A DNA stretch of 64,000 bases, from contig OZ245006.1 in NCBI GenBank assembly GCA_965223545.1, positions 1,280,001-1,344,000 on the forward strand. The letters run 5' to 3'. Within the stretch, counting starts at the first letter, position 1. The number at the start of each line of letters is the position of its first letter. Below, one piece after another: positions 1 through 64,000 of this stretch. The notes under the pieces were generated by a model, which worked only from the letters and a program-made list of their open reading frames with translations, did not search any database and was not told where the DNA came from. The DNA is from Planctomycetota bacterium (lineage in GTDB: Bacteria; Planctomycetota; UBA1135; UBA2386). Position numbers and translations under genes: made by a program.

Positions 1-1179
1 CGCCGGGTGATGGACATGAACGACCGCGCGCTGCGCAACACGATCGTCGGCCTCGGCGGACCGATGCAGGGTGTGCCGCGCGAGACCGGCTTCGACATCA
101 CGGCCGCCTCCGAGGTGATGGCGATGCTGTGCCTGGCCGAGAACGAGAACGACCTGCGCGCCCGGATCGACCGCCTGCTGGTCGGCTTCGGCTACGAGGG
201 CGAGCCGATCACCGCCGAGCGGCTGTCGGCGTCGGGGGCGATGCTCGCGCTGTTGCGCGACGCACTGTGGCCCAACATGGTGCAGACGCTCGAGGGAACG
301 CCGGCGTTCATCCACGGCGGGCCCTTCGCCAACATCGCGCACGGTTGCAACAGCGTGATCGCCACCAAGATGGCGATGCACCTGGGCGACTACGCGGTGA
401 CCGAGGCCGGCTTCGGCTTCGATCTCGGCGCCGAGAAGTTCTTCGACATCAAGTGCCGCAAGGCGGGCCTACAGACCTCTGCGGTGGTACTCGTCGCGAC
501 CGTGCGCGCCCTCAAACTGCACGGCGGTGCGGAGTTGCGCACGCTGTCGCGCCCCGACCCGGAGCGCACGCGGGCAGGTCTGCCCAACCTGGACAAGCAC
601 ATCGAGAGCATCCGCCAGTTCGGCGGCCGCCCGGTGGTCGCCCTCAACCGCTTCGCCGACGACACCGACGACGAGATCGCGGTCGTGCGTGCGCGGTGCG
701 AGGAGCTCGGCGTGTCGTTCGCGGTTTCCGACCATCACGCGCGGGGCGGCGAGGGTGCCGAAGAGCTCGCCCGGGCAGTCGTCGAGAAGGCCGAGCACGG
801 CGCCGGCAAGTTCCAGCCGCTCTACGAGCTCGAGATGTCCGTGCCCGACAAGATCCTCGCGGTGGCGAAGTCGATGTACGGCGCGCGCGGAGTGACGTTC
901 ACCAAAGAAGCCAAGCGAGACCTCGCCGACATCGAGCGCCTCGGCTTCGCCAACCTGCCGGTGTGCATCGCCAAGACGCCGGCCTCGCTCTCCGACGACC
1001 CCAAGCTGCACGGCCGGCCGCAGGACTTCGAGGTCACCGTGCGCAACATCCAGATCAACGCGGGCGCCGGCTTCCTGGTGGTGCTGACCGGCACCATCCT
1101 GCGCATGCCCGGCCTACCGCGGAAGCCGCTCGCCGAGCAGATCGATCTGCGCAACGGCGAGATCTCGGGGATGGCGTAG
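1..1179 (+). CDS. fhs: Formate--tetrahydrofolate ligase (5' end lies before the window)
   Basis: Motifs GFDITAASEVMA, HGGPFANIAHGCNS, VTEAGFGFDLGAEKFFDIKCR and ILRMPGLP; frame is open from base 1. Confidence 0.97.
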   Translation, partial: RRVMDMNDRALRNTIVGLGGPMQGVPRETGFDITAASEVMAMLCLAENENDLRARIDRLLVGFGYEGEPITAERLSASGAMLALLRDALWPNMVQTLEGTPAFIHGGPFANIAHGCNSVIATKMAMHLGDYAVTEAGFGFDLGAEKFFDIKCRKAGLQTSAVVLVATVRALKLHGGAELRTLSRPDPERTRAGLPNLDKHIESIRQFGGRPVVALNRFADDTDDEIAVVRARCEELGVSFAVSDHHARGGEGAEELARAVVEKAEHGAGKFQPLYELEMSVPDKILAVAKSMYGARGVTFTKEAKRDLADIERLGFANLPVCIAKTPASLSDDPKLHGRPQDFEVTVRNIQINAGAGFLVVLTGTILRMPGLPRKPLAEQIDLRNGEISGMA

Positions 1180-1205
1180 CCGGCCGACTGCAGCGGTCAC
1201 GGACT

Positions 1206-1496
1206 TCAGCGATCGACGTCGAGGACCGCGATCAGGTCCATCATCTGCTCGATCTGCGCCTGGCTGCCCCTGACCAACACGCTGTTGGTCGCGGCGTCCG
1301 CGGCCACGCGCGCGCCAGGCTTCGACTCGATGAGGCGGTTCACCGTGCTGGCCACCGCATCCGCTGCGGCGTACTCGAGCCGGATGACACGCGCCTGCTC
1401 CGTGGTATCGGGCGCGGGAGACTGGCGCAGCTCGCCGCCGGTGCTGCACGCAGCGGCAGCGAACGCTGCGACAAGGACGAGGCGTGGAGTTCGCAT
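1206..1496 (-). CDS. Small lipoprotein made of a single secretin N-terminal (NolW/N3-like) domain, 96 aa
   Basis: Lipobox-like signal MRTPRLVLVAAFAAAAC, then VIRLEYAAADAVA...VAADAATNSVLVRGSQAQIEQMMDLIAVLD, typical of Secretin_N repeats. Confidence 0.75.
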   Translation of the reverse strand: MRTPRLVLVAAFAAAACSTGGELRQSPAPDTTEQARVIRLEYAAADAVASTVNRLIESKPGARVAADAATNSVLVRGSQAQIEQMMDLIAVLDVDR

Positions 1497-1661
1497 ACCA
1501 TAGAGACGTCCCGGCAACCCGCTCCTTGCGCCGGCCCGGCGAAAGAACCCAATCCTCCGGCGGCCGCCGGCAGTTTTGCGGATTTTGTCGACCATCGCGC
1601 GCGGTGAAGACCCCTCCCGACCGACACCCGCCGCATATCCGCGGCTTCTAAGGAGACACCC

Positions 1662-3494
1662 TTGCATTCATCCGTCCTTCACACCGGACTCGTTCTCGCC
1701 GTGCTCTCGTCCAGCGCGACGGCCCAGTACCTCGCCACCCCTCAGCACATCGCGCGAGACCTCCCCCTGGACAAAGCCGGCCCCGCCGCCAGCCCGCAGG
1801 CCGGCGACTTCAACGGCGACGTGATCCCGGACCTCGCCTACGTCGACGAGGGGACCGGCACGTTCGTCGTCGTCTGGAGCACCACGGGCATCGCGCAGTA
1901 CACCAACTCGGCCGACTCCGGCATCCTCGGCGTCTCGGCGATCGCGGCCCTCGACGTCGCCACGGGCGCCGACGGGCTGATCGCGGTCGGTCCCGGCGGC
2001 GCGCGGTTGGTGGCCTACGACGAAACCTCGCAGAGCTTTGTCACCAACAGCATCCCGAGCTGGAGCGGAGTCCGGCAGGTCGTCGCCGAGGAACACTCGG
2101 GAGGCCATTTCATCGCCGGCCTCAACGACGCAGGCGACGAGGTCCGCGCCGGCGTTTGGTCACCGGCGACGGGGTTCACGGCACTTGCCACGATCGCCAC
2201 GTCCGGTGCCCTCGACGTCGCCATCGCCGACTGGGAAGACTTCGACAGCGCGGTCGACCCCGAGATCATCGTCCGCACCCAGAACGAGTTGCTCGTCCAC
2301 GATCCGATCACCGGCGTGCTGCGCCACACCGAGTCGAAGCCGAGCACGGTCGCCAACGGCAGCGTGACGAGAGTCGAAGCCGGAGGCGCCGACCAGATCG
2401 CGTGGGTGCGCTGGAACGCCACCAAGTGGCGGCTCCACCTGTTCGCGGACGGCAACCAACTGCAGGCCTTCAACCTCGACCTACAGCCGCTGACCTTGCC
2501 GGCGTCGAACCTGGTCAACCTGTCGGCGGGCGACTACGACGGCGACGGCTTCGAAGACCTCTTGTTCTACGAAACGACGACGCAGTACCTGGTCGTCTTC
2601 CACCACCAAGCCAGCCCTCCCGGCTACATGCTCGAGGAGTACTATCTGGTCGACGACGGCACCCCCGATCCGGTCACCGATACCGCGCACGCCCTGTTCG
2701 CCGACATCAACAACGACTGGAACGAAGAGAACGCCGGTCAGCTGCTACTGCAGCTCGCCGATCTGATCGTTGTTCAGGAGTCGCAGGGGGGCGCAACGGG
2801 CGGAATCTCAATGCACGTCGACCTGGACAACACGTTCAAGGACGCGCACTTACTCGACCAGCCCACGGAACCCCCACCGCCTCCGTTCTTGATTCCGGTC
2901 GAGGACTATCCGCCGGAGTACACGCTGGGTTCGACCCAGTACGTCGGCACGAACTCGAACCTCGAGATCGGCCTCGAAGCGCCGCATTGGGCGACGCACA
3001 TCCAGGTGACCGCGTGGCGCTACGATTCGCCATGCTGCGAGAGCGGTGGCTCCACCTGCCCCGTCGTCGACATGGAGCTGGAGTGCAACAAGCTGACCGT
3101 GGTGGACCCCAGCATGGTGACGACCACGGTGGCGACCACGGTTACCCAACAGAACGCCAATGCGGCCGGGCAGTCCTGGTCCACGGACGAGCTGCACTAT
3201 CTGCAGGTCCGGTTTCTCGAGCTCGACGCGGCACTGGAGATCGTGCGCAGCACCGAGGTCTATCTGTACGCGGTGATCGCCGACGAGACGCTGAGCTCGT
3301 CTGCCAACTACTGGAGCGGCCTCGACTGCATCGCGCCGCCCGGGGCAGAGGAGGACAGCGTCGGTCAGGAGGGCGTGACCACTGGTGGAAGGATCATCGG
3401 CGCCATCAAGCTGCGCGACATCAAGGGCAAAGAAACCTTCCCGAACACACCGCAGCCGGTCCCCAACCAGGTCGGCACCTGCGTTTCGTCCTGA
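1662..3494 (+). CDS. Secreted FG-GAP/VCBS-repeat (beta-propeller) protein with a Cys-containing C-terminal domain, 610 aa
   Basis: Signal peptide ending ATA-Q; repeats GDFNGDVIPDL, ADWED, GDYDGDGFEDL, ADINND. Confidence 0.8.
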   Translation: MHSSVLHTGLVLAVLSSSATAQYLATPQHIARDLPLDKAGPAASPQAGDFNGDVIPDLAYVDEGTGTFVVVWSTTGIAQYTNSADSGILGVSAIAALDVATGADGLIAVGPGGARLVAYDETSQSFVTNSIPSWSGVRQVVAEEHSGGHFIAGLNDAGDEVRAGVWSPATGFTALATIATSGALDVAIADWEDFDSAVDPEIIVRTQNELLVHDPITGVLRHTESKPSTVANGSVTRVEAGGADQIAWVRWNATKWRLHLFADGNQLQAFNLDLQPLTLPASNLVNLSAGDYDGDGFEDLLFYETTTQYLVVFHHQASPPGYMLEEYYLVDDGTPDPVTDTAHALFADINNDWNEENAGQLLLQLADLIVVQESQGGATGGISMHVDLDNTFKDAHLLDQPTEPPPPPFLIPVEDYPPEYTLGSTQYVGTNSNLEIGLEAPHWATHIQVTAWRYDSPCCESGGSTCPVVDMELECNKLTVVDPSMVTTTVATTVTQQNANAAGQSWSTDELHYLQVRFLELDAALEIVRSTEVYLYAVIADETLSSSANYWSGLDCIAPPGAEEDSVGQEGVTTGGRIIGAIKLRDIKGKETFPNTPQPVPNQVGTCVSS

Positions 3495-3503
3495 CCGGAC
3501 CGC

Positions 3504-5960
3504 TCACGGCAGGGGTCGATCGCCGCGCCCGTAGACGATCGTCTGCGCGCGCACGAAGCGCGTGGTCCAACCGGCGCCGGCGAGGTCCCGCCGCGCCCGC
3601 TGCACGGCCTCCGCCGGACTGAGCCGCTGCTGCAGTCCACGGTGGACGCGCTCGGCGAACTCGACCTCCTCGCCGAGCTCGACCTCGGCGACCGAGACGA
3701 CGACCGTGTGCGCGCCGGCGCGGAACAGGGCGCCGCCCAGCGTCGTGGCCAACGGACTGTCGCCCGGCCGGCGGTAACCGCTCCCAGCCTTGCAGGAGGA
3801 CAGCAAACACAAGCCAGGGACCTGCATGCCGGCGATGGTCTCGAAGTCGACCACCGCATCGGCCAGCGCCAGGGCGGCGCCCAGCTCGCGCCCGTCGTGG
3901 ACATGATGCGCAACGAGATGGAACACACTGGCACTCGTGCCGGACAGCGAGGCGAGCGCCGCGGCCGTCGCCTCGGAATCGAACAGCAGCTGCGCCTCGG
4001 AACCGACCGCCGCGCTGAAGCGGGCACGCAACCTCGCCGGAAAGGGGATCGGCTCCAGCCCCGCGCGGGCCGCGCCTTCGGCGTGCGTATCCGTGCACGC
4101 CACGACGACCGCCGAGTACGCGGGCTCGAGCTCACCGCTGCCCTCCAAGGCCAACCGCAACGGCAGCGAGCCGATCTCGACGATCGGCAGCCGCTCGCCG
4201 AGCAGGGCGTCGCCCTCGCCATCGGCCGCCGGCACGACCAGGGTTGAGAACGGCACTCCCAGCAAGTCGCCGGCGACCACGGTCGCCCCGCTCCAGGACA
4301 GCACGCGCGCCGCCAGGCCAGCGGACGACGGCAGAATCTCGGCCGACAGGGCCCGAGCGCTCTCGACGAGCGCGTTCTCGTGAACAGGGTCGGCGCTCAC
4401 GCGCGGGTCTCTCGCCAAACGCCGGTCCAGCTTCACCGCGAGGCTGCGCACGTCGGCTCCGCGGGGCAGCCGCACGCACTCGGTGCCGGCCTCGTCGAGC
4501 ACGAACAGGTAGGATCCATACGGGCCCGGAACAAACACCAAGACCCCCGCCCCATCGCGGACCAACACTCGGCGCACGTCCGCGACCGAGCACTGCGGCG
4601 CGCCGCGGGCCAACGCGAGGCTGTTGCAGCGCTGGACCTCCAACACCGCTTGCAGAGCGCGTTCGACTCCCTGGTCCGCATCCAACGCAAGGGCCAACTC
4701 GATGCGCTCGGAGACGATGTAGCGCCGGTCATCGAACCGCAAGAAGCCCAACCCCCCAGGCCGCTCACCCTGCGCGGCCCAGCTGCGGAGCATCTCCGAC
4801 AGCGTCGCGGCCACGCGATCGCGATGATCACGCAGCTCGGCATCAGATTCGCCCTGAAGCCGCGCCAGCCGGCTGCGCAGCGCTGGCCAGTGCGGGCTCT
4901 CGGCTCCCTGACCGGCCGCGAGCGCGCGCCGATACTCTTCGCTCTGCCGCCGGGACTCTTCGAGGTCGCCACACTCGAGCGCCAGCTTCATGAGCTTCAG
5001 GTGCCCTTGAATGCGGATCTCCGGGATCAAGTGCGAGTTTTCGAGCCGTTGGCGAAACTCGGCCGCGGCAGCCGCGATCGCCGCGACCCGCTCTGTTGGA
5101 TCTGCGAGTTGGACCGCTTGTAGGTAGCGCGCAAGCGCGAGGTGCATGCGCAGGTAGGCCCGGTGCGCGGGAGACCACTCGACAACCTGGAGCGCTTCTT
5201 CCACTCGGTAGATGACGGCGCGCGCGTGACCGCGCCCCAACTCGAACTCCGCCAATCGCAGCGTGGCGTTCGCCAGCACGCTGGCATCGCCGCTCCGCTG
5301 GGCCAGCTTCCATTCATCGTCGAGGTGCAGTGCGGCCTGATCCGGCACCCCGGTGCGCACGTAGGTCTCCGCGATGATGCCGTGCAGCGATGCCTGGGCG
5401 GCGAGGTCCTCCTTCGTTTTGGCGATCTCGAGCAGCCGCTCCGCCTGCCTTCTCGCCCAGCGGTACTCGCCACGGCGAATGCCGATCTGCGCCAGGATCT
5501 CGCCGCGCAAGAACTCGCCCTGGCGCTCGCCGGGGTTCACCGCCTCGAAGTCGGTCAGCACGCGCGCGGCCAGGTCCAGGAACGCCAAGCGGACCGCAGC
5601 CACCGCCACCGCCAACGTGGCATCGGCCCTGGCTTTGGGGTATGGCCCCGGACCGACGAAGACCGCTCCCGCGCGTGACAGCAGGGCGATGTACTCCTCC
5701 TCGCGCCCCGCGGCACTCTCTCCCGCGATCGCCTCGACGGCGTTCGTGAGGCCGTTGAGCGCTCGACCGGCAGTCGGCGCCGCCTCGGCGGCAATGACGG
5801 CGCGGCGCAGTGACTCCAACCGGTCGACAGCTGCAGTCGGGGTCGGAGCTGGAGTTGGGTCCTGGATCGCGTCCGCGCGCTCGTCACCCGCCTCGCGGCT
5901 CGCAAGCCAGAGCCCAGCGCCAGCGGCCGCCAGCACCAGCAGCAAACGGCTGCCGATCAC
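3504..5960 (-). CDS. Membrane-anchored TPR-CHAT (caspase-like) protease
   Basis: GTG start overlaps the upstream TGA (GTGA). N-terminal hydrophobic helix, helical TPR-like region, and C-terminal CHAT motifs VFHLVAH, LCLLSSC, LFRAGAHTVV and SPAEAVQRARR. Confidence 0.8.
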   Translation of the reverse strand: MIGSRLLLVLAAAGAGLWLASREAGDERADAIQDPTPAPTPTAAVDRLESLRRAVIAAEAAPTAGRALNGLTNAVEAIAGESAAGREEEYIALLSRAGAVFVGPGPYPKARADATLAVAVAAVRLAFLDLAARVLTDFEAVNPGERQGEFLRGEILAQIGIRRGEYRWARRQAERLLEIAKTKEDLAAQASLHGIIAETYVRTGVPDQAALHLDDEWKLAQRSGDASVLANATLRLAEFELGRGHARAVIYRVEEALQVVEWSPAHRAYLRMHLALARYLQAVQLADPTERVAAIAAAAAEFRQRLENSHLIPEIRIQGHLKLMKLALECGDLEESRRQSEEYRRALAAGQGAESPHWPALRSRLARLQGESDAELRDHRDRVAATLSEMLRSWAAQGERPGGLGFLRFDDRRYIVSERIELALALDADQGVERALQAVLEVQRCNSLALARGAPQCSVADVRRVLVRDGAGVLVFVPGPYGSYLFVLDEAGTECVRLPRGADVRSLAVKLDRRLARDPRVSADPVHENALVESARALSAEILPSSAGLAARVLSWSGATVVAGDLLGVPFSTLVVPAADGEGDALLGERLPIVEIGSLPLRLALEGSGELEPAYSAVVVACTDTHAEGAARAGLEPIPFPARLRARFSAAVGSEAQLLFDSEATAAALASLSGTSASVFHLVAHHVHDGRELGAALALADAVVDFETIAGMQVPGLCLLSSCKAGSGYRRPGDSPLATTLGGALFRAGAHTVVVSVAEVELGEEVEFAERVHRGLQQRLSPAEAVQRARRDLAGAGWTTRFVRAQTIVYGRGDRPLP

Positions 5961-6667
5961 TCCCGCCGCCGCGCCCGCGCGATTCCGAGAATCTGCGGAG
6001 CGCCGGTCGCGTCCGGCTTGACGACGGCCCATACCAAATCGACCGGCAGACTCTCCACCAACTCGCTGCTGTCCCATGTGCGCGCGTGCCCCACGGTCTC
6101 GATGTGAACCGGCGTGAGCTCGGACAGCGCGACTGGCTCGACCGGCTCCCCGCCGAGATCCTCCCCATCATAGAGATACAGCTCGATCGTGTCGGTGACC
6201 GCCAGGCCATCGACGCGCCACTCGAAGACTGGAGCGGCGGCGTACGAGCCGTGCGGACGCATCGAGTCCGTGACGTCAGCCGACACTCCCCCCAAGTAGA
6301 TCCGCGGATCCGCGGGGGCAGCAGCGGACGGCCACGCCCACCACACCAGCGCCGCGACGACCACTGCCGCAGCTCCCACCTTGGCCAACGCCGCTCCACT
6401 CCAGCGCAAACGCGCGGCGCGCGCGCGCGCGCGCGCCGCCGCTGCCTCGAGGTCGAACCCGCGCGCCGCGAGCGCGCGCTCGACCGACCGGTGCTCGCCT
6501 TCCGCGACGCGGTCCAGCCGACCCTGCATTGTCCGCAACCGCTCCAGCCGCGCACCGAACTCCGGCGCACTGCGCAGCGCGTCGCGCACGCTGGGGTCGT
6601 CCTCGCTGAGATCACCCGCCAGAATCGCTGCCAGCATCGTCTCCAACTCCTCGGATCGCTCGCTCAT
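5957..6667 (-). CDS. Putative single-pass anti-sigma factor
   Basis: ATG overlaps the sigma-factor stop (ATGA); helical N-terminus, one TM ([16 protein letters not shown]), beta-rich C-terminal domain. Confidence 0.65.
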
Positions 6668-7284
6668 GCGCACTCGCCTCCCGCCTGCGACTCGCGCTCC
6701 TCCAACAGGGACTCCAAGCGCGCGATGCCCTTGTAGTAGCGCGCCTTCAGGGTGCTCACCGGGACCTCCAACCGTGCGCCCATCTCCTCGAAGGTCAAGC
6801 CCTCGAAGTGCTTCAGCACCACCGCTTCGGCCTCGACCCCGCCGACCTTGGCGAGGGCCTGCATGACCCGGTCGCGCTCCGCGATCCCATCGTCCCGAGC
6901 GCTGGACACCTCGCTCCCCTCGCGCACCTCGAGCTGGCGCGGCGCACGCCGCGCGCGGCGCACGCCGTTCATCAGCTCCAGTCGACAGATGCGGTAGATC
7001 CAGCTGTCGGCCGGCGCGCGCCCCTCGTACTCGGAGAGCTTCTGCAAGATGATCACCACCGTGTCCTGAGCCAAGTCGGCGAGATCGTGCTCGGAGAGCG
7101 GCCGGCCCAGCCGGGCGTTCTGCGCCCCGAGCATCCTCGGCACACGTTTCAGCAGGTCCGCGAAGTCCCGGATGGCATCTTCCTTTCCGTCGAGCACCCC
7201 GCGGATCGTGGCCAGATCGCTGGCGCACCGCGAATCGGCGGGGACGGGGATGCAGGCGTCGGAGGGTTGCGGGCGAGTCGACAA
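6664..7284 (-). CDS. ECF-type sigma-70 factor (start uncertain)
   Basis: Region 2 [30 protein letters not shown]; region 4 [30 protein letters not shown]. Confidence 0.88.
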
Positions 7285-7455
7285 AAACCGCAGAAAGGGC
7301 TGTGGCGCGGCGGGCGGATCCCGATCCCGCGCCGGACCGATGAGGACCCATCCCATTCTGCCCGCAACGCGCGGCCGCAACACCCGGTGTCCCCCCGGAG
7401 ACGCGACCCTCGAGCTTTGGTTTCGCCCCGCGACGCCGCTACTGTCGCGGGTTCG

Positions 7456-7926
7456 ATGCAGCGCCCCTTCCGCATCCTCGGCATCCAGCAGGTCGCCGTC
7501 GGCGCCGCCGACAAGGCGGCGCTCCGACGGCTGTGGGTCGACCTGCTCGGCGCCCGGCCCGTCGGTCACTTCCGCAGCGAGCGCGAGAACGTCGACGAGG
7601 ACATCACCGCGGTCGGCCACGGCGCCCACGCGGTCGAGATCGATCTGATGCAACCGATCGTGCCGCAGGCCAAACCGCGCGTGCACGAGCCGCCGCTCAA
7701 CCACATCGGGCTTTGGGTCGACGACCTCGGGGCGGCCGTGGAGTGGCTCGGCCAGCAGGGCGTCCGCTTCGCGCCGGGCGGCATCCGGCCGGGTGCCGCC
7801 GGGCACGACGTCTGCTTCGTGCACCCCAAGGGCAACGCCGACTTCCCGATCGGCGGCGAGGGGGTGCTGATCGAGCTGGTGCAGGCGCCGGACGACGTGA
7901 TCGCCGCCCTGACCGCGACGGACTGA
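7456..7926 (+). CDS. VOC/glyoxalase-family protein (methylmalonyl-CoA epimerase-like)
   Basis: [16 protein letters not shown]...[11 protein letters not shown]...FVHPKG...[10 protein letters not shown]. Confidence 0.85.
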
Positions 7927-8066
7927 TCGCAGCCGCCCTCCCATGGCACCGAGGGCCTGGTGCCGAGGTGCCGACGACCCCATTTCCGTCCCACCGCACA
8001 GGAGAACCGCCGGTGGTAGGCTTGCTCAAACTCCCTCCGTCACCCCCAGAGAGGACCAAAGAGCCA

Positions 8067-8624
8067 ATGCTGCGCCCCCTTGCCACAACCCTGCTCGCCA
8101 GCCTCGCGCTGGCCTCCACCGCCTCCGCCGACCGCTTCTTCGTCGGCACACCCGAGAGCGAAGCCAAGCTCGCTCACGGCGCCAACTACATCGAAGGCGT
8201 GCTGATCCGCACCACCGACGAAGAGTACGTGATCCGCATCCTCAACGGCGAGATCCGGCTGCCCAAGTCGATGGTCTACAAGATCGAGCAGGACGGACTC
8301 ACCGTCGAGCAGCTCGAGAAGCGCGAGGCCGACCGCGCGGCGACCGCCGCCGAGGCCAACGTCCGCCGCGCCGAAGCCCGCGCCGAGGAAGCCGCGCTGC
8401 GCGAGGAAGAGGCCATCGAGCGCGCGCGCGTCGAAGAGGAAGCGCCGAAGACCGAGCTGACCATCGTCGTCGACTTCCAAGGCGCCCTGCCCGGCTACCG
8501 CTTCAAGACCTACGACCCGGTGTTGCACCGCGCCGACTTCAGCGGCCTCCGCGCCGTCATCGAGGACTACCTGCGCCGTCAGGTCGAAAGGGCTGCCCAT
8601 CGCACCCCGAGCCGGCGCTGGTGA
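8067..8624 (+). CDS. Secreted hypothetical protein with a coiled-coil segment
   Basis: Signal peptide ending ASA-D; GC3-biased codons; Glu/Arg/Ala-rich helix. Confidence 0.75.
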   Translation: MLRPLATTLLASLALASTASADRFFVGTPESEAKLAHGANYIEGVLIRTTDEEYVIRILNGEIRLPKSMVYKIEQDGLTVEQLEKREADRAATAAEANVRRAEARAEEAALREEEAIERARVEEEAPKTELTIVVDFQGALPGYRFKTYDPVLHRADFSGLRAVIEDYLRRQVERAAHRTPSRRW

Positions 8625-8625
8625 C

Positions 8626-8648
8626 GGTACGGAGCCTGGCTCCGTACC
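8626..8648. terminator. Perfect 10-bp hairpin between convergent genes (bidirectional terminator or REP-like element)
   Basis: GGTACGGAGC-CTG-GCTCCGTACC lies between the stop at 8624 and the leuS stop at 8657; no U-tract. Confidence 0.55.
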
Positions 8649-8656
8649 TTCACTTG

Positions 8657-11266
8657 CTAGCGCGTGACGAAGTTGACTAGCCGTCCCGGCACGACGATTT
8701 CCTTGACGATCGTCGCGCCCTCGAGCTGGGCCGCGACGGCCTCGCGTGCGGCGGCCAATACGGCCTGCTGATCGGCCGCTGCCGCGACCGAGACCCGGCC
8801 GCGGACTTTGCCCTTGACCTGGACGACGATCTCGACGGTCTCGTCGACCAACATCTTTGGGTCCGCCGCCGGCCACTCGCAGCGCGCCAAGAGCTCGCCG
8901 CATCCGAGCCGGCTCCAGAGCTCCTCGGCGATGTGCGGCGCGAACGGCGCCAAGATCTGCACGAACCGCCGCAGCTGAGCGCGCGTCAGTGCGTCGCCGG
9001 CCTTGGTGGCGTCGTTGACGAAGATCATCATCGCCGAGATCGCGGTGTTGAACGCCAGACGCTCGATGTCCTTCGTGACCTTGTCGATCGTCTTGTGCAG
9101 GCTGCGCTCGAGTGCGGGGTCCGGGTCGCGGTCGGCCCCCAGGTGGGCGTGCACGACGCCCTGCTCGCTCTCGTCTGGCACCGCCAAGCGCCACGTGCGG
9201 TGCAAGAAGCGCGACACGCCGGGAACGTCCTTGGGGTTCCAAGGCTTCGCGTCGGCGAGCGGCCCCATCGCCATCTCGTACAGCCGCAGCACATCGGCGC
9301 CGTACTCCGCCACCACGTCGTCGGGGTTGACGACGTTGCCGTAGCGCTTGGACATCTTGGTGACGGTCTGCGTCAGCGGCGCACCGGTGTCTGCATGCCG
9401 AAAGCTCCCGCCGTCCTCGACGACCTCGTCCACGGGCACGGTGGCGCCGCGTTCGTCCTGGTAGGCGAAGCTCAGGATCATGCCCTGGTTGTAGAGCACG
9501 CGGAACGGCTCGTCGCAGCCGACCAGGCCGAGGTCGTACAGCACCTTGGTCCAGAACCGCGCGTACAGCAGATGGCCGACCGCGTGCTCGGTGCCGCCGA
9601 TGTAGAGATCCACCGGCATCCAATAGTCGCTCGCCGCGCGGCTGCAGAACTCGGTGTCGTTGTGCGGATCGCAGAAGCGCAGGAAGTACCAGCTCGACCC
9701 CGCCGCTCCCGGCATGGTGTTGATCTCCCGCCGCACCGGCCGCCCCTCGGCGTCGGTCGTGCGCACCCAGTCGGTCGCGCGCGACAGCGGCGACTCGGGC
9801 TGGCCGCCGGGGCGGAAGTCGTCCATCTCCGGCAGCTGCACCGGTAGCTCGTCGGTCGGAACCAGCGACACCGACCCGTTCTCGTGGTGCAGGATCGGGA
9901 ACGGCTCCCCCCAGTAGCGCTGCCGCGAGAAGAGCCAGTCGCGCAGCTTGTAGGTCACCTTGGCACACCCGACTCCGCGCGCCGCCAACCACTCGATGGT
10001 CGCGCTGATCGCCGCGGCCTTGGACGCACCCGTCAGGTCGAGTCCGTCGTCGTTGGCGGAGTTGATGTAGGGCGCCTCTTCTGAGCAACAACGACGGCCT
10101 TCGCGCACCGCGCGATCGGCGTCCGCATCGCCGGTGTCCGGCGCGAAGATCGGCGGCACCGGCAGCCCGAACGCCTGCGCGAACTCGAAGTCGCGCTCGT
10201 CACCAGCGGGCACTGCCATGATGGCACCCGTGCCGTAGGTCGAGATCACGTAGTCGGCGATCCACACCGGCAGCGCGGCGCGCGGATCATCGGGTCCGAA
10301 CAGCGGGTTGAGGGCCATCGCCCCGGTCCACACCCCACTCTTCTCCTTCGCCAAGTCGGTGCGCTCGAGCTCGCTCTTGGTCGCGGCCTGCGCGCGGTAG
10401 GCGTCGACCTGGCCGCGCTGGGCCTCGGTGGTGATCGCCTCGACCAACGGATGCTCCGGCGCCAGCACCATGAACGACGCGCCAAACAGCGTGTCCGGAC
10501 GCGTGGTGAACACACGAATCGACGCATCGTGCCCGCGCACGGCGAAGTCGATCTCCGCGCCCTCGCTCCGCCCGATCCACTCGCGCTGCATGGCCTTGAG
10601 CGAGTCGGCCCACTCCAGCTTGTCGAGGTCGGCGAGCAATCGCTCGGCGTAGTCGGTGATCTTCAGCATCCACTGCCGCAGGGGCCGGCGCTCACAGGGG
10701 TGGTTGCCGCGCTCGCTGTGCCCGTCGACGACCTCGTCGTTCGACAACACCGTACCCAGCGCCTCGCACCACCACACCGGCGCATCCGACTGGTAGGCCA
10801 ACCCCTTCTCGTGCAGCTTGGCGAAGATCCACTGCGTCCACTTGAAGTAATCCGGATCGCAGGTCGCGAACTCCCGCTCCCACTCATAGCTGAAGCCCAG
10901 CGCCTTCAACTGGCGGCGGAAGTTGTCGATGTTCGCGCGCGTCGACGTCGCCGGGTGCACGTTCTGCTGGATGGCGTACTGCTCGGCTGGCAGGCCGAAC
11001 GCGTCCCAGCCCATCGGGTGCAGGACGTTGAAGCCGCGCATGCGCTTGTAGCGCGCGACGATATCGGTCGCGGTGTAGCCCTCGGGATGGCCGACGTGCA
11101 GCCCCGCTCCCGACGGGTACGGAAACATGTCGAGCACGTAGTACTTCGGCGCGGCGGAGTCGAAGTCGGGATCGCCGGGCCCCGGCGCGCGGAACACGCG
11201 CTCCCGCTCCCAGAACGCCTGCCATTTCGGCTCGATCTCGGCGGGTTGGTACGTCTGCTTCCCCAT
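8657..11266 (-). CDS. leuS: Leucine--tRNA ligase
   Basis: YVLDMFPYPSGAGLHVGH (HIGH-type motif), KMSKR (KMSKS-type), CP1 editing motifs FTTRPDTLFG and YGTGAIMAVP. Confidence 0.98.
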   Translation of the reverse strand: MGKQTYQPAEIEPKWQAFWERERVFRAPGPGDPDFDSAAPKYYVLDMFPYPSGAGLHVGHPEGYTATDIVARYKRMRGFNVLHPMGWDAFGLPAEQYAIQQNVHPATSTRANIDNFRRQLKALGFSYEWEREFATCDPDYFKWTQWIFAKLHEKGLAYQSDAPVWWCEALGTVLSNDEVVDGHSERGNHPCERRPLRQWMLKITDYAERLLADLDKLEWADSLKAMQREWIGRSEGAEIDFAVRGHDASIRVFTTRPDTLFGASFMVLAPEHPLVEAITTEAQRGQVDAYRAQAATKSELERTDLAKEKSGVWTGAMALNPLFGPDDPRAALPVWIADYVISTYGTGAIMAVPAGDERDFEFAQAFGLPVPPIFAPDTGDADADRAVREGRRCCSEEAPYINSANDDGLDLTGASKAAAISATIEWLAARGVGCAKVTYKLRDWLFSRQRYWGEPFPILHHENGSVSLVPTDELPVQLPEMDDFRPGGQPESPLSRATDWVRTTDAEGRPVRREINTMPGAAGSSWYFLRFCDPHNDTEFCSRAASDYWMPVDLYIGGTEHAVGHLLYARFWTKVLYDLGLVGCDEPFRVLYNQGMILSFAYQDERGATVPVDEVVEDGGSFRHADTGAPLTQTVTKMSKRYGNVVNPDDVVAEYGADVLRLYEMAMGPLADAKPWNPKDVPGVSRFLHRTWRLAVPDESEQGVVHAHLGADRDPDPALERSLHKTIDKVTKDIERLAFNTAISAMMIFVNDATKAGDALTRAQLRRFVQILAPFAPHIAEELWSRLGCGELLARCEWPAADPKMLVDETVEIVVQVKGKVRGRVSVAAAADQQAVLAAAREAVAAQLEGATIVKEIVVPGRLVNFVTR

Positions 11267-11397
11267 GGCGAACTGGCGGAGGGTCTTAGGTCTGCTGGGC
11301 CCGCCGGCGGCGGGGCGGACATGATCGACGCAGATCGCACAGCACGCCAATACGGATTCGGTTTTGCCCGGGGCGGCGCCCGCCTACCGTCCGGGTC

Positions 11398-11688
11398 ATG
11401 TACGGGCTGAGTGAGCGCGGCTTTCACCTGCTGCTCGGCGGCTTGCTGCTGGGCTCCACCTTCCTCGACCGCGCGGCGCGCGCATTGCTGCCATCGTGGG
11501 ATCCCCCGCAGGTCAGCCTGTTGACCCTGGCCATCGGCCTGATCTGGGTCGCGCTGTTCGCCGCCCACCGCGGCAAGAACCTCGAGGACCGCATGCGGGT
11601 GCTCGAGGACCGGCTCGAGCGCAGCGAGCAACGGGTGGAGATCCACGACGTCGAGCTCGCCCGGCGGCGCCCCGACGCCCACCACTGA
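11398..11688 (+). CDS. Small two-TM membrane protein with a coiled-coil tail
   Basis: Two hydrophobic segments followed by LEDRMRVLEDRLERSE; fills the intergenic gap. Confidence 0.65.
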   Translation: MYGLSERGFHLLLGGLLLGSTFLDRAARALLPSWDPPQVSLLTLAIGLIWVALFAAHRGKNLEDRMRVLEDRLERSEQRVEIHDVELARRRPDAHH

Positions 11689-11747
11689 TTGTGGCGACCG
11701 GCCGCGCCGCCTTGCGACCGCGGCGGCTTCCTTCTTACCCTGCGGCC

Positions 11748-14042
11748 ATGGCACCATCGCTCCGCCTCCTGGCGATCCCGCTCATTGCCCTGTTCGGCGC
11801 GCAAGCCGCGGCGCAGCAGGACGAAGCGCCGCGCGTCATCGTGCTCGGCTTCGACGGCGCCGACCACAACATGGTGCAGCGCTACATCGAGCAGGGCGAG
11901 CTGCCGAACCTCGAGGCGCTGGCCGAGCGCGGCACCCTGTCGCGGCTGGAGACCACCAACCCGGCCGAGTCCGCGGTGTCCTGGTCGACCTTCGGCCGCG
12001 GCCTCAACCCGGGGCGGACGACGATGTTCGGCTTCGTCAGCCGCATGCCGGGCACCTACTTTCCGGAGCTGCGCTTCATGAAGATGGGGGAACGCCCGGC
12101 GTCCGAGTTCTACGGCGGCGATGACGGCATCGGCTTGTGGGTCGGCGCGGCGGCCGGCCTGCTGCTCGGCCTGCTCGGCTTGCGCTTCCTCGGCCTCGGT
12201 GGCGGTGTGGTCGCGGCCGCGCTGCTCGTCGGCGGCGGGGCCTGGCTCGGCAGCACCCTCGGCGGTGACGGCGAGGCCGGCTTCGGCGACGCTCCCGTGC
12301 CGACGCTCGAGCCCGTGGTCGAAGGCAAGCCGCTGTGGAGCCGGCTCGACGAAGCCGGGCTCAGGGTGCGTGGCTTCCTGGTGCCGATGTCGACGCCGGT
12401 GCCCGAGATGCAACACGGCGGCCTCGCCGGCGGCCTCGGCGTTCCCGACGTCGCCGGTCGGCCGATCGGCAGCTACTTCGTGCTGTCCAGTGATCCGGCC
12501 GACACCCCCTTCGGCGATCGCCGCTCGACCGCTTCGCGCGGCCTGGTGTGCAAGCTGCAGGGCGAGGGCGGCCCGCTGACCGCCGAGATCCCGGGCCCGG
12601 TCGACCTCCGCACGCGCGCCGCGGTGCGCGCCGAGTTCGAGGCGGTGAAGGCCGAGCTCGAACAACCCGGCACGACCTCGGCGCGGGCCGCCGAGCTCCG
12701 CGGCCGACACGGCGAGCTCAACGACCGCGAGCGCGAGGGCTACGAGAGCACGGCGACGGTCACGGTCGAGCGCGCCGGCGAAGGCTCGGTCACCGTCACC
12801 ATCGATGGCAAGAAGCAGACCGTCCCCGAAGGCCAGTGGAGCGACTGGATGCCGATGCACTTCGCCTTGCCGGAGCCCCTGGCGACCACCGCGCTGGCGC
12901 GGTTTCGCGTGCTCGAGGCGGGCGAGCACATCAAGCTGTTCTTTCCCGCTCTGGGCTTCGATCCGCGCGCCATTCCACAACACCTGTGCGCGGAGCACCC
13001 GCCGGGTTTCTCCGCCGGCCTCGCCGAGCGCAGCGGGCCCTACGACACCACGGGCTGGGCGTGCATGACCAACCCGCTGAAGGACGAGGAGATCGACGAG
13101 CAGGTGTTCCTCGAGCAGATCCGCCTGCTCACGGCCGAGCGCAAGGCCGTGCTGCTCGAGGAGCTGGCACGCGACGACTACGACTTCTACTTCGCGATGT
13201 TCGGTGAGACCGACCGCGTCCAGCACTTGATGTTCCGGCTGATCGATCCCGAAAACCCGATGTACGACGCCGCGCTGGCGGAGAAGTACGGATCGGCGAT
13301 CCTCGACGCCTACAAGGCCATGGACGACATCGTCGGCGAGGTGATGCAGCGCCACGTCGACGAGCGGACGCACCTGCTGGTGGTCAGCGACCACGGCTTC
13401 ACGTCGTTCCGCCGGCAGATGGCGATCAACACCTGGCTGATCGAGGAGGGCTACTTGGTGCCGCGGCGCGGCGGCACGGATCCCAAGACTCTTCTGCGCC
13501 GCCTGCCGCGCAGCCAACAGGATCAACTGCGTTTCATGGATCCCGCCCGCAGCCGCGCCTTCGCGCTCGGCCTGGGCAAGATCTACATCAATCTGCAGGG
13601 CCGCGAAGCCAACGGCATCGTGCCGCAGAGCGAGTACGAGGCCCTGTGCGAGGAGATCAAGCAGAAGCTCCTCGCGCTGCGCGACCCGCAAGACGGCGCA
13701 CAGGTCGTCAACAAGGTCTGGCGCCACCACGAGCTGTACACCGGCCCCCACGCCGACAAGGACGCCGACCTCTACCTCGGCTTCGCGCCGTACTACCGCA
13801 TCAGCTGGAGCACGACCGTGGGTGGGTTCTCCGCCGAGGTGCTCGAAGACAACGACAACAAGTGGAGCGGCGACCACGCCTCCAACGACCCCGACGTCGT
13901 GCCGGGCATCTTGGTGTCCAACCGGCCGCTGGCCGAGGGACAGACCCCCGCCATCGTCGACATGACCCCCACGATCCTCGGTCTGTTCGGCGTCGATGCC
14001 GGTGGTCTGGACGGCCGAGTGTTGCAGTTCCAGCCGCAGTGA
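11748..14042 (+). CDS. Alkaline phosphatase superfamily / type I phosphodiesterase-nucleotide pyrophosphatase
   Basis: VIVLGFDGAD, PAESAVSWSTF, ETDRVQH, LLVVSDHGF, WSGDH; signal peptide ending AAA-Q. Confidence 0.88.
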   Translation: MAPSLRLLAIPLIALFGAQAAAQQDEAPRVIVLGFDGADHNMVQRYIEQGELPNLEALAERGTLSRLETTNPAESAVSWSTFGRGLNPGRTTMFGFVSRMPGTYFPELRFMKMGERPASEFYGGDDGIGLWVGAAAGLLLGLLGLRFLGLGGGVVAAALLVGGGAWLGSTLGGDGEAGFGDAPVPTLEPVVEGKPLWSRLDEAGLRVRGFLVPMSTPVPEMQHGGLAGGLGVPDVAGRPIGSYFVLSSDPADTPFGDRRSTASRGLVCKLQGEGGPLTAEIPGPVDLRTRAAVRAEFEAVKAELEQPGTTSARAAELRGRHGELNDREREGYESTATVTVERAGEGSVTVTIDGKKQTVPEGQWSDWMPMHFALPEPLATTALARFRVLEAGEHIKLFFPALGFDPRAIPQHLCAEHPPGFSAGLAERSGPYDTTGWACMTNPLKDEEIDEQVFLEQIRLLTAERKAVLLEELARDDYDFYFAMFGETDRVQHLMFRLIDPENPMYDAALAEKYGSAILDAYKAMDDIVGEVMQRHVDERTHLLVVSDHGFTSFRRQMAINTWLIEEGYLVPRRGGTDPKTLLRRLPRSQQDQLRFMDPARSRAFALGLGKIYINLQGREANGIVPQSEYEALCEEIKQKLLALRDPQDGAQVVNKVWRHHELYTGPHADKDADLYLGFAPYYRISWSTTVGGFSAEVLEDNDNKWSGDHASNDPDVVPGILVSNRPLAEGQTPAIVDMTPTILGLFGVDAGGLDGRVLQFQPQ

Positions 14043-14198
14043 CCGGAGTAGTCGGCGGACCGACGCCGGAATCGGCGCACGAGTGACGTTGAGCCGACAG
14101 CTCCTCCCACGGGTCCCTCGCCGCACACCTGTGGGGAATGATCGCAAACCCATAAATGGTCTTGGGTTCCGCGATTCAACCCGGAATATGGGGCCACT

Positions 14199-14214
14199 TG
14201 GCACGCGGTTCGCT
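14199..14214 (+). promoter_or_regulatory. Putative sigma54 (-24/-12) promoter
   Basis: TGGCACGCGGTTCGCT has exact GG-N10-GC spacing and one mismatch to TGGCACG-N4-TTGCW; it sits in a ~370-bp intergenic region. Confidence 0.6.
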
Positions 14215-14222
14215 CCTCCTTC

Positions 14223-14354
14223 TCCCATCGCCTGGGACTCGCAACCTTGGCTCAAACCGAGGACCTCCCCCGGCTCCTCGGTCAGGGGAAGAAGGACCCT
14301 TTGCCCCCCGCACCACCATCCGGTGGTCGCGGGGGGACGCTCGCCAAGCGAGCG
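14223..14354 (+). ncRNA. Candidate structured sRNA or 5' leader (unclassified)
   Basis: Four hairpins directly downstream of the sigma54-type promoter, at 14223-14237, 14256-14282, 14304-14336 and 14338-14354. Confidence 0.35.
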
Positions 14355-14413
14355 CTATCATCGGCGCTTTGCCAGAGGCGGCCGCTGACTGCCGCCGCCT
14401 CGGAGGAAGCCCG

Positions 14414-17371
14414 ATGCGCATCGCCCGCCGCGCCAGCCTGGCGCTCCCCTGGACCCTCCTGCTCGGCTGCGGCGAGACCGTCGAACCCAGCGCTCCAACG
14501 GCCGGCGGCGCGGCCGCGTCCGATGTGGCTCCGACACGGGTCCGCTTGTTCGACCTCATCGAGCCGGGCTCGCTCTCCTTCGATGCACCCCCGCCCCGCG
14601 CGGCCCGCGCCGCGGAGCGAGTCGTGTTGGTCAGCGGCGCGGCCGACGACCCGGCGCCGTGGTTCGCGAGCAGCGACGGCAATCGACCGACCTACACACA
14701 AGAGCTCGGTGCGCAGATGACCCGCACCGCCGATGGCGGCGTCGAAGGCGGCGCGCTCCGGCTCGGCCCCGGCGTGGCGCGCGACCGCAGCTACGCGGTG
14801 CTGCTGCTGCCGGCGGAGCCCCTGGTGCGCTACACCGTGCGCGGCCGCGTGCGGCTGGCGGACAACCCGCTCGGCGGGGAGGCATCGGCACGCGAAGTCC
14901 TGCAGGTCATCGAACACGAACGCGCCGTCACCGATCCGACCCGCACCCGCCGCAGTCGTTGGGGCCGCGCGCCGCAACGCCACCGCGTCTCGCGCACCCT
15001 CGATCCATCCGGCTGGGACGCGTTCGAGCTGACGTTCCTATCGCGCCCGCGCACGCGAACGCTGGAGATCCGGCTGCTGCATCGCAGCGGCAACAGCGAG
15101 GCCGCGAGCACCTGGTACGATGCCGTCGAGGTCGAGCAGCAGCCTGTCTCGGAGCCGGAGATGTACGAGTTCCTCCGCGCGCGCTACGCCCCGCGCGACG
15201 GCCAAGAGGACCTGACGCCGTGGCGGCTGCGCGTCGCACTCGGCGTGCCCGACCCCGACACCGGCCGGCCGCGCGCGCGCCGCGAGTACCGCGACGCCAT
15301 GCTGCTGCCGCCGCCGCGCCGGCTCGCGCTGTCCGTGCGGCTCCCGCCGGCGGCGACCCGGCCGCAGCTGCACTTCCACTACGGGATGCTGCCGGAGAGC
15401 CATGGGCTGGACGGGGACGGTGCGGTTCTCCGCGTCGGTTTCCGGGCCGACGACGCCGCCGCCGAAGAGCCGATCGGCAGCGTGCGGTTCGACCCCAAGA
15501 ACGACCCGCAGCACCGCGACTGGCTCACCGCGAGCATGGATCTGACCACGGTGGCCGGCGAGGACGGGCAGCGCGGCGTGCTGTCGTTCTGGGCCGAGGA
15601 CATCGAGGACAGCGAAACCGACGTGCTGGACGCGGTGCTGCTGTCCACACCGCGCATCGCGCCCGCCGAGCAAACGGGCAGCGGGCTGAACGTGCTCTTG
15701 ATCGGCGTCGACACGTTGCGCGCCGACCGAATGAGCGCGTTCGGCTACGAGCGCGACACGACACCGCACCTGCGTGTGCTCGCCGAGCGCGCCACGCTGT
15801 TCCCCCACACCCTGTGCCAGGCGCCGTGGACCCTGCCGTCGTTCTCCACCATCTTCACGTCGATGTATCCTTCGGCGCACGGCGCCGGCCGCGGCGGGCA
15901 CGATGAGTGGACGCCGATCGACCCGACGACCACCGCGCTGGCCGAGATCTTGAGCCGCGCCGGCTACGTCACCCAGGGGGTGACCGCCAACCACCTGATC
16001 TCACCCAGCTACGGCCTCGACCAGGGGTTCGGCGCCTACCGCATCCCCGAGGGTTGGAGCATGGAATCGGCAGCGGGCGACAAGCAGCACGTCATCGCGT
16101 TGCTGCGCGAGTTCCGCTCCACGCCGTTCTTCCTGTTCTGGCACATCATGGACCCGCACCTGCCCTACACGACGGAAGACGGCTTCCGCGAGGAGTTCAC
16201 CGCGGCGGACTACGAGGGGCGGTTCAAGGGTTCACGCGGCTATCAGGTGCCGTTCCAGGTGCTCGACCCACGACCTGGGCGACGGTGGTACACCCACGAG
16301 GGACCGCCGCCGGCGCCGGCGCTCGCCGAGGACGACGAGCGGTTCGTGCACGACTACTACGACGCCGAGATCGCCGAGACCGACGCCGCGATCGGCGCGG
16401 TGCTGACCGCACTCGATGAACTCGGCCTGGCCGAACGCACGATCATCGCCCTGGTCGCCGACCACGGTGAGGGGCTGGGCGAGCACAAGCACTACCACCA
16501 CGGCTACACCCTGTTCGAGGACCAGGTCCGCATCCCCATGTTGGTGGCGGTGCCCGGCCAGAGCCGCCGCGTCATCGAACGGCCGGTCGGCGCCATCGAC
16601 CTCGCTCCCACTCTGCTGGGCGCGCTCGGGCTGCCGATTCCGTCGACCTTCGAGGGAGTCGACCGGTTGGCGGCCGACGCGCCGGAAGACGATCCGGTGT
16701 TGATGGAGTACCCGACCTACGACAGCTCGGCGCAGAAGGCATACGTGCGCGGCAGTCTGAAGTATCTGCACGATCCGGTGTTCCACACCGAGGCCCTGTT
16801 CGACGTGGCGGCGGATCCGCTCGAGACGCAAGACGTGCGCGCGGCGCATCCAGAATTCGTCGCCGAGGCGCGCGCCGCCCTCGACCGCTTCCGGTGGGCG
16901 CAGCTGCAGAAGGGGCGCTTCCACCTGCGCTTGGTCGGCAAGAAGGGACAGAGGCTGCGGCTGAAGCTGCGCACCGACGATCTCTTCGACGCCAACTTTG
17001 CCAGCCGCCCGTCCATCGATGAGCACGACTTCACCATGGACTTGGGGCGCACCACTCTCGAGCTCGACACCGAGCTGAGCACCGGCCCACTCGAGCTGGT
17101 GTTCTGGTGCCGGGGCCGCGAGATGCAGCTCGAGGCGACGCTCGACGGCACGGCGCTGGCCGGGCTGGCGTTGGGCCCCGACGCCGTCGCGATCCCACTG
17201 CCGGCCACGCTCGAGCTCAATGCGATCCCGGAGCTGCACACCAGTCAGGTCGGCGCCCCTGCCACCGGCGAGCTGCTGCTGTGGCTCGAAGCCGGCGCCT
17301 CGCACGTGCTACCGGTGGTGCCGACCCCCGAGGAAGTCGAGCACCTGAAAGCGCTCGGCTACACCAAGTAG
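14414..17371 (+). CDS. Large sulfatase-like lipoprotein with N-terminal carbohydrate-binding-like beta domains
   Basis: GGAGG RBS; lipobox LLLGC; NVLLIGVDTLRAD, QAPWTLPSFSTIFT, HIMDPHLPY, ADHGEG, HHGYTLFEDQVRIP. Confidence 0.88.
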   Translation: MRIARRASLALPWTLLLGCGETVEPSAPTAGGAAASDVAPTRVRLFDLIEPGSLSFDAPPPRAARAAERVVLVSGAADDPAPWFASSDGNRPTYTQELGAQMTRTADGGVEGGALRLGPGVARDRSYAVLLLPAEPLVRYTVRGRVRLADNPLGGEASAREVLQVIEHERAVTDPTRTRRSRWGRAPQRHRVSRTLDPSGWDAFELTFLSRPRTRTLEIRLLHRSGNSEAASTWYDAVEVEQQPVSEPEMYEFLRARYAPRDGQEDLTPWRLRVALGVPDPDTGRPRARREYRDAMLLPPPRRLALSVRLPPAATRPQLHFHYGMLPESHGLDGDGAVLRVGFRADDAAAEEPIGSVRFDPKNDPQHRDWLTASMDLTTVAGEDGQRGVLSFWAEDIEDSETDVLDAVLLSTPRIAPAEQTGSGLNVLLIGVDTLRADRMSAFGYERDTTPHLRVLAERATLFPHTLCQAPWTLPSFSTIFTSMYPSAHGAGRGGHDEWTPIDPTTTALAEILSRAGYVTQGVTANHLISPSYGLDQGFGAYRIPEGWSMESAAGDKQHVIALLREFRSTPFFLFWHIMDPHLPYTTEDGFREEFTAADYEGRFKGSRGYQVPFQVLDPRPGRRWYTHEGPPPAPALAEDDERFVHDYYDAEIAETDAAIGAVLTALDELGLAERTIIALVADHGEGLGEHKHYHHGYTLFEDQVRIPMLVAVPGQSRRVIERPVGAIDLAPTLLGALGLPIPSTFEGVDRLAADAPEDDPVLMEYPTYDSSAQKAYVRGSLKYLHDPVFHTEALFDVAADPLETQDVRAAHPEFVAEARAALDRFRWAQLQKGRFHLRLVGKKGQRLRLKLRTDDLFDANFASRPSIDEHDFTMDLGRTTLELDTELSTGPLELVFWCRGREMQLEATLDGTALAGLALGPDAVAIPLPATLELNAIPELHTSQVGAPATGELLLWLEAGASHVLPVVPTPEEVEHLKALGYTK

Positions 17372-17396
17372 GCGCGGGCGCGGCGCAGCCGCGCAC

Positions 17397-19277
17397 TCAG
17401 AGCAGGCGCTTCTTCAGCTTGCCCTTCAGCGCGCGCAGCTCTTTCTCCAGCTCCTCGATCCGCTGGCGCAGTGCGTCGCGGTCGTCGTCGCCATCATCGC
17501 CCTCGTCGTTGCCACCAGCGCCGGTGCGGATGCGGTAGGAGAAGCGACCCTTTGGCGCATCCTCGCCATCGCCGGAGAACTGTAGGACGCGGCCGCGGAA
17601 GCCGTCGCCGTCGACCGAAACCCCTTCGCCGGCCTTCAACACGCGGAACACGCCCTTGCCGCCGGCGCCCGAGCCCACGCCCACGCCCCAGCTCCCGGCA
17701 TCGCCGGCCTTGGCGCGGCGCAGAGTATGGACGCGGACGCCCTTGCCGTTGGCGGAGTGCTCGCCGTCGCCGCTGCGGAAGAAGCGAACCGCTCCCCCCT
17801 TGCCTTCGCCGTCGCCTTCGCTCATCCGGAAGAACGCGCGCGCACCGGAGTCGTCGCACTCGGCCCCGTCACCGTCGTCGGCGTCATCGTCATTCGTGAC
17901 GCGAAGCCAGGACACGCCACTCTTGCCGAACGGGGTCACCTGGACCTCGCCGTCGTCGCCCTCAGCGAACGACCAGCTCTTGCCCTCGCGGTTGAAGAAC
18001 ACTCGGGGCGATTCGCCTTTCTTGCTGCGCACGGTGACGCCACCTTCGCCACCGAACGAGTAGCGATGGACCTCTCCACCATGCTCGTGCTCGCCGTGCC
18101 CGTGCCCGTGCTCGCCGCCGTGCTCGCCGTGCCCACTGCCGTGGTCGCCACCGCCGTGCAAGTGCTTCTCCAACGCCTCGGCGACGGCCTTGCGGATCTT
18201 CTCGTCCAGGTCGCCTCCGACGCGGACGCGCACTTCTCGTTGTTCCTTCTTCTCCCCGGTGTCGCCGCCTTTCTCCTGGGCCTCGACACCGAGCGGAAGC
18301 ACCGCGATGGCGCCGGAAACCAGCAGGGCGCGGGCGGGCCAGCTCAAACGATGCGAAAGCTTGCTCTGTGCAATCATGGTCAGTCTCCGGTTCAAAGCAC
18401 GGGGCCCGCCGAAGCCACTCGCACCGAGCGGTGGCGCCATCGAGCCGACATCCAATTGGGTGGCGACGCGCAGGAGCGCGCGCCCGTAGCCGTGCGGCCT
18501 CGTCGCCAGGGCCTCGACCGCGCGCGCGTCGCAGCGCACCTCCTCGACCTCGCGCAGCAGCTGGCGCACGGCGTGTGCGACCGGGTTCCACCAGTGCAAC
18601 GCGGCGACGACCACTTCCAGCCAACGGGTCCAGTGGTCGCGGTTGGCCAGGTGGGCCAGCTCGTGCGCCAACACCGAGCGCAGGTCGCGCGGCGACAGGC
18701 TCGCCAACATCGCGCGCGGCACCACGATGACCGGCTGGCCTCCCATCGCCCACAGAAAGGGCGACAGGTTGGCATCCACGACGCACACCGCCGGTACCCG
18801 CCGCAGCCCCAGGCGCGCCGCGAGCGGTGGCACGAGCGCGTTGACCGCTTCGGGCGCCGTCTCTGCGCGGCGCAGCAACGCCGCGCAGCGGCGCGCGCGG
18901 CGCCAAGCGACGACCGCGGCCAACGCGGCCCCGGCGAGCCATACGCCGACTCCCCAGCTCGCCAAATCCACCGCCGAAAGGCGGGCTGGCGCCACCGCGG
19001 CCGGTCCTGGCGCCGGCGGTGGCGAAGTCGCGGGCACCAAGAGCCAGTCTTCGGGCGTGGCCCCCACGGCGGCACTCGAGGCGGCTTGCGGCCACCACGG
19101 ACCGACGTCGACCGCGAGGAGCGGTGGCGTCACCAGCTTGAGGAGCGCCAGGGCAGCCAGGCCGTGGGCCACTGGCGCATTGCGCCAGACCCGCCAGACG
19201 AGCCAGGCGCAGAGCCCCAGCCCCGCGGCGACCGCACTGTTGGCCAGCAACCCGCAGACGACGTCCGGCGCACTCAT
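17397..19277 (-). CDS. M56-family (BlaR1/MecR1-type) zinc metalloprotease sensor
   Basis: TM helices, SVLAHELAHLANRDHW (HExxH), HWWNP, EVRCD; coupled to the BlaI gene by ATGA. Confidence 0.92.
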   Translation of the reverse strand: MSAPDVVCGLLANSAVAAGLGLCAWLVWRVWRNAPVAHGLAALALLKLVTPPLLAVDVGPWWPQAASSAAVGATPEDWLLVPATSPPPAPGPAAVAPARLSAVDLASWGVGVWLAGAALAAVVAWRRARRCAALLRRAETAPEAVNALVPPLAARLGLRRVPAVCVVDANLSPFLWAMGGQPVIVVPRAMLASLSPRDLRSVLAHELAHLANRDHWTRWLEVVVAALHWWNPVAHAVRQLLREVEEVRCDARAVEALATRPHGYGRALLRVATQLDVGSMAPPLGASGFGGPRALNRRLTMIAQSKLSHRLSWPARALLVSGAIAVLPLGVEAQEKGGDTGEKKEQREVRVRVGGDLDEKIRKAVAEALEKHLHGGGDHGSGHGEHGGEHGHGHGEHEHGGEVHRYSFGGEGGVTVRSKKGESPRVFFNREGKSWSFAEGDDGEVQVTPFGKSGVSWLRVTNDDDADDGDGAECDDSGARAFFRMSEGDGEGKGGAVRFFRSGDGEHSANGKGVRVHTLRRAKAGDAGSWGVGVGSGAGGKGVFRVLKAGEGVSVDGDGFRGRVLQFSGDGEDAPKGRFSYRIRTGAGGNDEGDDGDDDRDALRQRIEELEKELRALKGKLKKRLL

Positions 19278-19687
19278 CCGCGCTCGCCCTCCGGCGTCCC
19301 CGCCTCGGGGTCGCCCTCGTCGTCGCCCAGCAGCTGCCAAAGGGCGTCGCGCTCCTCCGCCGACAGCCGTGCCTGGCCGGCGAGATTGAGCAACAGCGGG
19401 GCGAGCGCTCCATCGCACACCTTGTCCGCCATGTGCTGCAGCTGCTGGCCCAAGAACGCGCCGCGGTCGACCGCCGCCTCGAACAAGTGCGGACGTTGGC
19501 CGCGGTCGCGGCGGACCCAGCGCTTCTTCTCCAGCCGGTCCAGCAGAACCTGCACGGTGCGGTACTGCACCGTCGTCGGCTCGGCGTGCAGAGCGACGGA
19601 CAGCGCGCGCACCGACTGGCGGCCGCGCTTCCAGAGTTCGTCGAGCAGTCGGAGCTCGGCGTCAGACGGGGTGGGTAGATTCGTCAC
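19274..19687 (-). CDS. BlaI/MecI/CopY-family transcriptional repressor
   Basis: PSDAELRLLDELW...YRTVQVLLDRLEKKRWVRR...KVCDGALAPLLLNL. Confidence 0.92.
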   Translation of the reverse strand: MTNLPTPSDAELRLLDELWKRGRQSVRALSVALHAEPTTVQYRTVQVLLDRLEKKRWVRRDRGQRPHLFEAAVDRGAFLGQQLQHMADKVCDGALAPLLLNLAGQARLSAEERDALWQLLGDDEGDPEAGTPEGERG

Positions 19688-19693
19688 GGGAAT

Positions 19694-19730
19694 CAAACAG
19701 GACGTTTGCGGCGTGTAAACGCCCTGTTTG
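19694..19730. promoter_or_regulatory. Inverted repeat at the BlaI-family gene start; probable autoregulatory operator
   Basis: CAAACAGGACGTTTGC-N5-GTAAACGCCCTGTTTG: 16-bp arms with 2 mismatches. Confidence 0.6.
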
Positions 19731-19801
19731 CCGCAGCCTTCCCCGATTTCTGAAGTTTCCTATCGAAGCGCACAAATAGCTGCCTTGCAGCAGTTTACGA
19801 A

Positions 19802-20413
19802 TTACTTCGAATAGTACAGGACGAAGGCCGGCGGGACATTCGCCAGGATTGCCCGAGACCGCCGAAACCCGGAGAAGCGCTCCGCCATCGCCCGCCGAAA
19901 GCGCACCGCCGCCGGCAGGCCGTAGGCATGCACGTATTGGAACGTGCGGAACTCGCCGCCGTCGGCCAACACCGCGGCGGTGCCCCCGACAACAGCCTGC
20001 TGCACCTGCACTGGCAGGCTCGCGAACGGCAAGCCGGAGACGATCGCGGCCGGCTGGCCGCGATGGTGAGCGGCGACGATCTCCTCGACGTGCTCGACCG
20101 ACCCGTGGTGGAAAGCCAGCGCGGGGAACCGCTGACGGAGCCGCGCACAGAAGCCGGCATCCCGCTCGATCCCGAGGTAGTGCGCGCCAGCCGGCAGCGC
20201 CTCGACGATCGCCTGCGTCACGGGACCGGTCCCCGGCCCGTACTCGAGCACCAAGCCACCTTCGGAGACCGGCAAGTCCGCCGCCAGCGCGCGCGCCAGC
20301 TGCCGCGAACTCGGCAGCACTGCGCCCACCGTCCGCGGGTTGCGGACGAAGGTGCCCAAGAACTGCATCGAGTCGCGCAGCGGAGCGCGGTTGCCACGAG
20401 CGGGCTGTGCCAT
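19802..20413 (-). CDS. SAM-dependent lipid N-methyltransferase (PmtA/OlsG-like)
   Basis: NPRTVGAVLPSS, VLEYGPGTGPVT, IVSGLPF, FRTFQY, NVPPAFV. Confidence 0.85.
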   Translation of the reverse strand: MAQPARGNRAPLRDSMQFLGTFVRNPRTVGAVLPSSRQLARALAADLPVSEGGLVLEYGPGTGPVTQAIVEALPAGAHYLGIERDAGFCARLRQRFPALAFHHGSVEHVEEIVAAHHRGQPAAIVSGLPFASLPVQVQQAVVGGTAAVLADGGEFRTFQYVHAYGLPAAVRFRRAMAERFSGFRRSRAILANVPPAFVLYYSK

Positions 20414-20446
20414 CGGCTCATGCTAACCGACGATCGGTCGCGGACG

Positions 20447-20740
20447 TCAGAACGCGTCGATGTCGATGCGCAGCGGGCCGCGCTCGATCACCGCCGAGCA
20501 CGCCAGCCGGAAATCGGCGGACAGCCCCATCCGATCGAGCGTGCCGCGCTCGCCCGGGGCTGCCGGCCGCAGACCGGCCTCTCCCTCCACGACGCGGACC
20601 GCATCGGTCCCACACTGACCCCGCGTGCAGCCGGTGGCGATCTCGACCCCGGCGGCAGTCGCCGCCGCCAGCACGGTCGTCTCCGGCGCAACCCAGACCA
20701 GATGCCCTCCGGGGTCGAAGCAAACCTCGACCAGCGTCAC
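20447..20740 (-). CDS. 2Fe-2S ferredoxin-like protein
   Basis: GCTRGQCGTD...RLAC; plant/adrenodoxin-type pattern with the third Cys replaced by Asp. Confidence 0.8.
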   Translation of the reverse strand: MTLVEVCFDPGGHLVWVAPETTVLAAATAAGVEIATGCTRGQCGTDAVRVVEGEAGLRPAAPGERGTLDRMGLSADFRLACSAVIERGPLRIDIDAF

Positions 20741-21081
20741 GCCAAACCCACTTCGCGGAGATGCGGCGGTGTACGGGGTGAGATCCAAGGGCGTTGCACA
20801 ACGCGACACCATACGAGCGGAGGCAACCCCCAGGAACGCTCAGCGCGGCCGAGGCCGCAACCAAAAAAACCGAGCGCACCGCGGCAATAGCGGAGCCCGC
20901 GAATCCAACGGTGCCGGACGGCCACGCTGAGCGCAGACGCCCCTGTTGCTTCTCAGCGTCCGGGAGTTGCGGTATCGAACTCCTGACGACAACTGGCCTT
21001 CGGAGATGTTGTCGCCGAGCGAAGATTCTTGGCCCGGACGCTCAAACCGCCGGGGTCGCTCGCTCGAAGAAACCGACAGCG

Positions 21082-22251
21082 ATGGCGAACGACAGCGGGA
21101 CACTGTCTCGACGGCGAGAGGAGGGCACCATCCTGATCTGGGCCCTGATGGTCGTGATGCTCACCTCGGGCATGGTGATCTCGCACTCGACCTACATGGC
21201 CGCGGCGCGCGCGACGCGGGAGACGCGGTTCTCGCGCGACACGCTGGCGAGCGCGTTCGCCCGCTCGGGCGTCACCGATACCGTCGGCTGGTTCCGGCGG
21301 CAGACCACGCAGCCGGTGCAGTCGTTTCTGCCTCTGCTCGACCCGACCGGCAACCCGCCGATCCACGACACCATCGACCCGACCGTCGGGTTGGTGCGCG
21401 AGTTCGAGATCCAGGGCAATCTGCGCGGGCGCTACGAGGTGCGCACGGCGGAGGCGAGTGACATCTCGCCCCAACGCGGCCTGACGATCCCGGGCAGCGT
21501 GTGGCAAATCGGCGTGCGCAGCTACGTCTATCGCGCGATCGACCCCACCGTCCCGTACGACCAGCCGCCCAACCGGATGATCTCGGTGGACACGATGACC
21601 ACCGAGATCCGCAACGCGCAGCTCAACCTCCCGGCACAGACGCCACTCATGCTCGACGAGGTCGGCGACCTCAACATCGGTTTCAACACGACGGTCGACG
21701 GCAGCGGCGAGGCCGCGATCGCCTACAAGCAGCCCCTGGTGATGACGGTCAGCACGATCGATGCGGGGGCCACGATCATCGGCGCCGAGCTGGCGATGCC
21801 GAGCTACGACGCCTCGGCGCTGACGGTGTTCTCCATGTCCATGCACGAGCTGCGCGCCTTCGCTGACATGGTCGTGCGGGTCGGCACTTCCGACATTCCA
21901 CTCGACGACAGCAACAAGAAGGTCATCAAGGACGCAATCGTCGTCGTCGCCGGCGACGAGCTGACCGCCGACCCGATCTACGTCGAGAACAGCCTGGTCG
22001 TCTACGACGGCAGCATGGTTCGCACGGGGCTCGCCGAGACGCAGATCCAAGGCGTCCTCTACGTCAATGGCGACGTGAAGATCGACGCGCCGTTCGTCTT
22101 GCGCGGCGCCATGGTCGTCCGCGGCGAGGTCCGCATCGGCGAATCCGGCCGCGTCGCGATCCACGGGGACCGCCACGTCGTCGCCCGAGTCCGGCAGAAC
22201 CTCAACCGCTACCGCGAACGCCGCACCAGGGTGCCCCTCGATGCGCCATAG
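21082..22251 (+). CDS. PilX/GspK-like minor (pseudo)pilin with a beta-helix-like C-terminus
   Basis: Basic leader RRREEG|TILIWALMVVMLTSG (no Glu5, as in PilX/GspK); C-terminal repeats such as IQGVLYVNGDV and LRGAMVVRGEV. Confidence 0.7.
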   Translation: MANDSGTLSRRREEGTILIWALMVVMLTSGMVISHSTYMAAARATRETRFSRDTLASAFARSGVTDTVGWFRRQTTQPVQSFLPLLDPTGNPPIHDTIDPTVGLVREFEIQGNLRGRYEVRTAEASDISPQRGLTIPGSVWQIGVRSYVYRAIDPTVPYDQPPNRMISVDTMTTEIRNAQLNLPAQTPLMLDEVGDLNIGFNTTVDGSGEAAIAYKQPLVMTVSTIDAGATIIGAELAMPSYDASALTVFSMSMHELRAFADMVVRVGTSDIPLDDSNKKVIKDAIVVVAGDELTADPIYVENSLVVYDGSMVRTGLAETQIQGVLYVNGDVKIDAPFVLRGAMVVRGEVRIGESGRVAIHGDRHVVARVRQNLNRYRERRTRVPLDAP

Positions 22252-25200
22252 CCACCGCGCCAACGCCGGGGTCACCCTGCTCGAGCTGCTGGTGTCGATG
22301 ACCTTCGTCGGGGTCTCGCTGGTCATCATGCTGCAGCAGATCGCGCTCAGCCACCACGAGATGCTGCAGGAGGACCAGCGGCTGTTCGCCCACCGCAAGG
22401 CGATGGCGATGCTCTCCGAGCTGCAGGCCAGCGTCGACCAAGGCGTCATCAACAACCCGGCCCAGCTAACCCGACTCGCCGACTTGCAACCCAACCCGCT
22501 GCTGACGACGCGGTCCAGCAGCATCGCCCCCGACCATCCGATGTCGGGCAACGTGCGCCTGGCCAACGGCAACTGGAAGTACCGCCGGACCGTGCGCATC
22601 GATCCGATTCTCGGCTCGGAGCAGGCCCGCTACACCCACGTGCAGATCGAACGGCACACCGAGGGCGGCAGCATCCTGGTCGAAGCCGCCGCGGGCGGGG
22701 TGCTCAATCTGCCGGCCACGGCGTACCCGGCCACCAAGCAGTACGACGTCTACGTCTTGGCGCTGGCCGCGGCACCCTCGCTGTGGATGCCGACCGGCCC
22801 GCTGCGCGCGATGCTGCAGGCCGAAGCGCTTCGCATCCAGCAGGACAACCCCGGGTTGAGCTTCCGCCTCCGCTTCATCACCGAGCTGGGCTACGGTCGC
22901 GATCCTCTGTACGCGCCGTTCGTCAACGACAAGCTGGCAGCGGATCAGGCCGCTCCCTGGGCGTACACCTATCCGGGCCGGCTCGGCGCCGGCCAGCAGT
23001 ACAGCGCGCTCTACGCGTCCGCCAACTTCCGCGGGCGGGTGCGCAACGAGGCCGGCTTCGTCAACGATTTCGACGCGGCGAAGAACCCGTTCCCGCACAC
23101 CGTTGCCGACCGCTTCAACCACTGCATGCGCACGCCCGCGGCGCGGCAGCGCTTCGCGCAACGAGTGGCGACGGGCCAGGAGGACCCCGACGCTCCCCCG
23201 CTGCACCTGCTGCTGGCCGACCTGCATGACGATCCGGCCCGGTACCGCAACGCGATCTTCATCAACTTGCACGGCGAGGGGCTGCCGTGCCCTCCGCTGC
23301 GCAACTACTCCGACCCGGCCAAGCTGCCGCAGACGCTGCCGGGCGTCCGCGTCGTCACGCATCCCACGCGACTGCACACCGCGCGCGACCCCGACGGCGA
23401 CGGCGACGCCAGCGACAGCGCGGACGTCGCGCTGCAGGTGTACGCGTACCACACCGATCCGGGGACCGCGCCGGCGGTGCTCGGTCAGCCGATCACCGTC
23501 CAGCTCGCCGGCCTGGACCCGGCCAAGTTGACGGACATCGCCGCGTCTCTCGACGTCCGGTGCACCGTGGGCGGCGTCGACCCGGCCACCGGAAGCACCA
23601 GCAGCGGCAACCTCGACTACGCCGTCGTCACACCACCCACCACGGCGCCGGTCGGGGTCGGCATGTGGTACGAAGTCGGCACCGCTACGACCCCCGACGC
23701 ACACATCTGGCTGCGGCTACACAACACACCATTGATCGCACCCGCGGTGAACGGCCGCGGCTTGCCGGCATCGCAGCGTCTCTACGGAATGGACTACGTG
23801 CCGGCGCCGTTGGCCGATGGTCTCGACGCCGTCGGCACCGGACCCAAGAACACCGCGCGGTGGTCGATCCGCGTTCCACCCGGTGCTCAGCTCACATGGC
23901 TGTCCACTGACCGCATGGTGACGGTCCGCACGCGGATCGGCGCCAACGCGAGCAGTGGTCAGGCCTGGCCCACCGCGATCGAGCCACACAACCACTCCGA
24001 GACCTACACCTGGTGGACGCGCAGCGCCCTGTCGATCCCGCTGACGGAGCGCTTTCAGTTCTTGGGTGACCCGCGCCACAGTCCCTACGCCGACTTGGCC
24101 GCCGGCGGCAGCAGCTTTCCGCACGGCTACAACTGGTTCTTCGACGACCTGCAAGACGGCGCGGTGGACGCCAGCGCCGCCTGGCCGGTAGTGGATGCGA
24201 CGCGGCTGCGACACGGTTTCGGTCTGGGTGTGACCGCGGATGTTCCGCGGCTGGTGCAGGTCTGGCGCGAAGCGCTGCAGGCCTCGACCGCCGTCTTCCT
24301 GCACGCCAACGGCAGATTGGCCCAGTACGCGCTGCTCGGCGGCGAAGCCGGCCTGCCGCCGAGCAGCGAGGGCGCCATGCCCGCCGCGGTCCGCTGCGCG
24401 GGTGATCTGTACGCGCAGCCCGGCCCGGTCTCTCCGGCCGAGCTCCACCCCGGAACTGCCAGCCATACGGTGCCGACCGTCGGCCAGCCGCTGATCGTCG
24501 ACCGCGACACTGCCTTCTGGTGCAAGCCATGGCTGGGAGAGCTGTTCCCGGATGCGGTGGCGACCCAGTACGGGACCGACGGCAACTTGGCCTGTGGTAA
24601 CAGTCCTCGCTTCTACCGCGTGGGCCGCGGCGCGGCTTCGCTCGCCGGGCTGCCGGCGGGCACGTCGTTCGCCGTGCCGAGCAGCGCGGCCCTGGGCGCG
24701 CACGGTGGCGCGACCGTGTTGCAGATCGGCAGCCCGGCGACGCGCTTCCAGCACGAATCGCTGCCGGTGGAGACCATGCTGGCCGCGGTGCAGTCGGGCG
24801 CCGACATCCTGCAGGCGGCGGGCTACGAGAACCACGCGATCACACCGGGGTGGCAGCCCTACCGCGCCGACCAGGCCCTGCCGGTTCCGTTGCCACAAGA
24901 CGTCGATCCCGCGGCGTTTCCGGATCTGCCGGCGGACTTCCTCGGGCGCTTCAGCGAGGCGCCCAACAGCCTCGCGGGCGGCGGTGTGATTCGGCTGCGC
25001 AACCCGTTGTCCACCGAGGCAGCCTACTTCGCCTTGGCGAGCGACACGGCGATCAGCGGCGAGCACCACGCGCTGCTGCTGCGCCGCTCCTTTCTGTTCG
25101 CCCTCCGCGCGTTCCACGAGGGCGGCGCCGGCAGCCCCGGCCAGCCCGAGTTGGTGCCGCAGGTGCCGCTCTTGGAGATCACCGCCCCGCGTCCACCGCT

Positions 25201-25558
25201 CGAGCTCAGCGCCCCCACTTCGGTGCAGCTGACCTGGCGCACGCTGCTCCAGCGGTTCGACGGCGAGCCCCTGACCACTCCGAACGCGGAGGCCAACTAC
25301 ATCTACGTCATCAGCCATTCGCCCGCCGGCCAGCCCTTCCGCTACATCGGCAAGCCGGGTTTGGCGACGCCGGGGCAGCTGCCGACCGATCCGTCGCTCT
25401 GGATCTACGACGCGTCGCCGGGCGAGGAGAGCTTCGTGCTGCCGCTGTCCCCCGTCGAGTTCCCCACCGGGGACTACACGATCAGAGTCGAGTGTTTCGA
25501 CCGCACTCGCGCGCAGCACTCTGCGTACCACCAGGTCAACATATCGATCGTCCGCTAG
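22241..25558 (+). CDS. Very large prepilin-type N-terminal cleavage/methylation protein, 1105 aa
   Basis: RANAG|VTLLELLVSMTFVGVSLVIML class III signal with Glu5; overlaps the upstream stop. Confidence 0.8.
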   Translation: MRHSHRANAGVTLLELLVSMTFVGVSLVIMLQQIALSHHEMLQEDQRLFAHRKAMAMLSELQASVDQGVINNPAQLTRLADLQPNPLLTTRSSSIAPDHPMSGNVRLANGNWKYRRTVRIDPILGSEQARYTHVQIERHTEGGSILVEAAAGGVLNLPATAYPATKQYDVYVLALAAAPSLWMPTGPLRAMLQAEALRIQQDNPGLSFRLRFITELGYGRDPLYAPFVNDKLAADQAAPWAYTYPGRLGAGQQYSALYASANFRGRVRNEAGFVNDFDAAKNPFPHTVADRFNHCMRTPAARQRFAQRVATGQEDPDAPPLHLLLADLHDDPARYRNAIFINLHGEGLPCPPLRNYSDPAKLPQTLPGVRVVTHPTRLHTARDPDGDGDASDSADVALQVYAYHTDPGTAPAVLGQPITVQLAGLDPAKLTDIAASLDVRCTVGGVDPATGSTSSGNLDYAVVTPPTTAPVGVGMWYEVGTATTPDAHIWLRLHNTPLIAPAVNGRGLPASQRLYGMDYVPAPLADGLDAVGTGPKNTARWSIRVPPGAQLTWLSTDRMVTVRTRIGANASSGQAWPTAIEPHNHSETYTWWTRSALSIPLTERFQFLGDPRHSPYADLAAGGSSFPHGYNWFFDDLQDGAVDASAAWPVVDATRLRHGFGLGVTADVPRLVQVWREALQASTAVFLHANGRLAQYALLGGEAGLPPSSEGAMPAAVRCAGDLYAQPGPVSPAELHPGTASHTVPTVGQPLIVDRDTAFWCKPWLGELFPDAVATQYGTDGNLACGNSPRFYRVGRGAASLAGLPAGTSFAVPSSAALGAHGGATVLQIGSPATRFQHESLPVETMLAAVQSGADILQAAGYENHAITPGWQPYRADQALPVPLPQDVDPAAFPDLPADFLGRFSEAPNSLAGGGVIRLRNPLSTEAAYFALASDTAISGEHHALLLRRSFLFALRAFHEGGAGSPGQPELVPQVPLLEITAPRPPLELSAPTSVQLTWRTLLQRFDGEPLTTPNAEANYIYVISHSPAGQPFRYIGKPGLATPGQLPTDPSLWIYDASPGEESFVLPLSPVEFPTGDYTIRVECFDRTRAQHSAYHQVNISIVR

Positions 25559-26535
25559 TGTCGTGCTTCAGTAGACCGTGCAGCAAGTGCACACGGCGAC
25601 GGGCAAGGCGCGAAGCCGGCCTCAGCCTGATCGAGATCGTCATCGCCCTGGCGGCGTTCACCACGCTGCTCGTCGTCAGCATGCAGACGATCACCGGCTT
25701 GACCGAGTCGCAGGCCTACGTCGAAGGCAAGGCGCGCACGCGCGCGCTGGCGGAACGCATCGTCGAGTTGGTCCGCGAAGACGTGCTGTACTCGACGCGA
25801 CTGTTCCAACACCGCAGTGCCAGCTACGCGTTGATCGAGAAGATGGCACTGCCGGACATGCCGCTCACCGATAGCCGCCTGCCCACCAGCTCGGCCATCG
25901 GCTACTTCGCACCCGATCCCGCCGGCGTCATCGAAACCGGCAACCTGCTGTTCCTGCTGCGCACCGAGCCGACGATCATCGCGGACTTGGACGCCGTCGT
26001 CCCGGGGATGCTCTGGCGCGTGAGCACCTACCGGTTCGTGCTGTATTACCTGACCGGCGACGAGGAGTACGACTTGCATCGCTGGGCCAGCACGGTGGTC
26101 GCTGACCACCACGACATCGTCCGGCTGACGAACCAGGGCCAACGCCACGCCCTGGTGGAAGTTCTGCTCCAGCAGGGAATCGACTTCGCCTGGGACTCGC
26201 GCGCGGCACCGGCAGCGTCCATGTACACGCTGGCCATCGACGAGGATCCAGCACCGCTGACACCGGAAACCAAAGTCAGCATGGACCAGAAGTTCTCGGC
26301 GCCGTCGCTGGTCGGTGCGCGCGATTGCCGGATCGCGGCCAACGGCACGCCCGCGCCGCTGTTCGTGCCATCCTACGCCCGCCCGACGACGTATTTCCCA
26401 CAGGGCTTCGAGGTCAAGGTCGACGGCAACGCCATCGGCGGGCTGCTGATGGTGCGCATCGGCCTCCAGCAGAGCATCGGCAACCGCACACACGGGATCA
26501 CCGCGACACGCCAGCAGAGCTACCGCGATCAATGA
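25558..26535 (+). CDS. PilW/GspJ-like minor (pseudo)pilin
   Basis: RRRARREAG|LSLIEIVIALAAFTTLLVV; GTG overlaps the upstream TAG by 1 nt. Confidence 0.75.
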   Translation: MSCFSRPCSKCTRRRARREAGLSLIEIVIALAAFTTLLVVSMQTITGLTESQAYVEGKARTRALAERIVELVREDVLYSTRLFQHRSASYALIEKMALPDMPLTDSRLPTSSAIGYFAPDPAGVIETGNLLFLLRTEPTIIADLDAVVPGMLWRVSTYRFVLYYLTGDEEYDLHRWASTVVADHHDIVRLTNQGQRHALVEVLLQQGIDFAWDSRAAPAASMYTLAIDEDPAPLTPETKVSMDQKFSAPSLVGARDCRIAANGTPAPLFVPSYARPTTYFPQGFEVKVDGNAIGGLLMVRIGLQQSIGNRTHGITATRQQSYRDQ

Positions 26536-29500
26536 CGATCCCACCGAGCACCGACCCGGCACGGACCGAAGGCAGCTCGCAGAGCCCGGCCACTGCCGAA
26601 CGGCGCGTGCTGGGCGACTTCGAGATCGTCGACGAGCTGGGTCGCGGCGGCATGGGGGTCGTCTACCGAGCGACCCAGGTGTCGATGCAGCGCCCGGTCG
26701 CCCTCAAGCTGCTGCCGACGTTCGCCGGCCTCGATGCCACCGCGGTAGCGCGCTTTCGCCGCGAAGCCGAGGCCGCGGGACGCTTGACGCACCCCGGCAT
26801 CGTGCCGATCTACGGCGTCGGCGAACAGGACGGCACGCACTACTACGCCATGGAGCTGATCGAGGGACCGAACCTCGATCAGCTGGTGCAAGCCCTCAGC
26901 CGACGCCCGCCGACGCGGCTGCGGTCGCCGCTGCTGGTCGAGGCCGGCTACGCCCACATCGAGCAGGCCCTCGAGTTCGCCGAGGGTGCCGAAGGCGACG
27001 ACTACGTGCGCTCGTGCGCGACCCTCGCCGCCGATATCGCCAGCGCGCTCGCCACCGCACACCGCTCGCGCATCATCCACCGCGACCTCAAGCCGAGCAA
27101 CGTCCTGATCCACCCCACCGGCCGTCCGGTGCTGGTGGACTTCGGGCTGGCGCGGGACGAACTCGCCACCAACCTAACGCGCAGCGGCGACGCCCTCGGG
27201 ACCCCCGCCTACATGGCGCCCGAGCAAGTGCTGGGTCAACCCACCGACGCCCGCGTCGACATCTACGGCCTCGGTGCGCTGCTCTACGAACTCCTCGCCT
27301 TGCGGCCGGTGTTCGACGGCCAAACCCCCGCCGACCTGTTGCGCCGCATCGTGGAAGACGAGGCCACTCCGGTCACCAAGGTCAACCCACGCGTGCCCCG
27401 TGACCTGGCGGTCATCGTGCACACGTGCCTGGCCAAGAGCGCCGACCAGCGCTACCCCGCGGTCGAAGCCCTGGAGATCGACCTGCGCTCGTTCTTGATG
27501 GGCCGGCGCATCCTCGCGCGACCACCCGGGCTGGTCGACCGCATCAAGCGCGTCGCCCGGCGCGTCCGCCACAACGCGGCGATCACCATCGGGGCGCTCG
27601 TGGTGACGGCAGGCATCGGCGGCACGGCGGCGGTGATGCAATCCCAGCGGAGCCACCGCGACGGGATCGCCGCGTTGGCGCAGGCCCGCCAGGCACTGGT
27701 CGAGGCCAAGGACCTGCGGCGCGCGCAGGAGCACTACGGCCGCGCCGAGGCCCTGCTCGGTGCCGGCGGTGCCGACCGTGCCCGGATCGAGCATGCCCGC
27801 GCCGCCTACGGCGAGCACTATCCCACCGAGCTGGCGTTCCTGCAGGCGATGATCGCCTCGCTGTCGGCGGGCGAGAGGGCCGAGCTCGACGACATCGTGC
27901 AGCGCGTCGCCGGCTTCGGCACCATCGTGCGCGCCCCGCGACTCCAGTCCGCCAGCGTGCAGCTCCGCGCCTACGTCGACGGCACTCTGCAAGCCGATTG
28001 GCAACCATTGCCCCAAGGCGGCAACATGCCTGTCGGCGACTACATCGCCGAGCTGCGGCTGGAGAACGCGAAGCGCCAGATCGTCGCACTGCGCGTCGAG
28101 CGCGACCGACAGACCGCCCTCGACGTCACCCCGATCGGCGAGTCCGATCTTCCAGCCGACGCGGTACCGGTCGCCGATCCCGCCACCGGTGCCACGTTCG
28201 CGATCTCCCGGCATGAGCTCAGCAACGCGCAGTATCGCGCGATGCTGACCGGAATCACCGACCCGGAGCTGCGCGCCGAGCTGACGCCGGAGGACTGGCG
28301 CAGCGACGCCGTCGACCAAGCACCGGTCCGCGGGCTGTCCTACTCACAGGCTCGCGCCGCCGCGGCGTTGCTCGGTGGGCACCTGCCCTCGCTGCGCGAG
28401 TACCACCTGGCGGCGACCGCCGGACTGCCTGGCTTGCGCTACCCGTGGGGCCAAGAGTTCTCGACCGACAAGATCGTCGCCAACCCCCAGTACCTATCGG
28501 CGCCGCTCGCGGTGGACCTTCCCGTGGGCGGGGATTCACCGCACGGCGTTCAGCACCTCCTCGGCAACATCGCCGAGCTACTCGCGCCGGCCGACGACAA
28601 CGACGCCGCGATGATCGGTGGCCACTTCCAGTCGATGCAGCCGGAGCAGTTGACCCTCGACCCGATCACGGCCACCTTGGTCGCGCTGCCGACGGTCACC
28701 AGCACCAACCGTTTTGCCGGCATGCGCGTCGCCTACTTCCCGCGGCCGCAGCCGACCCCCGCCCGCCTCGAAGCGGCGGAGGAGGAGTGGCAGCGCGCGC
28801 GCCGCGTGATCGGCAGCATGCAGCACGAGTGGCGCGTCTCGGCGTCCGGTCGGGTGCACTACGCAGTTCGCTGGAGTGCGCACCAGCACGCCGGCGAAGC
28901 CCGACCGCTGCATCTCGTCACCCCTGGCTTCCTGCAGCTTGCGGGAGCCGTGGTGCGGGACGGACACGGCCGCCCGCTGCCCTCCACCCGGGCGGCCGGC
29001 ACCGGCTGGGACACCAGCCAGCTGCACGTGGAGCCCGAGCAGGCGACTCCCGCAGGAGCACTGCTGCACCGTGCCATCGAGTGCGATCTGGTGCCGACCT
29101 CGGGGCTGATGCCGCACGCCGGTGGCTTCCGCATGCGCGTCCCACTCAAGGGCACCGGCGCCCGTCCGGCCAGCTACCGTTTGGCTCTGCCGCCGGGCAG
29201 CCAGGTGATCCGCGTCGAGCCACCGCCGGACCACGCGTTCGTCGACGGGGGCGCCCCGGTGCTGCAGTGGACCCTCGCCGCCGATGGCCAGCGCCGCCTG
29301 ATGCCGGCGCAGATCTACTTCCGCGCCGACGGGTTCCTCGGCGAGCAATGGCCGGCGCGGTCGCGCGCGCGCGCGTTTGCCGAGCGGTTGATCGAGAGCA
29401 TCTACCGCGACGACGAACAGCAAAGCGAGCTGCGCCACCCGGCCTTTCGTGGCCTGGGCCGGGGCGGAGTGACCAACACGCCACCTCCACAGCTCGACCG

Positions 29501-30146
29501 GCCGCGGCTGGTCGACGTGATGGGACTCGGGCCGGTACTGACCATGTCGCTGCGCGCCGACTGGAGCTATTCGGTGTCGGCCGACACGCGGCTCGAGCTC
29601 GACGACTGGCCGCTGACGCTGCAGTGCCTGATCACCGATCAGGGATTGCGCGCGCTGCGGCTCGAGCAGCCGGCGCAGACCGACGGCGGTGAGCTGCGGC
29701 CCGACGGCTCCTATCATCACGCACGCCTGGGCACGACGGTGACCCCGCGGCCCGGCACCGCGCTCAACCCGACGCACGATCAACTGACCGACCTGCAGGT
29801 GATGTACGTCGCCGAGGATCCGTGGGTGCGCTTCCAAGTGCTGGGCCACTTCGCCGCCGACACCGACACCGAAGCGACGATCCACGCGCGGCTGACCAAC
29901 GCCGCGCAAGCTCTGTGGAGCTGCGCACCGCTGACTGCCACCGCGCGGGAAGACGGCGGTCAGCTGTGGATCGTCGAGGCCGATGGCATTTGGAAGTGCG
30001 AGCGGTGGGTGTTCCTGACCCGCGGCCGCCGCCACCTGCTGTTCAAGGCGGTGGCGCACGGCAACACGCGCAGCCACGCGATCGAGAGCTTCCGCCAGCA
30101 CACCACGTGGTTCGAGGACATGGCCCGCACGGTCGTGATCGAGTGA
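26532..30146 (+). CDS. Hanks-type Ser/Thr kinase fused to a TM, an FGE-sulfatase (SUMF1-like) domain and uncharacterised C-terminal domains
   Basis: LGRGGMGVVY, VALK, HRDLKPSN, DFGLAR, GTPAYMAPEQ; FGE-like motifs HLPSLREY, RYPWG, SPHGVQHLLGNIAE, GMRV. Confidence 0.9.
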   Translation: MTIPPSTDPARTEGSSQSPATAERRVLGDFEIVDELGRGGMGVVYRATQVSMQRPVALKLLPTFAGLDATAVARFRREAEAAGRLTHPGIVPIYGVGEQDGTHYYAMELIEGPNLDQLVQALSRRPPTRLRSPLLVEAGYAHIEQALEFAEGAEGDDYVRSCATLAADIASALATAHRSRIIHRDLKPSNVLIHPTGRPVLVDFGLARDELATNLTRSGDALGTPAYMAPEQVLGQPTDARVDIYGLGALLYELLALRPVFDGQTPADLLRRIVEDEATPVTKVNPRVPRDLAVIVHTCLAKSADQRYPAVEALEIDLRSFLMGRRILARPPGLVDRIKRVARRVRHNAAITIGALVVTAGIGGTAAVMQSQRSHRDGIAALAQARQALVEAKDLRRAQEHYGRAEALLGAGGADRARIEHARAAYGEHYPTELAFLQAMIASLSAGERAELDDIVQRVAGFGTIVRAPRLQSASVQLRAYVDGTLQADWQPLPQGGNMPVGDYIAELRLENAKRQIVALRVERDRQTALDVTPIGESDLPADAVPVADPATGATFAISRHELSNAQYRAMLTGITDPELRAELTPEDWRSDAVDQAPVRGLSYSQARAAAALLGGHLPSLREYHLAATAGLPGLRYPWGQEFSTDKIVANPQYLSAPLAVDLPVGGDSPHGVQHLLGNIAELLAPADDNDAAMIGGHFQSMQPEQLTLDPITATLVALPTVTSTNRFAGMRVAYFPRPQPTPARLEAAEEEWQRARRVIGSMQHEWRVSASGRVHYAVRWSAHQHAGEARPLHLVTPGFLQLAGAVVRDGHGRPLPSTRAAGTGWDTSQLHVEPEQATPAGALLHRAIECDLVPTSGLMPHAGGFRMRVPLKGTGARPASYRLALPPGSQVIRVEPPPDHAFVDGGAPVLQWTLAADGQRRLMPAQIYFRADGFLGEQWPARSRARAFAERLIESIYRDDEQQSELRHPAFRGLGRGGVTNTPPPQLDRPRLVDVMGLGPVLTMSLRADWSYSVSADTRLELDDWPLTLQCLITDQGLRALRLEQPAQTDGGELRPDGSYHHARLGTTVTPRPGTALNPTHDQLTDLQVMYVAEDPWVRFQVLGHFAADTDTEATIHARLTNAAQALWSCAPLTATAREDGGQLWIVEADGIWKCERWVFLTRGRRHLLFKAVAHGNTRSHAIESFRQHTTWFEDMARTVVIE

Positions 30147-30355
30147 TGCAACCCCGCCGCTACCAACCGGCGCGCACCACCGCGCTCTACGTCGCCGCCC
30201 TGTGTCTGCTCATCGCGAGCTGCAGCGGCGAGGAGAACCCGGGCCCGCTGCGCGGGCCGTTGGCGGGGCGCGAAGCGCTGCTCCACGAGCTGGACGAGCA
30301 AAAGGCACGGCAACGCGAGCGCGATGAGGCGCTGCTCGACGCGATCGGGCGGTGA
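30146..30355 (+). CDS. Small lipoprotein, 69 aa
   Basis: ATG overlaps the kinase stop (TGATG); lipobox LIASC; helical tail. Confidence 0.6.
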   Translation: MQPRRYQPARTTALYVAALCLLIASCSGEENPGPLRGPLAGREALLHELDEQKARQRERDEALLDAIGR

Positions 30356-30395
30356 GCCCCGCCAATTTCCTCGGGGTCGAGCCCCTGCAGTCCCC

Positions 30396-31745
30396 TCAGA
30401 AGACGTAGAACTCGGCCGCGCGCGTGAACTCTCCGCTGCTCGCGTTGAGCGCTCGGAATCCCTGAAACGCTGCGGCTTGTCCAATCAGACTCGGTCGGTT
30501 GGGGACCGGAATCTGCACCGACAACGCTCCTGTCGACGAGGCGCCGGCGACGACCTGGATCAACACGAGTGGGTCGATCACGAGACCGTACTGGAACGGC
30601 GGCACCGCGAAGAAGTTTCGATACAACCCACCACCCAAGAACACGACTCCGACCTCTGAGGCGGAGATCGGCATGTCCACGGAGAACGTCTTGCCGACCT
30701 CGACGCGGGGGCGAACGCGCAGTTCGCCGTCAAGCACGACCGTGTAGATTTGTGGAGTGCCGCCGTTGGCCGAGGCGGCAAACGCAACTCGGCTGCCGCT
30801 GTCGTCCATGCTCGGGAGCCCCTGCAGGATGTAGGCGACACTATCCTCCGCGCTCAACATGACTTGCGCACCGCCGTCTCCGGGAATGATCGCCAGCCCA
30901 ACTAGGGTCCCCACAACTCCCCAGCGAGCTGCATGCACCAGCCACCGGCCATCGCGCGACGAGTGCATTGATCGCCGGAAGTAGGGACCATCGGTGATCG
31001 CCTGCTCGCTCTGACCAAGGATCAAGCGATAGAGGTGCGTCTGCAGCGCGGTCGGCGACACCATCTCGAACGCGATCGTGTTGCCGTTGTCGACCCAGCG
31101 CGCCCCCGACGGACCCGCGCCGTTGGCGCCCGAAATCGGTGATCCGGTGAACGAGGTGCGCCCGGTCTTCGTGAACGCGCTGTTGCGGAAGTACTCCTTC
31201 GGCTGGAACGGCTGCGGCAGCGAAGCCCCGAACACGACGAACTGCTCGCTCGGATCCAACGCCACGTCGTCCAGCAGAAGCGTGTCGGTGGCGATGTCGG
31301 TCATCGCACCACCGTTGGTCGGGATGATGAAGACGCGATAGATCCCGGCCTCGAGCCGGGTCCCCCACAGCACCTGATCGGTCGAGTTCACCGCCCAAAG
31401 CCGGTGGTTGGTGCCGGTCATCGTGGCCAGCGTCAGGGGCGAACCACCTGCCGCCGCGGCGAACCGCAGGTTGTTGCCATCGAGGAAGTACACCCCGCTG
31501 CTGTTCGGACTCCACAAGAACGACCCGATCGAGGCACCGGTCGCGATGGTCGACTCCGGCCCACCGGAGAAGCCCACGACGCCGATCAATCCGGCCCCGC
31601 GAAACGCGATCACGCGGCCGTCGGGGCTGATGGTGGCGTCTTGGTGCACGCCGAGCGACGTCGTCACTTGGACGACCCGGCGCTGCGATGGGAGGGCCGA
31701 CGCCGCAGCGGCGCACAGCACCGCGATCATGACAGGACTCTTCAT
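30396..31745 (-). CDS. Secreted TolB/PD40-like beta-propeller protein
   Basis: Signal peptide; repeats ISPDGRVIAF, WSPNSSGVYF, SRDGRWLV, DDSGSRVAF; C-terminal IPVPNRPSLIG...FQG segment. Confidence 0.8.
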   Translation of the reverse strand: MKSPVMIAVLCAAAASALPSQRRVVQVTTSLGVHQDATISPDGRVIAFRGAGLIGVVGFSGGPESTIATGASIGSFLWSPNSSGVYFLDGNNLRFAAAAGGSPLTLATMTGTNHRLWAVNSTDQVLWGTRLEAGIYRVFIIPTNGGAMTDIATDTLLLDDVALDPSEQFVVFGASLPQPFQPKEYFRNSAFTKTGRTSFTGSPISGANGAGPSGARWVDNGNTIAFEMVSPTALQTHLYRLILGQSEQAITDGPYFRRSMHSSRDGRWLVHAARWGVVGTLVGLAIIPGDGGAQVMLSAEDSVAYILQGLPSMDDSGSRVAFAASANGGTPQIYTVVLDGELRVRPRVEVGKTFSVDMPISASEVGVVFLGGGLYRNFFAVPPFQYGLVIDPLVLIQVVAGASSTGALSVQIPVPNRPSLIGQAAAFQGFRALNASSGEFTRAAEFYVF

Positions 31746-31990
31746 GCGGGGACTCCGTGGGGTACCGATCAAGCATAGCCCACGCCATCGCGGGTGTAAC
31801 AGCGCTGCACCCTCCGCGGGATCGCGGCGGCGGGGCGCCACGAGCCGGAAAAACCTCTACCCGCCAGCGCGCTCCGGCCCGTATGACGGACGGTGCGACC
31901 GGGCCTTCGGCAACGCTGTGCCCGCCGTCGCGGTCCAACCCTCTCCGACGCTCCCGGCCGCGCGCTCGCCGCGCGGCTTGGCCGATCCAA

Positions 31991-33553
31991 ATGCACCGAC
32001 TGCGCCGCCTCCCGGGGTCTTCACCGACCGTCACGACGAGCTTGTGCATCGCGCTGGCCGCGGCCGCGGCCAGCGCCCCACCGGCACAGAACACGCCGCA
32101 GGCACTGGTCGTCGGCCACGTGCATCCGGTGTCCGGTCCGCCGATCGAGAACGGCGTGATCTTGATCGAGGACGGTGAGATCCGCGCGGTCGGCCCGGCC
32201 GGCGAAGTGTCGATTCCCGACGGCGCGCAGGTCCATCGCTTTCCCGAGGGACACGCGTATCCGGGCCTCGTCGACGCCGTGGCGCCGGCCTACGGCGACG
32301 CCGCCGTGGTCGACGCCACCGACACCGACGCCGGCACGCCGGTGTTCGGCGGACTCGACGCCACCGAGCACGCCGGCCGCGCGCTGGTCGGCTTCGGCGT
32401 GACGTCGATCGGAGTCAGCAACCGAGGAGACGGCAGCTGGCGCGGACTCGGCGCCCTCGTGCACCCGACGCGCGACGGCTACCAGCCGGTGGACGCCGCG
32501 CACGCCGAAGCCGCCGCGGTCTACCTGCGCGCGGTGGGTCGACCGAACGCGCACCCCCTCGATCAAGTCAAGGCGCTGCGCGCACTCGGCGCGCCGTTCG
32601 CCAGCTTGCGCGACTACCGCGAGAAGCTCGACAAGCACGAAGACGCGCTCACCGAGTATCGCGAGCAGTTCGAGAAGTACCTGGAGTATCACCGCGCCAA
32701 GAAGGGCGAGGGCACGGACGACGAGGCCGGCGGCGAGGAGAAGGCGGAAGCGGCCGAGCAAAGCGGCGCGCCGCGCGGCCGCCGGGGCGGTGGCCGCCGC
32801 GCAGGGCGGCCCCGCGGCGAGCGGCCGACGCCACCGGCAGACAGCGAAGAGAAGCCGACCTCGACCGAGAGCAAGCCCGCGGACCCAGCGCCCGCCGACG
32901 GCGAGGGCGAGGCGACCGAAAAACCGGCGACCGAGGGCAAAGGCGACAAGGACGGGGCCGAGGAGGCGCCCAAGCGACCGGACTACCCCAAGCCACCGGC
33001 TCCGGACCCCGCCAAGGACGCGCTGCTGCAAGTCGCTGACGGCGAGCTGGCGCTGCACGTGGAGGCGCACACCCGCGTGGAGATCGAGACCGCGATCTGG
33101 TTGAAGCGCGCGCACTCGCTGCCGCGCATGGTGCTCGAGGGCGGCCGCGAAGCTGCCGCGCACGCGGCGGAGCTCGCCACGGCCGGCGTGCCCGTGATCG
33201 CCACCTGCCTGCTGCAGGCACCCGCCGAACCCGGCGCACCGGACCCACGCGCCGTCCCCGCCGCGCTGGCCGAGGCCGGCGTCGAGGTCGCCATCGCCTC
33301 CGGCTCGGCCCGCACCGCACGCCACCTGACGATGCTGGCGGCGATCGCGGCAGGGCACGGACTGGATCCCGACGCGGCGGTGCGCGCGATCACGCTCACC
33401 CCGGCCGAGATCCTCGGCATCGGCCAGCGCGTCGGCTCGCTCGAAGTCGGCAAGCGGGCCGACGTCCTGGTCACCAGCGCGCCGCTGCTGCACAGCGATG
33501 CCCGCGTTTTGGCAGTGCTCGCCGCCGGTGCGATGCAGGAGACGAACGGATGA
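31991..33553 (+). CDS. Secreted amidohydrolase-family paralog 1 (metal ligands degenerate; start uncertain)
   Basis: YPGLVDAVAP (no HxH); ITLTPAEILG...GSLEVGKRAD. Confidence 0.85.
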   Translation: MHRLRRLPGSSPTVTTSLCIALAAAAASAPPAQNTPQALVVGHVHPVSGPPIENGVILIEDGEIRAVGPAGEVSIPDGAQVHRFPEGHAYPGLVDAVAPAYGDAAVVDATDTDAGTPVFGGLDATEHAGRALVGFGVTSIGVSNRGDGSWRGLGALVHPTRDGYQPVDAAHAEAAAVYLRAVGRPNAHPLDQVKALRALGAPFASLRDYREKLDKHEDALTEYREQFEKYLEYHRAKKGEGTDDEAGGEEKAEAAEQSGAPRGRRGGGRRAGRPRGERPTPPADSEEKPTSTESKPADPAPADGEGEATEKPATEGKGDKDGAEEAPKRPDYPKPPAPDPAKDALLQVADGELALHVEAHTRVEIETAIWLKRAHSLPRMVLEGGREAAAHAAELATAGVPVIATCLLQAPAEPGAPDPRAVPAALAEAGVEVAIASGSARTARHLTMLAAIAAGHGLDPDAAVRAITLTPAEILGIGQRVGSLEVGKRADVLVTSAPLLHSDARVLAVLAAGAMQETNG

Positions 33554-34821
33554 AGACATCGCCTCGCATGACGCTGTGGACGGCCGCCGCCTGCGTCGGC
33601 GCGCCGCTCTGCGGCGGGTATCTCGCCGCCCAGGACCGGCCGCTGTTGGTGGAGGCGGCCCGGCTGGTGGTCGCCCCGGACACCGTGCTCGAGAACGGCG
33701 CGATGCTGGTGCGCGAGGGGGTCGTCGCCTACCTCGGCGACGAGATCCCGGCCGAGGCCACGCGTGGTGCGCGCCGGCTGCGGATCGACGGCTGGGTCGT
33801 GCCCGGCTTCGTCGACGCCCACAGCTATCTCGGCCAAGCCGACGATCTCGCCGAGAGCATCACCGCATTCACTCCCGATCTCGACGCCGCCGACGCCTTC
33901 GATCCGTTCCAACCACTGCTCGAGCACTGGGCGCGGCTGGGGGTCACGACGGTCGGTCTGGCACCGTCGTCGCGCAACGCGCTCAGCGGCCACGCGGCGG
34001 TGGTCAAGACCGGCGCGGTCGGCGCGCTGGTCCGCCGCGGCGCCTATCTCAAGCTCGCCCTGGTTGCGGAGTCGCTCGACCAGAATCGCTTCCCCACCTC
34101 GCGGATGGGAGCGGTGGACCTGATCCGGTCCGGCTTTGCCGAGGCCGCCGGCGACGCCGCGGCGGACGATCCCGCCCTCGCCGCGCTCGGCCGCGCCTTG
34201 AACGGCGGCACCCCGCTCGTGTTCCACGCCCGCAGCCACGCCGCCATCACCCAAGCGCTCGACTTGGCACAAGAGCTCGGGCGCGCGCCGGTCCTGCTCG
34301 GAGCGGATGAAGTGCGGCACAGCATCGCGCGGCTCGCCGCGCTGCGGGGCAGCGCGGTCTTGGGGCCGCTGGGACCCGACGCGCCGCTCCATCGGTTGCA
34401 GCTGCCGGCGCAGCTCGAGCAGGCCGGCGTGCCGGTCGTCTTCATGGCGGAACCGACCCCACCGCGGCCTGGTAGGGGCAACGCCGCCCCGCCGCGTGGG
34501 CTGCCCCCCGGCATCGTGATCCAAGGCCCGCCGACCCCGCGCCAGCCCACGGCCACGAGCGCCGATCCGGCGACGGCACGGCTGTCGGCCGCGCTGGCGG
34601 TGCGCCACGGCATGTCGCGCCGGGCGGCGCTCGCGGGCCTGACTCGCTTGCCCGCCGTGCTCTGCGGCGTCGCCGATCGGTGCGGCACTCTGCGCAGCGG
34701 CCACGACGCCGACTTCGTCGCCTGGGATGGCGATCCGCTCGACCTGTCCTCGCAACGCCTCGCCGTCTACCTGCGCGGGGAGCCACTGTTCGATTCGACT
34801 CAGGAGACCTCCTCGCAATGA
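33550..34821 (+). CDS. Secreted amidohydrolase-family paralog 2 (partial metal site)
   Basis: PGFVDAHSY, FPTSRMG, GTLRSGHDAD; ATGA overlap. Confidence 0.88.
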   Translation: MKTSPRMTLWTAAACVGAPLCGGYLAAQDRPLLVEAARLVVAPDTVLENGAMLVREGVVAYLGDEIPAEATRGARRLRIDGWVVPGFVDAHSYLGQADDLAESITAFTPDLDAADAFDPFQPLLEHWARLGVTTVGLAPSSRNALSGHAAVVKTGAVGALVRRGAYLKLALVAESLDQNRFPTSRMGAVDLIRSGFAEAAGDAAADDPALAALGRALNGGTPLVFHARSHAAITQALDLAQELGRAPVLLGADEVRHSIARLAALRGSAVLGPLGPDAPLHRLQLPAQLEQAGVPVVFMAEPTPPRPGRGNAAPPRGLPPGIVIQGPPTPRQPTATSADPATARLSAALAVRHGMSRRAALAGLTRLPAVLCGVADRCGTLRSGHDADFVAWDGDPLDLSSQRLAVYLRGEPLFDSTQETSSQ

Positions 34822-36038
34822 GACCGCTCCCCCTTGCGGCGATCTCCGCCCTGCTGTTGAGCACGGCGGCCGCCACCGCGCAAGACACTCCAGTGGTGCT
34901 CACCGGCGGCCGCGTGCTGCCCGTCGACCGCCCGCCGATCGACCCCGGCGTCGTCATAATGCACCGCGGCACGATCACCGCCGTTGGCGAAGCCAACATG
35001 CCGGTCCCGCCCGACTCGGAGAGCATCGATTGCACCGGCAAGGTGATCACTCCGGGCCTGGTCGACGCCGCGACCAGCCTCGGCTTGTCCAGCGAAGACG
35101 CCAACGAGCAAGGCGACGAAGTCACCCCCCACGTCCGCGTGCTCGATGCCATCGACCCCGCCGATCCGCGTTTCGCCCGCGCGCGGCGCGCCGGCGTCAC
35201 CACCGCGCAGGTCAGCCCCGGCAACCGCAACGTGGTCGGCGGCCTCGGCTGCGTGATCAAGACCGCCGGGGACCACGTCGCCGGCATGCTCGTGCGCGAC
35301 GCCTCGTGCTTGCGCGTCGCGATGGGCGGCGAGCCCTCTGCCGGCAACCGCGCGATCCGCTTCGGCACTCCCAACTCGATCTACTACCGCCGGCCGACGA
35401 CGCGCATGGGCGTGGTGTGGGCCGTCCGTAAGGCGTTCTACGACGCGCAGTCCTACCGCGAGCAACAGACCAACAACGTCGTCGACGGCCCCTCGATGGT
35501 CGATCCGGCGATGGACGTGCTGGTCGAGGTCCTCGACCGCAAGATGCACGTGCGCACCACGGCGCGCGCCGAGCAGGACATTCGCACCGCTCTGCGCCTG
35601 GCCGCCGAGTTCGGCTACGAGACCGTGATCGAGGAAGCCACCGAGGCCTACCTCGTCACCGACGAGCTGGCCGCCGCCGGGGTGACGCTCGTGCTCGCCG
35701 GCCTGGGGTTGGAGAGCGGCCGCGACGGCGCCGAGCCGCGCTATCACACCGCCGCTCAGCTGGCGGCTGCGGGCGTGCCGTTCGCCATCGCCACCGGCTC
35801 GTCGCTCGGCGACGCGGCGTTGGTGCAGGAGGCGATGTTCGCGATGCGCAACGGCCTGTCGGCCGACCAGGCGCTGGCCGCGACCACCGCGGTGCCCGCG
35901 GCCGTGCTCGGCGTCGCCGACCAGCTCGGCACGCTGACGGTGGGCAAGGCCGCCGACGTCGTGGTCTGGAACGGCTCTCCGTTCGCGCCGACCACCACCG
36001 CCACCCGAGTATTCATCGACGGAAAGGAAGTCCAGTGA
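34818..36038 (+). CDS. Secreted amidohydrolase-family paralog 3 (metal ligands degenerate)
   Basis: PGLVDAATS, RPTTRMG, GTLTVGKAAD; ATGA overlap. Confidence 0.88.
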   Translation: MRPLPLAAISALLLSTAAATAQDTPVVLTGGRVLPVDRPPIDPGVVIMHRGTITAVGEANMPVPPDSESIDCTGKVITPGLVDAATSLGLSSEDANEQGDEVTPHVRVLDAIDPADPRFARARRAGVTTAQVSPGNRNVVGGLGCVIKTAGDHVAGMLVRDASCLRVAMGGEPSAGNRAIRFGTPNSIYYRRPTTRMGVVWAVRKAFYDAQSYREQQTNNVVDGPSMVDPAMDVLVEVLDRKMHVRTTARAEQDIRTALRLAAEFGYETVIEEATEAYLVTDELAAAGVTLVLAGLGLESGRDGAEPRYHTAAQLAAAGVPFAIATGSSLGDAALVQEAMFAMRNGLSADQALAATTAVPAAVLGVADQLGTLTVGKAADVVVWNGSPFAPTTTATRVFIDGKEVQ

Positions 36039-37339
36039 GCATCAACGTTGCTCGTCTCGTACTGGTTGGCTGCGCCGCCTCGGCACCGCTCACCGCTTCT
36101 TTGGCCGCCCAGGATCTGGTCGCGATCCGCGCCGGCGTGCTGCACACGATCACCCGCGGTACGCAGGAGGACGTGGTCATCACGATCGAGAATGGAGTCA
36201 TCAAGTCGATCGACAGCGAGCTGTCGCCGGCTTGGAACGCCACCGTGATCGACGCCAGCGACCGCGTCGTGATGCCGACGTTTGTGCTCGCCCACACCAG
36301 TGGCGGGATGAGCAGCTCCAACGAGAACCTGCAGAACGTCCCCTACCTGACGGTCGAGGACGCGATCGACCCGTCGTCGAAGTTCTTCGAAGAGGCGCTG
36401 CGCAACGGGATCGGCACGATGCACGTGCTGCCGGGCAATGCCACGCTGCTCGGCGGTCGCGGCATGATCATCCGGCCGCACGGACGCACCGTCGAGGACA
36501 TGACGGTGCGGACCAAGGGCGGCATGAAGCTCTCGCTGCAGGCCAGCGGCGGTGGGCGCATGCAGCAGATCCGCAAGCTGCACCGCTCCCTGCACGACGT
36601 GCAGCGCGCCATCGGCGAGCTCGAGCGCAAGAAGGAGGAGTTCGAGCAGGAGAAGGCCGCGGGCGCGATCCCCGCCGACAAGGAGTGGGACGAAGAGCTC
36701 GACGACAAGCAGAAGCCGGTCGCCGACCTGCTCGCCGGCAAGCAGACGGCCTACCTCTACGTGCCCTCCGCGGCCGAGGTCGGCGAGGCGCTGCGCATCG
36801 TCGAGCAGTACGGCTTCCCCGCCGTACTGGTGTTGGGGCCGACCTGCTCGAAGCTGGCGCGGCGGCTGGCCGCCGCGGGTGTCTCCGTGGTCCTCGACGA
36901 CGAAGTCGAGCACTGGGAGACCGATCCGGACACCGAGAAGGAAACCCTGCGCTGCCCGGCCGCGGAGCTCGCCGCGCACGGCGTGCAGTTCGCGCTGAGC
37001 GTGCAGAGCAGCGGTGCCGGGCGCCGGTCCTCGGCGCCCAGCGGACCACGGCGCTACCCCTGGTGGCAAATGGCCACCGCGGTGCGTCACGGCGTCGACC
37101 GCCAGGCCGCGCTCGAGTCGATGACGATCGTGCCGGCGCGCATCCTCGGCCTGGAGTCCGAGATCGGCTCGGTCGAGGAGGGCAAGATCGCCAACTTGCA
37201 GATCCTCACCGGCGATCCGCTCGCCGCGACGACCTGGGTGGAGCAAGTGTTGCTCGAGGGCGCCGTGGTCTACGAGCGCAGCAAGGACCCCAAGCTCAAG
37301 CACATGTTCGGCGAGGACGGCGCGCAGGCGCCGCGGTGA
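36035..37339 (+). CDS. Secreted amidohydrolase-family paralog 4 (partial metal site)
   Basis: MPTFVLAHTS, GSVEEGKIAN; GTGA overlap. Confidence 0.88.
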   Translation: MSINVARLVLVGCAASAPLTASLAAQDLVAIRAGVLHTITRGTQEDVVITIENGVIKSIDSELSPAWNATVIDASDRVVMPTFVLAHTSGGMSSSNENLQNVPYLTVEDAIDPSSKFFEEALRNGIGTMHVLPGNATLLGGRGMIIRPHGRTVEDMTVRTKGGMKLSLQASGGGRMQQIRKLHRSLHDVQRAIGELERKKEEFEQEKAAGAIPADKEWDEELDDKQKPVADLLAGKQTAYLYVPSAAEVGEALRIVEQYGFPAVLVLGPTCSKLARRLAAAGVSVVLDDEVEHWETDPDTEKETLRCPAAELAAHGVQFALSVQSSGAGRRSSAPSGPRRYPWWQMATAVRHGVDRQAALESMTIVPARILGLESEIGSVEEGKIANLQILTGDPLAATTWVEQVLLEGAVVYERSKDPKLKHMFGEDGAQAPR

Positions 37340-40206
37340 TGCCAATGCGCGCTCTTGCCCTCCTGCTCGCGAGCCCGCTGGCGGCGCTGCCATCGCCGGC
37401 TGCCTCGTCCCCTTCCCCGCAGACACCGTCGGCTCAGCAGCCGGGGGAGCGCAGCTTCGCGCTGCACTGCGGGACGCTGCATACCGGCGACGGGTCCGTC
37501 GTGCGCGACGCGATCGTGCTGGTCGACGACGGCGTGATTCAGGCCGTCGTCGCCGCCGACGCGGCGGGCGCGGTGCCCCCGGGCACCCGGTTGATCGACG
37601 CGTCCGACAAGGTCGTCATGCCGGGGATCGTCGCCGCCGACACCGATCTGTCGGGCCAGCCGGACGACGACTACGCGGTCACTCCCGACCTCGTCGCTGC
37701 CGACGGCTTCGACTTCCTGCGCAGCCGCACACCGCTGCTCAGCGGTGGGGTGACGACCGTCTATCTGTCTCCCGGCCGCGCGCGGCTGATCTCGGGTCAG
37801 GGCTCGGTCGTCAAGACCAGCGGCGACCTGTTGTCCGAGCGGATCCTGGCCGAGTCGGCGTGTCTGCGGATCAACATGGGCGACGCCGCGACCCGCGCGC
37901 CCGCGGTGTTCGAGCCGACCACTTCGCCGACCTCCGACGACCCCCTGCTGCCGGCGCGCGAGCAGTTTCCCTCGGCCCGCATCTCGCTGTTGTCCGAGCT
38001 GACGCGCTTGTTCCGCGACGCCGCCGCGCTGGAGGCCGAGGGCGCCACCAACGGCGACCTGTTCGGGGACGGCCTGGTCGAGAACCGGTACTCCATCCAC
38101 GCCCTGCAGCGCGCCACGCGTGGCGAGCTGCCGTTGCGCATCGCGGCCGAGCACGCCGCCGACCTGCGCCGCGCCCTCTACTTCGCCGAGAGCACTGGCT
38201 GCCGCGTGGTGCTCGAGGATCCCTGGGAGCTTTCCACGGTGGCTGCGGAGGCCGCGCAGAAGGCGGCCGGCGCGGTCGTACGGCTCCCGGTGATGCCGGG
38301 CGCGCGCAACCCCGGTGGCGAGAACCGCGATCCGGCCGCGGCCGAGCGCCGGCTCGACACTGCCGCCCGCGCCGTCGCCGCCGGCATGTCCATCGCGCTG
38401 GCCCCGGCGAACGACCGCGGCCTGCGCGATTTCCTGATGCACGCCGCGATCGCCATCCGGCACGGCCTGGCGGCCGACGCGGCGATGCGCGCCATCACGC
38501 GCGATGCCGCGCAGATCCTCGGCGTCGGCGACCGCGTCGGCCTCATCGCACCGGGAATGCACGCCGACCTGCTCGTCCTCAGCGGCGAGCCGTTCGCCAT
38601 CGGCACGATGGTCGAGCAGACCTTCGTCACCGGCGACCGCGTCTGGCAGCGCGAATCCGAGGACGATCTGCTCGCGGTCCGCTGCGACAAGATCATGACC
38701 ATGGCGGGCAGTCCGCTCGACCGTGGGGTGCTCACCGCCGCCAACGGCCGGATCAAGGCGGTGGGAGAAGACCTCGCCGTCCCGTTCGGCGCTCGCATCA
38801 TCGACATCCCCGGCGGCGTCATGGTGCCGGGCTTCATCGACGCGTTCTCGCACCTCGGCCTGTCCGGCAACGGCAGCGGAATCCCCACCGGCAACGCCGA
38901 CCAGCGGGTTGCCGATGTGATCAGCGCGGACGACCCGCTGCTGGCCCAGGCCGCGCGCGCCGGGCTGACGACGGTGCTGGTCGCCGGCCGCGACGCCAAC
39001 ACCGTGTCGGGCCGGGTGGCGGCGGTGAAGACCGCCGGCGAGACCCGCGACGAACGCGTGCTGCGTGAGATCGCCGCGCTGCGTTTCGTGCACGACAGCG
39101 TCGACGGCAATGGCATCAAGCCGCTGGCCGACGCCGTGCAAAGGGGCCGACCGTATCTCGAGGCCTGGCAGAAGTACGAGAAGGAACTCGCCGCCTTCAA
39201 CTCCGGTGATGCCGACAAGGAAAAGGAAGGCGAAGAGCCGACACCCTCCCCCACCGACGAACCCGCCGCACCCGATCCACTCAGCGGTGTCTGGCAGCTG
39301 TCGTTCGACCAGCCGCCACCGGTGCCGGTCGAGATTCGCTTCGAGCTCGAGCTGCAGGGCACGACCGTCAAGGGTTCGATGGTGATGAGCCTGCAGGGGC
39401 GTGAAATGCCACCTGCAGAACTGCAGAACGGCCGGTTCGAGAATGGCACGCTGACCGGCACCATCGCGGTGCCGATGCTCGGCGAGGGCGAGGTGCAGGC
39501 GACGGTCACCACCGACAAGATGACCGGCACGATCAGTGGCCAGGGACAGACCATCGGCTTCTCGGCGACGCGCGTCGAGAAGATGGAGCGCGGCAGCACC
39601 GGGCGCGGGGTGCGCATGCGTCGCGGCGAAGACGGCGCGCCGAAGAAGCCCGAGATCAACGAGGCGCTCGAGCCGTTGCGTGCCCTGCTCGAGGGGCGCA
39701 TTCCGGCCGTCGTGCAAAGCCGCAAGGCGCCGGCGATTCGAGCGGTCGTCGACTGGTTTGCCGAGCAGAAGCTGCCGCTCGTGCTGACCGGCGTCGACGA
39801 TGCCATCGACGATCCCTCGCTCCTCGGCGAAGCCAAGCCCGGTGTGGTGCTCGGTCCCGACGTGGTGCGGACCGAGCGCGGCAAGGTCACCAACGCGGCC
39901 GCTGTCCTCGCCGACCACGACCTGCCGTTGGCCCTCGGCACCGGTGACACCGCCGGCAGCCGCTTCCTGCCGCTGCACGCCGCGCTGGCCGTGCGCTATG
40001 GGCTCGACCCGACGACCGCGCTGCGGACCCTGACCGCGGACGCCGCCAAGATGTTCCAGCTGGACGATCGGATCGGCTCGCTGGAGCGGGGCAAGGACGC
40101 GGACTTCGTCGTCTTCAGCGGCAGCCCGTTCGAGATGACCAGCCGAGTCCTGCTGGTGGTCGTCGGCGGTCGCGTCGTGCACGACGGGCGGGAGGCGAAT
40201 CGATGA
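37336..40206 (+). CDS. Secreted tandem double-domain amidohydrolase-family paralog 5
   Basis: Domain a: PGIVAADTD...GLIAPGMHAD. Domain b: PGFIDAFSH...GSLERGKDAD, with an inserted beta-rich domain. Alternative starts at 37339 and 37345. Confidence 0.88.
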   Translation: MMPMRALALLLASPLAALPSPAASSPSPQTPSAQQPGERSFALHCGTLHTGDGSVVRDAIVLVDDGVIQAVVAADAAGAVPPGTRLIDASDKVVMPGIVAADTDLSGQPDDDYAVTPDLVAADGFDFLRSRTPLLSGGVTTVYLSPGRARLISGQGSVVKTSGDLLSERILAESACLRINMGDAATRAPAVFEPTTSPTSDDPLLPAREQFPSARISLLSELTRLFRDAAALEAEGATNGDLFGDGLVENRYSIHALQRATRGELPLRIAAEHAADLRRALYFAESTGCRVVLEDPWELSTVAAEAAQKAAGAVVRLPVMPGARNPGGENRDPAAAERRLDTAARAVAAGMSIALAPANDRGLRDFLMHAAIAIRHGLAADAAMRAITRDAAQILGVGDRVGLIAPGMHADLLVLSGEPFAIGTMVEQTFVTGDRVWQRESEDDLLAVRCDKIMTMAGSPLDRGVLTAANGRIKAVGEDLAVPFGARIIDIPGGVMVPGFIDAFSHLGLSGNGSGIPTGNADQRVADVISADDPLLAQAARAGLTTVLVAGRDANTVSGRVAAVKTAGETRDERVLREIAALRFVHDSVDGNGIKPLADAVQRGRPYLEAWQKYEKELAAFNSGDADKEKEGEEPTPSPTDEPAAPDPLSGVWQLSFDQPPPVPVEIRFELELQGTTVKGSMVMSLQGREMPPAELQNGRFENGTLTGTIAVPMLGEGEVQATVTTDKMTGTISGQGQTIGFSATRVEKMERGSTGRGVRMRRGEDGAPKKPEINEALEPLRALLEGRIPAVVQSRKAPAIRAVVDWFAEQKLPLVLTGVDDAIDDPSLLGEAKPGVVLGPDVVRTERGKVTNAAAVLADHDLPLALGTGDTAGSRFLPLHAALAVRYGLDPTTALRTLTADAAKMFQLDDRIGSLERGKDADFVVFSGSPFEMTSRVLLVVVGGRVVHDGREANR

Positions 40207-41558
40207 AGCTGCGCGCACCCCGCGACGCGGCCGCGGCCGTGGCCGTCCTGGCAGTGGCGTCGGCACCGGCTCTCACTGCGCAGGAGCCGTCGATCGACAT
40301 CCACTTCGGCGAGCGGCCCAGCGAGTACAAGGTCGCCCGCTGGGGCCCCGACAGCTTTCCAACACCGCCGCTGGCATTCCGCGCCGCGGTGGTGGTCACC
40401 GTCGAAGGCGAGCCGATCCGCGACGGGGTCGTGCTGACGCACGACAAGAAGATCGTCGCCATCGGCACCAGCGACGAGGTCGCGATCCCCGCCGACTACG
40501 AAGTCATCGACCTCGGTGCGCACTGGCTGCTGCCGGGCCTCGTCGACCTGCACTGCCACATCGCGGCCAAGGGCTTCGACCTCAACGACACGGTGCACTC
40601 GACCAACCCGGAGCTGCGCACGCTCGACATGGTCACCACCGAGCACGAGGACATGCACCGCGCCCTCGCCGGTGGCGTCACCACCGTGCTCTATATCCCC
40701 GGCTCGGGGTCCAACATGGGTGGCTTCGGTACGCTGACCAAGACCCACGGACCTCCCGAGCAGGCCTTGGTTCGCTTCCCGGGCAGCCTGAAGATCGCGC
40801 AGGCTGGCAACCCCGAGCGGCGCGCGGGCGACCTGGGCAGCGGCGTCGCCGGCATGAACCAGGGTCTGCGACTGACGCTGCAGCGGGGTCGTGCCTACTA
40901 TCGCGCGTGGGAGGAATTCGACGCCGGCCGCGGACCGCAACCCGAGTTCGACGCCAGCCTCGAGTACCTGCGCGGTCTGTTCCGCCACGAGTATCCGGTC
41001 ACCGTCCACACGCAGATCTACCAGGTCGTGCTGGAGACGCTGCGGCAGCTGCGCACCGAGTTCGGCCTGTGGACCGTGATCGATCACGGCACCTTCGATG
41101 CGTATCGACTCAGCGAAGACGCGTGGATGCGCGGCGTTCCCGTCTGCAACGGGCCGCGGCAGTACTACTTCAACCGAACCACCGGGCAGTTCGTCGGCTT
41201 GGCCGACGCGTGGTTTCGGGGCGGCGACCACGGCTGGCAGGAGCCAGTGCGCGGGCTCGGCCGCGACGGGATCGCCGTCAACACGGACTCGCCGGTCGTC
41301 GCCCAAGAGCAGCTGACGCTGCAGTGCGCGATGTCGGTCCGCCTCGGGCTGCCGTGGGAGGTCGGGCTGCGCGGCATCACCATCAACCCGGCCCGCTTCA
41401 TCGGCGCGGACCACCGCATCGGCTCGCTGCGCCCCGGCAAGGACGCCGACCTGGTGGCGTGGTCCGGCGACCCACTGGACCCCAGATCCCATGTCGAGCT
41501 GACCGTCGTCAACGGCCGCATCGCCTACCGGCGCGACGCCGGGCGGCCGAGGTTCTGA
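40203..41558 (+). CDS. Secreted amidohydrolase-family paralog 6 (intact metal centre, predicted active)
   Basis: PGLVDLHCH, SLKIAQAGNP, TVHTQ, IDHGT, VNTDSP, GSLRPGKDAD. Confidence 0.92.
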   Translation: MKLRAPRDAAAAVAVLAVASAPALTAQEPSIDIHFGERPSEYKVARWGPDSFPTPPLAFRAAVVVTVEGEPIRDGVVLTHDKKIVAIGTSDEVAIPADYEVIDLGAHWLLPGLVDLHCHIAAKGFDLNDTVHSTNPELRTLDMVTTEHEDMHRALAGGVTTVLYIPGSGSNMGGFGTLTKTHGPPEQALVRFPGSLKIAQAGNPERRAGDLGSGVAGMNQGLRLTLQRGRAYYRAWEEFDAGRGPQPEFDASLEYLRGLFRHEYPVTVHTQIYQVVLETLRQLRTEFGLWTVIDHGTFDAYRLSEDAWMRGVPVCNGPRQYYFNRTTGQFVGLADAWFRGGDHGWQEPVRGLGRDGIAVNTDSPVVAQEQLTLQCAMSVRLGLPWEVGLRGITINPARFIGADHRIGSLRPGKDADLVAWSGDPLDPRSHVELTVVNGRIAYRRDAGRPRF

Positions 41559-41560
41559 TC

Positions 41561-42833
41561 TTGCGACGCCCCGCATCGCCGCCGACGCCCCAGCAGCGAA
41601 CGCCGCGCCCGCCGCGCGGCCGCCGGTCGCGGTGCGTGGTGTTCGCCCTCGCGCTCGGCCTGGGCAGCCAAGGGCACAGCCAGGATCTCCTCGTGCGCGC
41701 CGGGCGCATCCTGACGATGGCCGGCCCACCGGTGCACGGCGGTGCAATGCTGGTCCGCGATGGAGTCATCGCGGCGGTCGGCGCATGGCGAGACGTCGAC
41801 GCCCCCACCGGCGTGCCGATCCTCGATTGCGGGGACGCCACCATCTGTCCCGGCTTCGTCGACCTGCACCACCACGTCAGCGCCGCCGGCCAGGACCTGA
41901 ACGACATGGTGCTGCCGACCAACCCGGAGCTCCGCACGCTCGACGCGGTGCGACCCAGCGCCGAGATGATCGCCGAAACGCTGCGCGGTGGCGTCACCAC
42001 CACCCTGTTCATCCCCGGCTCCGGCACCAATCTTTCGGGCTTTGGCGTGTTGTTGAGCATGGCCGGCGACAGCCTCGAGGAGATGGTGATCCGTGAGCTC
42101 GGCGCGATGAAAGTGGCACAGGGCTACAACCCCGAACGCCGCAGCGGCGACCTCGGCGTGAGCCGCATGGGGATGCACCAGCTGCTGACCGAGACGCTGG
42201 AGAAGGGACGGGACTACACAGCGCAGTGGCAGGCCCACGCTGCCGGCAATGGCCCTCGACCCGAGCTGCGGCCCGAGCTCGAGCAGCTGCGGGCGGTGTT
42301 CGAACGGCGGGTCCCGGTGTTGATCCACACCGCTGGTGCACGCGACTGCGTGGCGACCGCCCGCATGTTCCAGGACGTGTTCAAGCTGTGGATGATCCTG
42401 TCGCACGGCACCTTCGACGGTTGGTGGGCAGCACACGCCCTGGCCGCGCGCGGCACCCCGGTCAACCTCGGCCCGCGGATGTACGACCTCGACGACGACG
42501 GTCACTTCCAGGGCATCGCCGCCGGCTACTGGAACGCCGGCTGCGTCGATCTTGTCGATCAACACCGACGCCCCCGTCATCGCCGGCGAGCAGCTCGGCC
42601 TGCAGGCGGCGATGGCGGTGCGGCTGGGCCTCCCGTACGACGCGGGCCTGCGCGCGATCACGATTCGCGCGGCGCGCCAGATCGGCATCGACGACACCAA
42701 GGGCTCGCTCGAGCCCGGCAAGGACGCGGACTTTCTGGTGACGCGCGGCGATCCCCTCGATCCGCGCTTCCCCCCCATCAAGATCTTCATTCGAGGCAAA
42801 CAGGTCCACGGACCCGAAGAGGAACGCGGCTAG
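41561..42833 (+). pseudogene. Amidohydrolase-family paralog 7 with intact ligands, interrupted by a +1 frameshift at about 42552 (real lesion or sequence error)
   Basis: DLHHH, MKVAQGYNP, LIHTA and LSHGT are in one frame; SINTDAP...GSLEPGKDAD continues in the 42552..42833 frame. Start could be 41636. Confidence 0.8.
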
Positions 42834-44245
42834 TGAACCCCCGTCATCTCGTGGTGGCAGCGCTCGCGCTGCCGTTCGCGGCGGCCGGCGCGGCGCAAGA
42901 ACGCGCAGTCGCCATCGTCGACGCTCGCATTCTCACGCTCGACGGCGACGCCGTCGAGCGCGGCACCTTGGTCATGCGGGATGGCAAGATCGAGGCCGTC
43001 GGCGCCGATGTCGACGTGCCGGCCGGCGCCGTGCGCATCGACGGCAGCGGGCACACGGTGATGCCCGGCCTGGTCAGCGCGTTCTCGCGCGCGGGGTTGG
43101 TGTCGGCAGCCCGCAGCTCGACCCGGCAGTCGGTGTCGCGGCGCGGTCGCTTCCGCGGCGTGCGCCCGACGCAGCGGAGCACTCCGGCGAAGAACGAGGC
43201 CGCCAAGAAGGTCGCCGACGAGGTCTACGCCCGCCAGGAGGTGTTCGGTCAGCTGCTGCGCGCCGGCGTGACGACGATCGGCGTCGCCCCGCGAGGCGAC
43301 GGCCTCCCCGGCCGGGGTGCGGTGCTGGATCCCGGCCGCGGGCCAGCGGCCGAGGTCGCCGACGACGATGCCTTCGTCATGGTTGCGCCGCGTCTCGGCT
43401 CCAAGAACAAGAAGATGCTGCGCGACGCCCTAGAGGCGGCCGAGAAGATCGTGGAAGAGCGCAGCCGACCACCGGAAGCGAAGGCCGAAGAGGGTGCGGA
43501 CGAGCAGAAGACCGAGGCCAAGCCGGCGGACGGCGAGAAGCCGGGCGAGGGCGATGAGCCCGTGCCGGAAGGCCCGCCCACCGAAGAGCCCAAGCCCGCG
43601 GAGGGGAAGGAGAAGGAAGAGCCAAAGGACGGCGCCGCCAAACCCGACGATGCGAAGAAGAAGGCCGAGAAGAAGAAGGATCCCAACCTCGAGGTGCTCG
43701 CCGACCTGTTGCAGGGCAAGCGCCGCGCCCTGGTCCAGCTCGGGTCCGCCAACGACTTGGTGCACTTCCTCGATGTCGTCGGCGAGACCCGCCTGCAGGA
43801 CACCGCGTTCGTCGCCCCGAGCCACGGCGGCACCGCCGGACGGCTCGACGAAGTCGTCGACCGGCTCGCCGACTGGAAAGCACCGGTGCTCACCACGCGC
43901 GGCCTGACCACCGCCACGTACGGCGCCGCGCAGATCAATCCCGCCGCCTTGCTCAGCGCTGCCGGCATCGACGTCGGCTTCATCCTCGACGACTCACCGC
44001 GCGCTCTGCGCTCGCTGTTCTTCGATCTGATGGAGAGCGTGCGCTACGGCATGCCGCGGGACAAAGCCCTGGCAGCGGTGACGCGCGTGCCCGCCTCCGC
44101 GCTCGGCATCGACGACCGCGTCGGCACCCTGTCACCCGGCAAGGCCGCCGACGTCCTCATGTTTCGCGGCGACCCGCTGGACCCCACCAGCCGTTTGGCG
44201 CGCATCTGGCACAAGGGCGTCGAGGTCGAGGACGTAGAACGATGA
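42833..44245 (+). CDS. Secreted amidohydrolase-family paralog 8 (metal ligands degenerate)
   Basis: GTG overlaps the upstream TAG; own signal peptide ending AAA GAA-Q; PGLVSAFSR; GTLSPGKAAD. Confidence 0.85.
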   Translation: MNPRHLVVAALALPFAAAGAAQERAVAIVDARILTLDGDAVERGTLVMRDGKIEAVGADVDVPAGAVRIDGSGHTVMPGLVSAFSRAGLVSAARSSTRQSVSRRGRFRGVRPTQRSTPAKNEAAKKVADEVYARQEVFGQLLRAGVTTIGVAPRGDGLPGRGAVLDPGRGPAAEVADDDAFVMVAPRLGSKNKKMLRDALEAAEKIVEERSRPPEAKAEEGADEQKTEAKPADGEKPGEGDEPVPEGPPTEEPKPAEGKEKEEPKDGAAKPDDAKKKAEKKKDPNLEVLADLLQGKRRALVQLGSANDLVHFLDVVGETRLQDTAFVAPSHGGTAGRLDEVVDRLADWKAPVLTTRGLTTATYGAAQINPAALLSAAGIDVGFILDDSPRALRSLFFDLMESVRYGMPRDKALAAVTRVPASALGIDDRVGTLSPGKAADVLMFRGDPLDPTSRLARIWHKGVEVEDVER

Positions 44246-45669
44246 GCCCGCTTTCCCCCGTCTTCGCGCGCGGCGGCACGCTGCTCGCATTTTGTGCGAT
44301 CGCCCTGTTGGCCGTCGACGATCTCAGTGGCCAACGCCGCCGCCGCTTCCCCGGCCGCGAGGCGCCCCGGCCCGAGCCCCGCGAAACCCCACCGCCACAG
44401 GAGAAGGAACCCAAGCGCGAGGTCGAGCGATGGCTGGCGGTGCAGGGTGGCGACGTCTACCTCGGCACGGGGCAGGTCGTCCGGCGCGCGACCGTGCTGA
44501 TCGCCGACGACAAGATCCACGCCATTGGTCACGACCTCGAGTTGCCCGAAGGCACCGAGACCGTGGACGCCAAGGGCAGGATCGTCGCGCCCGGCTACGT
44601 CGCGGTGCGCGCGCGCGGGTTCGGCGAACCTTCGTCACACGAAGAGAACGCCGCCGACGGCGTCAACGCCTTCCACCCCGACATCAAGCTGGGGCTGGCG
44701 GCGGGCATCACGTCGTTCCTGACCACGTTCGGCAGCGGCACGGACAAGCCCGGCGGCAACAGCGTCGTTCTCAAGCTGGCGCCGGGTGACCCCAAGGGCA
44801 TGGTGGTCGCGCAGGACACGGTCTACACGATGCGCGTGCCGCTCAACGCCAAGCAGTGGGCGGATCTGCGCGAGGCGGTCGACAAGGCCAAGAAGGCCCT
44901 GGCCGAGGGCGATACCGGCGCCGACAAGGAAAAAACCGAGTCCAAGAACGAGCCCAAGGAAGGCGGGGCAGAGGGCGGGGGCGGAGCCCGCCCGCGCCGC
45001 GGGCGCCCCGGCGGCGCTTCCCGAAACCGAGGCGGCGGCGACGAGTCCATCGCGAAGATCCTGCAGGGCAAGGCCGTGTTGTGGGTCAGCAGCATGTCCG
45101 GCTACTCGGTCGAGAACATCCGGCAAGCGCTCGAGCTGGCCCGGCTGTTCGGCCACGGCGTCGTCCTGGACAACCCGACGACGGGGTGGGTCATCCCCGA
45201 CGAGATCGCCGCCACCGGCTCGATGGCGATCCTCAACCCCCGGGAGCGGGTGCGGCCCGACCCCACCGATCCCGACCGGACCGGCTCGAACATGGCCTCG
45301 GCCGCGATCCTGGCCGATGCCGGGGTGGCGGTCGCGGTGACTCCACCGGGCGGCCGTTTCGGCGGGGCGGGTGTGGGTAAGGGCGGCATTTTGGGCCAAG
45401 ACCTCCACACCCTGCACGTCGATGCCGCCTACGCAGTCCGCGGCGGGCTGGACGACCGCGCCGCCCTGCGCACGATCACCGCCGACGCCGCGCGAATCCT
45501 CGGCGTCGGCGCCCGGATCGGCTCTTTGGAGGTCGGGAAGGACGCTGATCTCTTGATTCTCGACGGCGATCCGCTGCACTATAGGACCTTCGTCGAGACG
45601 GCCGTGGTGAACGGTAAGGTCGTCTACGAAAAGGACAAAGAACCGTTCTACCGCCACATCAAGCGTTGA
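44242..45669 (+). CDS. Secreted amidohydrolase-family paralog 9 (metal ligands degenerate)
   Basis: APGYVAVRAR, GSLEVGKDAD; ATGA overlap. Confidence 0.88.
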   Translation: MSPLSPVFARGGTLLAFCAIALLAVDDLSGQRRRRFPGREAPRPEPRETPPPQEKEPKREVERWLAVQGGDVYLGTGQVVRRATVLIADDKIHAIGHDLELPEGTETVDAKGRIVAPGYVAVRARGFGEPSSHEENAADGVNAFHPDIKLGLAAGITSFLTTFGSGTDKPGGNSVVLKLAPGDPKGMVVAQDTVYTMRVPLNAKQWADLREAVDKAKKALAEGDTGADKEKTESKNEPKEGGAEGGGGARPRRGRPGGASRNRGGGDESIAKILQGKAVLWVSSMSGYSVENIRQALELARLFGHGVVLDNPTTGWVIPDEIAATGSMAILNPRERVRPDPTDPDRTGSNMASAAILADAGVAVAVTPPGGRFGGAGVGKGGILGQDLHTLHVDAAYAVRGGLDDRAALRTITADAARILGVGARIGSLEVGKDADLLILDGDPLHYRTFVETAVVNGKVVYEKDKEPFYRHIKR

Positions 45670-45803
45670 GTCCGCGACCTGCCGTCGTGACGAAATAACC
45701 AAGAGTCGGCCGCCGGCAGCGCCCCGCGGAACCCCAGCCGCCCCGCCGCGGCTCGGGGGTGCAGGCCACCCCCCCTGGCGCCGGCCCCGCGCACGGAGAA
45801 GCC

Positions 45804-46211
45804 ATGACCGTCGAGTCCTACAAGGAGTTGGATGACTTCTTCCGCAGCATGCGGCAGGCGTTCAACAGCCGCGACCTGAAGCTCTACCGCTCGCACTTCT
45901 GGACCGACAAGCGCTTCGTGCACATGGACGCATCCGGCCGCACCGACCACGGTTGGGGCAGCTACGAGGAGGTCCTCGACCAGGAGTTCCGCTACCTGGA
46001 CTTGCTGAAGCTGGAGTTCAAAGAGCTCGCCTTCCAGATGTTCGGCGGCGAGCAGTTTGCGTCGGTGACCGGCCGCTGGCGCTCCACGCAGGTCGATCCG
46101 GACGGACGCGAGGTCTGTCAGGCCGGACGGTCCAGCTTCACCGTCGCCCGCATCGGCGACGACTGGAAGATCGTCTCGCAGCACTACTCGCTCGGCGACG
46201 ACGAGGAGTAG
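45804..46211 (+). CDS. NTF2-like (SnoaL/DUF4440) protein
   Basis: [15 protein letters not shown]...[22 protein letters not shown]. Confidence 0.8.
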
Positions 46212-46281
46212 GCCGCGGCGTCTGGAAAAATTGCCGCCAGCGGCTGGCGCGCCACCGCACCCCGGTACACTCGCGACCCGC

Positions 46282-49200
46282 ATGACGCAGATCGAGACCG
46301 AGCGCACCGACGGGCCGGGGGGGACCGGCAGCCCGCCGGCCGGGAAGCCCGCCACAAGCCCCGCCGAGCCTCGCAAGTTCAAGCCGGAGCACAAGATCCG
46401 CCTGGTCACCGCGACCTCGTTGTTCGACGGCCACGACGCCTCGATCAACATCATGCGGCGGATTGCACAGGGCCTCGGCGCCGAGGTCATCCATCTCGGC
46501 CACAACCGGTCGGTCGGCGAGATCGTCGACGCCGCGGTGCAAGAGGACGCGCAGGGCATCGCGGTGACGTCCTACCAGGGCGGCCACCTCGAGTTCTTCA
46601 AGTACATGCACGACCTGTTGGCCGAGCGCGGCTGCGGTCACGTGCGGGTGTTCGGCGGTGGCGGCGGGGTGATCCTCGGCCAAGAGATCGAGGCGCTGCA
46701 CGCCTACGGGATCGAGCGGATCTACTCGCCGGACGACGGCCGCGCCATGGGCCTCGAGGGCATGCTGGCGGATCTACTGCGCCGCTGTGACTTCGCCCCC
46801 CCATCGGACGTCGACTGGGACGCGCTCAGCGCGGCGGATCCGGCGACCGTCGCCAGGGCCCTGACGGCTTGCGAGACGCAGCCCGAGACGGTGGCCGCTG
46901 CGCTGGCAGCGCGCAGCGGCAAGGGCGCACCCGTGCTGGGCATCACCGGGACTGGGGGAGCCGGCAAGAGCTCGCTGGTCGACGAGTTGATCCGCCGCTT
47001 CTTGGCCGATCGCGAGGAGCAGCACATCGCGGTGCTGTCGGTCGACCCGACCCGCCGCCGCACCGGCGGCGCGCTGCTCGGCGACCGGATCCGGATGAAC
47101 GCGCTGGATTCGCCACGAGCGTTCATGCGGTCGATGGCAACGCGCCAGGCCAATCTCGCGCTCGCCGGCTGCATCAACGAAGCCCTCGCCGTGCTCCGCG
47201 CGGCCGGGTTCGACTTGATCATCCTGGAGTCCTCCGGCATCGGCCAATCGGACACCGAGATCGTCGACTATTCACAGGTCAGCCTCTACGTGATGACGCC
47301 GGAGTACGGCGCCGCGACGCAGCTCGAGAAGATCGACATGTTGGACTACGCCGACATCGTCGCGATCAACAAGTTCGACCGTCGCGGTGCACAGGACGCA
47401 CTGCGCGATGTGACCAAGCAGATGCGGCGCAACCGCGCCGCATTCGACGGACCGGACGACGAGATCCCGGTGTACGGCACCATCGCATCGCAGTTCAACG
47501 ACGCCGGCACCAACCGACTGTACGCCGCGGTCATGGACAAGCTCGCGGCGAGCGGCGGCGACGGGACCGGCGACGCGCCATCGACGGATGGCGACTCCGA
47601 GCGGATCCGCATCATCCCACCCGCGCGGGTGCGCTACCTGGCAGAGATCGCCGAGGCCAACCGGTCCTACGATCGCTGGGTGGAGGAACAGAGCGATCTG
47701 GCGGGGAGACTGCACAAGCTGCGCGGCGCGCTCACCGAGATCGACGGGGATACCGGAGCACCGGCGGACGCGGCCAAGAGCTCGCTGCAACAGCACATCG
47801 ACTCCCTCGACGAAAAGCTCGCGCCCGAGGCGAAGACCGCGCTGCAGCGGTGGCCGGCCGTGGTCGAGAGCTACCAGGGCCCACTGCACACCTTCCAGGT
47901 GCGCGGCAAATCGGTGCAAGTGCAGCAGTCCAGCGAGACCCTTTCTCGCCAGAGCGTGCCCAAGGTCGCGCTTCCGCGCTACCGCGACGACGGCGACCTG
48001 CTGCGGTGGATTCTGTCGGAGAACGTGCCGGGCGAGTTCCCCTATGCGGCCGGTGTGTACCCGTTCAAGCGCGAGGGCGAGGAACCGACCCGGATGTTCG
48101 CCGGCGAGGGCGGGCCCGAGCGCACCAATCGCCGATTCCACTACGTCTCGTACGGGCAACCCGCCAAGCGGCTGTCCACCGCGTTCGACTCGGTCACCCT
48201 GTACGGCGAAGACCCCGCACTGCGCCCCGACATCTACGGCAAGATCGGCAACGCCGGCGTCTCGATCTGCACGCTCGACGACGCCAAGAAGCTGTACTCG
48301 GGCTTCGACTTGGCCGACCCGCGAACGTCGGTGTCGATGACGATCAACGGGCCCGCCCCCATGCTGCTGGGCTTCTTCATGAACGCGGCGGTGGACCAAC
48401 AGTGCGAGGTCTACATCCGCGAACAGGGCCTGACCGCGGACGTCGAGGCCAAGCTCGACGCGCTCTTCGCCGAGCGCGGTGCGCCGCGGCCGCGCTACGA
48501 GGGTGAGCTGCCGACCGGACACAACGGGCTCGGCCTGCTGCTGCTGGGCGCGACGGGCGACCAAGTCCTACCGGCCGACGTCTACCGCGAGATCCGCGGC
48601 CGGACCCTGCAAGCGGTCCGCGGCACGGTGCAGGCCGACATCCTCAAGGAGGACCAGGCCCAGAACACGTGCATCTTCTCCACCGAGTTCGCCCTGCGCA
48701 TGATGGGCGACATCCAGGAGTACTTCGTCGAGCACGGGGTTCGCAACTTCTACTCGGTCTCGATCTCCGGCTACCACATCGCCGAAGCCGGCGCCAACCC
48801 GATCACCCAGCTGGCGCTGACGCTCGCCAACGGCTTCACCTACGTGGAGTACTACTTGGCGCGCGGCATGCACATCGACGACTTCGCGCCCAACCTGTCG
48901 TTCTTCTTCAGCAACGGACTCGACCCCGAGTACGCCGTCATCGGCCGCGTCGCGCGCCGCATCTGGGCCAAGGCCATGCGCTACCGATACGGCGGCAACG
49001 CCCGCAGCCAGAAGCTGAAGTACCACATCCAGACGTCGGGCCGGTCGCTGCACGCGCAGGAGATCCAGTTCAACGACATCCGCACGACGCTGCAGGCGTT
49101 GTACGCGATCTACGACAACTGCCAGAGCCTGCACACCAACGCCTACGACGAGGCCATCACCACGCCCACCGAGGAATCCGTCCGCCGGGCGATGGCGATC

Positions 49201-49719
49201 CAGCTGATCATCAATCGCGAACTCGGCTTGGCCAAGAACGAGAACCCGTTGCAGGGCTCCTTCATCATCGAGCAGCTCAGCGATCTGGTCGAGGAAGCCG
49301 TGCTGCGCGAATTCGAGTCGATCGCCGAACGCGGCGGCGTGCTCGGCGCGATGGAGACGATGTACCAACGCGGCAAGATCCAGGACGAGTCGCTGCACTA
49401 CGAGAAGCTGAAGGCCTCGGGCGAGCTCCCGGTGATCGGCGTCAACACCTTCCTCGGCAAGGACGGCTCGCCGATCCAACGCGTCGAAGAGGTGATGCGT
49501 TCGAGCGAGGAAGAGAAGCGCTTCGCCATCGACTCCCTCGAGGCGTTCCAGCAGCGCAACCGCGAGCCGGCCGACCGCGCACTCGAGGCGCTGCAGCGGA
49601 CCGCGCTCTCGGGCGGCAATCTGTTCGACTCGCTGATGGAAGCCACCAAAGTGGCGTCGCTGGGACAGATCTCTGCGGCGCTCTACGGCGTCGGCGGACG
49701 CTACCGGCGCAACATGTAG
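46282..49719 (+). CDS. icmF: Fused isobutyryl-CoA mutase / MeaI GTPase chaperone
   Basis: B12-binding [13 protein letters not shown]-loop GTGGAGKSS with LLGDRIRMN and NKFD; mutase barrel [21 protein letters not shown]; ends GGRYRRNM. Confidence 0.96.
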
Positions 49720-49735
49720 TCCGATGGATCGGCCG

Positions 49736-50221
49736 CTACCGCGGCCGCACGACGTCGACCAGACGCCAGCCACCGGCCATCGCAGTCTGCCAGTCGCTGG
49801 CGTCGCTCTCACACAGAGCGGCGTAGGCGGTCTTCATCTCGACCGACTCCTCACACAGCTGCACGACGAGCTGCGCCCATCCGGGGTTGTGGCCGAGCAC
49901 CAAGACCGGGTCCGCGGTCGCGGGCTGCCCGATCAACGCGCGCACCACGGCCGCCGGGTCCGCCAGATAGAAGTCGGCCCGCAGCTCGACGTGGTCCGGC
50001 TCCGGCAGTTCGTCGGCCATCCGCTGCCAAGTCTCCACGGTCCGGCGCGCGTCGCTGCTGAGCACGCGCCGCGGCTGCCAGCCGCGCTCGGCCAAGGCCG
50101 CCGCAACCGTCGGCGCTGCGCGCCGACCCCGGCCGTTGAGCGGCCGCTCGTGGTCCGCCATGCCGGGATCGCTCCACGAGCTCTTGGCGTGCCGCATGAC
50201 GATCAATCGCATGCGGTCCAT
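49736..50221 (-). CDS. SixA-like histidine phosphatase
   Basis: LIVMRHAKSSW, DHERPLNGRG, LSSDARRTVET, VLGHNP. Confidence 0.88.
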   Translation of the reverse strand: MDRMRLIVMRHAKSSWSDPGMADHERPLNGRGRRAAPTVAAALAERGWQPRRVLSSDARRTVETWQRMADELPEPDHVELRADFYLADPAAVVRALIGQPATADPVLVLGHNPGWAQLVVQLCEESVEMKTAYAALCESDASDWQTAMAGGWRLVDVVRPR

Positions 50222-50249
50222 TGTCGCGGAGCCGAGCGCCGCGGCAATC

Positions 50250-50741
50250 CTACGCCGCGACCACCGCCGCCCGTTGCTCGACCAACCCGGAAGCCCATAC
50301 GGCAATCGGCACCGACACCGGCAGGACCACCGCCACGACGGGCACACCGACCGCGATGAACATCACCGGCAACGTCACCACCCCGACCACGACGGCCGCC
50401 GCCATGGTCAGCGCGACGTCAGTGATCGCGAACCTGGTCAAGAACCTCCGCCGCGACCAGTGCCCCGCCGCCGCGGAACCCGCGGCGGCCTGCAACGCCC
50501 GGGCATGCCAGTGGCCGATGAGGCCGCGCGCGAACGCCCCGGGTGCCGCGCACGCGAGCCCCTCGACGAAACCACACGGGGCGTAGGTCCCCCAATAGAA
50601 CGCGCGGGAAGCCTCGGCGCTGAAGATGGCGGCAGCGACCACCGCGGCAGCGGCAGCGGCCACCCAGTGCACGAGCCGAAACCGCGCAACGATCGTCTCC
50701 AGCTCCGATCGAGATCGTGCGTCCCCGGTCATCCTGGGCAT
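50250..50741 (-). CDS. Hypothetical multi-pass membrane protein
   Basis: Three to four hydrophobic segments; fills the gap between called genes; no recognised family. Confidence 0.5.
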   Translation of the reverse strand: MPRMTGDARSRSELETIVARFRLVHWVAAAAAAVVAAAIFSAEASRAFYWGTYAPCGFVEGLACAAPGAFARGLIGHWHARALQAAAGSAAAGHWSRRRFLTRFAITDVALTMAAAVVVGVVTLPVMFIAVGVPVVAVVLPVSVPIAVWASGLVEQRAAVVAA

Positions 50742-50827
50742 GATCGGCACATCTTCGCCGATCCCTCGCCGGGCGTCCCCTTTCCGTCTCAATCACGTAC
50801 ACTCGGCTCTCCTCGACCCTTGACGCC

Positions 50828-51514
50828 ATGCCGATCACCACACTTTGTTCTGGTCTGGGCTGCACCGCGCTCGGCATTCTCGCGCTCGCCGCTCTGCAGA
50901 CGAGCTGCGCGATCCCGATCGGCGCCACTGCCGGCCAGGATCCTACGGGCCTGGACTCCGCCCAACACCGCCGGCAGGCGCGCGAGCGCGCCCGCGCCGG
51001 CCGGCGGTGGACGGGACAGGTGCACGCCCAAATCGGCGGCCGAGACTTGGACAGCTCCTGGGGCCGCAACGACAACCCGTTCGCGTTCGGCGTGGAGGGC
51101 GTCCTGCGCCCGGCCGACGCATGGATCGGCGTCGAGAGTGGCCTGACGGCCAGCTTCGATCGCACCCGGACGACCGAAGCCGGCGGGGTACGCCGGCGCG
51201 AGGACGCGGCGTTGACCGAGTTCTACATCGGCCCGCGCCTGATGGCCGATCTGGGCGCCGTGCAGCCCTACGTCGGCGGCGGCATCTCCGCGCTGTACGC
51301 CGACGTGGAGCGGACGTCGGGCTTCTTCATCGCCGAAGACGACGACTCGACCATCGGCGGCTACGTCCACGGCGGCTTGCTCTTCCCGGTGCACGACCAC
51401 GTCCACTTCGGCATCGACGTCCGCGCCACCTGGGGCGGCGACCTCGACCTGTTCGCCAGCGACCGCGATCCCGACTATCTGCAGGTGGCGGCGGTGATCG
51501 GCGGCAGCTGGTAG
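50828..51514 (+). CDS. Outer-membrane beta-barrel protein (OmpA/OmpW-like, about 8 strands)
   Basis: Alternating beta-strands, VQPYVGGG motif, C-terminal Trp; possible lipobox LQTSC. Confidence 0.75.
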   Translation: MPITTLCSGLGCTALGILALAALQTSCAIPIGATAGQDPTGLDSAQHRRQARERARAGRRWTGQVHAQIGGRDLDSSWGRNDNPFAFGVEGVLRPADAWIGVESGLTASFDRTRTTEAGGVRRREDAALTEFYIGPRLMADLGAVQPYVGGGISALYADVERTSGFFIAEDDDSTIGGYVHGGLLFPVHDHVHFGIDVRATWGGDLDLFASDRDPDYLQVAAVIGGSW

Positions 51515-51539
51515 CGCGACCGACGGAAGCACCACTTCG

Positions 51540-51824
51540 TCACTGCTCGACGATCTCCAGTAGGCCGTGCCCGATGTCACGCAGCCGGCCGAGCTCGACC
51601 AACCGCTCCCAGACCTCGGCTGGATACTGTTCCGGAGGCCGGACGGCGCTGATCGTCGACCGCTCGCCCTTGGTGAGGGCATCGCCACCCAAACGCGACT
51701 CTTCGTCCAAGCGAGCCAGCTTGAGCCGCTTGCGGAACGCCTTCATCGCGCGCTTGAGCGTCTCCTTGGTGAGGGAGCCGTCGTCGTTGCGCTCGACCAG
51801 GGCGGGGTTGGGTTTGCCTGACAC
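51540..51824 (-). CDS. Small basic conserved hypothetical protein
   Basis: LKRAMKAFRKRLKLARLDEESRLGG...PPEQYPAEVWERLVELGRL; good codon pattern. Confidence 0.7.
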   Translation of the reverse strand: MSGKPNPALVERNDDGSLTKETLKRAMKAFRKRLKLARLDEESRLGGDALTKGERSTISAVRPPEQYPAEVWERLVELGRLRDIGHGLLEIVEQ

Positions 51825-51887
51825 GGCGTGGGCCTCTTGGTTGCGGGTCGCCCGCACCTTAGCCGCGGCGCGGCGGCACGGCCAGGG

Positions 51888-52307
51888 TCAACGGCGCACG
51901 GCGGTGCCCAGCATCTCGAACCGGGCTCCGCGCAGCAGTGGCCCGGAGCCGATGAAGGCGCGGCTGGGGAACACGCCCTCGAACCGCTCGCGGTACAGGT
52001 CGTTGAACACACCGTACAGACTCACGTCGCTGCAGTACACCTGCACCGCGACCAGGTCGTCCATGGTCATTCCGGCCCGCGCCATCGTCGCGGCGAAGCG
52101 ATCGAGTAGCAGACGGACCTCGTCGGCCGGGTCCGCCGGTACGCGGCCGTCGCCATCCACCCCCAGGTGGCCGGCGACGTGCAGCGTGTCGCCGACGCGC
52201 ACCGCGCTGCTGAACGGCAAGGTGGGATCGGGGGCAGAGAACACCTCCACCGGCGAGGCGCAGGCGACGAGGAGGCAGAGGGCGGCAACAGCGGCGTGAC
52301 GGAGCAT
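51888..52307 (-). CDS. RidA/YjgF-family protein with a lipoprotein signal
   Basis: LCLLVAC lipobox; PFSSAVRVGDTLHVAG, FNDLY, FPSRAFIG (catalytic Arg), ARFE. Confidence 0.88.
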   Translation of the reverse strand: MLRHAAVAALCLLVACASPVEVFSAPDPTLPFSSAVRVGDTLHVAGHLGVDGDGRVPADPADEVRLLLDRFAATMARAGMTMDDLVAVQVYCSDVSLYGVFNDLYRERFEGVFPSRAFIGSGPLLRGARFEMLGTAVRR

Positions 52308-52363
52308 GCCGCGATTGTCGGCGCCCGGCAGCCGGCGGCGCAAGCGAGCGCTCGGCCTCTCGC

Positions 52364-53539
52364 CTACCCCAGCGACTCGAATCGCGCGCACACCTCGTCG
52401 AGCACCGCGTCGGTCACCGCGAACTGGAAGCGCAGCTGACGCACGTCGGCCTCGTCGCGGTAGAACAGATGGCCGGGCACGCCGTTGACGCCGATGCGCT
52501 CGATCAGCGCCAACGCCGCCTCGGCCGGCGGCATGTCGCCGAGCACATCGCGGTAGTCGGCGAGCACGTAGTAGGCCCCCTGGGGTGGCCGCGCCCGGAA
52601 CCCACCGCGCTGCAATGCCGCACAGAAGCGGTCGCGCCGCGCCTGATAGCCCGCTTGCAGGTCGCTGTAGAACGTCGCCGGCAGCTCGCGCAACGCCCGC
52701 TCGACACCGCGCTGCAACGGCCGGGGCGCGCAGACATTGACCTGATCGAACACTCTCCCCGCCGCCTCGACGAACGCCGCCGGCCCGGCGAGGTAGCCGA
52801 TCCGCCACCCGGTGATCGAGAACGTCTTGCTGAAGCCACCGAGGGTGAGCGTGCGGTCGGTCAGCTCCGGCACCGCCGCAGGAGAGACGTGGGTGCGGCC
52901 GTCGAAGCACATGTACTCGTAGACCTCGTCGGTCAGCACCAGCACGTCGGTGTCCGCCAGCGCTGCCGCCAGCGCGCGCAGCTCGGCAGTGCTGAACACC
53001 TTGCCGGACGGATTCCCCGGCGTGTTGACGACGACGGCGCGGGTCCGCGGCGTGAGGACCGCGCGCAACGCGGCGGGGTCGAACTCGTAGTCCTCGCCGC
53101 GCAGCGCCACGTACACCGGCTCCGCGCCCAGCAGCCGCAGCTGGGTCTGGTGATAGGAGTAGAACGGCTCGAACAGCACGACCTCGTCGCCGGGCTCGAA
53201 CAGCGCCAGGCCGGCGGCGAAGAACGCACCCGAGGACCCGGTCGTCACCATCACCTGGGAGGGTTCGAGCTCGATGCCGTTGAACGCCGCCAGCTTGGCT
53301 CGGATCGCCGACCGCAGCTCGGGGATGCCGGCGTAGTGGGTGTAGGTCTGGCGGTCGCCGCCGTCGATCGACGCGACCGCACCGGCCCGCAGCGCGACGG
53401 GCGCATCGAGATCACAGACACCCTGACCGAGGTTGATCCCGCCGGGCACCTTGTTGATGACCTCGGTCAGCGAGCGCAGCGGGTTGTCGGCGTCGAGATG
53501 CGCACGGCGGCGCGCCAGGCGGGCGAACGGGGAGGACAT
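52364..53539 (-). CDS. PLP-dependent aminotransferase class I/II
   Basis: INLGQG, NTPGNPSG, DEVYE, FSKTFSITGWRIGY. Confidence 0.93.
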   Translation of the reverse strand: MSSPFARLARRRAHLDADNPLRSLTEVINKVPGGINLGQGVCDLDAPVALRAGAVASIDGGDRQTYTHYAGIPELRSAIRAKLAAFNGIELEPSQVMVTTGSSGAFFAAGLALFEPGDEVVLFEPFYSYHQTQLRLLGAEPVYVALRGEDYEFDPAALRAVLTPRTRAVVVNTPGNPSGKVFSTAELRALAAALADTDVLVLTDEVYEYMCFDGRTHVSPAAVPELTDRTLTLGGFSKTFSITGWRIGYLAGPAAFVEAAGRVFDQVNVCAPRPLQRGVERALRELPATFYSDLQAGYQARRDRFCAALQRGGFRARPPQGAYYVLADYRDVLGDMPPAEAALALIERIGVNGVPGHLFYRDEADVRQLRFQFAVTDAVLDEVCARFESLG

Positions 53540-53604
53540 TCTCCGGCGATGGTAGCGCCGGTCGCCCTCGCCGCACGCGGCACGCCGAGCTATCGTCGCC
53601 GGGC

Positions 53605-54516
53605 ATGCGCATCCTGGTCTCCGGCGCCAGCGGACTGGTCGGCACCGCGGCGGTGAAGGCGCTCACCGCCGACGGCCACAGCATCACTCGGTTGGTGCGC
53701 AACCAACCCAGTAACCCCGGCGAAGTGCGCTGGGATCCCGCCGCCGCGGTGCTGGAACCAAGCGACATCGACGGCCACGACGCGGTGCTGCACCTGGCCG
53801 GCGAGAACATTGCCACCGGCCGTTGGACCGCGGAGAAGAAGCGGCGGATCCGACAGAGCCGGGTCGACGGCACCGAGCTCTTGTGTGGCGCGCTGGCGGC
53901 CACCGAGCGCCCGCCCTCGGTCTTCATCGGTGCTTCGGCCATCGGCTACTACGGAGCCCAGCGCGGCGACGAGGTGCTGGTCGAGGACAGCCCCGCCGGC
54001 GACGACTTCCTCGCCGAGGTGTGCGCCGCGTGGGAGTCCGCGTCGGAGGCCTGTCCCGCGCAAGCCCGGCGCGTGATCCTCCGACTCGGAGTGGTGCTGT
54101 CCGCCGAGGGCGGCATGCTCGAGAAGCTGTTGCCGATCTTCCGCCTTGGCCTCGGCGGCCGGGTCGGCAGCGGCCGACAGTACTTCAGCTGGATCGCCAT
54201 CGACGACGTCGTCGGCGTGATCCGGCACGCGCTCGAGGACGGCGGCATGCACGGCGTGCACAACACAGTGAGCCCCGAACCGGTCACCAATGCCTCGTTC
54301 ACCCAGACCCTCGCCCGCGTGCTGCGCAGACCCGCTTGGTTGCCGGTGCCTGCGTTCGCCCTGCGCTTGGCGCTCGGCGAAATGGGCGAGGCGCTGCCGC
54401 TGTCCAGCAACCGCGTGCTGCCGCGCGCCCTGAGCGAACGCGGCTACCGCTTCGTCCACCCCCGACTCGAGCCCGCCCTGCACTCACTGCTGGGCGCGAA
54501 CCATGAGACCGCCTGA
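53605..54516 (+). CDS. TIGR01777-family NAD-dependent epimerase (YfcH-like)
   Basis: ILVSGASGLVG, HLAGENI, SAIGYYG, GGRVGSGRQYFSWI. Confidence 0.92.
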   Translation: MRILVSGASGLVGTAAVKALTADGHSITRLVRNQPSNPGEVRWDPAAAVLEPSDIDGHDAVLHLAGENIATGRWTAEKKRRIRQSRVDGTELLCGALAATERPPSVFIGASAIGYYGAQRGDEVLVEDSPAGDDFLAEVCAAWESASEACPAQARRVILRLGVVLSAEGGMLEKLLPIFRLGLGGRVGSGRQYFSWIAIDDVVGVIRHALEDGGMHGVHNTVSPEPVTNASFTQTLARVLRRPAWLPVPAFALRLALGEMGEALPLSSNRVLPRALSERGYRFVHPRLEPALHSLLGANHETA

Positions 54517-55024
54517 AACAGATCCTGCAGACGCGCTGACCCGCTGCATCCACGCCGAGTTTCGGCGCCGGATGCTCGAGGAGTACGTGCCCCGCATCGA
54601 GGGTTGCGTCCGGCGGCTTTCCCAGGCCGAGGTCTGGCAACGCCCCAACGCCCACTGCAACAGCGTGGGCAACCTGCTGCTGCACCTCGAAGGCAATGTC
54701 CGGCAGTGGATCCTCGCCGGCCTCGACGGACGTCCCAATGGGCGGCGAAGAAACGCCGAGTTCGCCGCCACCGGCGACGACGCCGCTCCCGCGCCCGACG
54801 ACATGCTGGCGGCTCTCCGCGCGACGGTCACCGACGCCGTCGGTGTCGTCGAGCGTCTTGTGGCCTCCGACCTACTCCGCGTCCGGACCTATCAGGGCCA
54901 ATTCGAAGAGACCGGCGTCGGCGCGGTGCTGCACGTGATGGAGCACTTCGCCGGACACGCAGGACAGATCTACGACCGCACCAAGCAGCTCCGCGCGGTC
55001 GACCTGCGCCACTACGATCTGTGA
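54503..55024 (+). CDS. DinB/DUF1572-family protein
   Basis: NSVGNLLLHLEGNVRQW, RRRNAEF, HVMEHFAGHAGQI. Confidence 0.88.
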   Translation: MRPPETDPADALTRCIHAEFRRRMLEEYVPRIEGCVRRLSQAEVWQRPNAHCNSVGNLLLHLEGNVRQWILAGLDGRPNGRRRNAEFAATGDDAAPAPDDMLAALRATVTDAVGVVERLVASDLLRVRTYQGQFEETGVGAVLHVMEHFAGHAGQIYDRTKQLRAVDLRHYDL

Positions 55025-55027
55025 TCG

Positions 55028-57211
55028 CTACGGCTGGGCGCCGGCCCGGTACACGACGCGGTGGATGCCCTTGTCCGTTCCCGAGAGGTAGTCGAATCGG
55101 CCATCTTCGTGGACGCGGCCGACCAGCGTGTCATGTGGTTTGCGTCCAAGGAGCAACGCGCTGCCACTGCGGCCCATCGACGGGCGGGTCAACGGTGGGT
55201 ATTCGGTGAGGCACGTGATCCCGTCCAACGACAGGCCATTGACCGGCGACAGAGGGTCTGTTGGACGACCGGCCGGCGTGAGGGTGCGCCACATCGCGAG
55301 GTGGACTCCCTGCGGGCACGCGCGCAGGTGACCGACCTCCTGCCGTTGGCCGATCGGGACGAAGTGCGCAACCTCTCCGTCGCGGTAGAACTCGAGCACG
55401 GGCAGCCGATTCTTGCGCGGCGTCCCGACCGAGACCGGCACGCCGTAGCGCACCCAGTAAAGACCCGGCTTGCCGTTCTCGGTCACGCGGTCTTCGGCAA
55501 GGTGAGGCGCGATCCTCAGCCGGTCCTTCGCTGAATCGGCGAGTCGAGCGAAGCGCTCGCCGTTCAAGTACATCCAAGCACCCTGCTCTTCCGCCTCCAG
55601 GTCCCGAGCGGCAAAGCCGACGACGCACGCGTAGTGGGACCCGTCTCGGCTGAACACGGGAGCGTCGATTTGCGTGGCTCCGTGCAACCGGTGGACGCCG
55701 TCGTTGCTGATCAAGCTCCAACTGAAGTCGGAAGTGGCCCGACCTCCTCCATCGGCGCCGTTGACGACCACGGCGAAGCGCCCGCTCTCGTGTGCCGCGA
55801 CGACGTTGACGCGGCCAAGGGCGACCTCCTCTTCCTTGCCGGGTCTGCAGAGGAAGACGCGCTTGCCGACCGTGGCGACGTAGGTCGGGGCCGTGTCGCC
55901 AGGAGTGAAACCGACGTGGCGCACGGTCTCGTACTCGTTGCCGATGCCCTCCGCGGTGGCTACGGCAAGCCCGCCACCGGTCTTCGTAACGAACGCGACT
56001 TGACCACCATTCGACACCACGGGAGCGTTGCCGGCACTCCAATCCAACGGAGCGTGCTCGAGTTCCACGCCCTGGTGCACGACTGCGAGCTCGTTGCGCC
56101 GCCCGTCCTCCGTCCGCCGCTGCCTCGGGTAGACGAAGTGTTGCCCATCAGGGCTGAACACGGGCAGCCCGTCACAACCATCCAGCGGCTCCATCCCCTC
56201 GACGAGGAGCCGGCCGCCGGTCGCCGTGACCTCGTGGATCACCAGGCGCCCATCCGGTGCCACGGCAATCAGGTCGCCCTGACCGGCCAGCTCGCCCTCG
56301 ACGTAGACGGCGTAGTTGGGCACACCACCCTCCCCGCGGCCATTGCGACCGCGCGCCACCCAGCGCTCGTCGGCCAAGAACAGCAACTCGCCCATCCACT
56401 CGGCCTGCACCACGACCTCGCCGTCGACGACGACGACGTGCTCCAACTCCCCGGTGCGCATGCCGAAGTAGCCGAACCGCTTGCCGGACGGCGAGAACGC
56501 GAGCGCCTCGGTCGGCGGTTGCGCCAGCTCGGGCCCCTCGCGCCCATCGATCACGACGACGTAGCGGTCGCCGCGCCGGCCGATGTAGGCCAACCGATGT
56601 CCGGTTGGCCCGAGGACGAGCCCCGGCATCTCCAGGATCTCGTCGAAAGTCGGCCCGGTACTGCCGCCGAACTCCACCGCCACGCGGCTGCCCACCGGTC
56701 GGGTGATGGCGGCACGCTGCAAGTCGTCGGACACCGCGACGTGAGTCCGCATTTCGTCCACGTCGGTCGTGAAGCTGCCCGGCCGATCGTGGACCTTCAT
56801 GCGCTTCGACCAGCGCCCTTTCCACTCGATCAGCGGGCTCACATCCAGCGGCTGGAGATCCGTGAGCTCGATCCCCGAGGCACTGGCGGGCTGCGCAGCG
56901 CCCGTCGCCCCCTGGTCGACCGCCGGCTCCGCGCGCGGGTCACCATCGGCGACGCGCGGATCGGCCGGGCGCTTGTAGGGTTGCTTCGAGGTCGGCGTCT
57001 CGGCAGCGGGCGGGGCCTTGCCGGCCGGCGACGTCTCCGCGGCAGGCGGCGTCTCCGCGGCCACGTCGAACAGCTCCCCAACCGTGCGCTTTGCGCTCTC
57101 CAGCCCTTCTTGGATGGCGCCACAGCCGGGCGCGGCGACCAGCAAGAAGACGGGAAGCAGGACCATGGCGGCAGCGAACGCCACAGTGCGATGGGCGGGT
57201 GGTTGGAGCAT
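55028..57211 (-). CDS. Lipoprotein with WD40/TolB-like beta-propeller repeats
   Basis: Lipobox-like VAAPGC; Pro/Ala linker; repeats FSPSGKRFGY, FSPDGQHFVY, FSRDGSHYA. Confidence 0.75.
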   Translation of the reverse strand: MLQPPAHRTVAFAAAMVLLPVFLLVAAPGCGAIQEGLESAKRTVGELFDVAAETPPAAETSPAGKAPPAAETPTSKQPYKRPADPRVADGDPRAEPAVDQGATGAAQPASASGIELTDLQPLDVSPLIEWKGRWSKRMKVHDRPGSFTTDVDEMRTHVAVSDDLQRAAITRPVGSRVAVEFGGSTGPTFDEILEMPGLVLGPTGHRLAYIGRRGDRYVVVIDGREGPELAQPPTEALAFSPSGKRFGYFGMRTGELEHVVVVDGEVVVQAEWMGELLFLADERWVARGRNGRGEGGVPNYAVYVEGELAGQGDLIAVAPDGRLVIHEVTATGGRLLVEGMEPLDGCDGLPVFSPDGQHFVYPRQRRTEDGRRNELAVVHQGVELEHAPLDWSAGNAPVVSNGGQVAFVTKTGGGLAVATAEGIGNEYETVRHVGFTPGDTAPTYVATVGKRVFLCRPGKEEEVALGRVNVVAAHESGRFAVVVNGADGGGRATSDFSWSLISNDGVHRLHGATQIDAPVFSRDGSHYACVVGFAARDLEAEEQGAWMYLNGERFARLADSAKDRLRIAPHLAEDRVTENGKPGLYWVRYGVPVSVGTPRKNRLPVLEFYRDGEVAHFVPIGQRQEVGHLRACPQGVHLAMWRTLTPAGRPTDPLSPVNGLSLDGITCLTEYPPLTRPSMGRSGSALLLGRKPHDTLVGRVHEDGRFDYLSGTDKGIHRVVYRAGAQP

Positions 57212-57402
57212 GGGAGACCTCGATGGACGGTCGACGACGACGGGGTCGCCGCCCCGCGCTCGCGGGGCGGACACCGGCCTGACCGACCAGGCGTTCGTCA
57301 TACCATGCGTAGGGGGCCCCCCGCTACCGCACCGATTTTCGCGGCAACGCCAGTCTCTCCCCAACCGCCCACCACAAGGCGGGCTCGCGGCAGGCGTGGC
57401 GG

Positions 57403-58353
57403 TCAGTGGTCGCGCAGCGACTCCTTGAGTTGCTCCAGTCCCTGCTCCAAACGACTGAGGTAGCGGTCGAGCCGGCGGTCGCCGGCCATGCGCTCCTTGA
57501 GCTCGCGCATCAGCCGTTCGTAGAGAGCCACGTCGCTCTCGGCCACTGCGTGGGCAAACAGATACTGCCAGAACGACGTGACCTGCGAGCTGGTCGGCAC
57601 GCGACCGGCATCGAGCATCGCCAAGAACTTCGCGCCGCCAGCGGCCATCTCGGTGCGCTTCGTGGAGCGGAGGATGTCGCGAAACTCGAGATTCACCAAC
57701 ATCGGTTGCAGGGGGCGCAGCTCCTCGTCGTCGAGCGAGAAGCGCTGCAGCGCCGCCTGCGCTTCGGCAAACGTGATGTAGCCCTCGCGCAGCTCCAGGG
57801 CGAAGAGCTCACGGGCGGCGGCGCCCGCCGGATCATCGATCGCCGCCTTGCGGCGCTGGTAGTCGTGCAGCTTGACGTAGGCCTGCTCGAGCTGGTCCAT
57901 GGTGACGACGTGGCCGACCTGCACGAGGAGGCGGCCGTCGGCACCGAGGAACGAGACCGTCGGGAAGCCGTTGCCACCCTTCTCGAACAGCAGGTCGGGA
58001 TACGGTTCGTCGTCACAATGCGACGTGTTGTGCAAGAACAGCACCACCTTCTTGGACCACTGCGCGAAGTCGTCGGTCGAGAGCGCACGGCTCTCGAGGG
58101 CGTCACACGGGCCTCAAGGTGCGTAGCTGCGCGTGAAGTAGGTCAGGATCAGCTTGCCGTCCGCCTCCGCCTCGCGGCGCGCGGCATCGTAGTCGAGCCG
58201 CCACGCGGCATTCTTGAACACTGGCTTGGCGAGCTTCTCGGACCGCTGCGCGCGCAGCCGCTCCTGATCGCCACCCGCTTGGGCACACGCCAGCCCACTG
58301 AGCAGCACCGCACCGACCGCGGTCCAACCGGTCACACCGATGAGTCGAGACAA
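57403..58353 (-). CDS. Exported thioredoxin-like selenoprotein (UxxC; Sec codon at 58114-58116), about 316 aa
   Basis: AAGGAGG RBS 5 nt before TTG at 58353; signal peptide; W..DYDAARREA...KLILTYFTRSYAP-TGA-GPCDALE reads in frame into ORF 57403..58047, which has GFPT (cis-Pro motif). Confidence 0.85.
58077..58097 (-). promoter_or_regulatory. Bacterial SECIS-like hairpin
   Basis: mRNA UCGAGAGC-CGUGC-GCUCUCGA: perfect 8-bp stem beginning after a 16-nt spacer from the UGA, with GU near the 5' side of the loop. Confidence 0.7.
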
Positions 58354-58480
58354 AGGCACCTCCTTGGAATGCGCTTGTGATACGACAAACCCGACCGGGG
58401 TTCGCATTCCGCCGTTTTTTGCCGTCCTGCGTGCTGGCGTCACCGTTGCGCGCCGCCATCCGGCCCGTCACACTGCGGCG

Positions 58481-59440
58481 ATGAGTGCCGCACCCTCCAT
58501 CGAGGCCGTCGAGACCCTCCTCGACCGCCCCCTGCTGGATCTTGTCTACGAGGCCGCAACGGTGCACCGGACCCACCACGCCCCGGGCGCGGTGCAGTGT
58601 GCCCAGCTCGCCAGCATCAAGACCGGGGGTTGCCCCGAGGACTGTGGCTACTGCTCGCAGAGCGCGCGTTTCGACACCCCGATCGAGGCCCACGCGCTGC
58701 TGCCCGCGAGCGAAGTGCTGGCGCGCGCCCAGGCCGCCGCCGCCGGCGGCGCCGACCGGTTTTGCATGGGCGCTGCCTGGCGCGCGGCGCCGGAGGGGGC
58801 GCGTTTCGAGTCGGTCCTGCAGATGGTGCGCGAGGTCAAGGCGCTCGGTCTGGAGACCTGCGCGACGCTCGGCATGCTGACGAAAGGGCAGGCGGAACGG
58901 CTGCGCGAGGCCGGCCTCGACTACTACAACCACAACCTCGACACCGGCCGCAGCCACTACGGGCACGTCGTCACCACGCGTACCTACGACGATCGCCTGC
59001 AGACGCTGGCGCACGCGCGGGAGGCCGGCCTGAAGCTCTGCTGTGGTGGCATTCTCGGCCTCGGCGAGGACCGCCGGGCGCGCGCCGAGCTGCTCGTCGA
59101 GCTGGCAGCGATGGCGCCGCCGCCCGAGTCCGTGCCGATCAACACGCTGGTCCCGGTCGAGGGCACGCCGATGCAGCATCACGAGCCCGTCGATTGGAGT
59201 GAGGTGCTGCGCACGGTCGCCGCGGCGCGCATCGTGCTGCCGGCAAGCGCGCTCCGGCTCAGCGCCGGGCGCCGCGAGCTCGGCGAGGCCGGCCAGGCTC
59301 TCTGCTTCCTGGCGGGCGCGAACTCCATCTTCACCGGAGACGTCCTGCTCACCGCGGCCAACGCGACGCCGGACGCCGACGCCACCCTGCTGGCCAAGCT
59401 CGGTCTCCATCGCTCGGCGCACGCGACGGCGGCGCGATGA
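58481..59440 (+). CDS. bioB: Biotin synthase
   Basis: SIKTGGCPEDCGYCSQS, RFCMGAAWR, YYNHNLDT, PESVPIN, CFLAGANSIF. Confidence 0.97.
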   Translation: MSAAPSIEAVETLLDRPLLDLVYEAATVHRTHHAPGAVQCAQLASIKTGGCPEDCGYCSQSARFDTPIEAHALLPASEVLARAQAAAAGGADRFCMGAAWRAAPEGARFESVLQMVREVKALGLETCATLGMLTKGQAERLREAGLDYYNHNLDTGRSHYGHVVTTRTYDDRLQTLAHAREAGLKLCCGGILGLGEDRRARAELLVELAAMAPPPESVPINTLVPVEGTPMQHHEPVDWSEVLRTVAAARIVLPASALRLSAGRRELGEAGQALCFLAGANSIFTGDVLLTAANATPDADATLLAKLGLHRSAHATAAR

Positions 59441-62400
59441 CTCCGCCGGACGCCGCGGCACGCCGCCGCGCCCTGTGGCAGGGCGAGCTGGACGACCTGC
59501 GCGCGCAGGACCGACTGCGCGCGTTGCCGGGTCGGCCGGCCGGCATCGATTTCGTTTCCAACGACTACCTCGGGCTGCGGCACCACCCCGCGTTGCGGCG
59601 CGCGGCGCACACCGCCATCACCCGCGATGGCTGCGGCGCCGGCGCAGCGCGCCTGCTCGGTGGCGCGGCGGAGGCCAGCCTCGCCCTCGAGCACCGCGTC
59701 GCCGCCTGGCTGGGCACGCCCGCCGCCTTGCTGTTCCCGTCGGGCTATCAAGCCAACTTGGGCGTGATCACCGCGCTGGCCGATCGCGAGGACGTCATCC
59801 TCAGCGACGCCTTGATCCACGCGTCCTCGATCGATGCCTGCCGGCAGACGCGCGCCACGGTCCGCGTGTTCGCCCATGCGGACCTGGAGGCTTTGGACGC
59901 CGCGCTGACGGCCGGACGCGACGCCCGCCGCCGGTTGGTCCTGACCGAGGGCGTGTTCGGCATGGACGGCGACGTGCCACGCTTGCGCGAGATGCACGCA
60001 CTGTGCGCGGCGCACGACGCCTGGCTGATCGTCGACGAGGCGCACTCCGCCGGCCTGCTCGGTCCGCGCGGGCGCGGCGCGTGGGCAGCGCACGGCGGCC
60101 GGGACGACCGCGCGCTGGCAGCCCGTGTCGTCACCTTCGGCAAGGCGCTCGGCAGCGCGGGCGCAGCGGTGGCGGGCGATGCCGAGCTGTGCGCACTGCT
60201 CGCCCAACGGGCACGCAGCTTCGTGTTCAGCACGGCGCCGGCGCCGGCGGTCATTGCCGCTGCCGGCGCAGCCATCGAGCTCGTCCAGCAAAGCTCGGCC
60301 GAGCGCGACCGCGCACTGCAGCTGGCGCGGCGGTTGGCACACGGGCTCGACCTGCAGCCGCCGGATGCGGCAATCGTGCCACTTCCGGTCGGCGACGACG
60401 CTCGCGCGGTGCAGCTGGCGACCACGCTGCAACAACGCGGTTTCGACGTCCGCGCCGTCCGGCCGCCAACCGTGCCCCCTGGCACGGCACGGCTCCGGCT
60501 GGTGTGCCACGCCACCAACACCGAAGCGCAAGTCGATGCGCTGGTCGAGGTGATCACCGCGCCGGCTGCACGCACGGAGCGGAGTCGCCGCGCCGGCGGA
60601 GGGGGACGGGGTGATGAACGGGAGCCTGGCTCCGTACGTTCGTGTCAGGTGTTTGTCGCGGGGACGGACACCGGGATCGGCAAGACGGTGGTCGCCGCCG
60701 CGCTCGTACGTTCGCTGGGTGGAGGGAGTGGAGGTGCGGTGCGCTACTACAAGCCGGTGCAGACTGGTGAGGACGACGACACGGGGACGGTGCGCGCGCT
60801 CACCGGCGACGCCGCGGCCACCGCGGCGCCGCCGCTGCACGAGTTGCCGCTGCCCGCTTCGCCGCACGAGGCGGCGCGGGACGCAGGCGTGCAGATCGAT
60901 CTCGGTTCGGTGCGCGATTCGCTGCACCGGCTGCAGGCGGCGGGGCCCGCCGGTGCGGACTGGGTCGTCGAGCTGGCCGGCGGCTTGATGGTGCCGTATG
61001 GCGACGGCTCGCTGCAGATCGACTGGCTCGCCGAAGCCGCGGCCGGCGGCGCCCGGGTGGTCCTGGTCGCGCGCTCGGGACTCGGCACCCTCAACCACAG
61101 CTTGCTGTCGCTGCAGGCGCTGCGCGCGCGCGGCGTGACGCCCACGGCGCTGGTGCTGGTCGGCGCGCCCCACGATAGCAACCGCGCCACCCTCGCCGCG
61201 CTCGCGGCCCCGGTGCCGGTCGTCGAGCTGCCTGTTCTCGAGCCCTTGACCGCAGAGACTCTCGCGCAGTGGGCCGCGACCCACGACTGGCCCGCGCTGC
61301 TGCGCGCGACCGAACCCGTTGCGGAAGAGGACTGGGCCGTGCGTGGCCATCGCTGCCTGTGGCATCCCTACACCCAGCACGGCACCGACGACACTCCGCT
61401 GCCCGTCGTCGAAGCCAGCGGCTCGTGGCTGACCTTGGCCGACGGCCGCCGCATCCTCGACGGGATCTCGTCGTGGTGGACCTCACTGCACGGCCACGGC
61501 CGTGCCGAGATCCTCGACGCGGTCCGCACCCAGGGTGCGCGCCTCGACCACGTGCTGTTCGCCGGCGCCACCCACCGGCCGGCAGTCGAGCTCGCCGAGC
61601 GGCTGCTCGCCCTGGCACCGCCCGGTCTGGCCCGCGTGTTCTACAGTGACGACGGCTCCACCGCGGTGGAGGTCGCGTTGAAGATCGTGCGCCAGGCGTG
61701 GGTGCAGCGCGGCGAGCCCCAGCGCCGGGTCCTCGTCGCCCTCGATGGCGGCTACCACGGCGACACCCTCGGCGCGATGGCGGTCGGCGACCCCGAGCCG
61801 TTCTTCGCCGCCTACCGGCCGTGGCTGTTCGAGGTCGAACGCGTGCCCGCCGAGGCCGAGGCCATCGCCGGTGCGTTGCAGCGGTTGGGAGAGCGCGCCG
61901 CCGGGGTGATCGCCGAGCCCCTGGTGCAGGGGGCGGCCGGAATGCGCATGCACGGACCCGAGCTGCTGCAAACGATCCGTGCCGTGTGCGATCGCCACGA
62001 CGTGCCGTGGATCGCCGACGAAGTGATGACGGGCTTCGGCCGCACGGGCGCCGTGTTCGCCTGCAGCCACGCGGGCGTCCGCCCCGACCTGATGTGCGTC
62101 GCGAAGGGGCTGACCGGCGGCGTGCTGCCGCTCGCCGCGACGCTGGTCGCCGAGCCGTGGTTCGAGGCGTTCCTCGCCCCCGACAAGGGCCGCATGTTCT
62201 TTCACGGCCACTCCTTTACCGCCAACCCATTGGGCTGCGCCGCCGCCCTGGCCTCGCTGGACTTGATCGAGCGCGAAGCGACGCCGCTGCGGCTGGACGG
62301 GCTCGGCCAACGCATCGAGACCGAGCTGCGGCGCCGGCTTCCCAACCCGGCGGCGCTCGGTCTTCGCCGCTGCGGCGGCATCGTCGCGCTCGACGTTCAG

Positions 62401-62580
62401 CGAGACGGTGGCTACCTCGACGACATCGCAGGAACGCTGCGGGCGGCGGCAGTCGAACGCGGCTGTCTGCTGCGCCCGCTGGGACCGGTGGTCTACGCGA
62501 TGCCCCCCGCCTCGACGACCGAGGCCGAGGCCGACCGGATCGCCGACGTCATGGCGAGCCTGGCCGAGGGTGCTGGTTGA
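59437..62580 (+). CDS. bioF-bioD-bioA: Trifunctional BioF-BioD-BioA fusion (KAPA synthase, dethiobiotin synthetase, DAPA aminotransferase), 1047 aa
   Basis: BioF: SNDYLGL, VDEAHS, TFGKALG, AVRPPTVP. BioD: GTDTGIGKT, KPVQTG, LGTLNH. BioA: WHPYTQ, SSWW, DDGSTAVEVALK, YHGDT, DEVMTGFGRTG, AKGLTGG. Confidence 0.92.
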   Translation: MTPPDAAARRRALWQGELDDLRAQDRLRALPGRPAGIDFVSNDYLGLRHHPALRRAAHTAITRDGCGAGAARLLGGAAEASLALEHRVAAWLGTPAALLFPSGYQANLGVITALADREDVILSDALIHASSIDACRQTRATVRVFAHADLEALDAALTAGRDARRRLVLTEGVFGMDGDVPRLREMHALCAAHDAWLIVDEAHSAGLLGPRGRGAWAAHGGRDDRALAARVVTFGKALGSAGAAVAGDAELCALLAQRARSFVFSTAPAPAVIAAAGAAIELVQQSSAERDRALQLARRLAHGLDLQPPDAAIVPLPVGDDARAVQLATTLQQRGFDVRAVRPPTVPPGTARLRLVCHATNTEAQVDALVEVITAPAARTERSRRAGGGGRGDEREPGSVRSCQVFVAGTDTGIGKTVVAAALVRSLGGGSGGAVRYYKPVQTGEDDDTGTVRALTGDAAATAAPPLHELPLPASPHEAARDAGVQIDLGSVRDSLHRLQAAGPAGADWVVELAGGLMVPYGDGSLQIDWLAEAAAGGARVVLVARSGLGTLNHSLLSLQALRARGVTPTALVLVGAPHDSNRATLAALAAPVPVVELPVLEPLTAETLAQWAATHDWPALLRATEPVAEEDWAVRGHRCLWHPYTQHGTDDTPLPVVEASGSWLTLADGRRILDGISSWWTSLHGHGRAEILDAVRTQGARLDHVLFAGATHRPAVELAERLLALAPPGLARVFYSDDGSTAVEVALKIVRQAWVQRGEPQRRVLVALDGGYHGDTLGAMAVGDPEPFFAAYRPWLFEVERVPAEAEAIAGALQRLGERAAGVIAEPLVQGAAGMRMHGPELLQTIRAVCDRHDVPWIADEVMTGFGRTGAVFACSHAGVRPDLMCVAKGLTGGVLPLAATLVAEPWFEAFLAPDKGRMFFHGHSFTANPLGCAAALASLDLIEREATPLRLDGLGQRIETELRRRLPNPAALGLRRCGGIVALDVQRDGGYLDDIAGTLRAAAVERGCLLRPLGPVVYAMPPASTTEAEADRIADVMASLAEGAG

Positions 62581-63445
62581 CCTCGAGGAGGGCGCGCATC
62601 TCCGCGAAGCGGGCGGCGGTGGCGGCGTCGACTTCGGGGTAGCGCAAGCCCTGGGCGCGCAGCGCCGCCACGACCAGCTCGGCCACCGATAGCCGCATGA
62701 ACGGCTTGTCATCGGCCGGGATCGCGAACCACGGTGCCCAAGGCCGCGAGGTCCCGTTGAGCGCTGCTTCGTAGGCGCGCTGGTAGGCATCCCAGTGCTG
62801 CCGCTCGGCGACATCGCCGACCGAGAACTTCCAGTTCTTCTCAGGCCGCTCGATGCGGGCCAGGAACCGGCGGCGCTGCTCTTCGGCCGACACGTTGAGC
62901 CAGAACTTGAGGATCAGCGTCCCGTTGCGGGCCAGGTGCTTCTCGTGGTCCCGGATCGACTCCAGCCGCTCCTCCCACAACGCCTCACCGGTGGCACGGT
63001 CCGGGATCCGCTGTGCGTCGAGGTACTCGGGATGCACGCGGACGACGAGCACCTCCTCGTAGTAGCTGCGGTTGAAAATGCCGATCCGGCCGCGCTCGGG
63101 CAGGCAGCGCACGGTGCGCCACAAGAAGTCGTGGTCCAGCTCCACCGCCGACGGCTGCTTGAACGAGAACACCTGGCAGCCCGCGGGGTTCACCCCGCTC
63201 ATCACCGCGCGGATCGTGCCGTCCTTGCCCGCCGCGTCCATCGCCTGAAACACGAGCAAGACGGCGTGGTGGTCGTGCGCGTACAGCATGCGCTGCAGAT
63301 CGCGCAGCTCGTCGACCGCTTCCTCGAGCTGCCGCTTGCACGCCTTCTTGCCGGGCGCCTCCGACGGCGGCGCCGTCGGCGCCCGGTCGACGCGGAACGA
63401 GCCGTCGAACGGCACCAAGAAGGGGCTTTGCTGCCAGGTTTGCAT
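62549..63445 (-). CDS. ppk2: Polyphosphate kinase 2 (class III-like)
   Basis: FQAMDAAGKDG, FKQPS, FNRSYYEEVLVVRVH, KNWKFS, PWAPWFAIPADDK. Confidence 0.94.
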   Translation of the reverse strand: MQTWQQSPFLVPFDGSFRVDRAPTAPPSEAPGKKACKRQLEEAVDELRDLQRMLYAHDHHAVLLVFQAMDAAGKDGTIRAVMSGVNPAGCQVFSFKQPSAVELDHDFLWRTVRCLPERGRIGIFNRSYYEEVLVVRVHPEYLDAQRIPDRATGEALWEERLESIRDHEKHLARNGTLILKFWLNVSAEEQRRRFLARIERPEKNWKFSVGDVAERQHWDAYQRAYEAALNGTSRPWAPWFAIPADDKPFMRLSVAELVVAALRAQGLRYPEVDAATAARFAEMRALLEVNQHPRPGSP

Positions 63446-63556
63446 GAGATCGGCCGATGATGGGCGACCGTTGCCACCTTCGCCAGCTTCTGCTTGCGCA
63501 CGCGTTCTCCGCCGCGGACTCCTCTCGCATCTGGCGGTATGGCACTCTAGTGCGCC

Positions 63557-64000
63557 ATGTCGCAAGCCCATCCGGCGCCGCCACTGGGCCCCCTGCTGCG
63601 CGCTGCGCGCACCGTGGATGCCATCCACCGGCGGTTGGCGCGTGCCCTCGGCTGGCTGACGCTGACGATGGTGCTGCTCGGCGCCTACAACGCCCTGGCG
63701 CGCTACTTGGAGCGAGACGTCGGCCTGCGCCTGTCGTCCAACGCGTTCCTCGAGGCACAGTGGTATCTGTTCGGCCTGGTGTTCCTGCTCGCGGCCCCGC
63801 ACGCGCTGCGGGCCGGCGCCCACGTGCGGGTCGACGTGCTCTACGGCCGCCATGCCGCCCGCGGCCGTGCCTGGGTCGATCTGTGCGGCGCGCTGCTGTT
63901 GGCGGTTCCGTTCTGCTTGTTCGGGCTGTGGATGAGCCGCGACTTCGTCGCCGACAGCTGGGTACGCGGCGAGATGTCCAATGATCCGGGCGGCCTGCCG
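63557..64000 (+). CDS. dctQ: TRAP transporter small permease subunit (runs off the window end)
   Basis: Absent from the ORF track because it has no stop. Translation gives LSSNAFLEAQWYLFGLVFLLAAPHALRAGAHVRVDVLY...GEMSNDPGGLP. Confidence 0.88.
   Translation, partial: MSQAHPAPPLGPLLRAARTVDAIHRRLARALGWLTLTMVLLGAYNALARYLERDVGLRLSSNAFLEAQWYLFGLVFLLAAPHALRAGAHVRVDVLYGRHAARGRAWVDLCGALLLAVPFCLFGLWMSRDFVADSWVRGEMSNDPGGLP

Follow-up and report, generated by a model that had tools for sequence, protein, structure and literature searches.

The window, the whole stretch of 64,000 nucleotides that was analysed, carries on its plus strand (31991..45669) nine consecutive amidohydrolase-fold genes encoding ten domains, two of them in the fifth gene. 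The first gene, p1 (31991..33553), encodes a pseudo-amidohydrolase that has a hydrophobic leader and carries a long, charged arm of low complexity (127 amino acids, 45% of them Glu, Asp, Lys or Arg). Further pseudo-amidohydrolases follow: p2 (33550..34821), whose ligands are the least eroded of all pseudo slots; p3 (34818..36038), which is close in sequence to structure 3OOQ and has a conserved Arg-rich loop followed by a PTTRMG motif; and p4 (36035..37339), which retains the first His and the Lys. In p5a=p5b (37336..40206), two pseudo-amidohydrolase domains are fused in one gene, with an all-beta insert in p5b (39286..39582, model residues 611–709). Gene 6 (40203..41558) belongs to catalytic clade A and could be aligned to 3OOQ; gene 7 (41561..42833), of catalytic clade B, is broken by a +1 frameshift. 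Two more pseudo-amidohydrolases complete the array: p8 (42833..44245), with a charged arm, and p9 (44242..45669), which retains an Arg equivalent to the catalytic R319. The genes are joined by six 4-nt overlaps, one 1-nt overlap (42833) and one 2-nt gap (41558/41561). No promoter-like site was found within the array, and terminator-like sites are not more frequent than in shuffled sequence.

A first-pass annotation had described nine consecutive overlapping amidohydrolase genes. Coordinates and junctions were confirmed, and all nine match Pfam Amidohydro_1 and/or Amidohydro_3, every intact gene above the cut-off and the N-terminal piece of gene 7 below the cut-offs. The motifs at the HxH position (DAVAP, DAHSY, DAATS, LAHTS, AADTD, DAFSH, SAFSR and AVRAR) read as first given, and the GxLxxGKxAD-type C-terminal motif was found, with variants. 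Pairwise identity among the domains is mostly 23–41% in best local alignments, with short C-terminal matches of up to 51%; genes 6 and 7 share 45% over 373 residues. For the signal peptide proposed on each gene, hydrophobic leaders were indeed found, as judged by a hydrophobicity heuristic alone. Across loci, this heuristic places a leader ahead of 1064 of the 1142 domains that begin a gene, compared with 12 of the 143 that lie inside one. From these leaders, the array proteins are predicted to be Sec-exported to the periplasm.

Genes 6 and 7 had both been taken for intact catalytic genes. In gene 7, 157 nt separate two motifs which stand 52 codons apart in four of four orthologs, indicating one extra base (42552..42553). 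The NTD Asp and the C-terminus are encoded in a different frame from the gene start, and the first frame continues into gene 8 (894 codons). An assembly error is not supported, as short-read contigs have the same extra base and show no difference over 41400–43000, though they come from two samples of one study, may derive from the source DNA and are not independent. A programmed frameshift was rejected because the orthologs are in frame. Thus, the array of the present genome has one intact catalytic gene, not two. Breaks are also seen at three other array loci.

The metal ligands of gene 6 are H117, H119, K197, H269, H295 and D362, accompanied by the invariant R319 (full-length numbering, from the 3OOQ alignment). 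The six ligands (HxH, Lys, His, His, Asp) are kept in all 268 catalytic-slot genes longer than 330 amino acids and scoring above 300 bits, a set that was picked by a catalytic profile, which favours this result, and in which gene 7 was read with X at the break. All six occur in only one of 1045 pseudo-slot domains, scored with one residue of slack at two sites. This is the p2 of locus L056, so that the split between active and pseudo copies is not absolute. Otherwise, among 129 p2 orthologs, eight have four to five ligands; the p2 of the present array retains the first His, the Lys and the strand-5 His. Erosion has gone further in p1 (none or one of six ligands in 124 orthologs), p3 (at most two in 133) and p8 (at most four in 126). 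Cavity positions are poorly conserved in most pseudo slots, and the R319-equivalent Arg of p9 is present in 117 of 118 orthologs. The analysis shows that most 'imidazolonepropionase-like' annotations of array proteins sit on proteins that lack the catalytic residues.

All eight pseudo slots reach a profile–profile probability of 100% for the amidohydrolase fold. The gene 6 and gene 5 models match 3OOQ, a TIM barrel plus a small beta-sandwich. For gene 6, the model (pLDDT 92.8) gave a TM score of 0.83–0.85 to 3OOQ, which is also the nearest match by sequence (E 5e-47; next match 5e-10) and by Foldseek (7e-36; next match 1e-14). It is likewise the best match of the p3 profile (E 2e-88) and, by Foldseek, of the p5a=p5b AlphaFold model (pLDDT 92, pTM 0.70). 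By full-length sequence and modelled structure, both far nearer to 3OOQ than to other amidohydrolases, gene 6 belongs to a 3OOQ-like subfamily. The automatic name imidazolonepropionase (HutI) was rejected, with TIGR01224 scoring at best 43.5 bits for gene 6 and 74.4 for gene 5 against a cut-off of 298, as was the Caulobacter-type Xaa-Pro dipeptidase (NF051886, XaaProDiPepCaul; 72.5 bits for gene 6, cut-off 500). Metal-dependent bile salt hydrolases were not assigned to the same subfamily, since the passages searched liken them to YtcJ-like/formamide-deformylase proteins and mention neither 3OOQ nor Thermotoga. The insert of p5b, which in the model has at least eight strands and hangs on flexible tethers, is probably a barrel. 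It is present in 37 p5b sequences examined; in the Atlas it matched only unnamed clusters, below 0.9, with no common Pfam family.

Among genomes, the p4 gene, our marker for the array, was detected in 150 of 151 members of the UBA1135-lineage class, including genomes of 1.8–2.5 Mb, and in 52 of 238 other Planctomycetota. The whole array, with the same nine slots, also occurs in three genomes from a second phylum. The order p1-p2-p3-p4-p5a=p5b-[catalytic]-p8-p9 is not rearranged in any of 139 loci (114 complete), and no pseudo slot is duplicated. Domain trees cluster by slot, not by genome, so that each position forms its own ortholog clade. In the closest genome pair, dN/dS of the pseudo slots is 0.05–0.17, indicating purifying selection and not neutral drift of the ligand-less copies; values from distant pairs (0.22–0.78) were set aside because dS is near saturation. 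Two of the outcomes named earlier as refuting the proposal were thus not observed. The array is old and not decaying. Recent tandem duplication followed by decay, to which the frameshifted gene 7 and the breaks in three other loci might point, has next to no chance of being right. For the pseudo slots, it is refuted by slot-wise clades, dN/dS, order and copy number, besides the presence of the array in almost the entire class, small genomes included, and in a second phylum.

The catalytic slot behaves differently from the single-copy pseudo slots. Among the 114 complete arrays, it holds one gene in 45, two in 30, three in 28, four in 10 and five in one. As a count of genes, the fixed set of two catalytic and eight other domains originally proposed is therefore wrong: what stays constant is eight pseudo-domains and a single catalytic slot, itself occupied by one to five genes. 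The catalytic genes fall into two old clades, A and B, and clade B is last and single in every multi-gene array that has it, except L097. At all Planctomycetota loci, p5a and p5b are fused, mostly by a linker of fewer than 10 residues. In L195 they are separate, so that this array consists of exactly nine genes, each of one domain, whose frames almost touch. Other neighbours are fused as p1=p2 (L103, L128), p1=p2=p3 (L112) and p8=p9 (L096), with no leader within the linkers read (L112, L128, L096). No catalytic gene is fused to a pseudo slot in intact arrays. In two genomes p4 and p8 are both missing, a split operon carries p8 on a different contig, and L116 has no p9 within 8 kb downstream.

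Simpler forms exist as well. The present genome also holds an active-plus-pseudo pair, a three-domain set and, elsewhere, a lone catalytic-type gene, and active–pseudo fusions occur among such simpler versions. Forms with a single gene, a pair, a triple, six domains and nine slots are all extant in bacteria. A plasmid search gave only single homologs at 24–27% identity. No conserved neighbour hinting at a substrate was found array-wide; SnoaL-like and mutase-type genes stand nearby in close relatives only, other genes elsewhere.

On balance, we favour the view that the eight slot-specific pseudo-domains and the intact catalytic paralogs, likely exported, form one hetero-oligomeric cage derived from a 3OOQ-like homo-oligomer. 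Unchanged order, slot-wise clades, purifying selection and single-copy pseudo slots next to one to five catalytic genes argue for a single complex. Neighbour fusions and reading-frame overlaps point the same way. The hydrophobic leaders, the ten chains of 3OOQ, the two old catalytic clades, the joint absence of p4 and p8, the nine slots shared with a second phylum and the simpler active-plus-pseudo sets of the present genome also fit it. Short overlaps are enriched between genes for heteromer subunits, and the −4 overlap is the commonest bacterial spacing in any case (both from PMC10666635). The latter weakens the overlap argument, as does our start-codon picking, which favoured −4 junctions (507 of 1046 across loci; 113 are −1). 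Covariation over 107 arrays (effective number 83) recovered within-domain contacts. In this underpowered set, between-domain signal was not above background, unfiltered top pairs were conservation artefacts, and after filtering gene-order neighbours covaried no more than other offsets. The lack of a conserved neighbour, L116 without p9 and the fully liganded p2 of L056 also count against the proposal.

In such a complex, hydrolysis at a binuclear metal centre (four His, Asp, carboxylated Lys) would be confined to the catalytic subunit. The invariant R319 is likely to bind a carboxylate group of the substrate, which makes an N-acyl amino acid or a small peptide or isopeptide the probable substrate. 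Each pseudo-subunit would take one fixed position, which would explain why all these slots are single-copy and kept. Gating or capture of substrate is probably the task of the charged arms, the beta insert and the conserved loops in p3 and p9. The 3OOQ entry, the only close structure, has 10 identical chains listed as dihedral, and the simplest geometry would be its ten positions, taken by eight pseudo-subunits and two catalytic ones; the latter would be one product used twice or A and B paralogs, with extra paralogs as exchangeable isoforms. Against a decamer, an array usually has nine domains, so one subunit is needed twice, and three-domain versions do not divide ten. The further step, that the array encodes a proteasome-like, self-compartmentalising periplasmic amide or peptide hydrolase with ten positions, at least nine paralog types, eight of them structural, and cartridge-like catalytic subunits, a near-universal housekeeping machine of the class, is offered tentatively.

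The same features bear on other arrangements. One copy of each of the nine types per ring (a CCT-like 9-mer or 18-mer), with the catalytic paralogs replacing one another in one slot, would fit the invariant slot number of nine, the 45 arrays with one catalytic gene, the nine genes of L195 and three-domain versions, which would divide nine. The ten dihedral chains of 3OOQ and the two old clades in fixed A-then-B order, suggesting two positions, make it unlikely, if still the strongest rival. Also unlikely is an octameric scaffold or binding cage of pseudo-domains, beside which the catalytic paralogs form a separate homo-oligomer, loosely docked or independent. Eight chains per entry are common in more distant relatives (ADH3, 3MKV and others), and the absence of catalytic–pseudo fusions in intact arrays and the lone catalytic-type gene agree with it, but the catalytic slot is always embedded between p5b and p8, with mostly overlapping frames, and simpler versions do show active–pseudo fusions. 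That no stable complex exists, and that the pseudo-domains act separately in the periplasm as ligand binders or regulators co-expressed with one enzyme, we regard as improbable: the conserved residues peculiar to each slot, for instance the Arg of p9 and the Arg loop of p3, would suit binding proteins, but these should be gained, lost and shuffled, and neither reordering nor pseudo-slot duplication occurs in the 139 loci, nor are cavities well conserved in most slots.

Among known systems, the preferred single cage has partial parallels. CRMPs are oligomeric amidohydrolase-fold proteins that have lost the metal ligands, and DRP5 (CRMP/dihydropyrimidinase-related) is among our profile matches; unlike the array, these animal, cytoplasmic proteins have no operon and no catalytic partner in a fixed array. 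In the eukaryotic 20S proteasome, CCT and plastid ClpPR, a homo-oligomer has turned into a complex of many paralogs, in which inactive subunits hold fixed positions and isoforms can be swapped, but their folds are unrelated and they are neither bacterial operons nor exported. Gene 6 shares fold, subfamily and all six ligands with 3OOQ, a structural genomics entry from Thermotoga maritima MSB8 with no function given. The array differs from it in having nine distinct types with hydrophobic leaders instead of one sequence, and in its catalytic motifs (AGNPER and GPR versus FGENPKR and GPL), so that specificity probably differs. The cog1228 carboxypeptidases, prolidases and aminoacylases (Cc2672, 3MKV, ochratoxin hydrolase ADH3, PmAcy) share the binuclear site, which is made up of four His, one Asp and a carboxylated Lys (PMC10781821); they are single-gene homo-oligomers with just 14–19% structural identity to gene 6 (TM about 0.55). 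Metformin hydrolase MetCaCb (PMC11271267) is a heteromer in which a metal-binding subunit pairs with a metal-less paralog, both encoded in one operon and neither active alone. The array, too, co-encodes active and metal-less paralogs, which are under purifying selection, as would be expected of a MetCaCb- or proteasome-type heteromer; MetCaCb differs in its ureohydrolase fold and two subunit types, where the array has eight metal-less types, a catalytic slot with exchangeable occupants and likely export. The literature searched, which takes in few subscription journals, gave no description of the array.

To our knowledge, complexes built from many paralogs, most of them dead, are known chiefly from eukaryotes. 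If true, the present proposal would add a case from bacteria, encoded by an operon and probably exported, in which eight pseudo-subunits are fixed and the catalytic slot varies. Evolutionary stages of one, two, three, six and nine domains would then still be living in bacteria, several of them in one genome, and the existence of these forms would make the transition from homomer to heteromer directly testable. Retention of the array in nearly every genome of the class, those of 1.8–2.5 Mb included, indicates that it serves a core function of the planctomycete envelope which has gone unrecognised.

The array of amidohydrolase genes lies on the plus strand at 31991–45669 of the window. Its domains are named by slot: p1–p5b, p8 and p9 are eight metal-less pseudo slots, with p5a and p5b fused in gene 5, and genes 6 and 7 occupy the catalytic slot. 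The gene positions bear out the coordinates that the first-pass annotation had given for a nine-gene array, and every gene has an amidohydrolase Pfam match. The tight junctions it described (six 4 nt overlaps, one 1 nt overlap and one 2 nt gap) were recovered, as were its degenerate motifs at the HxH position. It had further ascribed the full metal set to paralogs 6 and 7, of which only gene 6 is intact. Comparison with orthologs revealed one extra base in gene 7 (42552–42553), overlooked before, which puts the catalytic Asp and the C-terminus into another frame; the frame in which the gene starts runs on into gene 8. Since the sequence of 41400–43000 recurs without a difference in short-read contigs of a single study (two samples), the break is probably genuine in this population, although the assembly itself may have been built from these runs.

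Upstream of the array are a gene for a Ser/Thr kinase that carries an FGE-sulfatase-like domain and whose long C-terminal part matches no Pfam family (26325–30146, +) and a divergently transcribed gene for a beta-propeller-like protein (30396–31745, −; Pfam PD40). A SnoaL-like/DUF4440 gene (45780–46211, +; Pfam) follows directly; homologs follow the array in 24 loci of close relatives, not phylum-wide. Further downstream, Pfam matches define a gene that fuses B12-binding, MeaB GTPase and acyl-CoA mutase domains (46231–49719, +), which we take to be IcmF-like.

The array was compared in 139 loci: that of the window, 38 from relatives, 40 found by p4 match (35 outside the planctomycete class of the source genome) and 60 more from the class. 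Conservation, on which the first-pass proposal of a nine-gene machine depended, was evident: the slot order (p1, p2, p3, p4, p5a=p5b, catalytic, p8, p9) is unchanged in 139/139 loci, one slot in each of about 10 divergent loci, which scored best against a sister profile, being assigned from position. By the thresholds of our script 114 arrays are complete, and most remaining loci run off contig edges. In L102 the array ends after p5b and p8 sits on another contig; in L116 p9 was not seen. At E ≤ 1e-60 the p4 profile matches 150/151 genomes of the class, some of them 1.8–2.5 Mb in size, and by hand count 52/238 other Planctomycetota at E < 1e-100, followed by a gap to 1e-70. Homology searches found neither a p4 nor a p8 ortholog in genomes G141 (84% complete) and G027 (91%).

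Named p4 homologs are from Planctomycetota. In the phylum of genome G408 (Aminicenantes by record title, which we place in Acidobacteriota), 8/201 genomes match at 1e-70; of six examined, three contain the whole array and three contain pairs or a six-domain cluster. One of these three whole arrays outside Planctomycetota (L195, G408:C1:4161000–4176000) keeps the slot order but gives each of its nine domains a gene of its own, p5a and p5b being unfused; its genome additionally carries a triple and a pair.

Copies group by slot and not by genome, except for some catalytic duplicates. In a tree of 403 sequences p2, p4, p5a, p5b, p8, p9 and the catalytic class are clades (support 0.94–1.0), p3 is one clade with a support of only 0.13, and p1 is split (22 + 9). 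A wider-sample tree unites 14/14 p3 sequences at 0.998, with p1 and p2 partly split. Nor do the ligand-less copies evolve neutrally: in the closest pair of loci (L047/L048) dN/dS is 0.05–0.17 across the eight pseudo slots and 0.05–0.08 for the catalytic genes. For three genes of another close pair the ratio was 0.19–0.23.

The six metal ligands (H, H, K, H, H, D) and one Arg (R319 of gene 6) are kept in 268/268 catalytic-slot genes, as picked by the class's own profile. Only one of 1045 pseudo-slot domains, p2 of L056, retains all six ligands, which suggests that p2 was formerly active and has lost ligands more than once. The Arg is retained in 117/118 p9 domains. Every pseudo slot is single-copy; in the catalytic slot there are one, two, three, four or five genes in 45, 30, 28, 10 and 1 complete arrays, respectively. 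These genes form two old clades, A (n = 191) and B (n = 77). Where both occur B is last and single, except in L097 with two B genes, and several loci have A only or B only. The loss of gene 7 (clade B) is therefore unremarkable.

Simpler versions exist. Bacillota have single intact genes, and Aminicenantes records contain triples. On contig C1 of the present genome (G000) three more loci belong to this subfamily: an exported gene of catalytic type on its own (about 860990–862240), an active and pseudo pair (about 3759930–3762460), and a pseudo–active fusion, its linker beta-rich, accompanied by a pseudo gene (about 4653640–4659300). A six-domain cluster in which HxH-bearing and degenerate domains alternate (L197, G423:C50:8000–22000) is a possible intermediate. 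The eight pseudo slots separate from those pseudo-subunits that occur in pairs and triples in the wider-sample tree, where the base of the grouping is without support.

Several features hint at one exported complex. By a heuristic, a hydrophobic leader precedes 1064/1142 gene-initial domains versus 12/143 internal ones. Adjacent slots are fused in varying combinations. Junctions of −4 or −1 make up 620/1046, with start choice biased toward −4; short overlaps, according to PMC10666635, are a requirement of translational coupling and overrepresented among the subunits of heteromers, and are also the commonest spacing generally. Assembly order tends to be mirrored in operon order (PMC4742563). 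Covariation analysis of 107 arrays recovered within-domain contacts and no between-domain signal.

The only close structure is 3OOQ, a Thermotoga maritima amidohydrolase with 10 chains. It is classed as dihedral in a docking benchmark of 10–30-chain complexes (bioRxiv 10.64898/2026.08.06.736029); its symmetry would be five-fold. The predicted model of gene 6 (pLDDT 92.8) has a TM of 0.83–0.85 to 3OOQ. In that of gene 5 both domains fold with confidence and an all-beta insert is seen; its best structural match is again 3OOQ. The insert is present twice in tandem in p5b of L045 and apparently missing from some shorter out-of-class p5b genes. HutI and Xaa-Pro dipeptidase identities were rejected, model scores being far below cut-off; no curated family fits.

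The catalytic subunit would perform binuclear hydrolysis as in cog1228 enzymes, whose binuclear mechanism is given in PMC10781821. Because the Arg is invariant in the catalytic genes, an anionic substrate is suggested, e.g. an N-acyl amino acid or small peptide. The only contextual substrate clue is a hint of peptide scavenging from the genes downstream of the Aminicenantes triple (L077, L082, L083, L085), one for a larger amidohydrolase of about 620 residues and a Tat-type Asparaginase_2 gene. Ten positions, two of them catalytic, are consistent with 3OOQ and with the A/B split; nine positions agree with the gene count. Some stable complex, such rival versions included, is very probable, and we lean slightly towards one in the periplasm, a hetero-oligomer that arose from a homo-oligomer resembling 3OOQ.

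The literature searched, including the available portions of PMC13081902, PMC13081988 and PMC12746152, contains no description of this array. The array is real and conserved and, as far as searched, undescribed. Parallels in which active and pseudo subunits form heteromers are the proteasome, CCT, ClpPR and CRMP. MetCaCb is another (PMC11271267). The array would be a further case of this known class of active/pseudo heteromers.

Follow-up and report, generated by a model that had tools for sequence, protein, structure and literature searches.

The locus considered here lies on the minus strand of a 64,000-nucleotide stretch of Planctomycetota DNA (referred to below, at its full length, as the window) and raises the question of whether an in-frame TGA ends one gene and separates it from a second, or whether this codon is decoded as selenocysteine (Sec) within a single gene. 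Two open reading frames, 58114..58443 and 57403..58047, share a common frame and have a TGA at 58116-58114 between them; read from a TTG at 58353 with TGA taken as U, they yield a protein of 316 residues with U80 in the context YFTRSYAP-U-GPC-DALE. The whole gene (57403..58353, minus strand) comprises 316 codons plus a stop, the terminal TGA at 57405-57403; the predicted Sec80 occupies 58114..58116 (minus strand) at position 1 of U-G-P-C, and Cys83, the second residue of the UxxC motif, is encoded at 58105..58107 (minus strand). A Shine-Dalgarno-like sequence, AAGGAGGT (58358..58365, minus strand), lies 4 nt upstream of the TTG, and the same start is used by the database N-terminal fragment P0170. 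In the protein database the gene appears as two separate products, 79 and 214 aa long, and homologues can be aligned across the TGA position; all 10 short N-terminal fragments that were fetched (from 15 hits, one of them the gene's own) stop one residue before the Sec column. A first-pass annotation of this DNA had proposed one frame with a single intervening TGA and a strong ribosome binding site, and had anticipated that gene callers would split the gene; the frame listing and translation, the position of AAGGAGGT and the two database products agree with it on each of these points. No sigma-70-like promoter or terminator was found on the gene's strand within 57200-58600. A contig in run X1 spans the whole stretch with 0 differences, but this match is not independent because that contig is probably the source. 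The two apparent frames are almost certainly one gene encoding a thioredoxin-type enzyme that is likely secreted.

The gene is flanked by a divergent bioB (58340-59440), behind which a single 1047-aa ORF (59437-62580, plus strand) carries aminotransferase I/II, AAA_26 and aminotransferase III domains and is apparently a BioF-BioD-BioA triple fusion. Downstream, a co-oriented ORF (55028-57364, minus strand) with a weak WD40-like/PD40 match is absent beside the eight homologue loci that were checked. Comparison of the window with these eight close homologue loci (8-9 kb flanks) identified no neighbour gene that the window has in common with them, only scattered single matches occurring among the loci themselves; a link to the adjacent biotin genes is therefore unsupported.

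Homologues are numerous. Of 61 related genomes, 53 have a match, among them all 36 from the same family, and matches were also found in 62 of 201 genomes sampled across the phylum (E <= 1e-15); one relative has up to 13 matches at E <= 0.001, and 1113 cluster representatives match at that threshold. For alignment of the active-site column, we combined 30 loci from the search of relatives, 52 additional regions, selected so that most strong hits lacking an internal stop were covered, and 40 regions yielded by the phylum search, for the most part its strongest hits; after 9 rows gapped at the site and duplicate contexts had been dropped, 134 copies remained, the proportions of which do not represent an unbiased census. 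The column holds TGA in 108 copies, Cys in 17 and other codons in 9, with TGA in 70 of the 92 copies from relatives and in 38 of the 42 from the wider phylum. All TGA copies are UxxC, and the second Cys is thus present in 108/108; the motif is UPPC in 66, UGPC in 30 and another in 12, with Pro at its third position in 106 of 108. Among 150 database representatives, 62 have CxxC at the site, while some full-length paralogues have neither or only one of the redox residues. A pattern scan of species genomes using the single protein gave no matches, and a later pattern search gave only five non-TGA relatives (four of the five named records being Planctomycetota), because that pattern required Cys.

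The paralogues also include forms with another active site. In the source genome, L067 (G000:C1:5163832-5164695, minus strand) is a Cys-type paralogue with the motif C-G-T-S-I-R-C, near an ORF that, by its motif, resembles an IS110-type transposase. Six rows of this type, from six genomes, form one starred clade, which suggests a subfamily with changed active-site spacing. Tandem family copies occur in relatives (L030, L039, L047, L053, L073, L121 and L141), some of them mixing Sec and non-Sec members.

In bacteria, Sec is inserted at UGA when SelB, together with Sec-tRNA, binds the loop of a SECIS hairpin. At the present locus, a bacterial SECIS-like hairpin (TCGAGAGC/CGTGC/GCTCTCGA; 58077..58097, minus strand) begins 16 nt past the TGA; as in the first-pass annotation, it has a perfect 8-bp stem and the loop CGUGC. 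This 5-nt loop has G and U at positions 2-3 and begins 24 nt after the UGA. The bSECIS definition given in section 5 of PMC13188914 includes a loop of 3-9 nt, a stem of 4-16 bp, a G in the first two loop positions, a loop 16-37 nt from the UGA and an energy of no more than -7.5 kcal/mol; the hairpin falls within these limits in loop (5 nt), stem (8 bp), G (position 2) and spacing (24), and also in energy, at -12.1 kcal/mol (-12.8 kcal/mol when the hairpin was folded separately). Folding evidence from this single gene is nevertheless modest because the z score weakens as the fragment is lengthened, from -2.80 (31 nt) to -1.22 (54 nt) and 0.34 (77 nt).

A strict SECIS rule, which is register-free, is satisfied by 80 of 108 TGA copies (28 fail it); among the copies with a sense codon it holds in 1 of 26, and the background rate is about 4% of codons. 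In the source genome, such a hairpin follows 116 of 3000 in-frame Cys codons that were sampled and 91 of the 2300 TGA codons that end long coding ORFs, or 35 of 3000 and 34 of 2300, respectively, if an 8-bp stem is required, and x-x-Cys follows 75 of the 2300 stops. In a fixed register, at least 7 of the 8 stem pairs are formed in 62 of 70 TGA copies versus 3 of 22 other copies (92 copies from relatives); only 19 of 38 phylum-level TGA copies retain this register, several being shifted by one base. One stem pair, +18/+36, joins third-codon positions (of Leu/Val/Phe and of Ser), and of the 56 TGA copies that have these codons, 39 show G-C, 17 show C-G and 0 a mismatch. Sense-codon copies of the family, which are a better control for this covariation than Leu/Ser codons genome-wide, have G-C or C-G in 10 of 22 and any pair in 11 of 22; the genome-wide Leu/Ser third-base control (37 of 54 complementary) is weak because it is not frame-restricted. 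GGT, CGT or AGT serves as the loop codon in 55 of 70 TGA copies versus 1 of 22 others among relatives, even though these codons are rare in the source genome (13.5, 6.2 and 13.6% within their synonymous groups). When TGA and the SECIS rule were contrasted on starred branches, 5 independent pairs were available, with family copies being related; these are too few for significance (sign test p ~0.25), and, under the strict rule, none points the other way.

The source genome (8.1 Mb, 70% GC, 91% complete) encodes the machinery for Sec use. selA (C1:1265034-1266101), the adjoining selD, which has its own in-frame TGA, and selB (C1:7664772-7666646) all score above curated cut-offs, and a tRNA-Sec(UCA), the selC product, is located at C1:7952888-7952986 (74 bits versus a cut-off of 47); in a default ARAGORN scan it is the only UCA-anticodon tRNA among 64. 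selA was found in 60 of 61 relatives and in 153 of the 201 genomes sampled across the phylum, which suggests that, within this sample, use of Sec is very common. Family members were identified in 61 of the 153 selA-positive and in 1 of the 48 selA-negative phylum genomes, kin among these not being independent; the sole selA-negative occurrence is a weak partial hit. The selenoprotein proposed in the first-pass annotation, with TGA at the first Cys position of a thioredoxin CxxC, hence gains support from several sides: selABCD are present, Cys homologues align at the TGA, TGA and hairpin are mostly kept in relatives together with the second Cys, and the stem covaries. We have little doubt that the gene is real, intact and encodes a predicted selenoprotein, and SelB carrying Sec-tRNA would, very probably, bind the SECIS loop and insert Sec at codon 80.

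With regard to other candidate selenoproteins in this genome, inspection by eye of two rough scans (49 and 138 rows) picked out about 30 additional TGA codons within redox-type motifs. When 20 readthrough candidate loci were tested, a Pfam domain over its cut-off spanned the TGA in 11, three passed the cut-off of an NCBIfam model (those for formate dehydrogenase alpha, VPGUxxT type 2 and MsrA), one was a false positive and eight had no domain across the TGA. L174 was rejected as a readthrough gene, being two ordinary genes; by-eye counts therefore include false positives. Given the many TGA loci with redox motifs, the organism is a heavy user of Sec. The VPGUxxT type 2 protein (L166; G000:C1:4587608-4588735, minus strand) is above its cut-off and contains in-frame TGAs at two places, once within its thioredoxin part and once within an MsrA-like part. 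Eight candidates (L156, L157, L159, L160, L163, L164, L171 and L172) have no Pfam or NCBIfam domain over the TGA, and most have signal-peptide-like starts; the sequences flanking the TGA are similar in L160 and L172, and L157 contains two TGAs. These eight may represent additional uncatalogued selenoprotein families. The heme-copper oxidase subunit I family includes NO reductases as well as oxidases; four matches to it in the source genome suggest that the organism respires oxygen.

The protein, which is predicted to be exported, combines a thioredoxin-fold domain with a helical extension. A signal peptide is predicted at residues 1 to about 24/26 (58276..58353, minus strand) by a hydropathy heuristic, which gave an 11-residue mean of 2.21 for the N-terminus. 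The same heuristic, applied to 73 full-length members, detected a hydrophobic stretch at the N-terminus of 71, and neither a membrane-like segment further along nor a canonical lipobox in any of them (0 of 73 for each). A soluble, exported protein is predicted on this basis; the signal peptide is likely cleaved and not of the lipoprotein type. An AlphaFold2 model (pLDDT 93.5), built from an 89-row alignment with U modelled as C, consists of a disordered leader (low pLDDT in residues 1-20), a long helix, a thioredoxin fold and seven C-terminal helices. The thioredoxin-fold domain, DsbH/Thioredoxin_7-like, covers residues 47-166 or so (57856..58215, minus strand); PF13899 (Thioredoxin_7) matches it with 29.8 bits versus a cut-off of 27 and matches 69 of 89 members at E <= 0.01. 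The redox motif lies at the start of a helix. Pro131 is invariant (100%) at a GFP position that aligns with DsbH and corresponds to the cis-Pro position of the fold, W51 and H108 are each conserved at 99%, and His108, Glu87 and Ser76 are conserved residues specific to the family. In a VIA fold search, the closest matches to the thioredoxin domain were DsbH-type chains: 7tkv (Z 12.1), 3ira (Z 11.8) and 2ju5 (Z 11.6). The all-helical C-terminal domain, from about residue 176 to residue 316 (57406..57828, minus strand), has conserved G-R-x-P and F-W motifs; its seven helices in the model bear out the extension that had been expected from the sequence. Modelled alone from a single sequence (pLDDT 78.6), this domain gave only generic helical solenoid matches, with a best VIA Z of 9.5 that is below the level stated by the tool to be meaningful for helical bundles, and the VIA fold search identified no specific structural relative of the tail.

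Pro at the third motif position is also found in reducing thioredoxin and CcmG-type motifs. From the fold, the x-P-C motif and the relationship to DsbH, we consider envelope disulfide reduction or isomerisation the probable role of the enzyme, the step from motif to redox direction being a loose one. The signal peptide would direct export to the periplasm, where the Sec80 selenolate may attack a substrate disulfide of an envelope protein and Cys83 would resolve the mixed bond, giving a selenenylsulfide; the helical tail may bind protein substrates or a partner, and re-reduction could proceed through the one DsbD-type transporter of the genome, itself a predicted selenoprotein. This scheme as a whole is, in our assessment, reasonably likely. 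The only DsbD_TM match in the genome (C1:4307002-4307631) falls in frame L165 (G000:C1:4306330-4308642, minus strand), which has DsbD_N, TM and thioredoxin domains and, in the last of these, an in-frame TGA in U-V-N-C with a SECIS-like hairpin; L165 scores below the NCBIfam DsbD cut-off and is predicted to be a Sec-containing DsbD, a plausible electron source for the Sec80 enzyme. A BLASTP comparison of P0001 with this DsbD candidate found no similarity, and the window and eight homologue loci contained no conserved neighbours by which the gene could be linked to a substrate or to DsbD.

Two other roles for the same selenoprotein were weighed. Oxidases and peroxidase-type enzymes are found among exported thioredoxin folds, Table 1 of PMC13188914 catalogues Sec-containing DsbA-like and Prx-like proteins, and the invariant, family-specific His108, Glu87 and Ser76 could serve other chemistry; a DsbA-like oxidase, or an enzyme that reduces peroxide or sulfenic acid, is still unlikely, as the Pfam matches of the 89 members contain no DsbA or AhpC family and the best solved relatives are of the DsbH, DsbD-gamma and thioredoxin types. 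The architecture, in which a thioredoxin domain is followed by an all-helical, solenoid-like tail, also invites comparison with CnoX/YbbN, which combines a thioredoxin with a C-terminal TPR-type helical domain and has holdase activity. If the protein were mainly a redox-regulated holdase chaperone that shields envelope proteins under oxidative stress, the full length of paralogues lacking one or both redox residues would be understandable, and 3qdn, annotated as a putative thioredoxin, is alone among the fold matches listed in having an alignment that extends to the final residues of the model. However, the 3qdn alignment has an rmsd of 15 A and is therefore no real two-domain match, the helical domain by itself gives only the generic hits described above, and conservation of UxxC in every TGA copy argues for catalytic turnover; we regard a predominantly chaperone function as improbable, and disulfide reduction or isomerisation remains the preferred role.

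Two further readings deny Sec altogether. TGA is a common stop in this genome, where it ends 2300 long coding ORFs, and the databases do contain two proteins, as would be expected if the codon were a true stop that arose by nonsense mutation or sequencing error or that separates two genes. By contrast, the same TGA is found in 108 divergent copies across many families, alongside Cys homologues; the second Cys is conserved, the stem covaries and the family depends on selA, while the first piece alone would amount to a signal peptide and a third of a thioredoxin fold. The first-pass annotation had named both a base-call error and a simple nonsense mutation as threats to its proposal: the former is excluded because the TGA recurs in over 100 divergent copies, and the latter is at odds with relatives in which TGA and hairpin prevail rather than Cys without a hairpin, which leaves a true stop very improbable. 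Readthrough of UGA as Cys or Trp by a non-Sec tRNA, to which the Cys in 17 of 134 copies might point, is hardly credible given that the only UCA-anticodon tRNA in the default ARAGORN scan is tRNA-Sec, that the gene's own stop is TGA and that the hairpin conforms to the bacterial SECIS model and has been lost from copies with a sense codon.

The phylogeny of the family bears on the order in which Sec and Cys arose at the active site. Both trees used here are unrooted, with the site column retained for Cys rows. A FastTree built from the full 134 rows requires 14 changes of the U label, with 5 of them forced by starred branches. In an IQ-TREE of 33 picked rows (28 U and 5 Cys), starred branches force the Cys rows into four separate positions; L028 (Cys) lies within three nested starred clades of otherwise Sec rows, and L050 (Cys) is sister to a Sec row and has retained a perfect hairpin. 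Parsimony favours repeated reversion from Sec to Cys in genomes that are still selA-positive. Section 10 of PMC13188914 describes Sec-to-Cys reversion as rare in bacteria and aerobes as rarely retaining selenoproteins. Taken jointly, the data could be read as a largely selenium-based envelope redox network of Planctomycetota of this kind, in which a Sec-DsbD feeds an ancient, multi-copy, exported family of Sec-thioredoxins with helical solenoids in oxygen-respiring cells, with Sec ancestral and Cys acquired by repeated reversion, sometimes leaving a fossil SECIS; we offer this reading tentatively and consider it doubtful as a whole. If true, the network and the ancestral position of Sec would run counter to the view of aerobes and of rare Sec-to-Cys change in that section of PMC13188914. 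The family itself is a widespread addition that is absent, as far as found, from the 2026 catalogue, and its active site is hidden because databases split its proteins. With its synonymous compensatory changes and the loss of the hairpin from most Cys copies, it also provides a natural SECIS data set that is unusually clean, as well as a test case for Sec-to-Cys reversion.

Among known proteins, the best solved sequence relative is chlamydial DsbH (2ju5, NF043050; profile E 3.4e-10), a reducing periplasmic dithiol oxidoreductase according to PMC5193440; 2ju5 is also a tied-best fold match to the family (Z 11.6, rmsd 2.5, 116 aligned, 21% identity). DsbH is Cys-only, has 154 residues and has no helical tail, whereas the present protein has an extra 140-residue domain and scores 27.8 bits against NF043050, far below the cut-off of 190 for membership. 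Trx7/PDZ (NF041199), VPGUxxT (NF041383) and TsoB (NF045694) have a Thioredoxin_7-type domain in common with the family, and their models match 26, 32 and 24 of the 89 members weakly (best E 8e-7, 1.4e-8 and 7.8e-7, respectively). Unlike these three, the present family has no PDZ, MsrA-like, rhodanese or membrane domain, and its motif is UxPC rather than the CxxU, VPGU and UxxxxU listed for them in PMC13188914. P0001 did not match any of the three models at E up to 1, no PDZ family was found among the Pfam matches of the 89 members, which places them outside Trx7/PDZ, and the Cys homologue P0004 scored 12.5 bits for NF041383 (cut-off 275) and 25.7 for NF045694 (cut-off 805), outside both. For P0001, P0004 and P0022, no NCBIfam model came near its cut-off, in line with the uncharacterised thioredoxin-like family that had been anticipated.

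The literature searched contained no occurrence of FTRSY together with a selenoprotein, Planctomycetota are absent from the main text of PMC13188914, PMC13326102 and PMC12013277, and 'thioredoxin' is absent from about 4 million characters of the BSepDB supplement, a portion outside which the family table probably lies. The architecture was not recognised among the 119 families in Table 1 of the 2026 review PMC13188914, where the catalogued bacterial UxxC selenoproteins with a thioredoxin fold are Trx (PF00085), thiol:disulfide interchange (PF13098), DsbG-like (NF041057) and TlpA-type (cd02966) proteins. With these UxxC proteins, as described in that table, the present family shares UGA at motif position 1, a second Cys, a SECIS within the coding region, Cys homologues and selABCD, and it differs from them in its Thioredoxin_7/DsbH-type domain, its FTRSY-x-x-U-x-P-C motif, its long N-terminal helix and its 140-residue helical tail. 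It is apparently an uncatalogued, phylum-wide and multi-copy family that uses a standard recoding mechanism.
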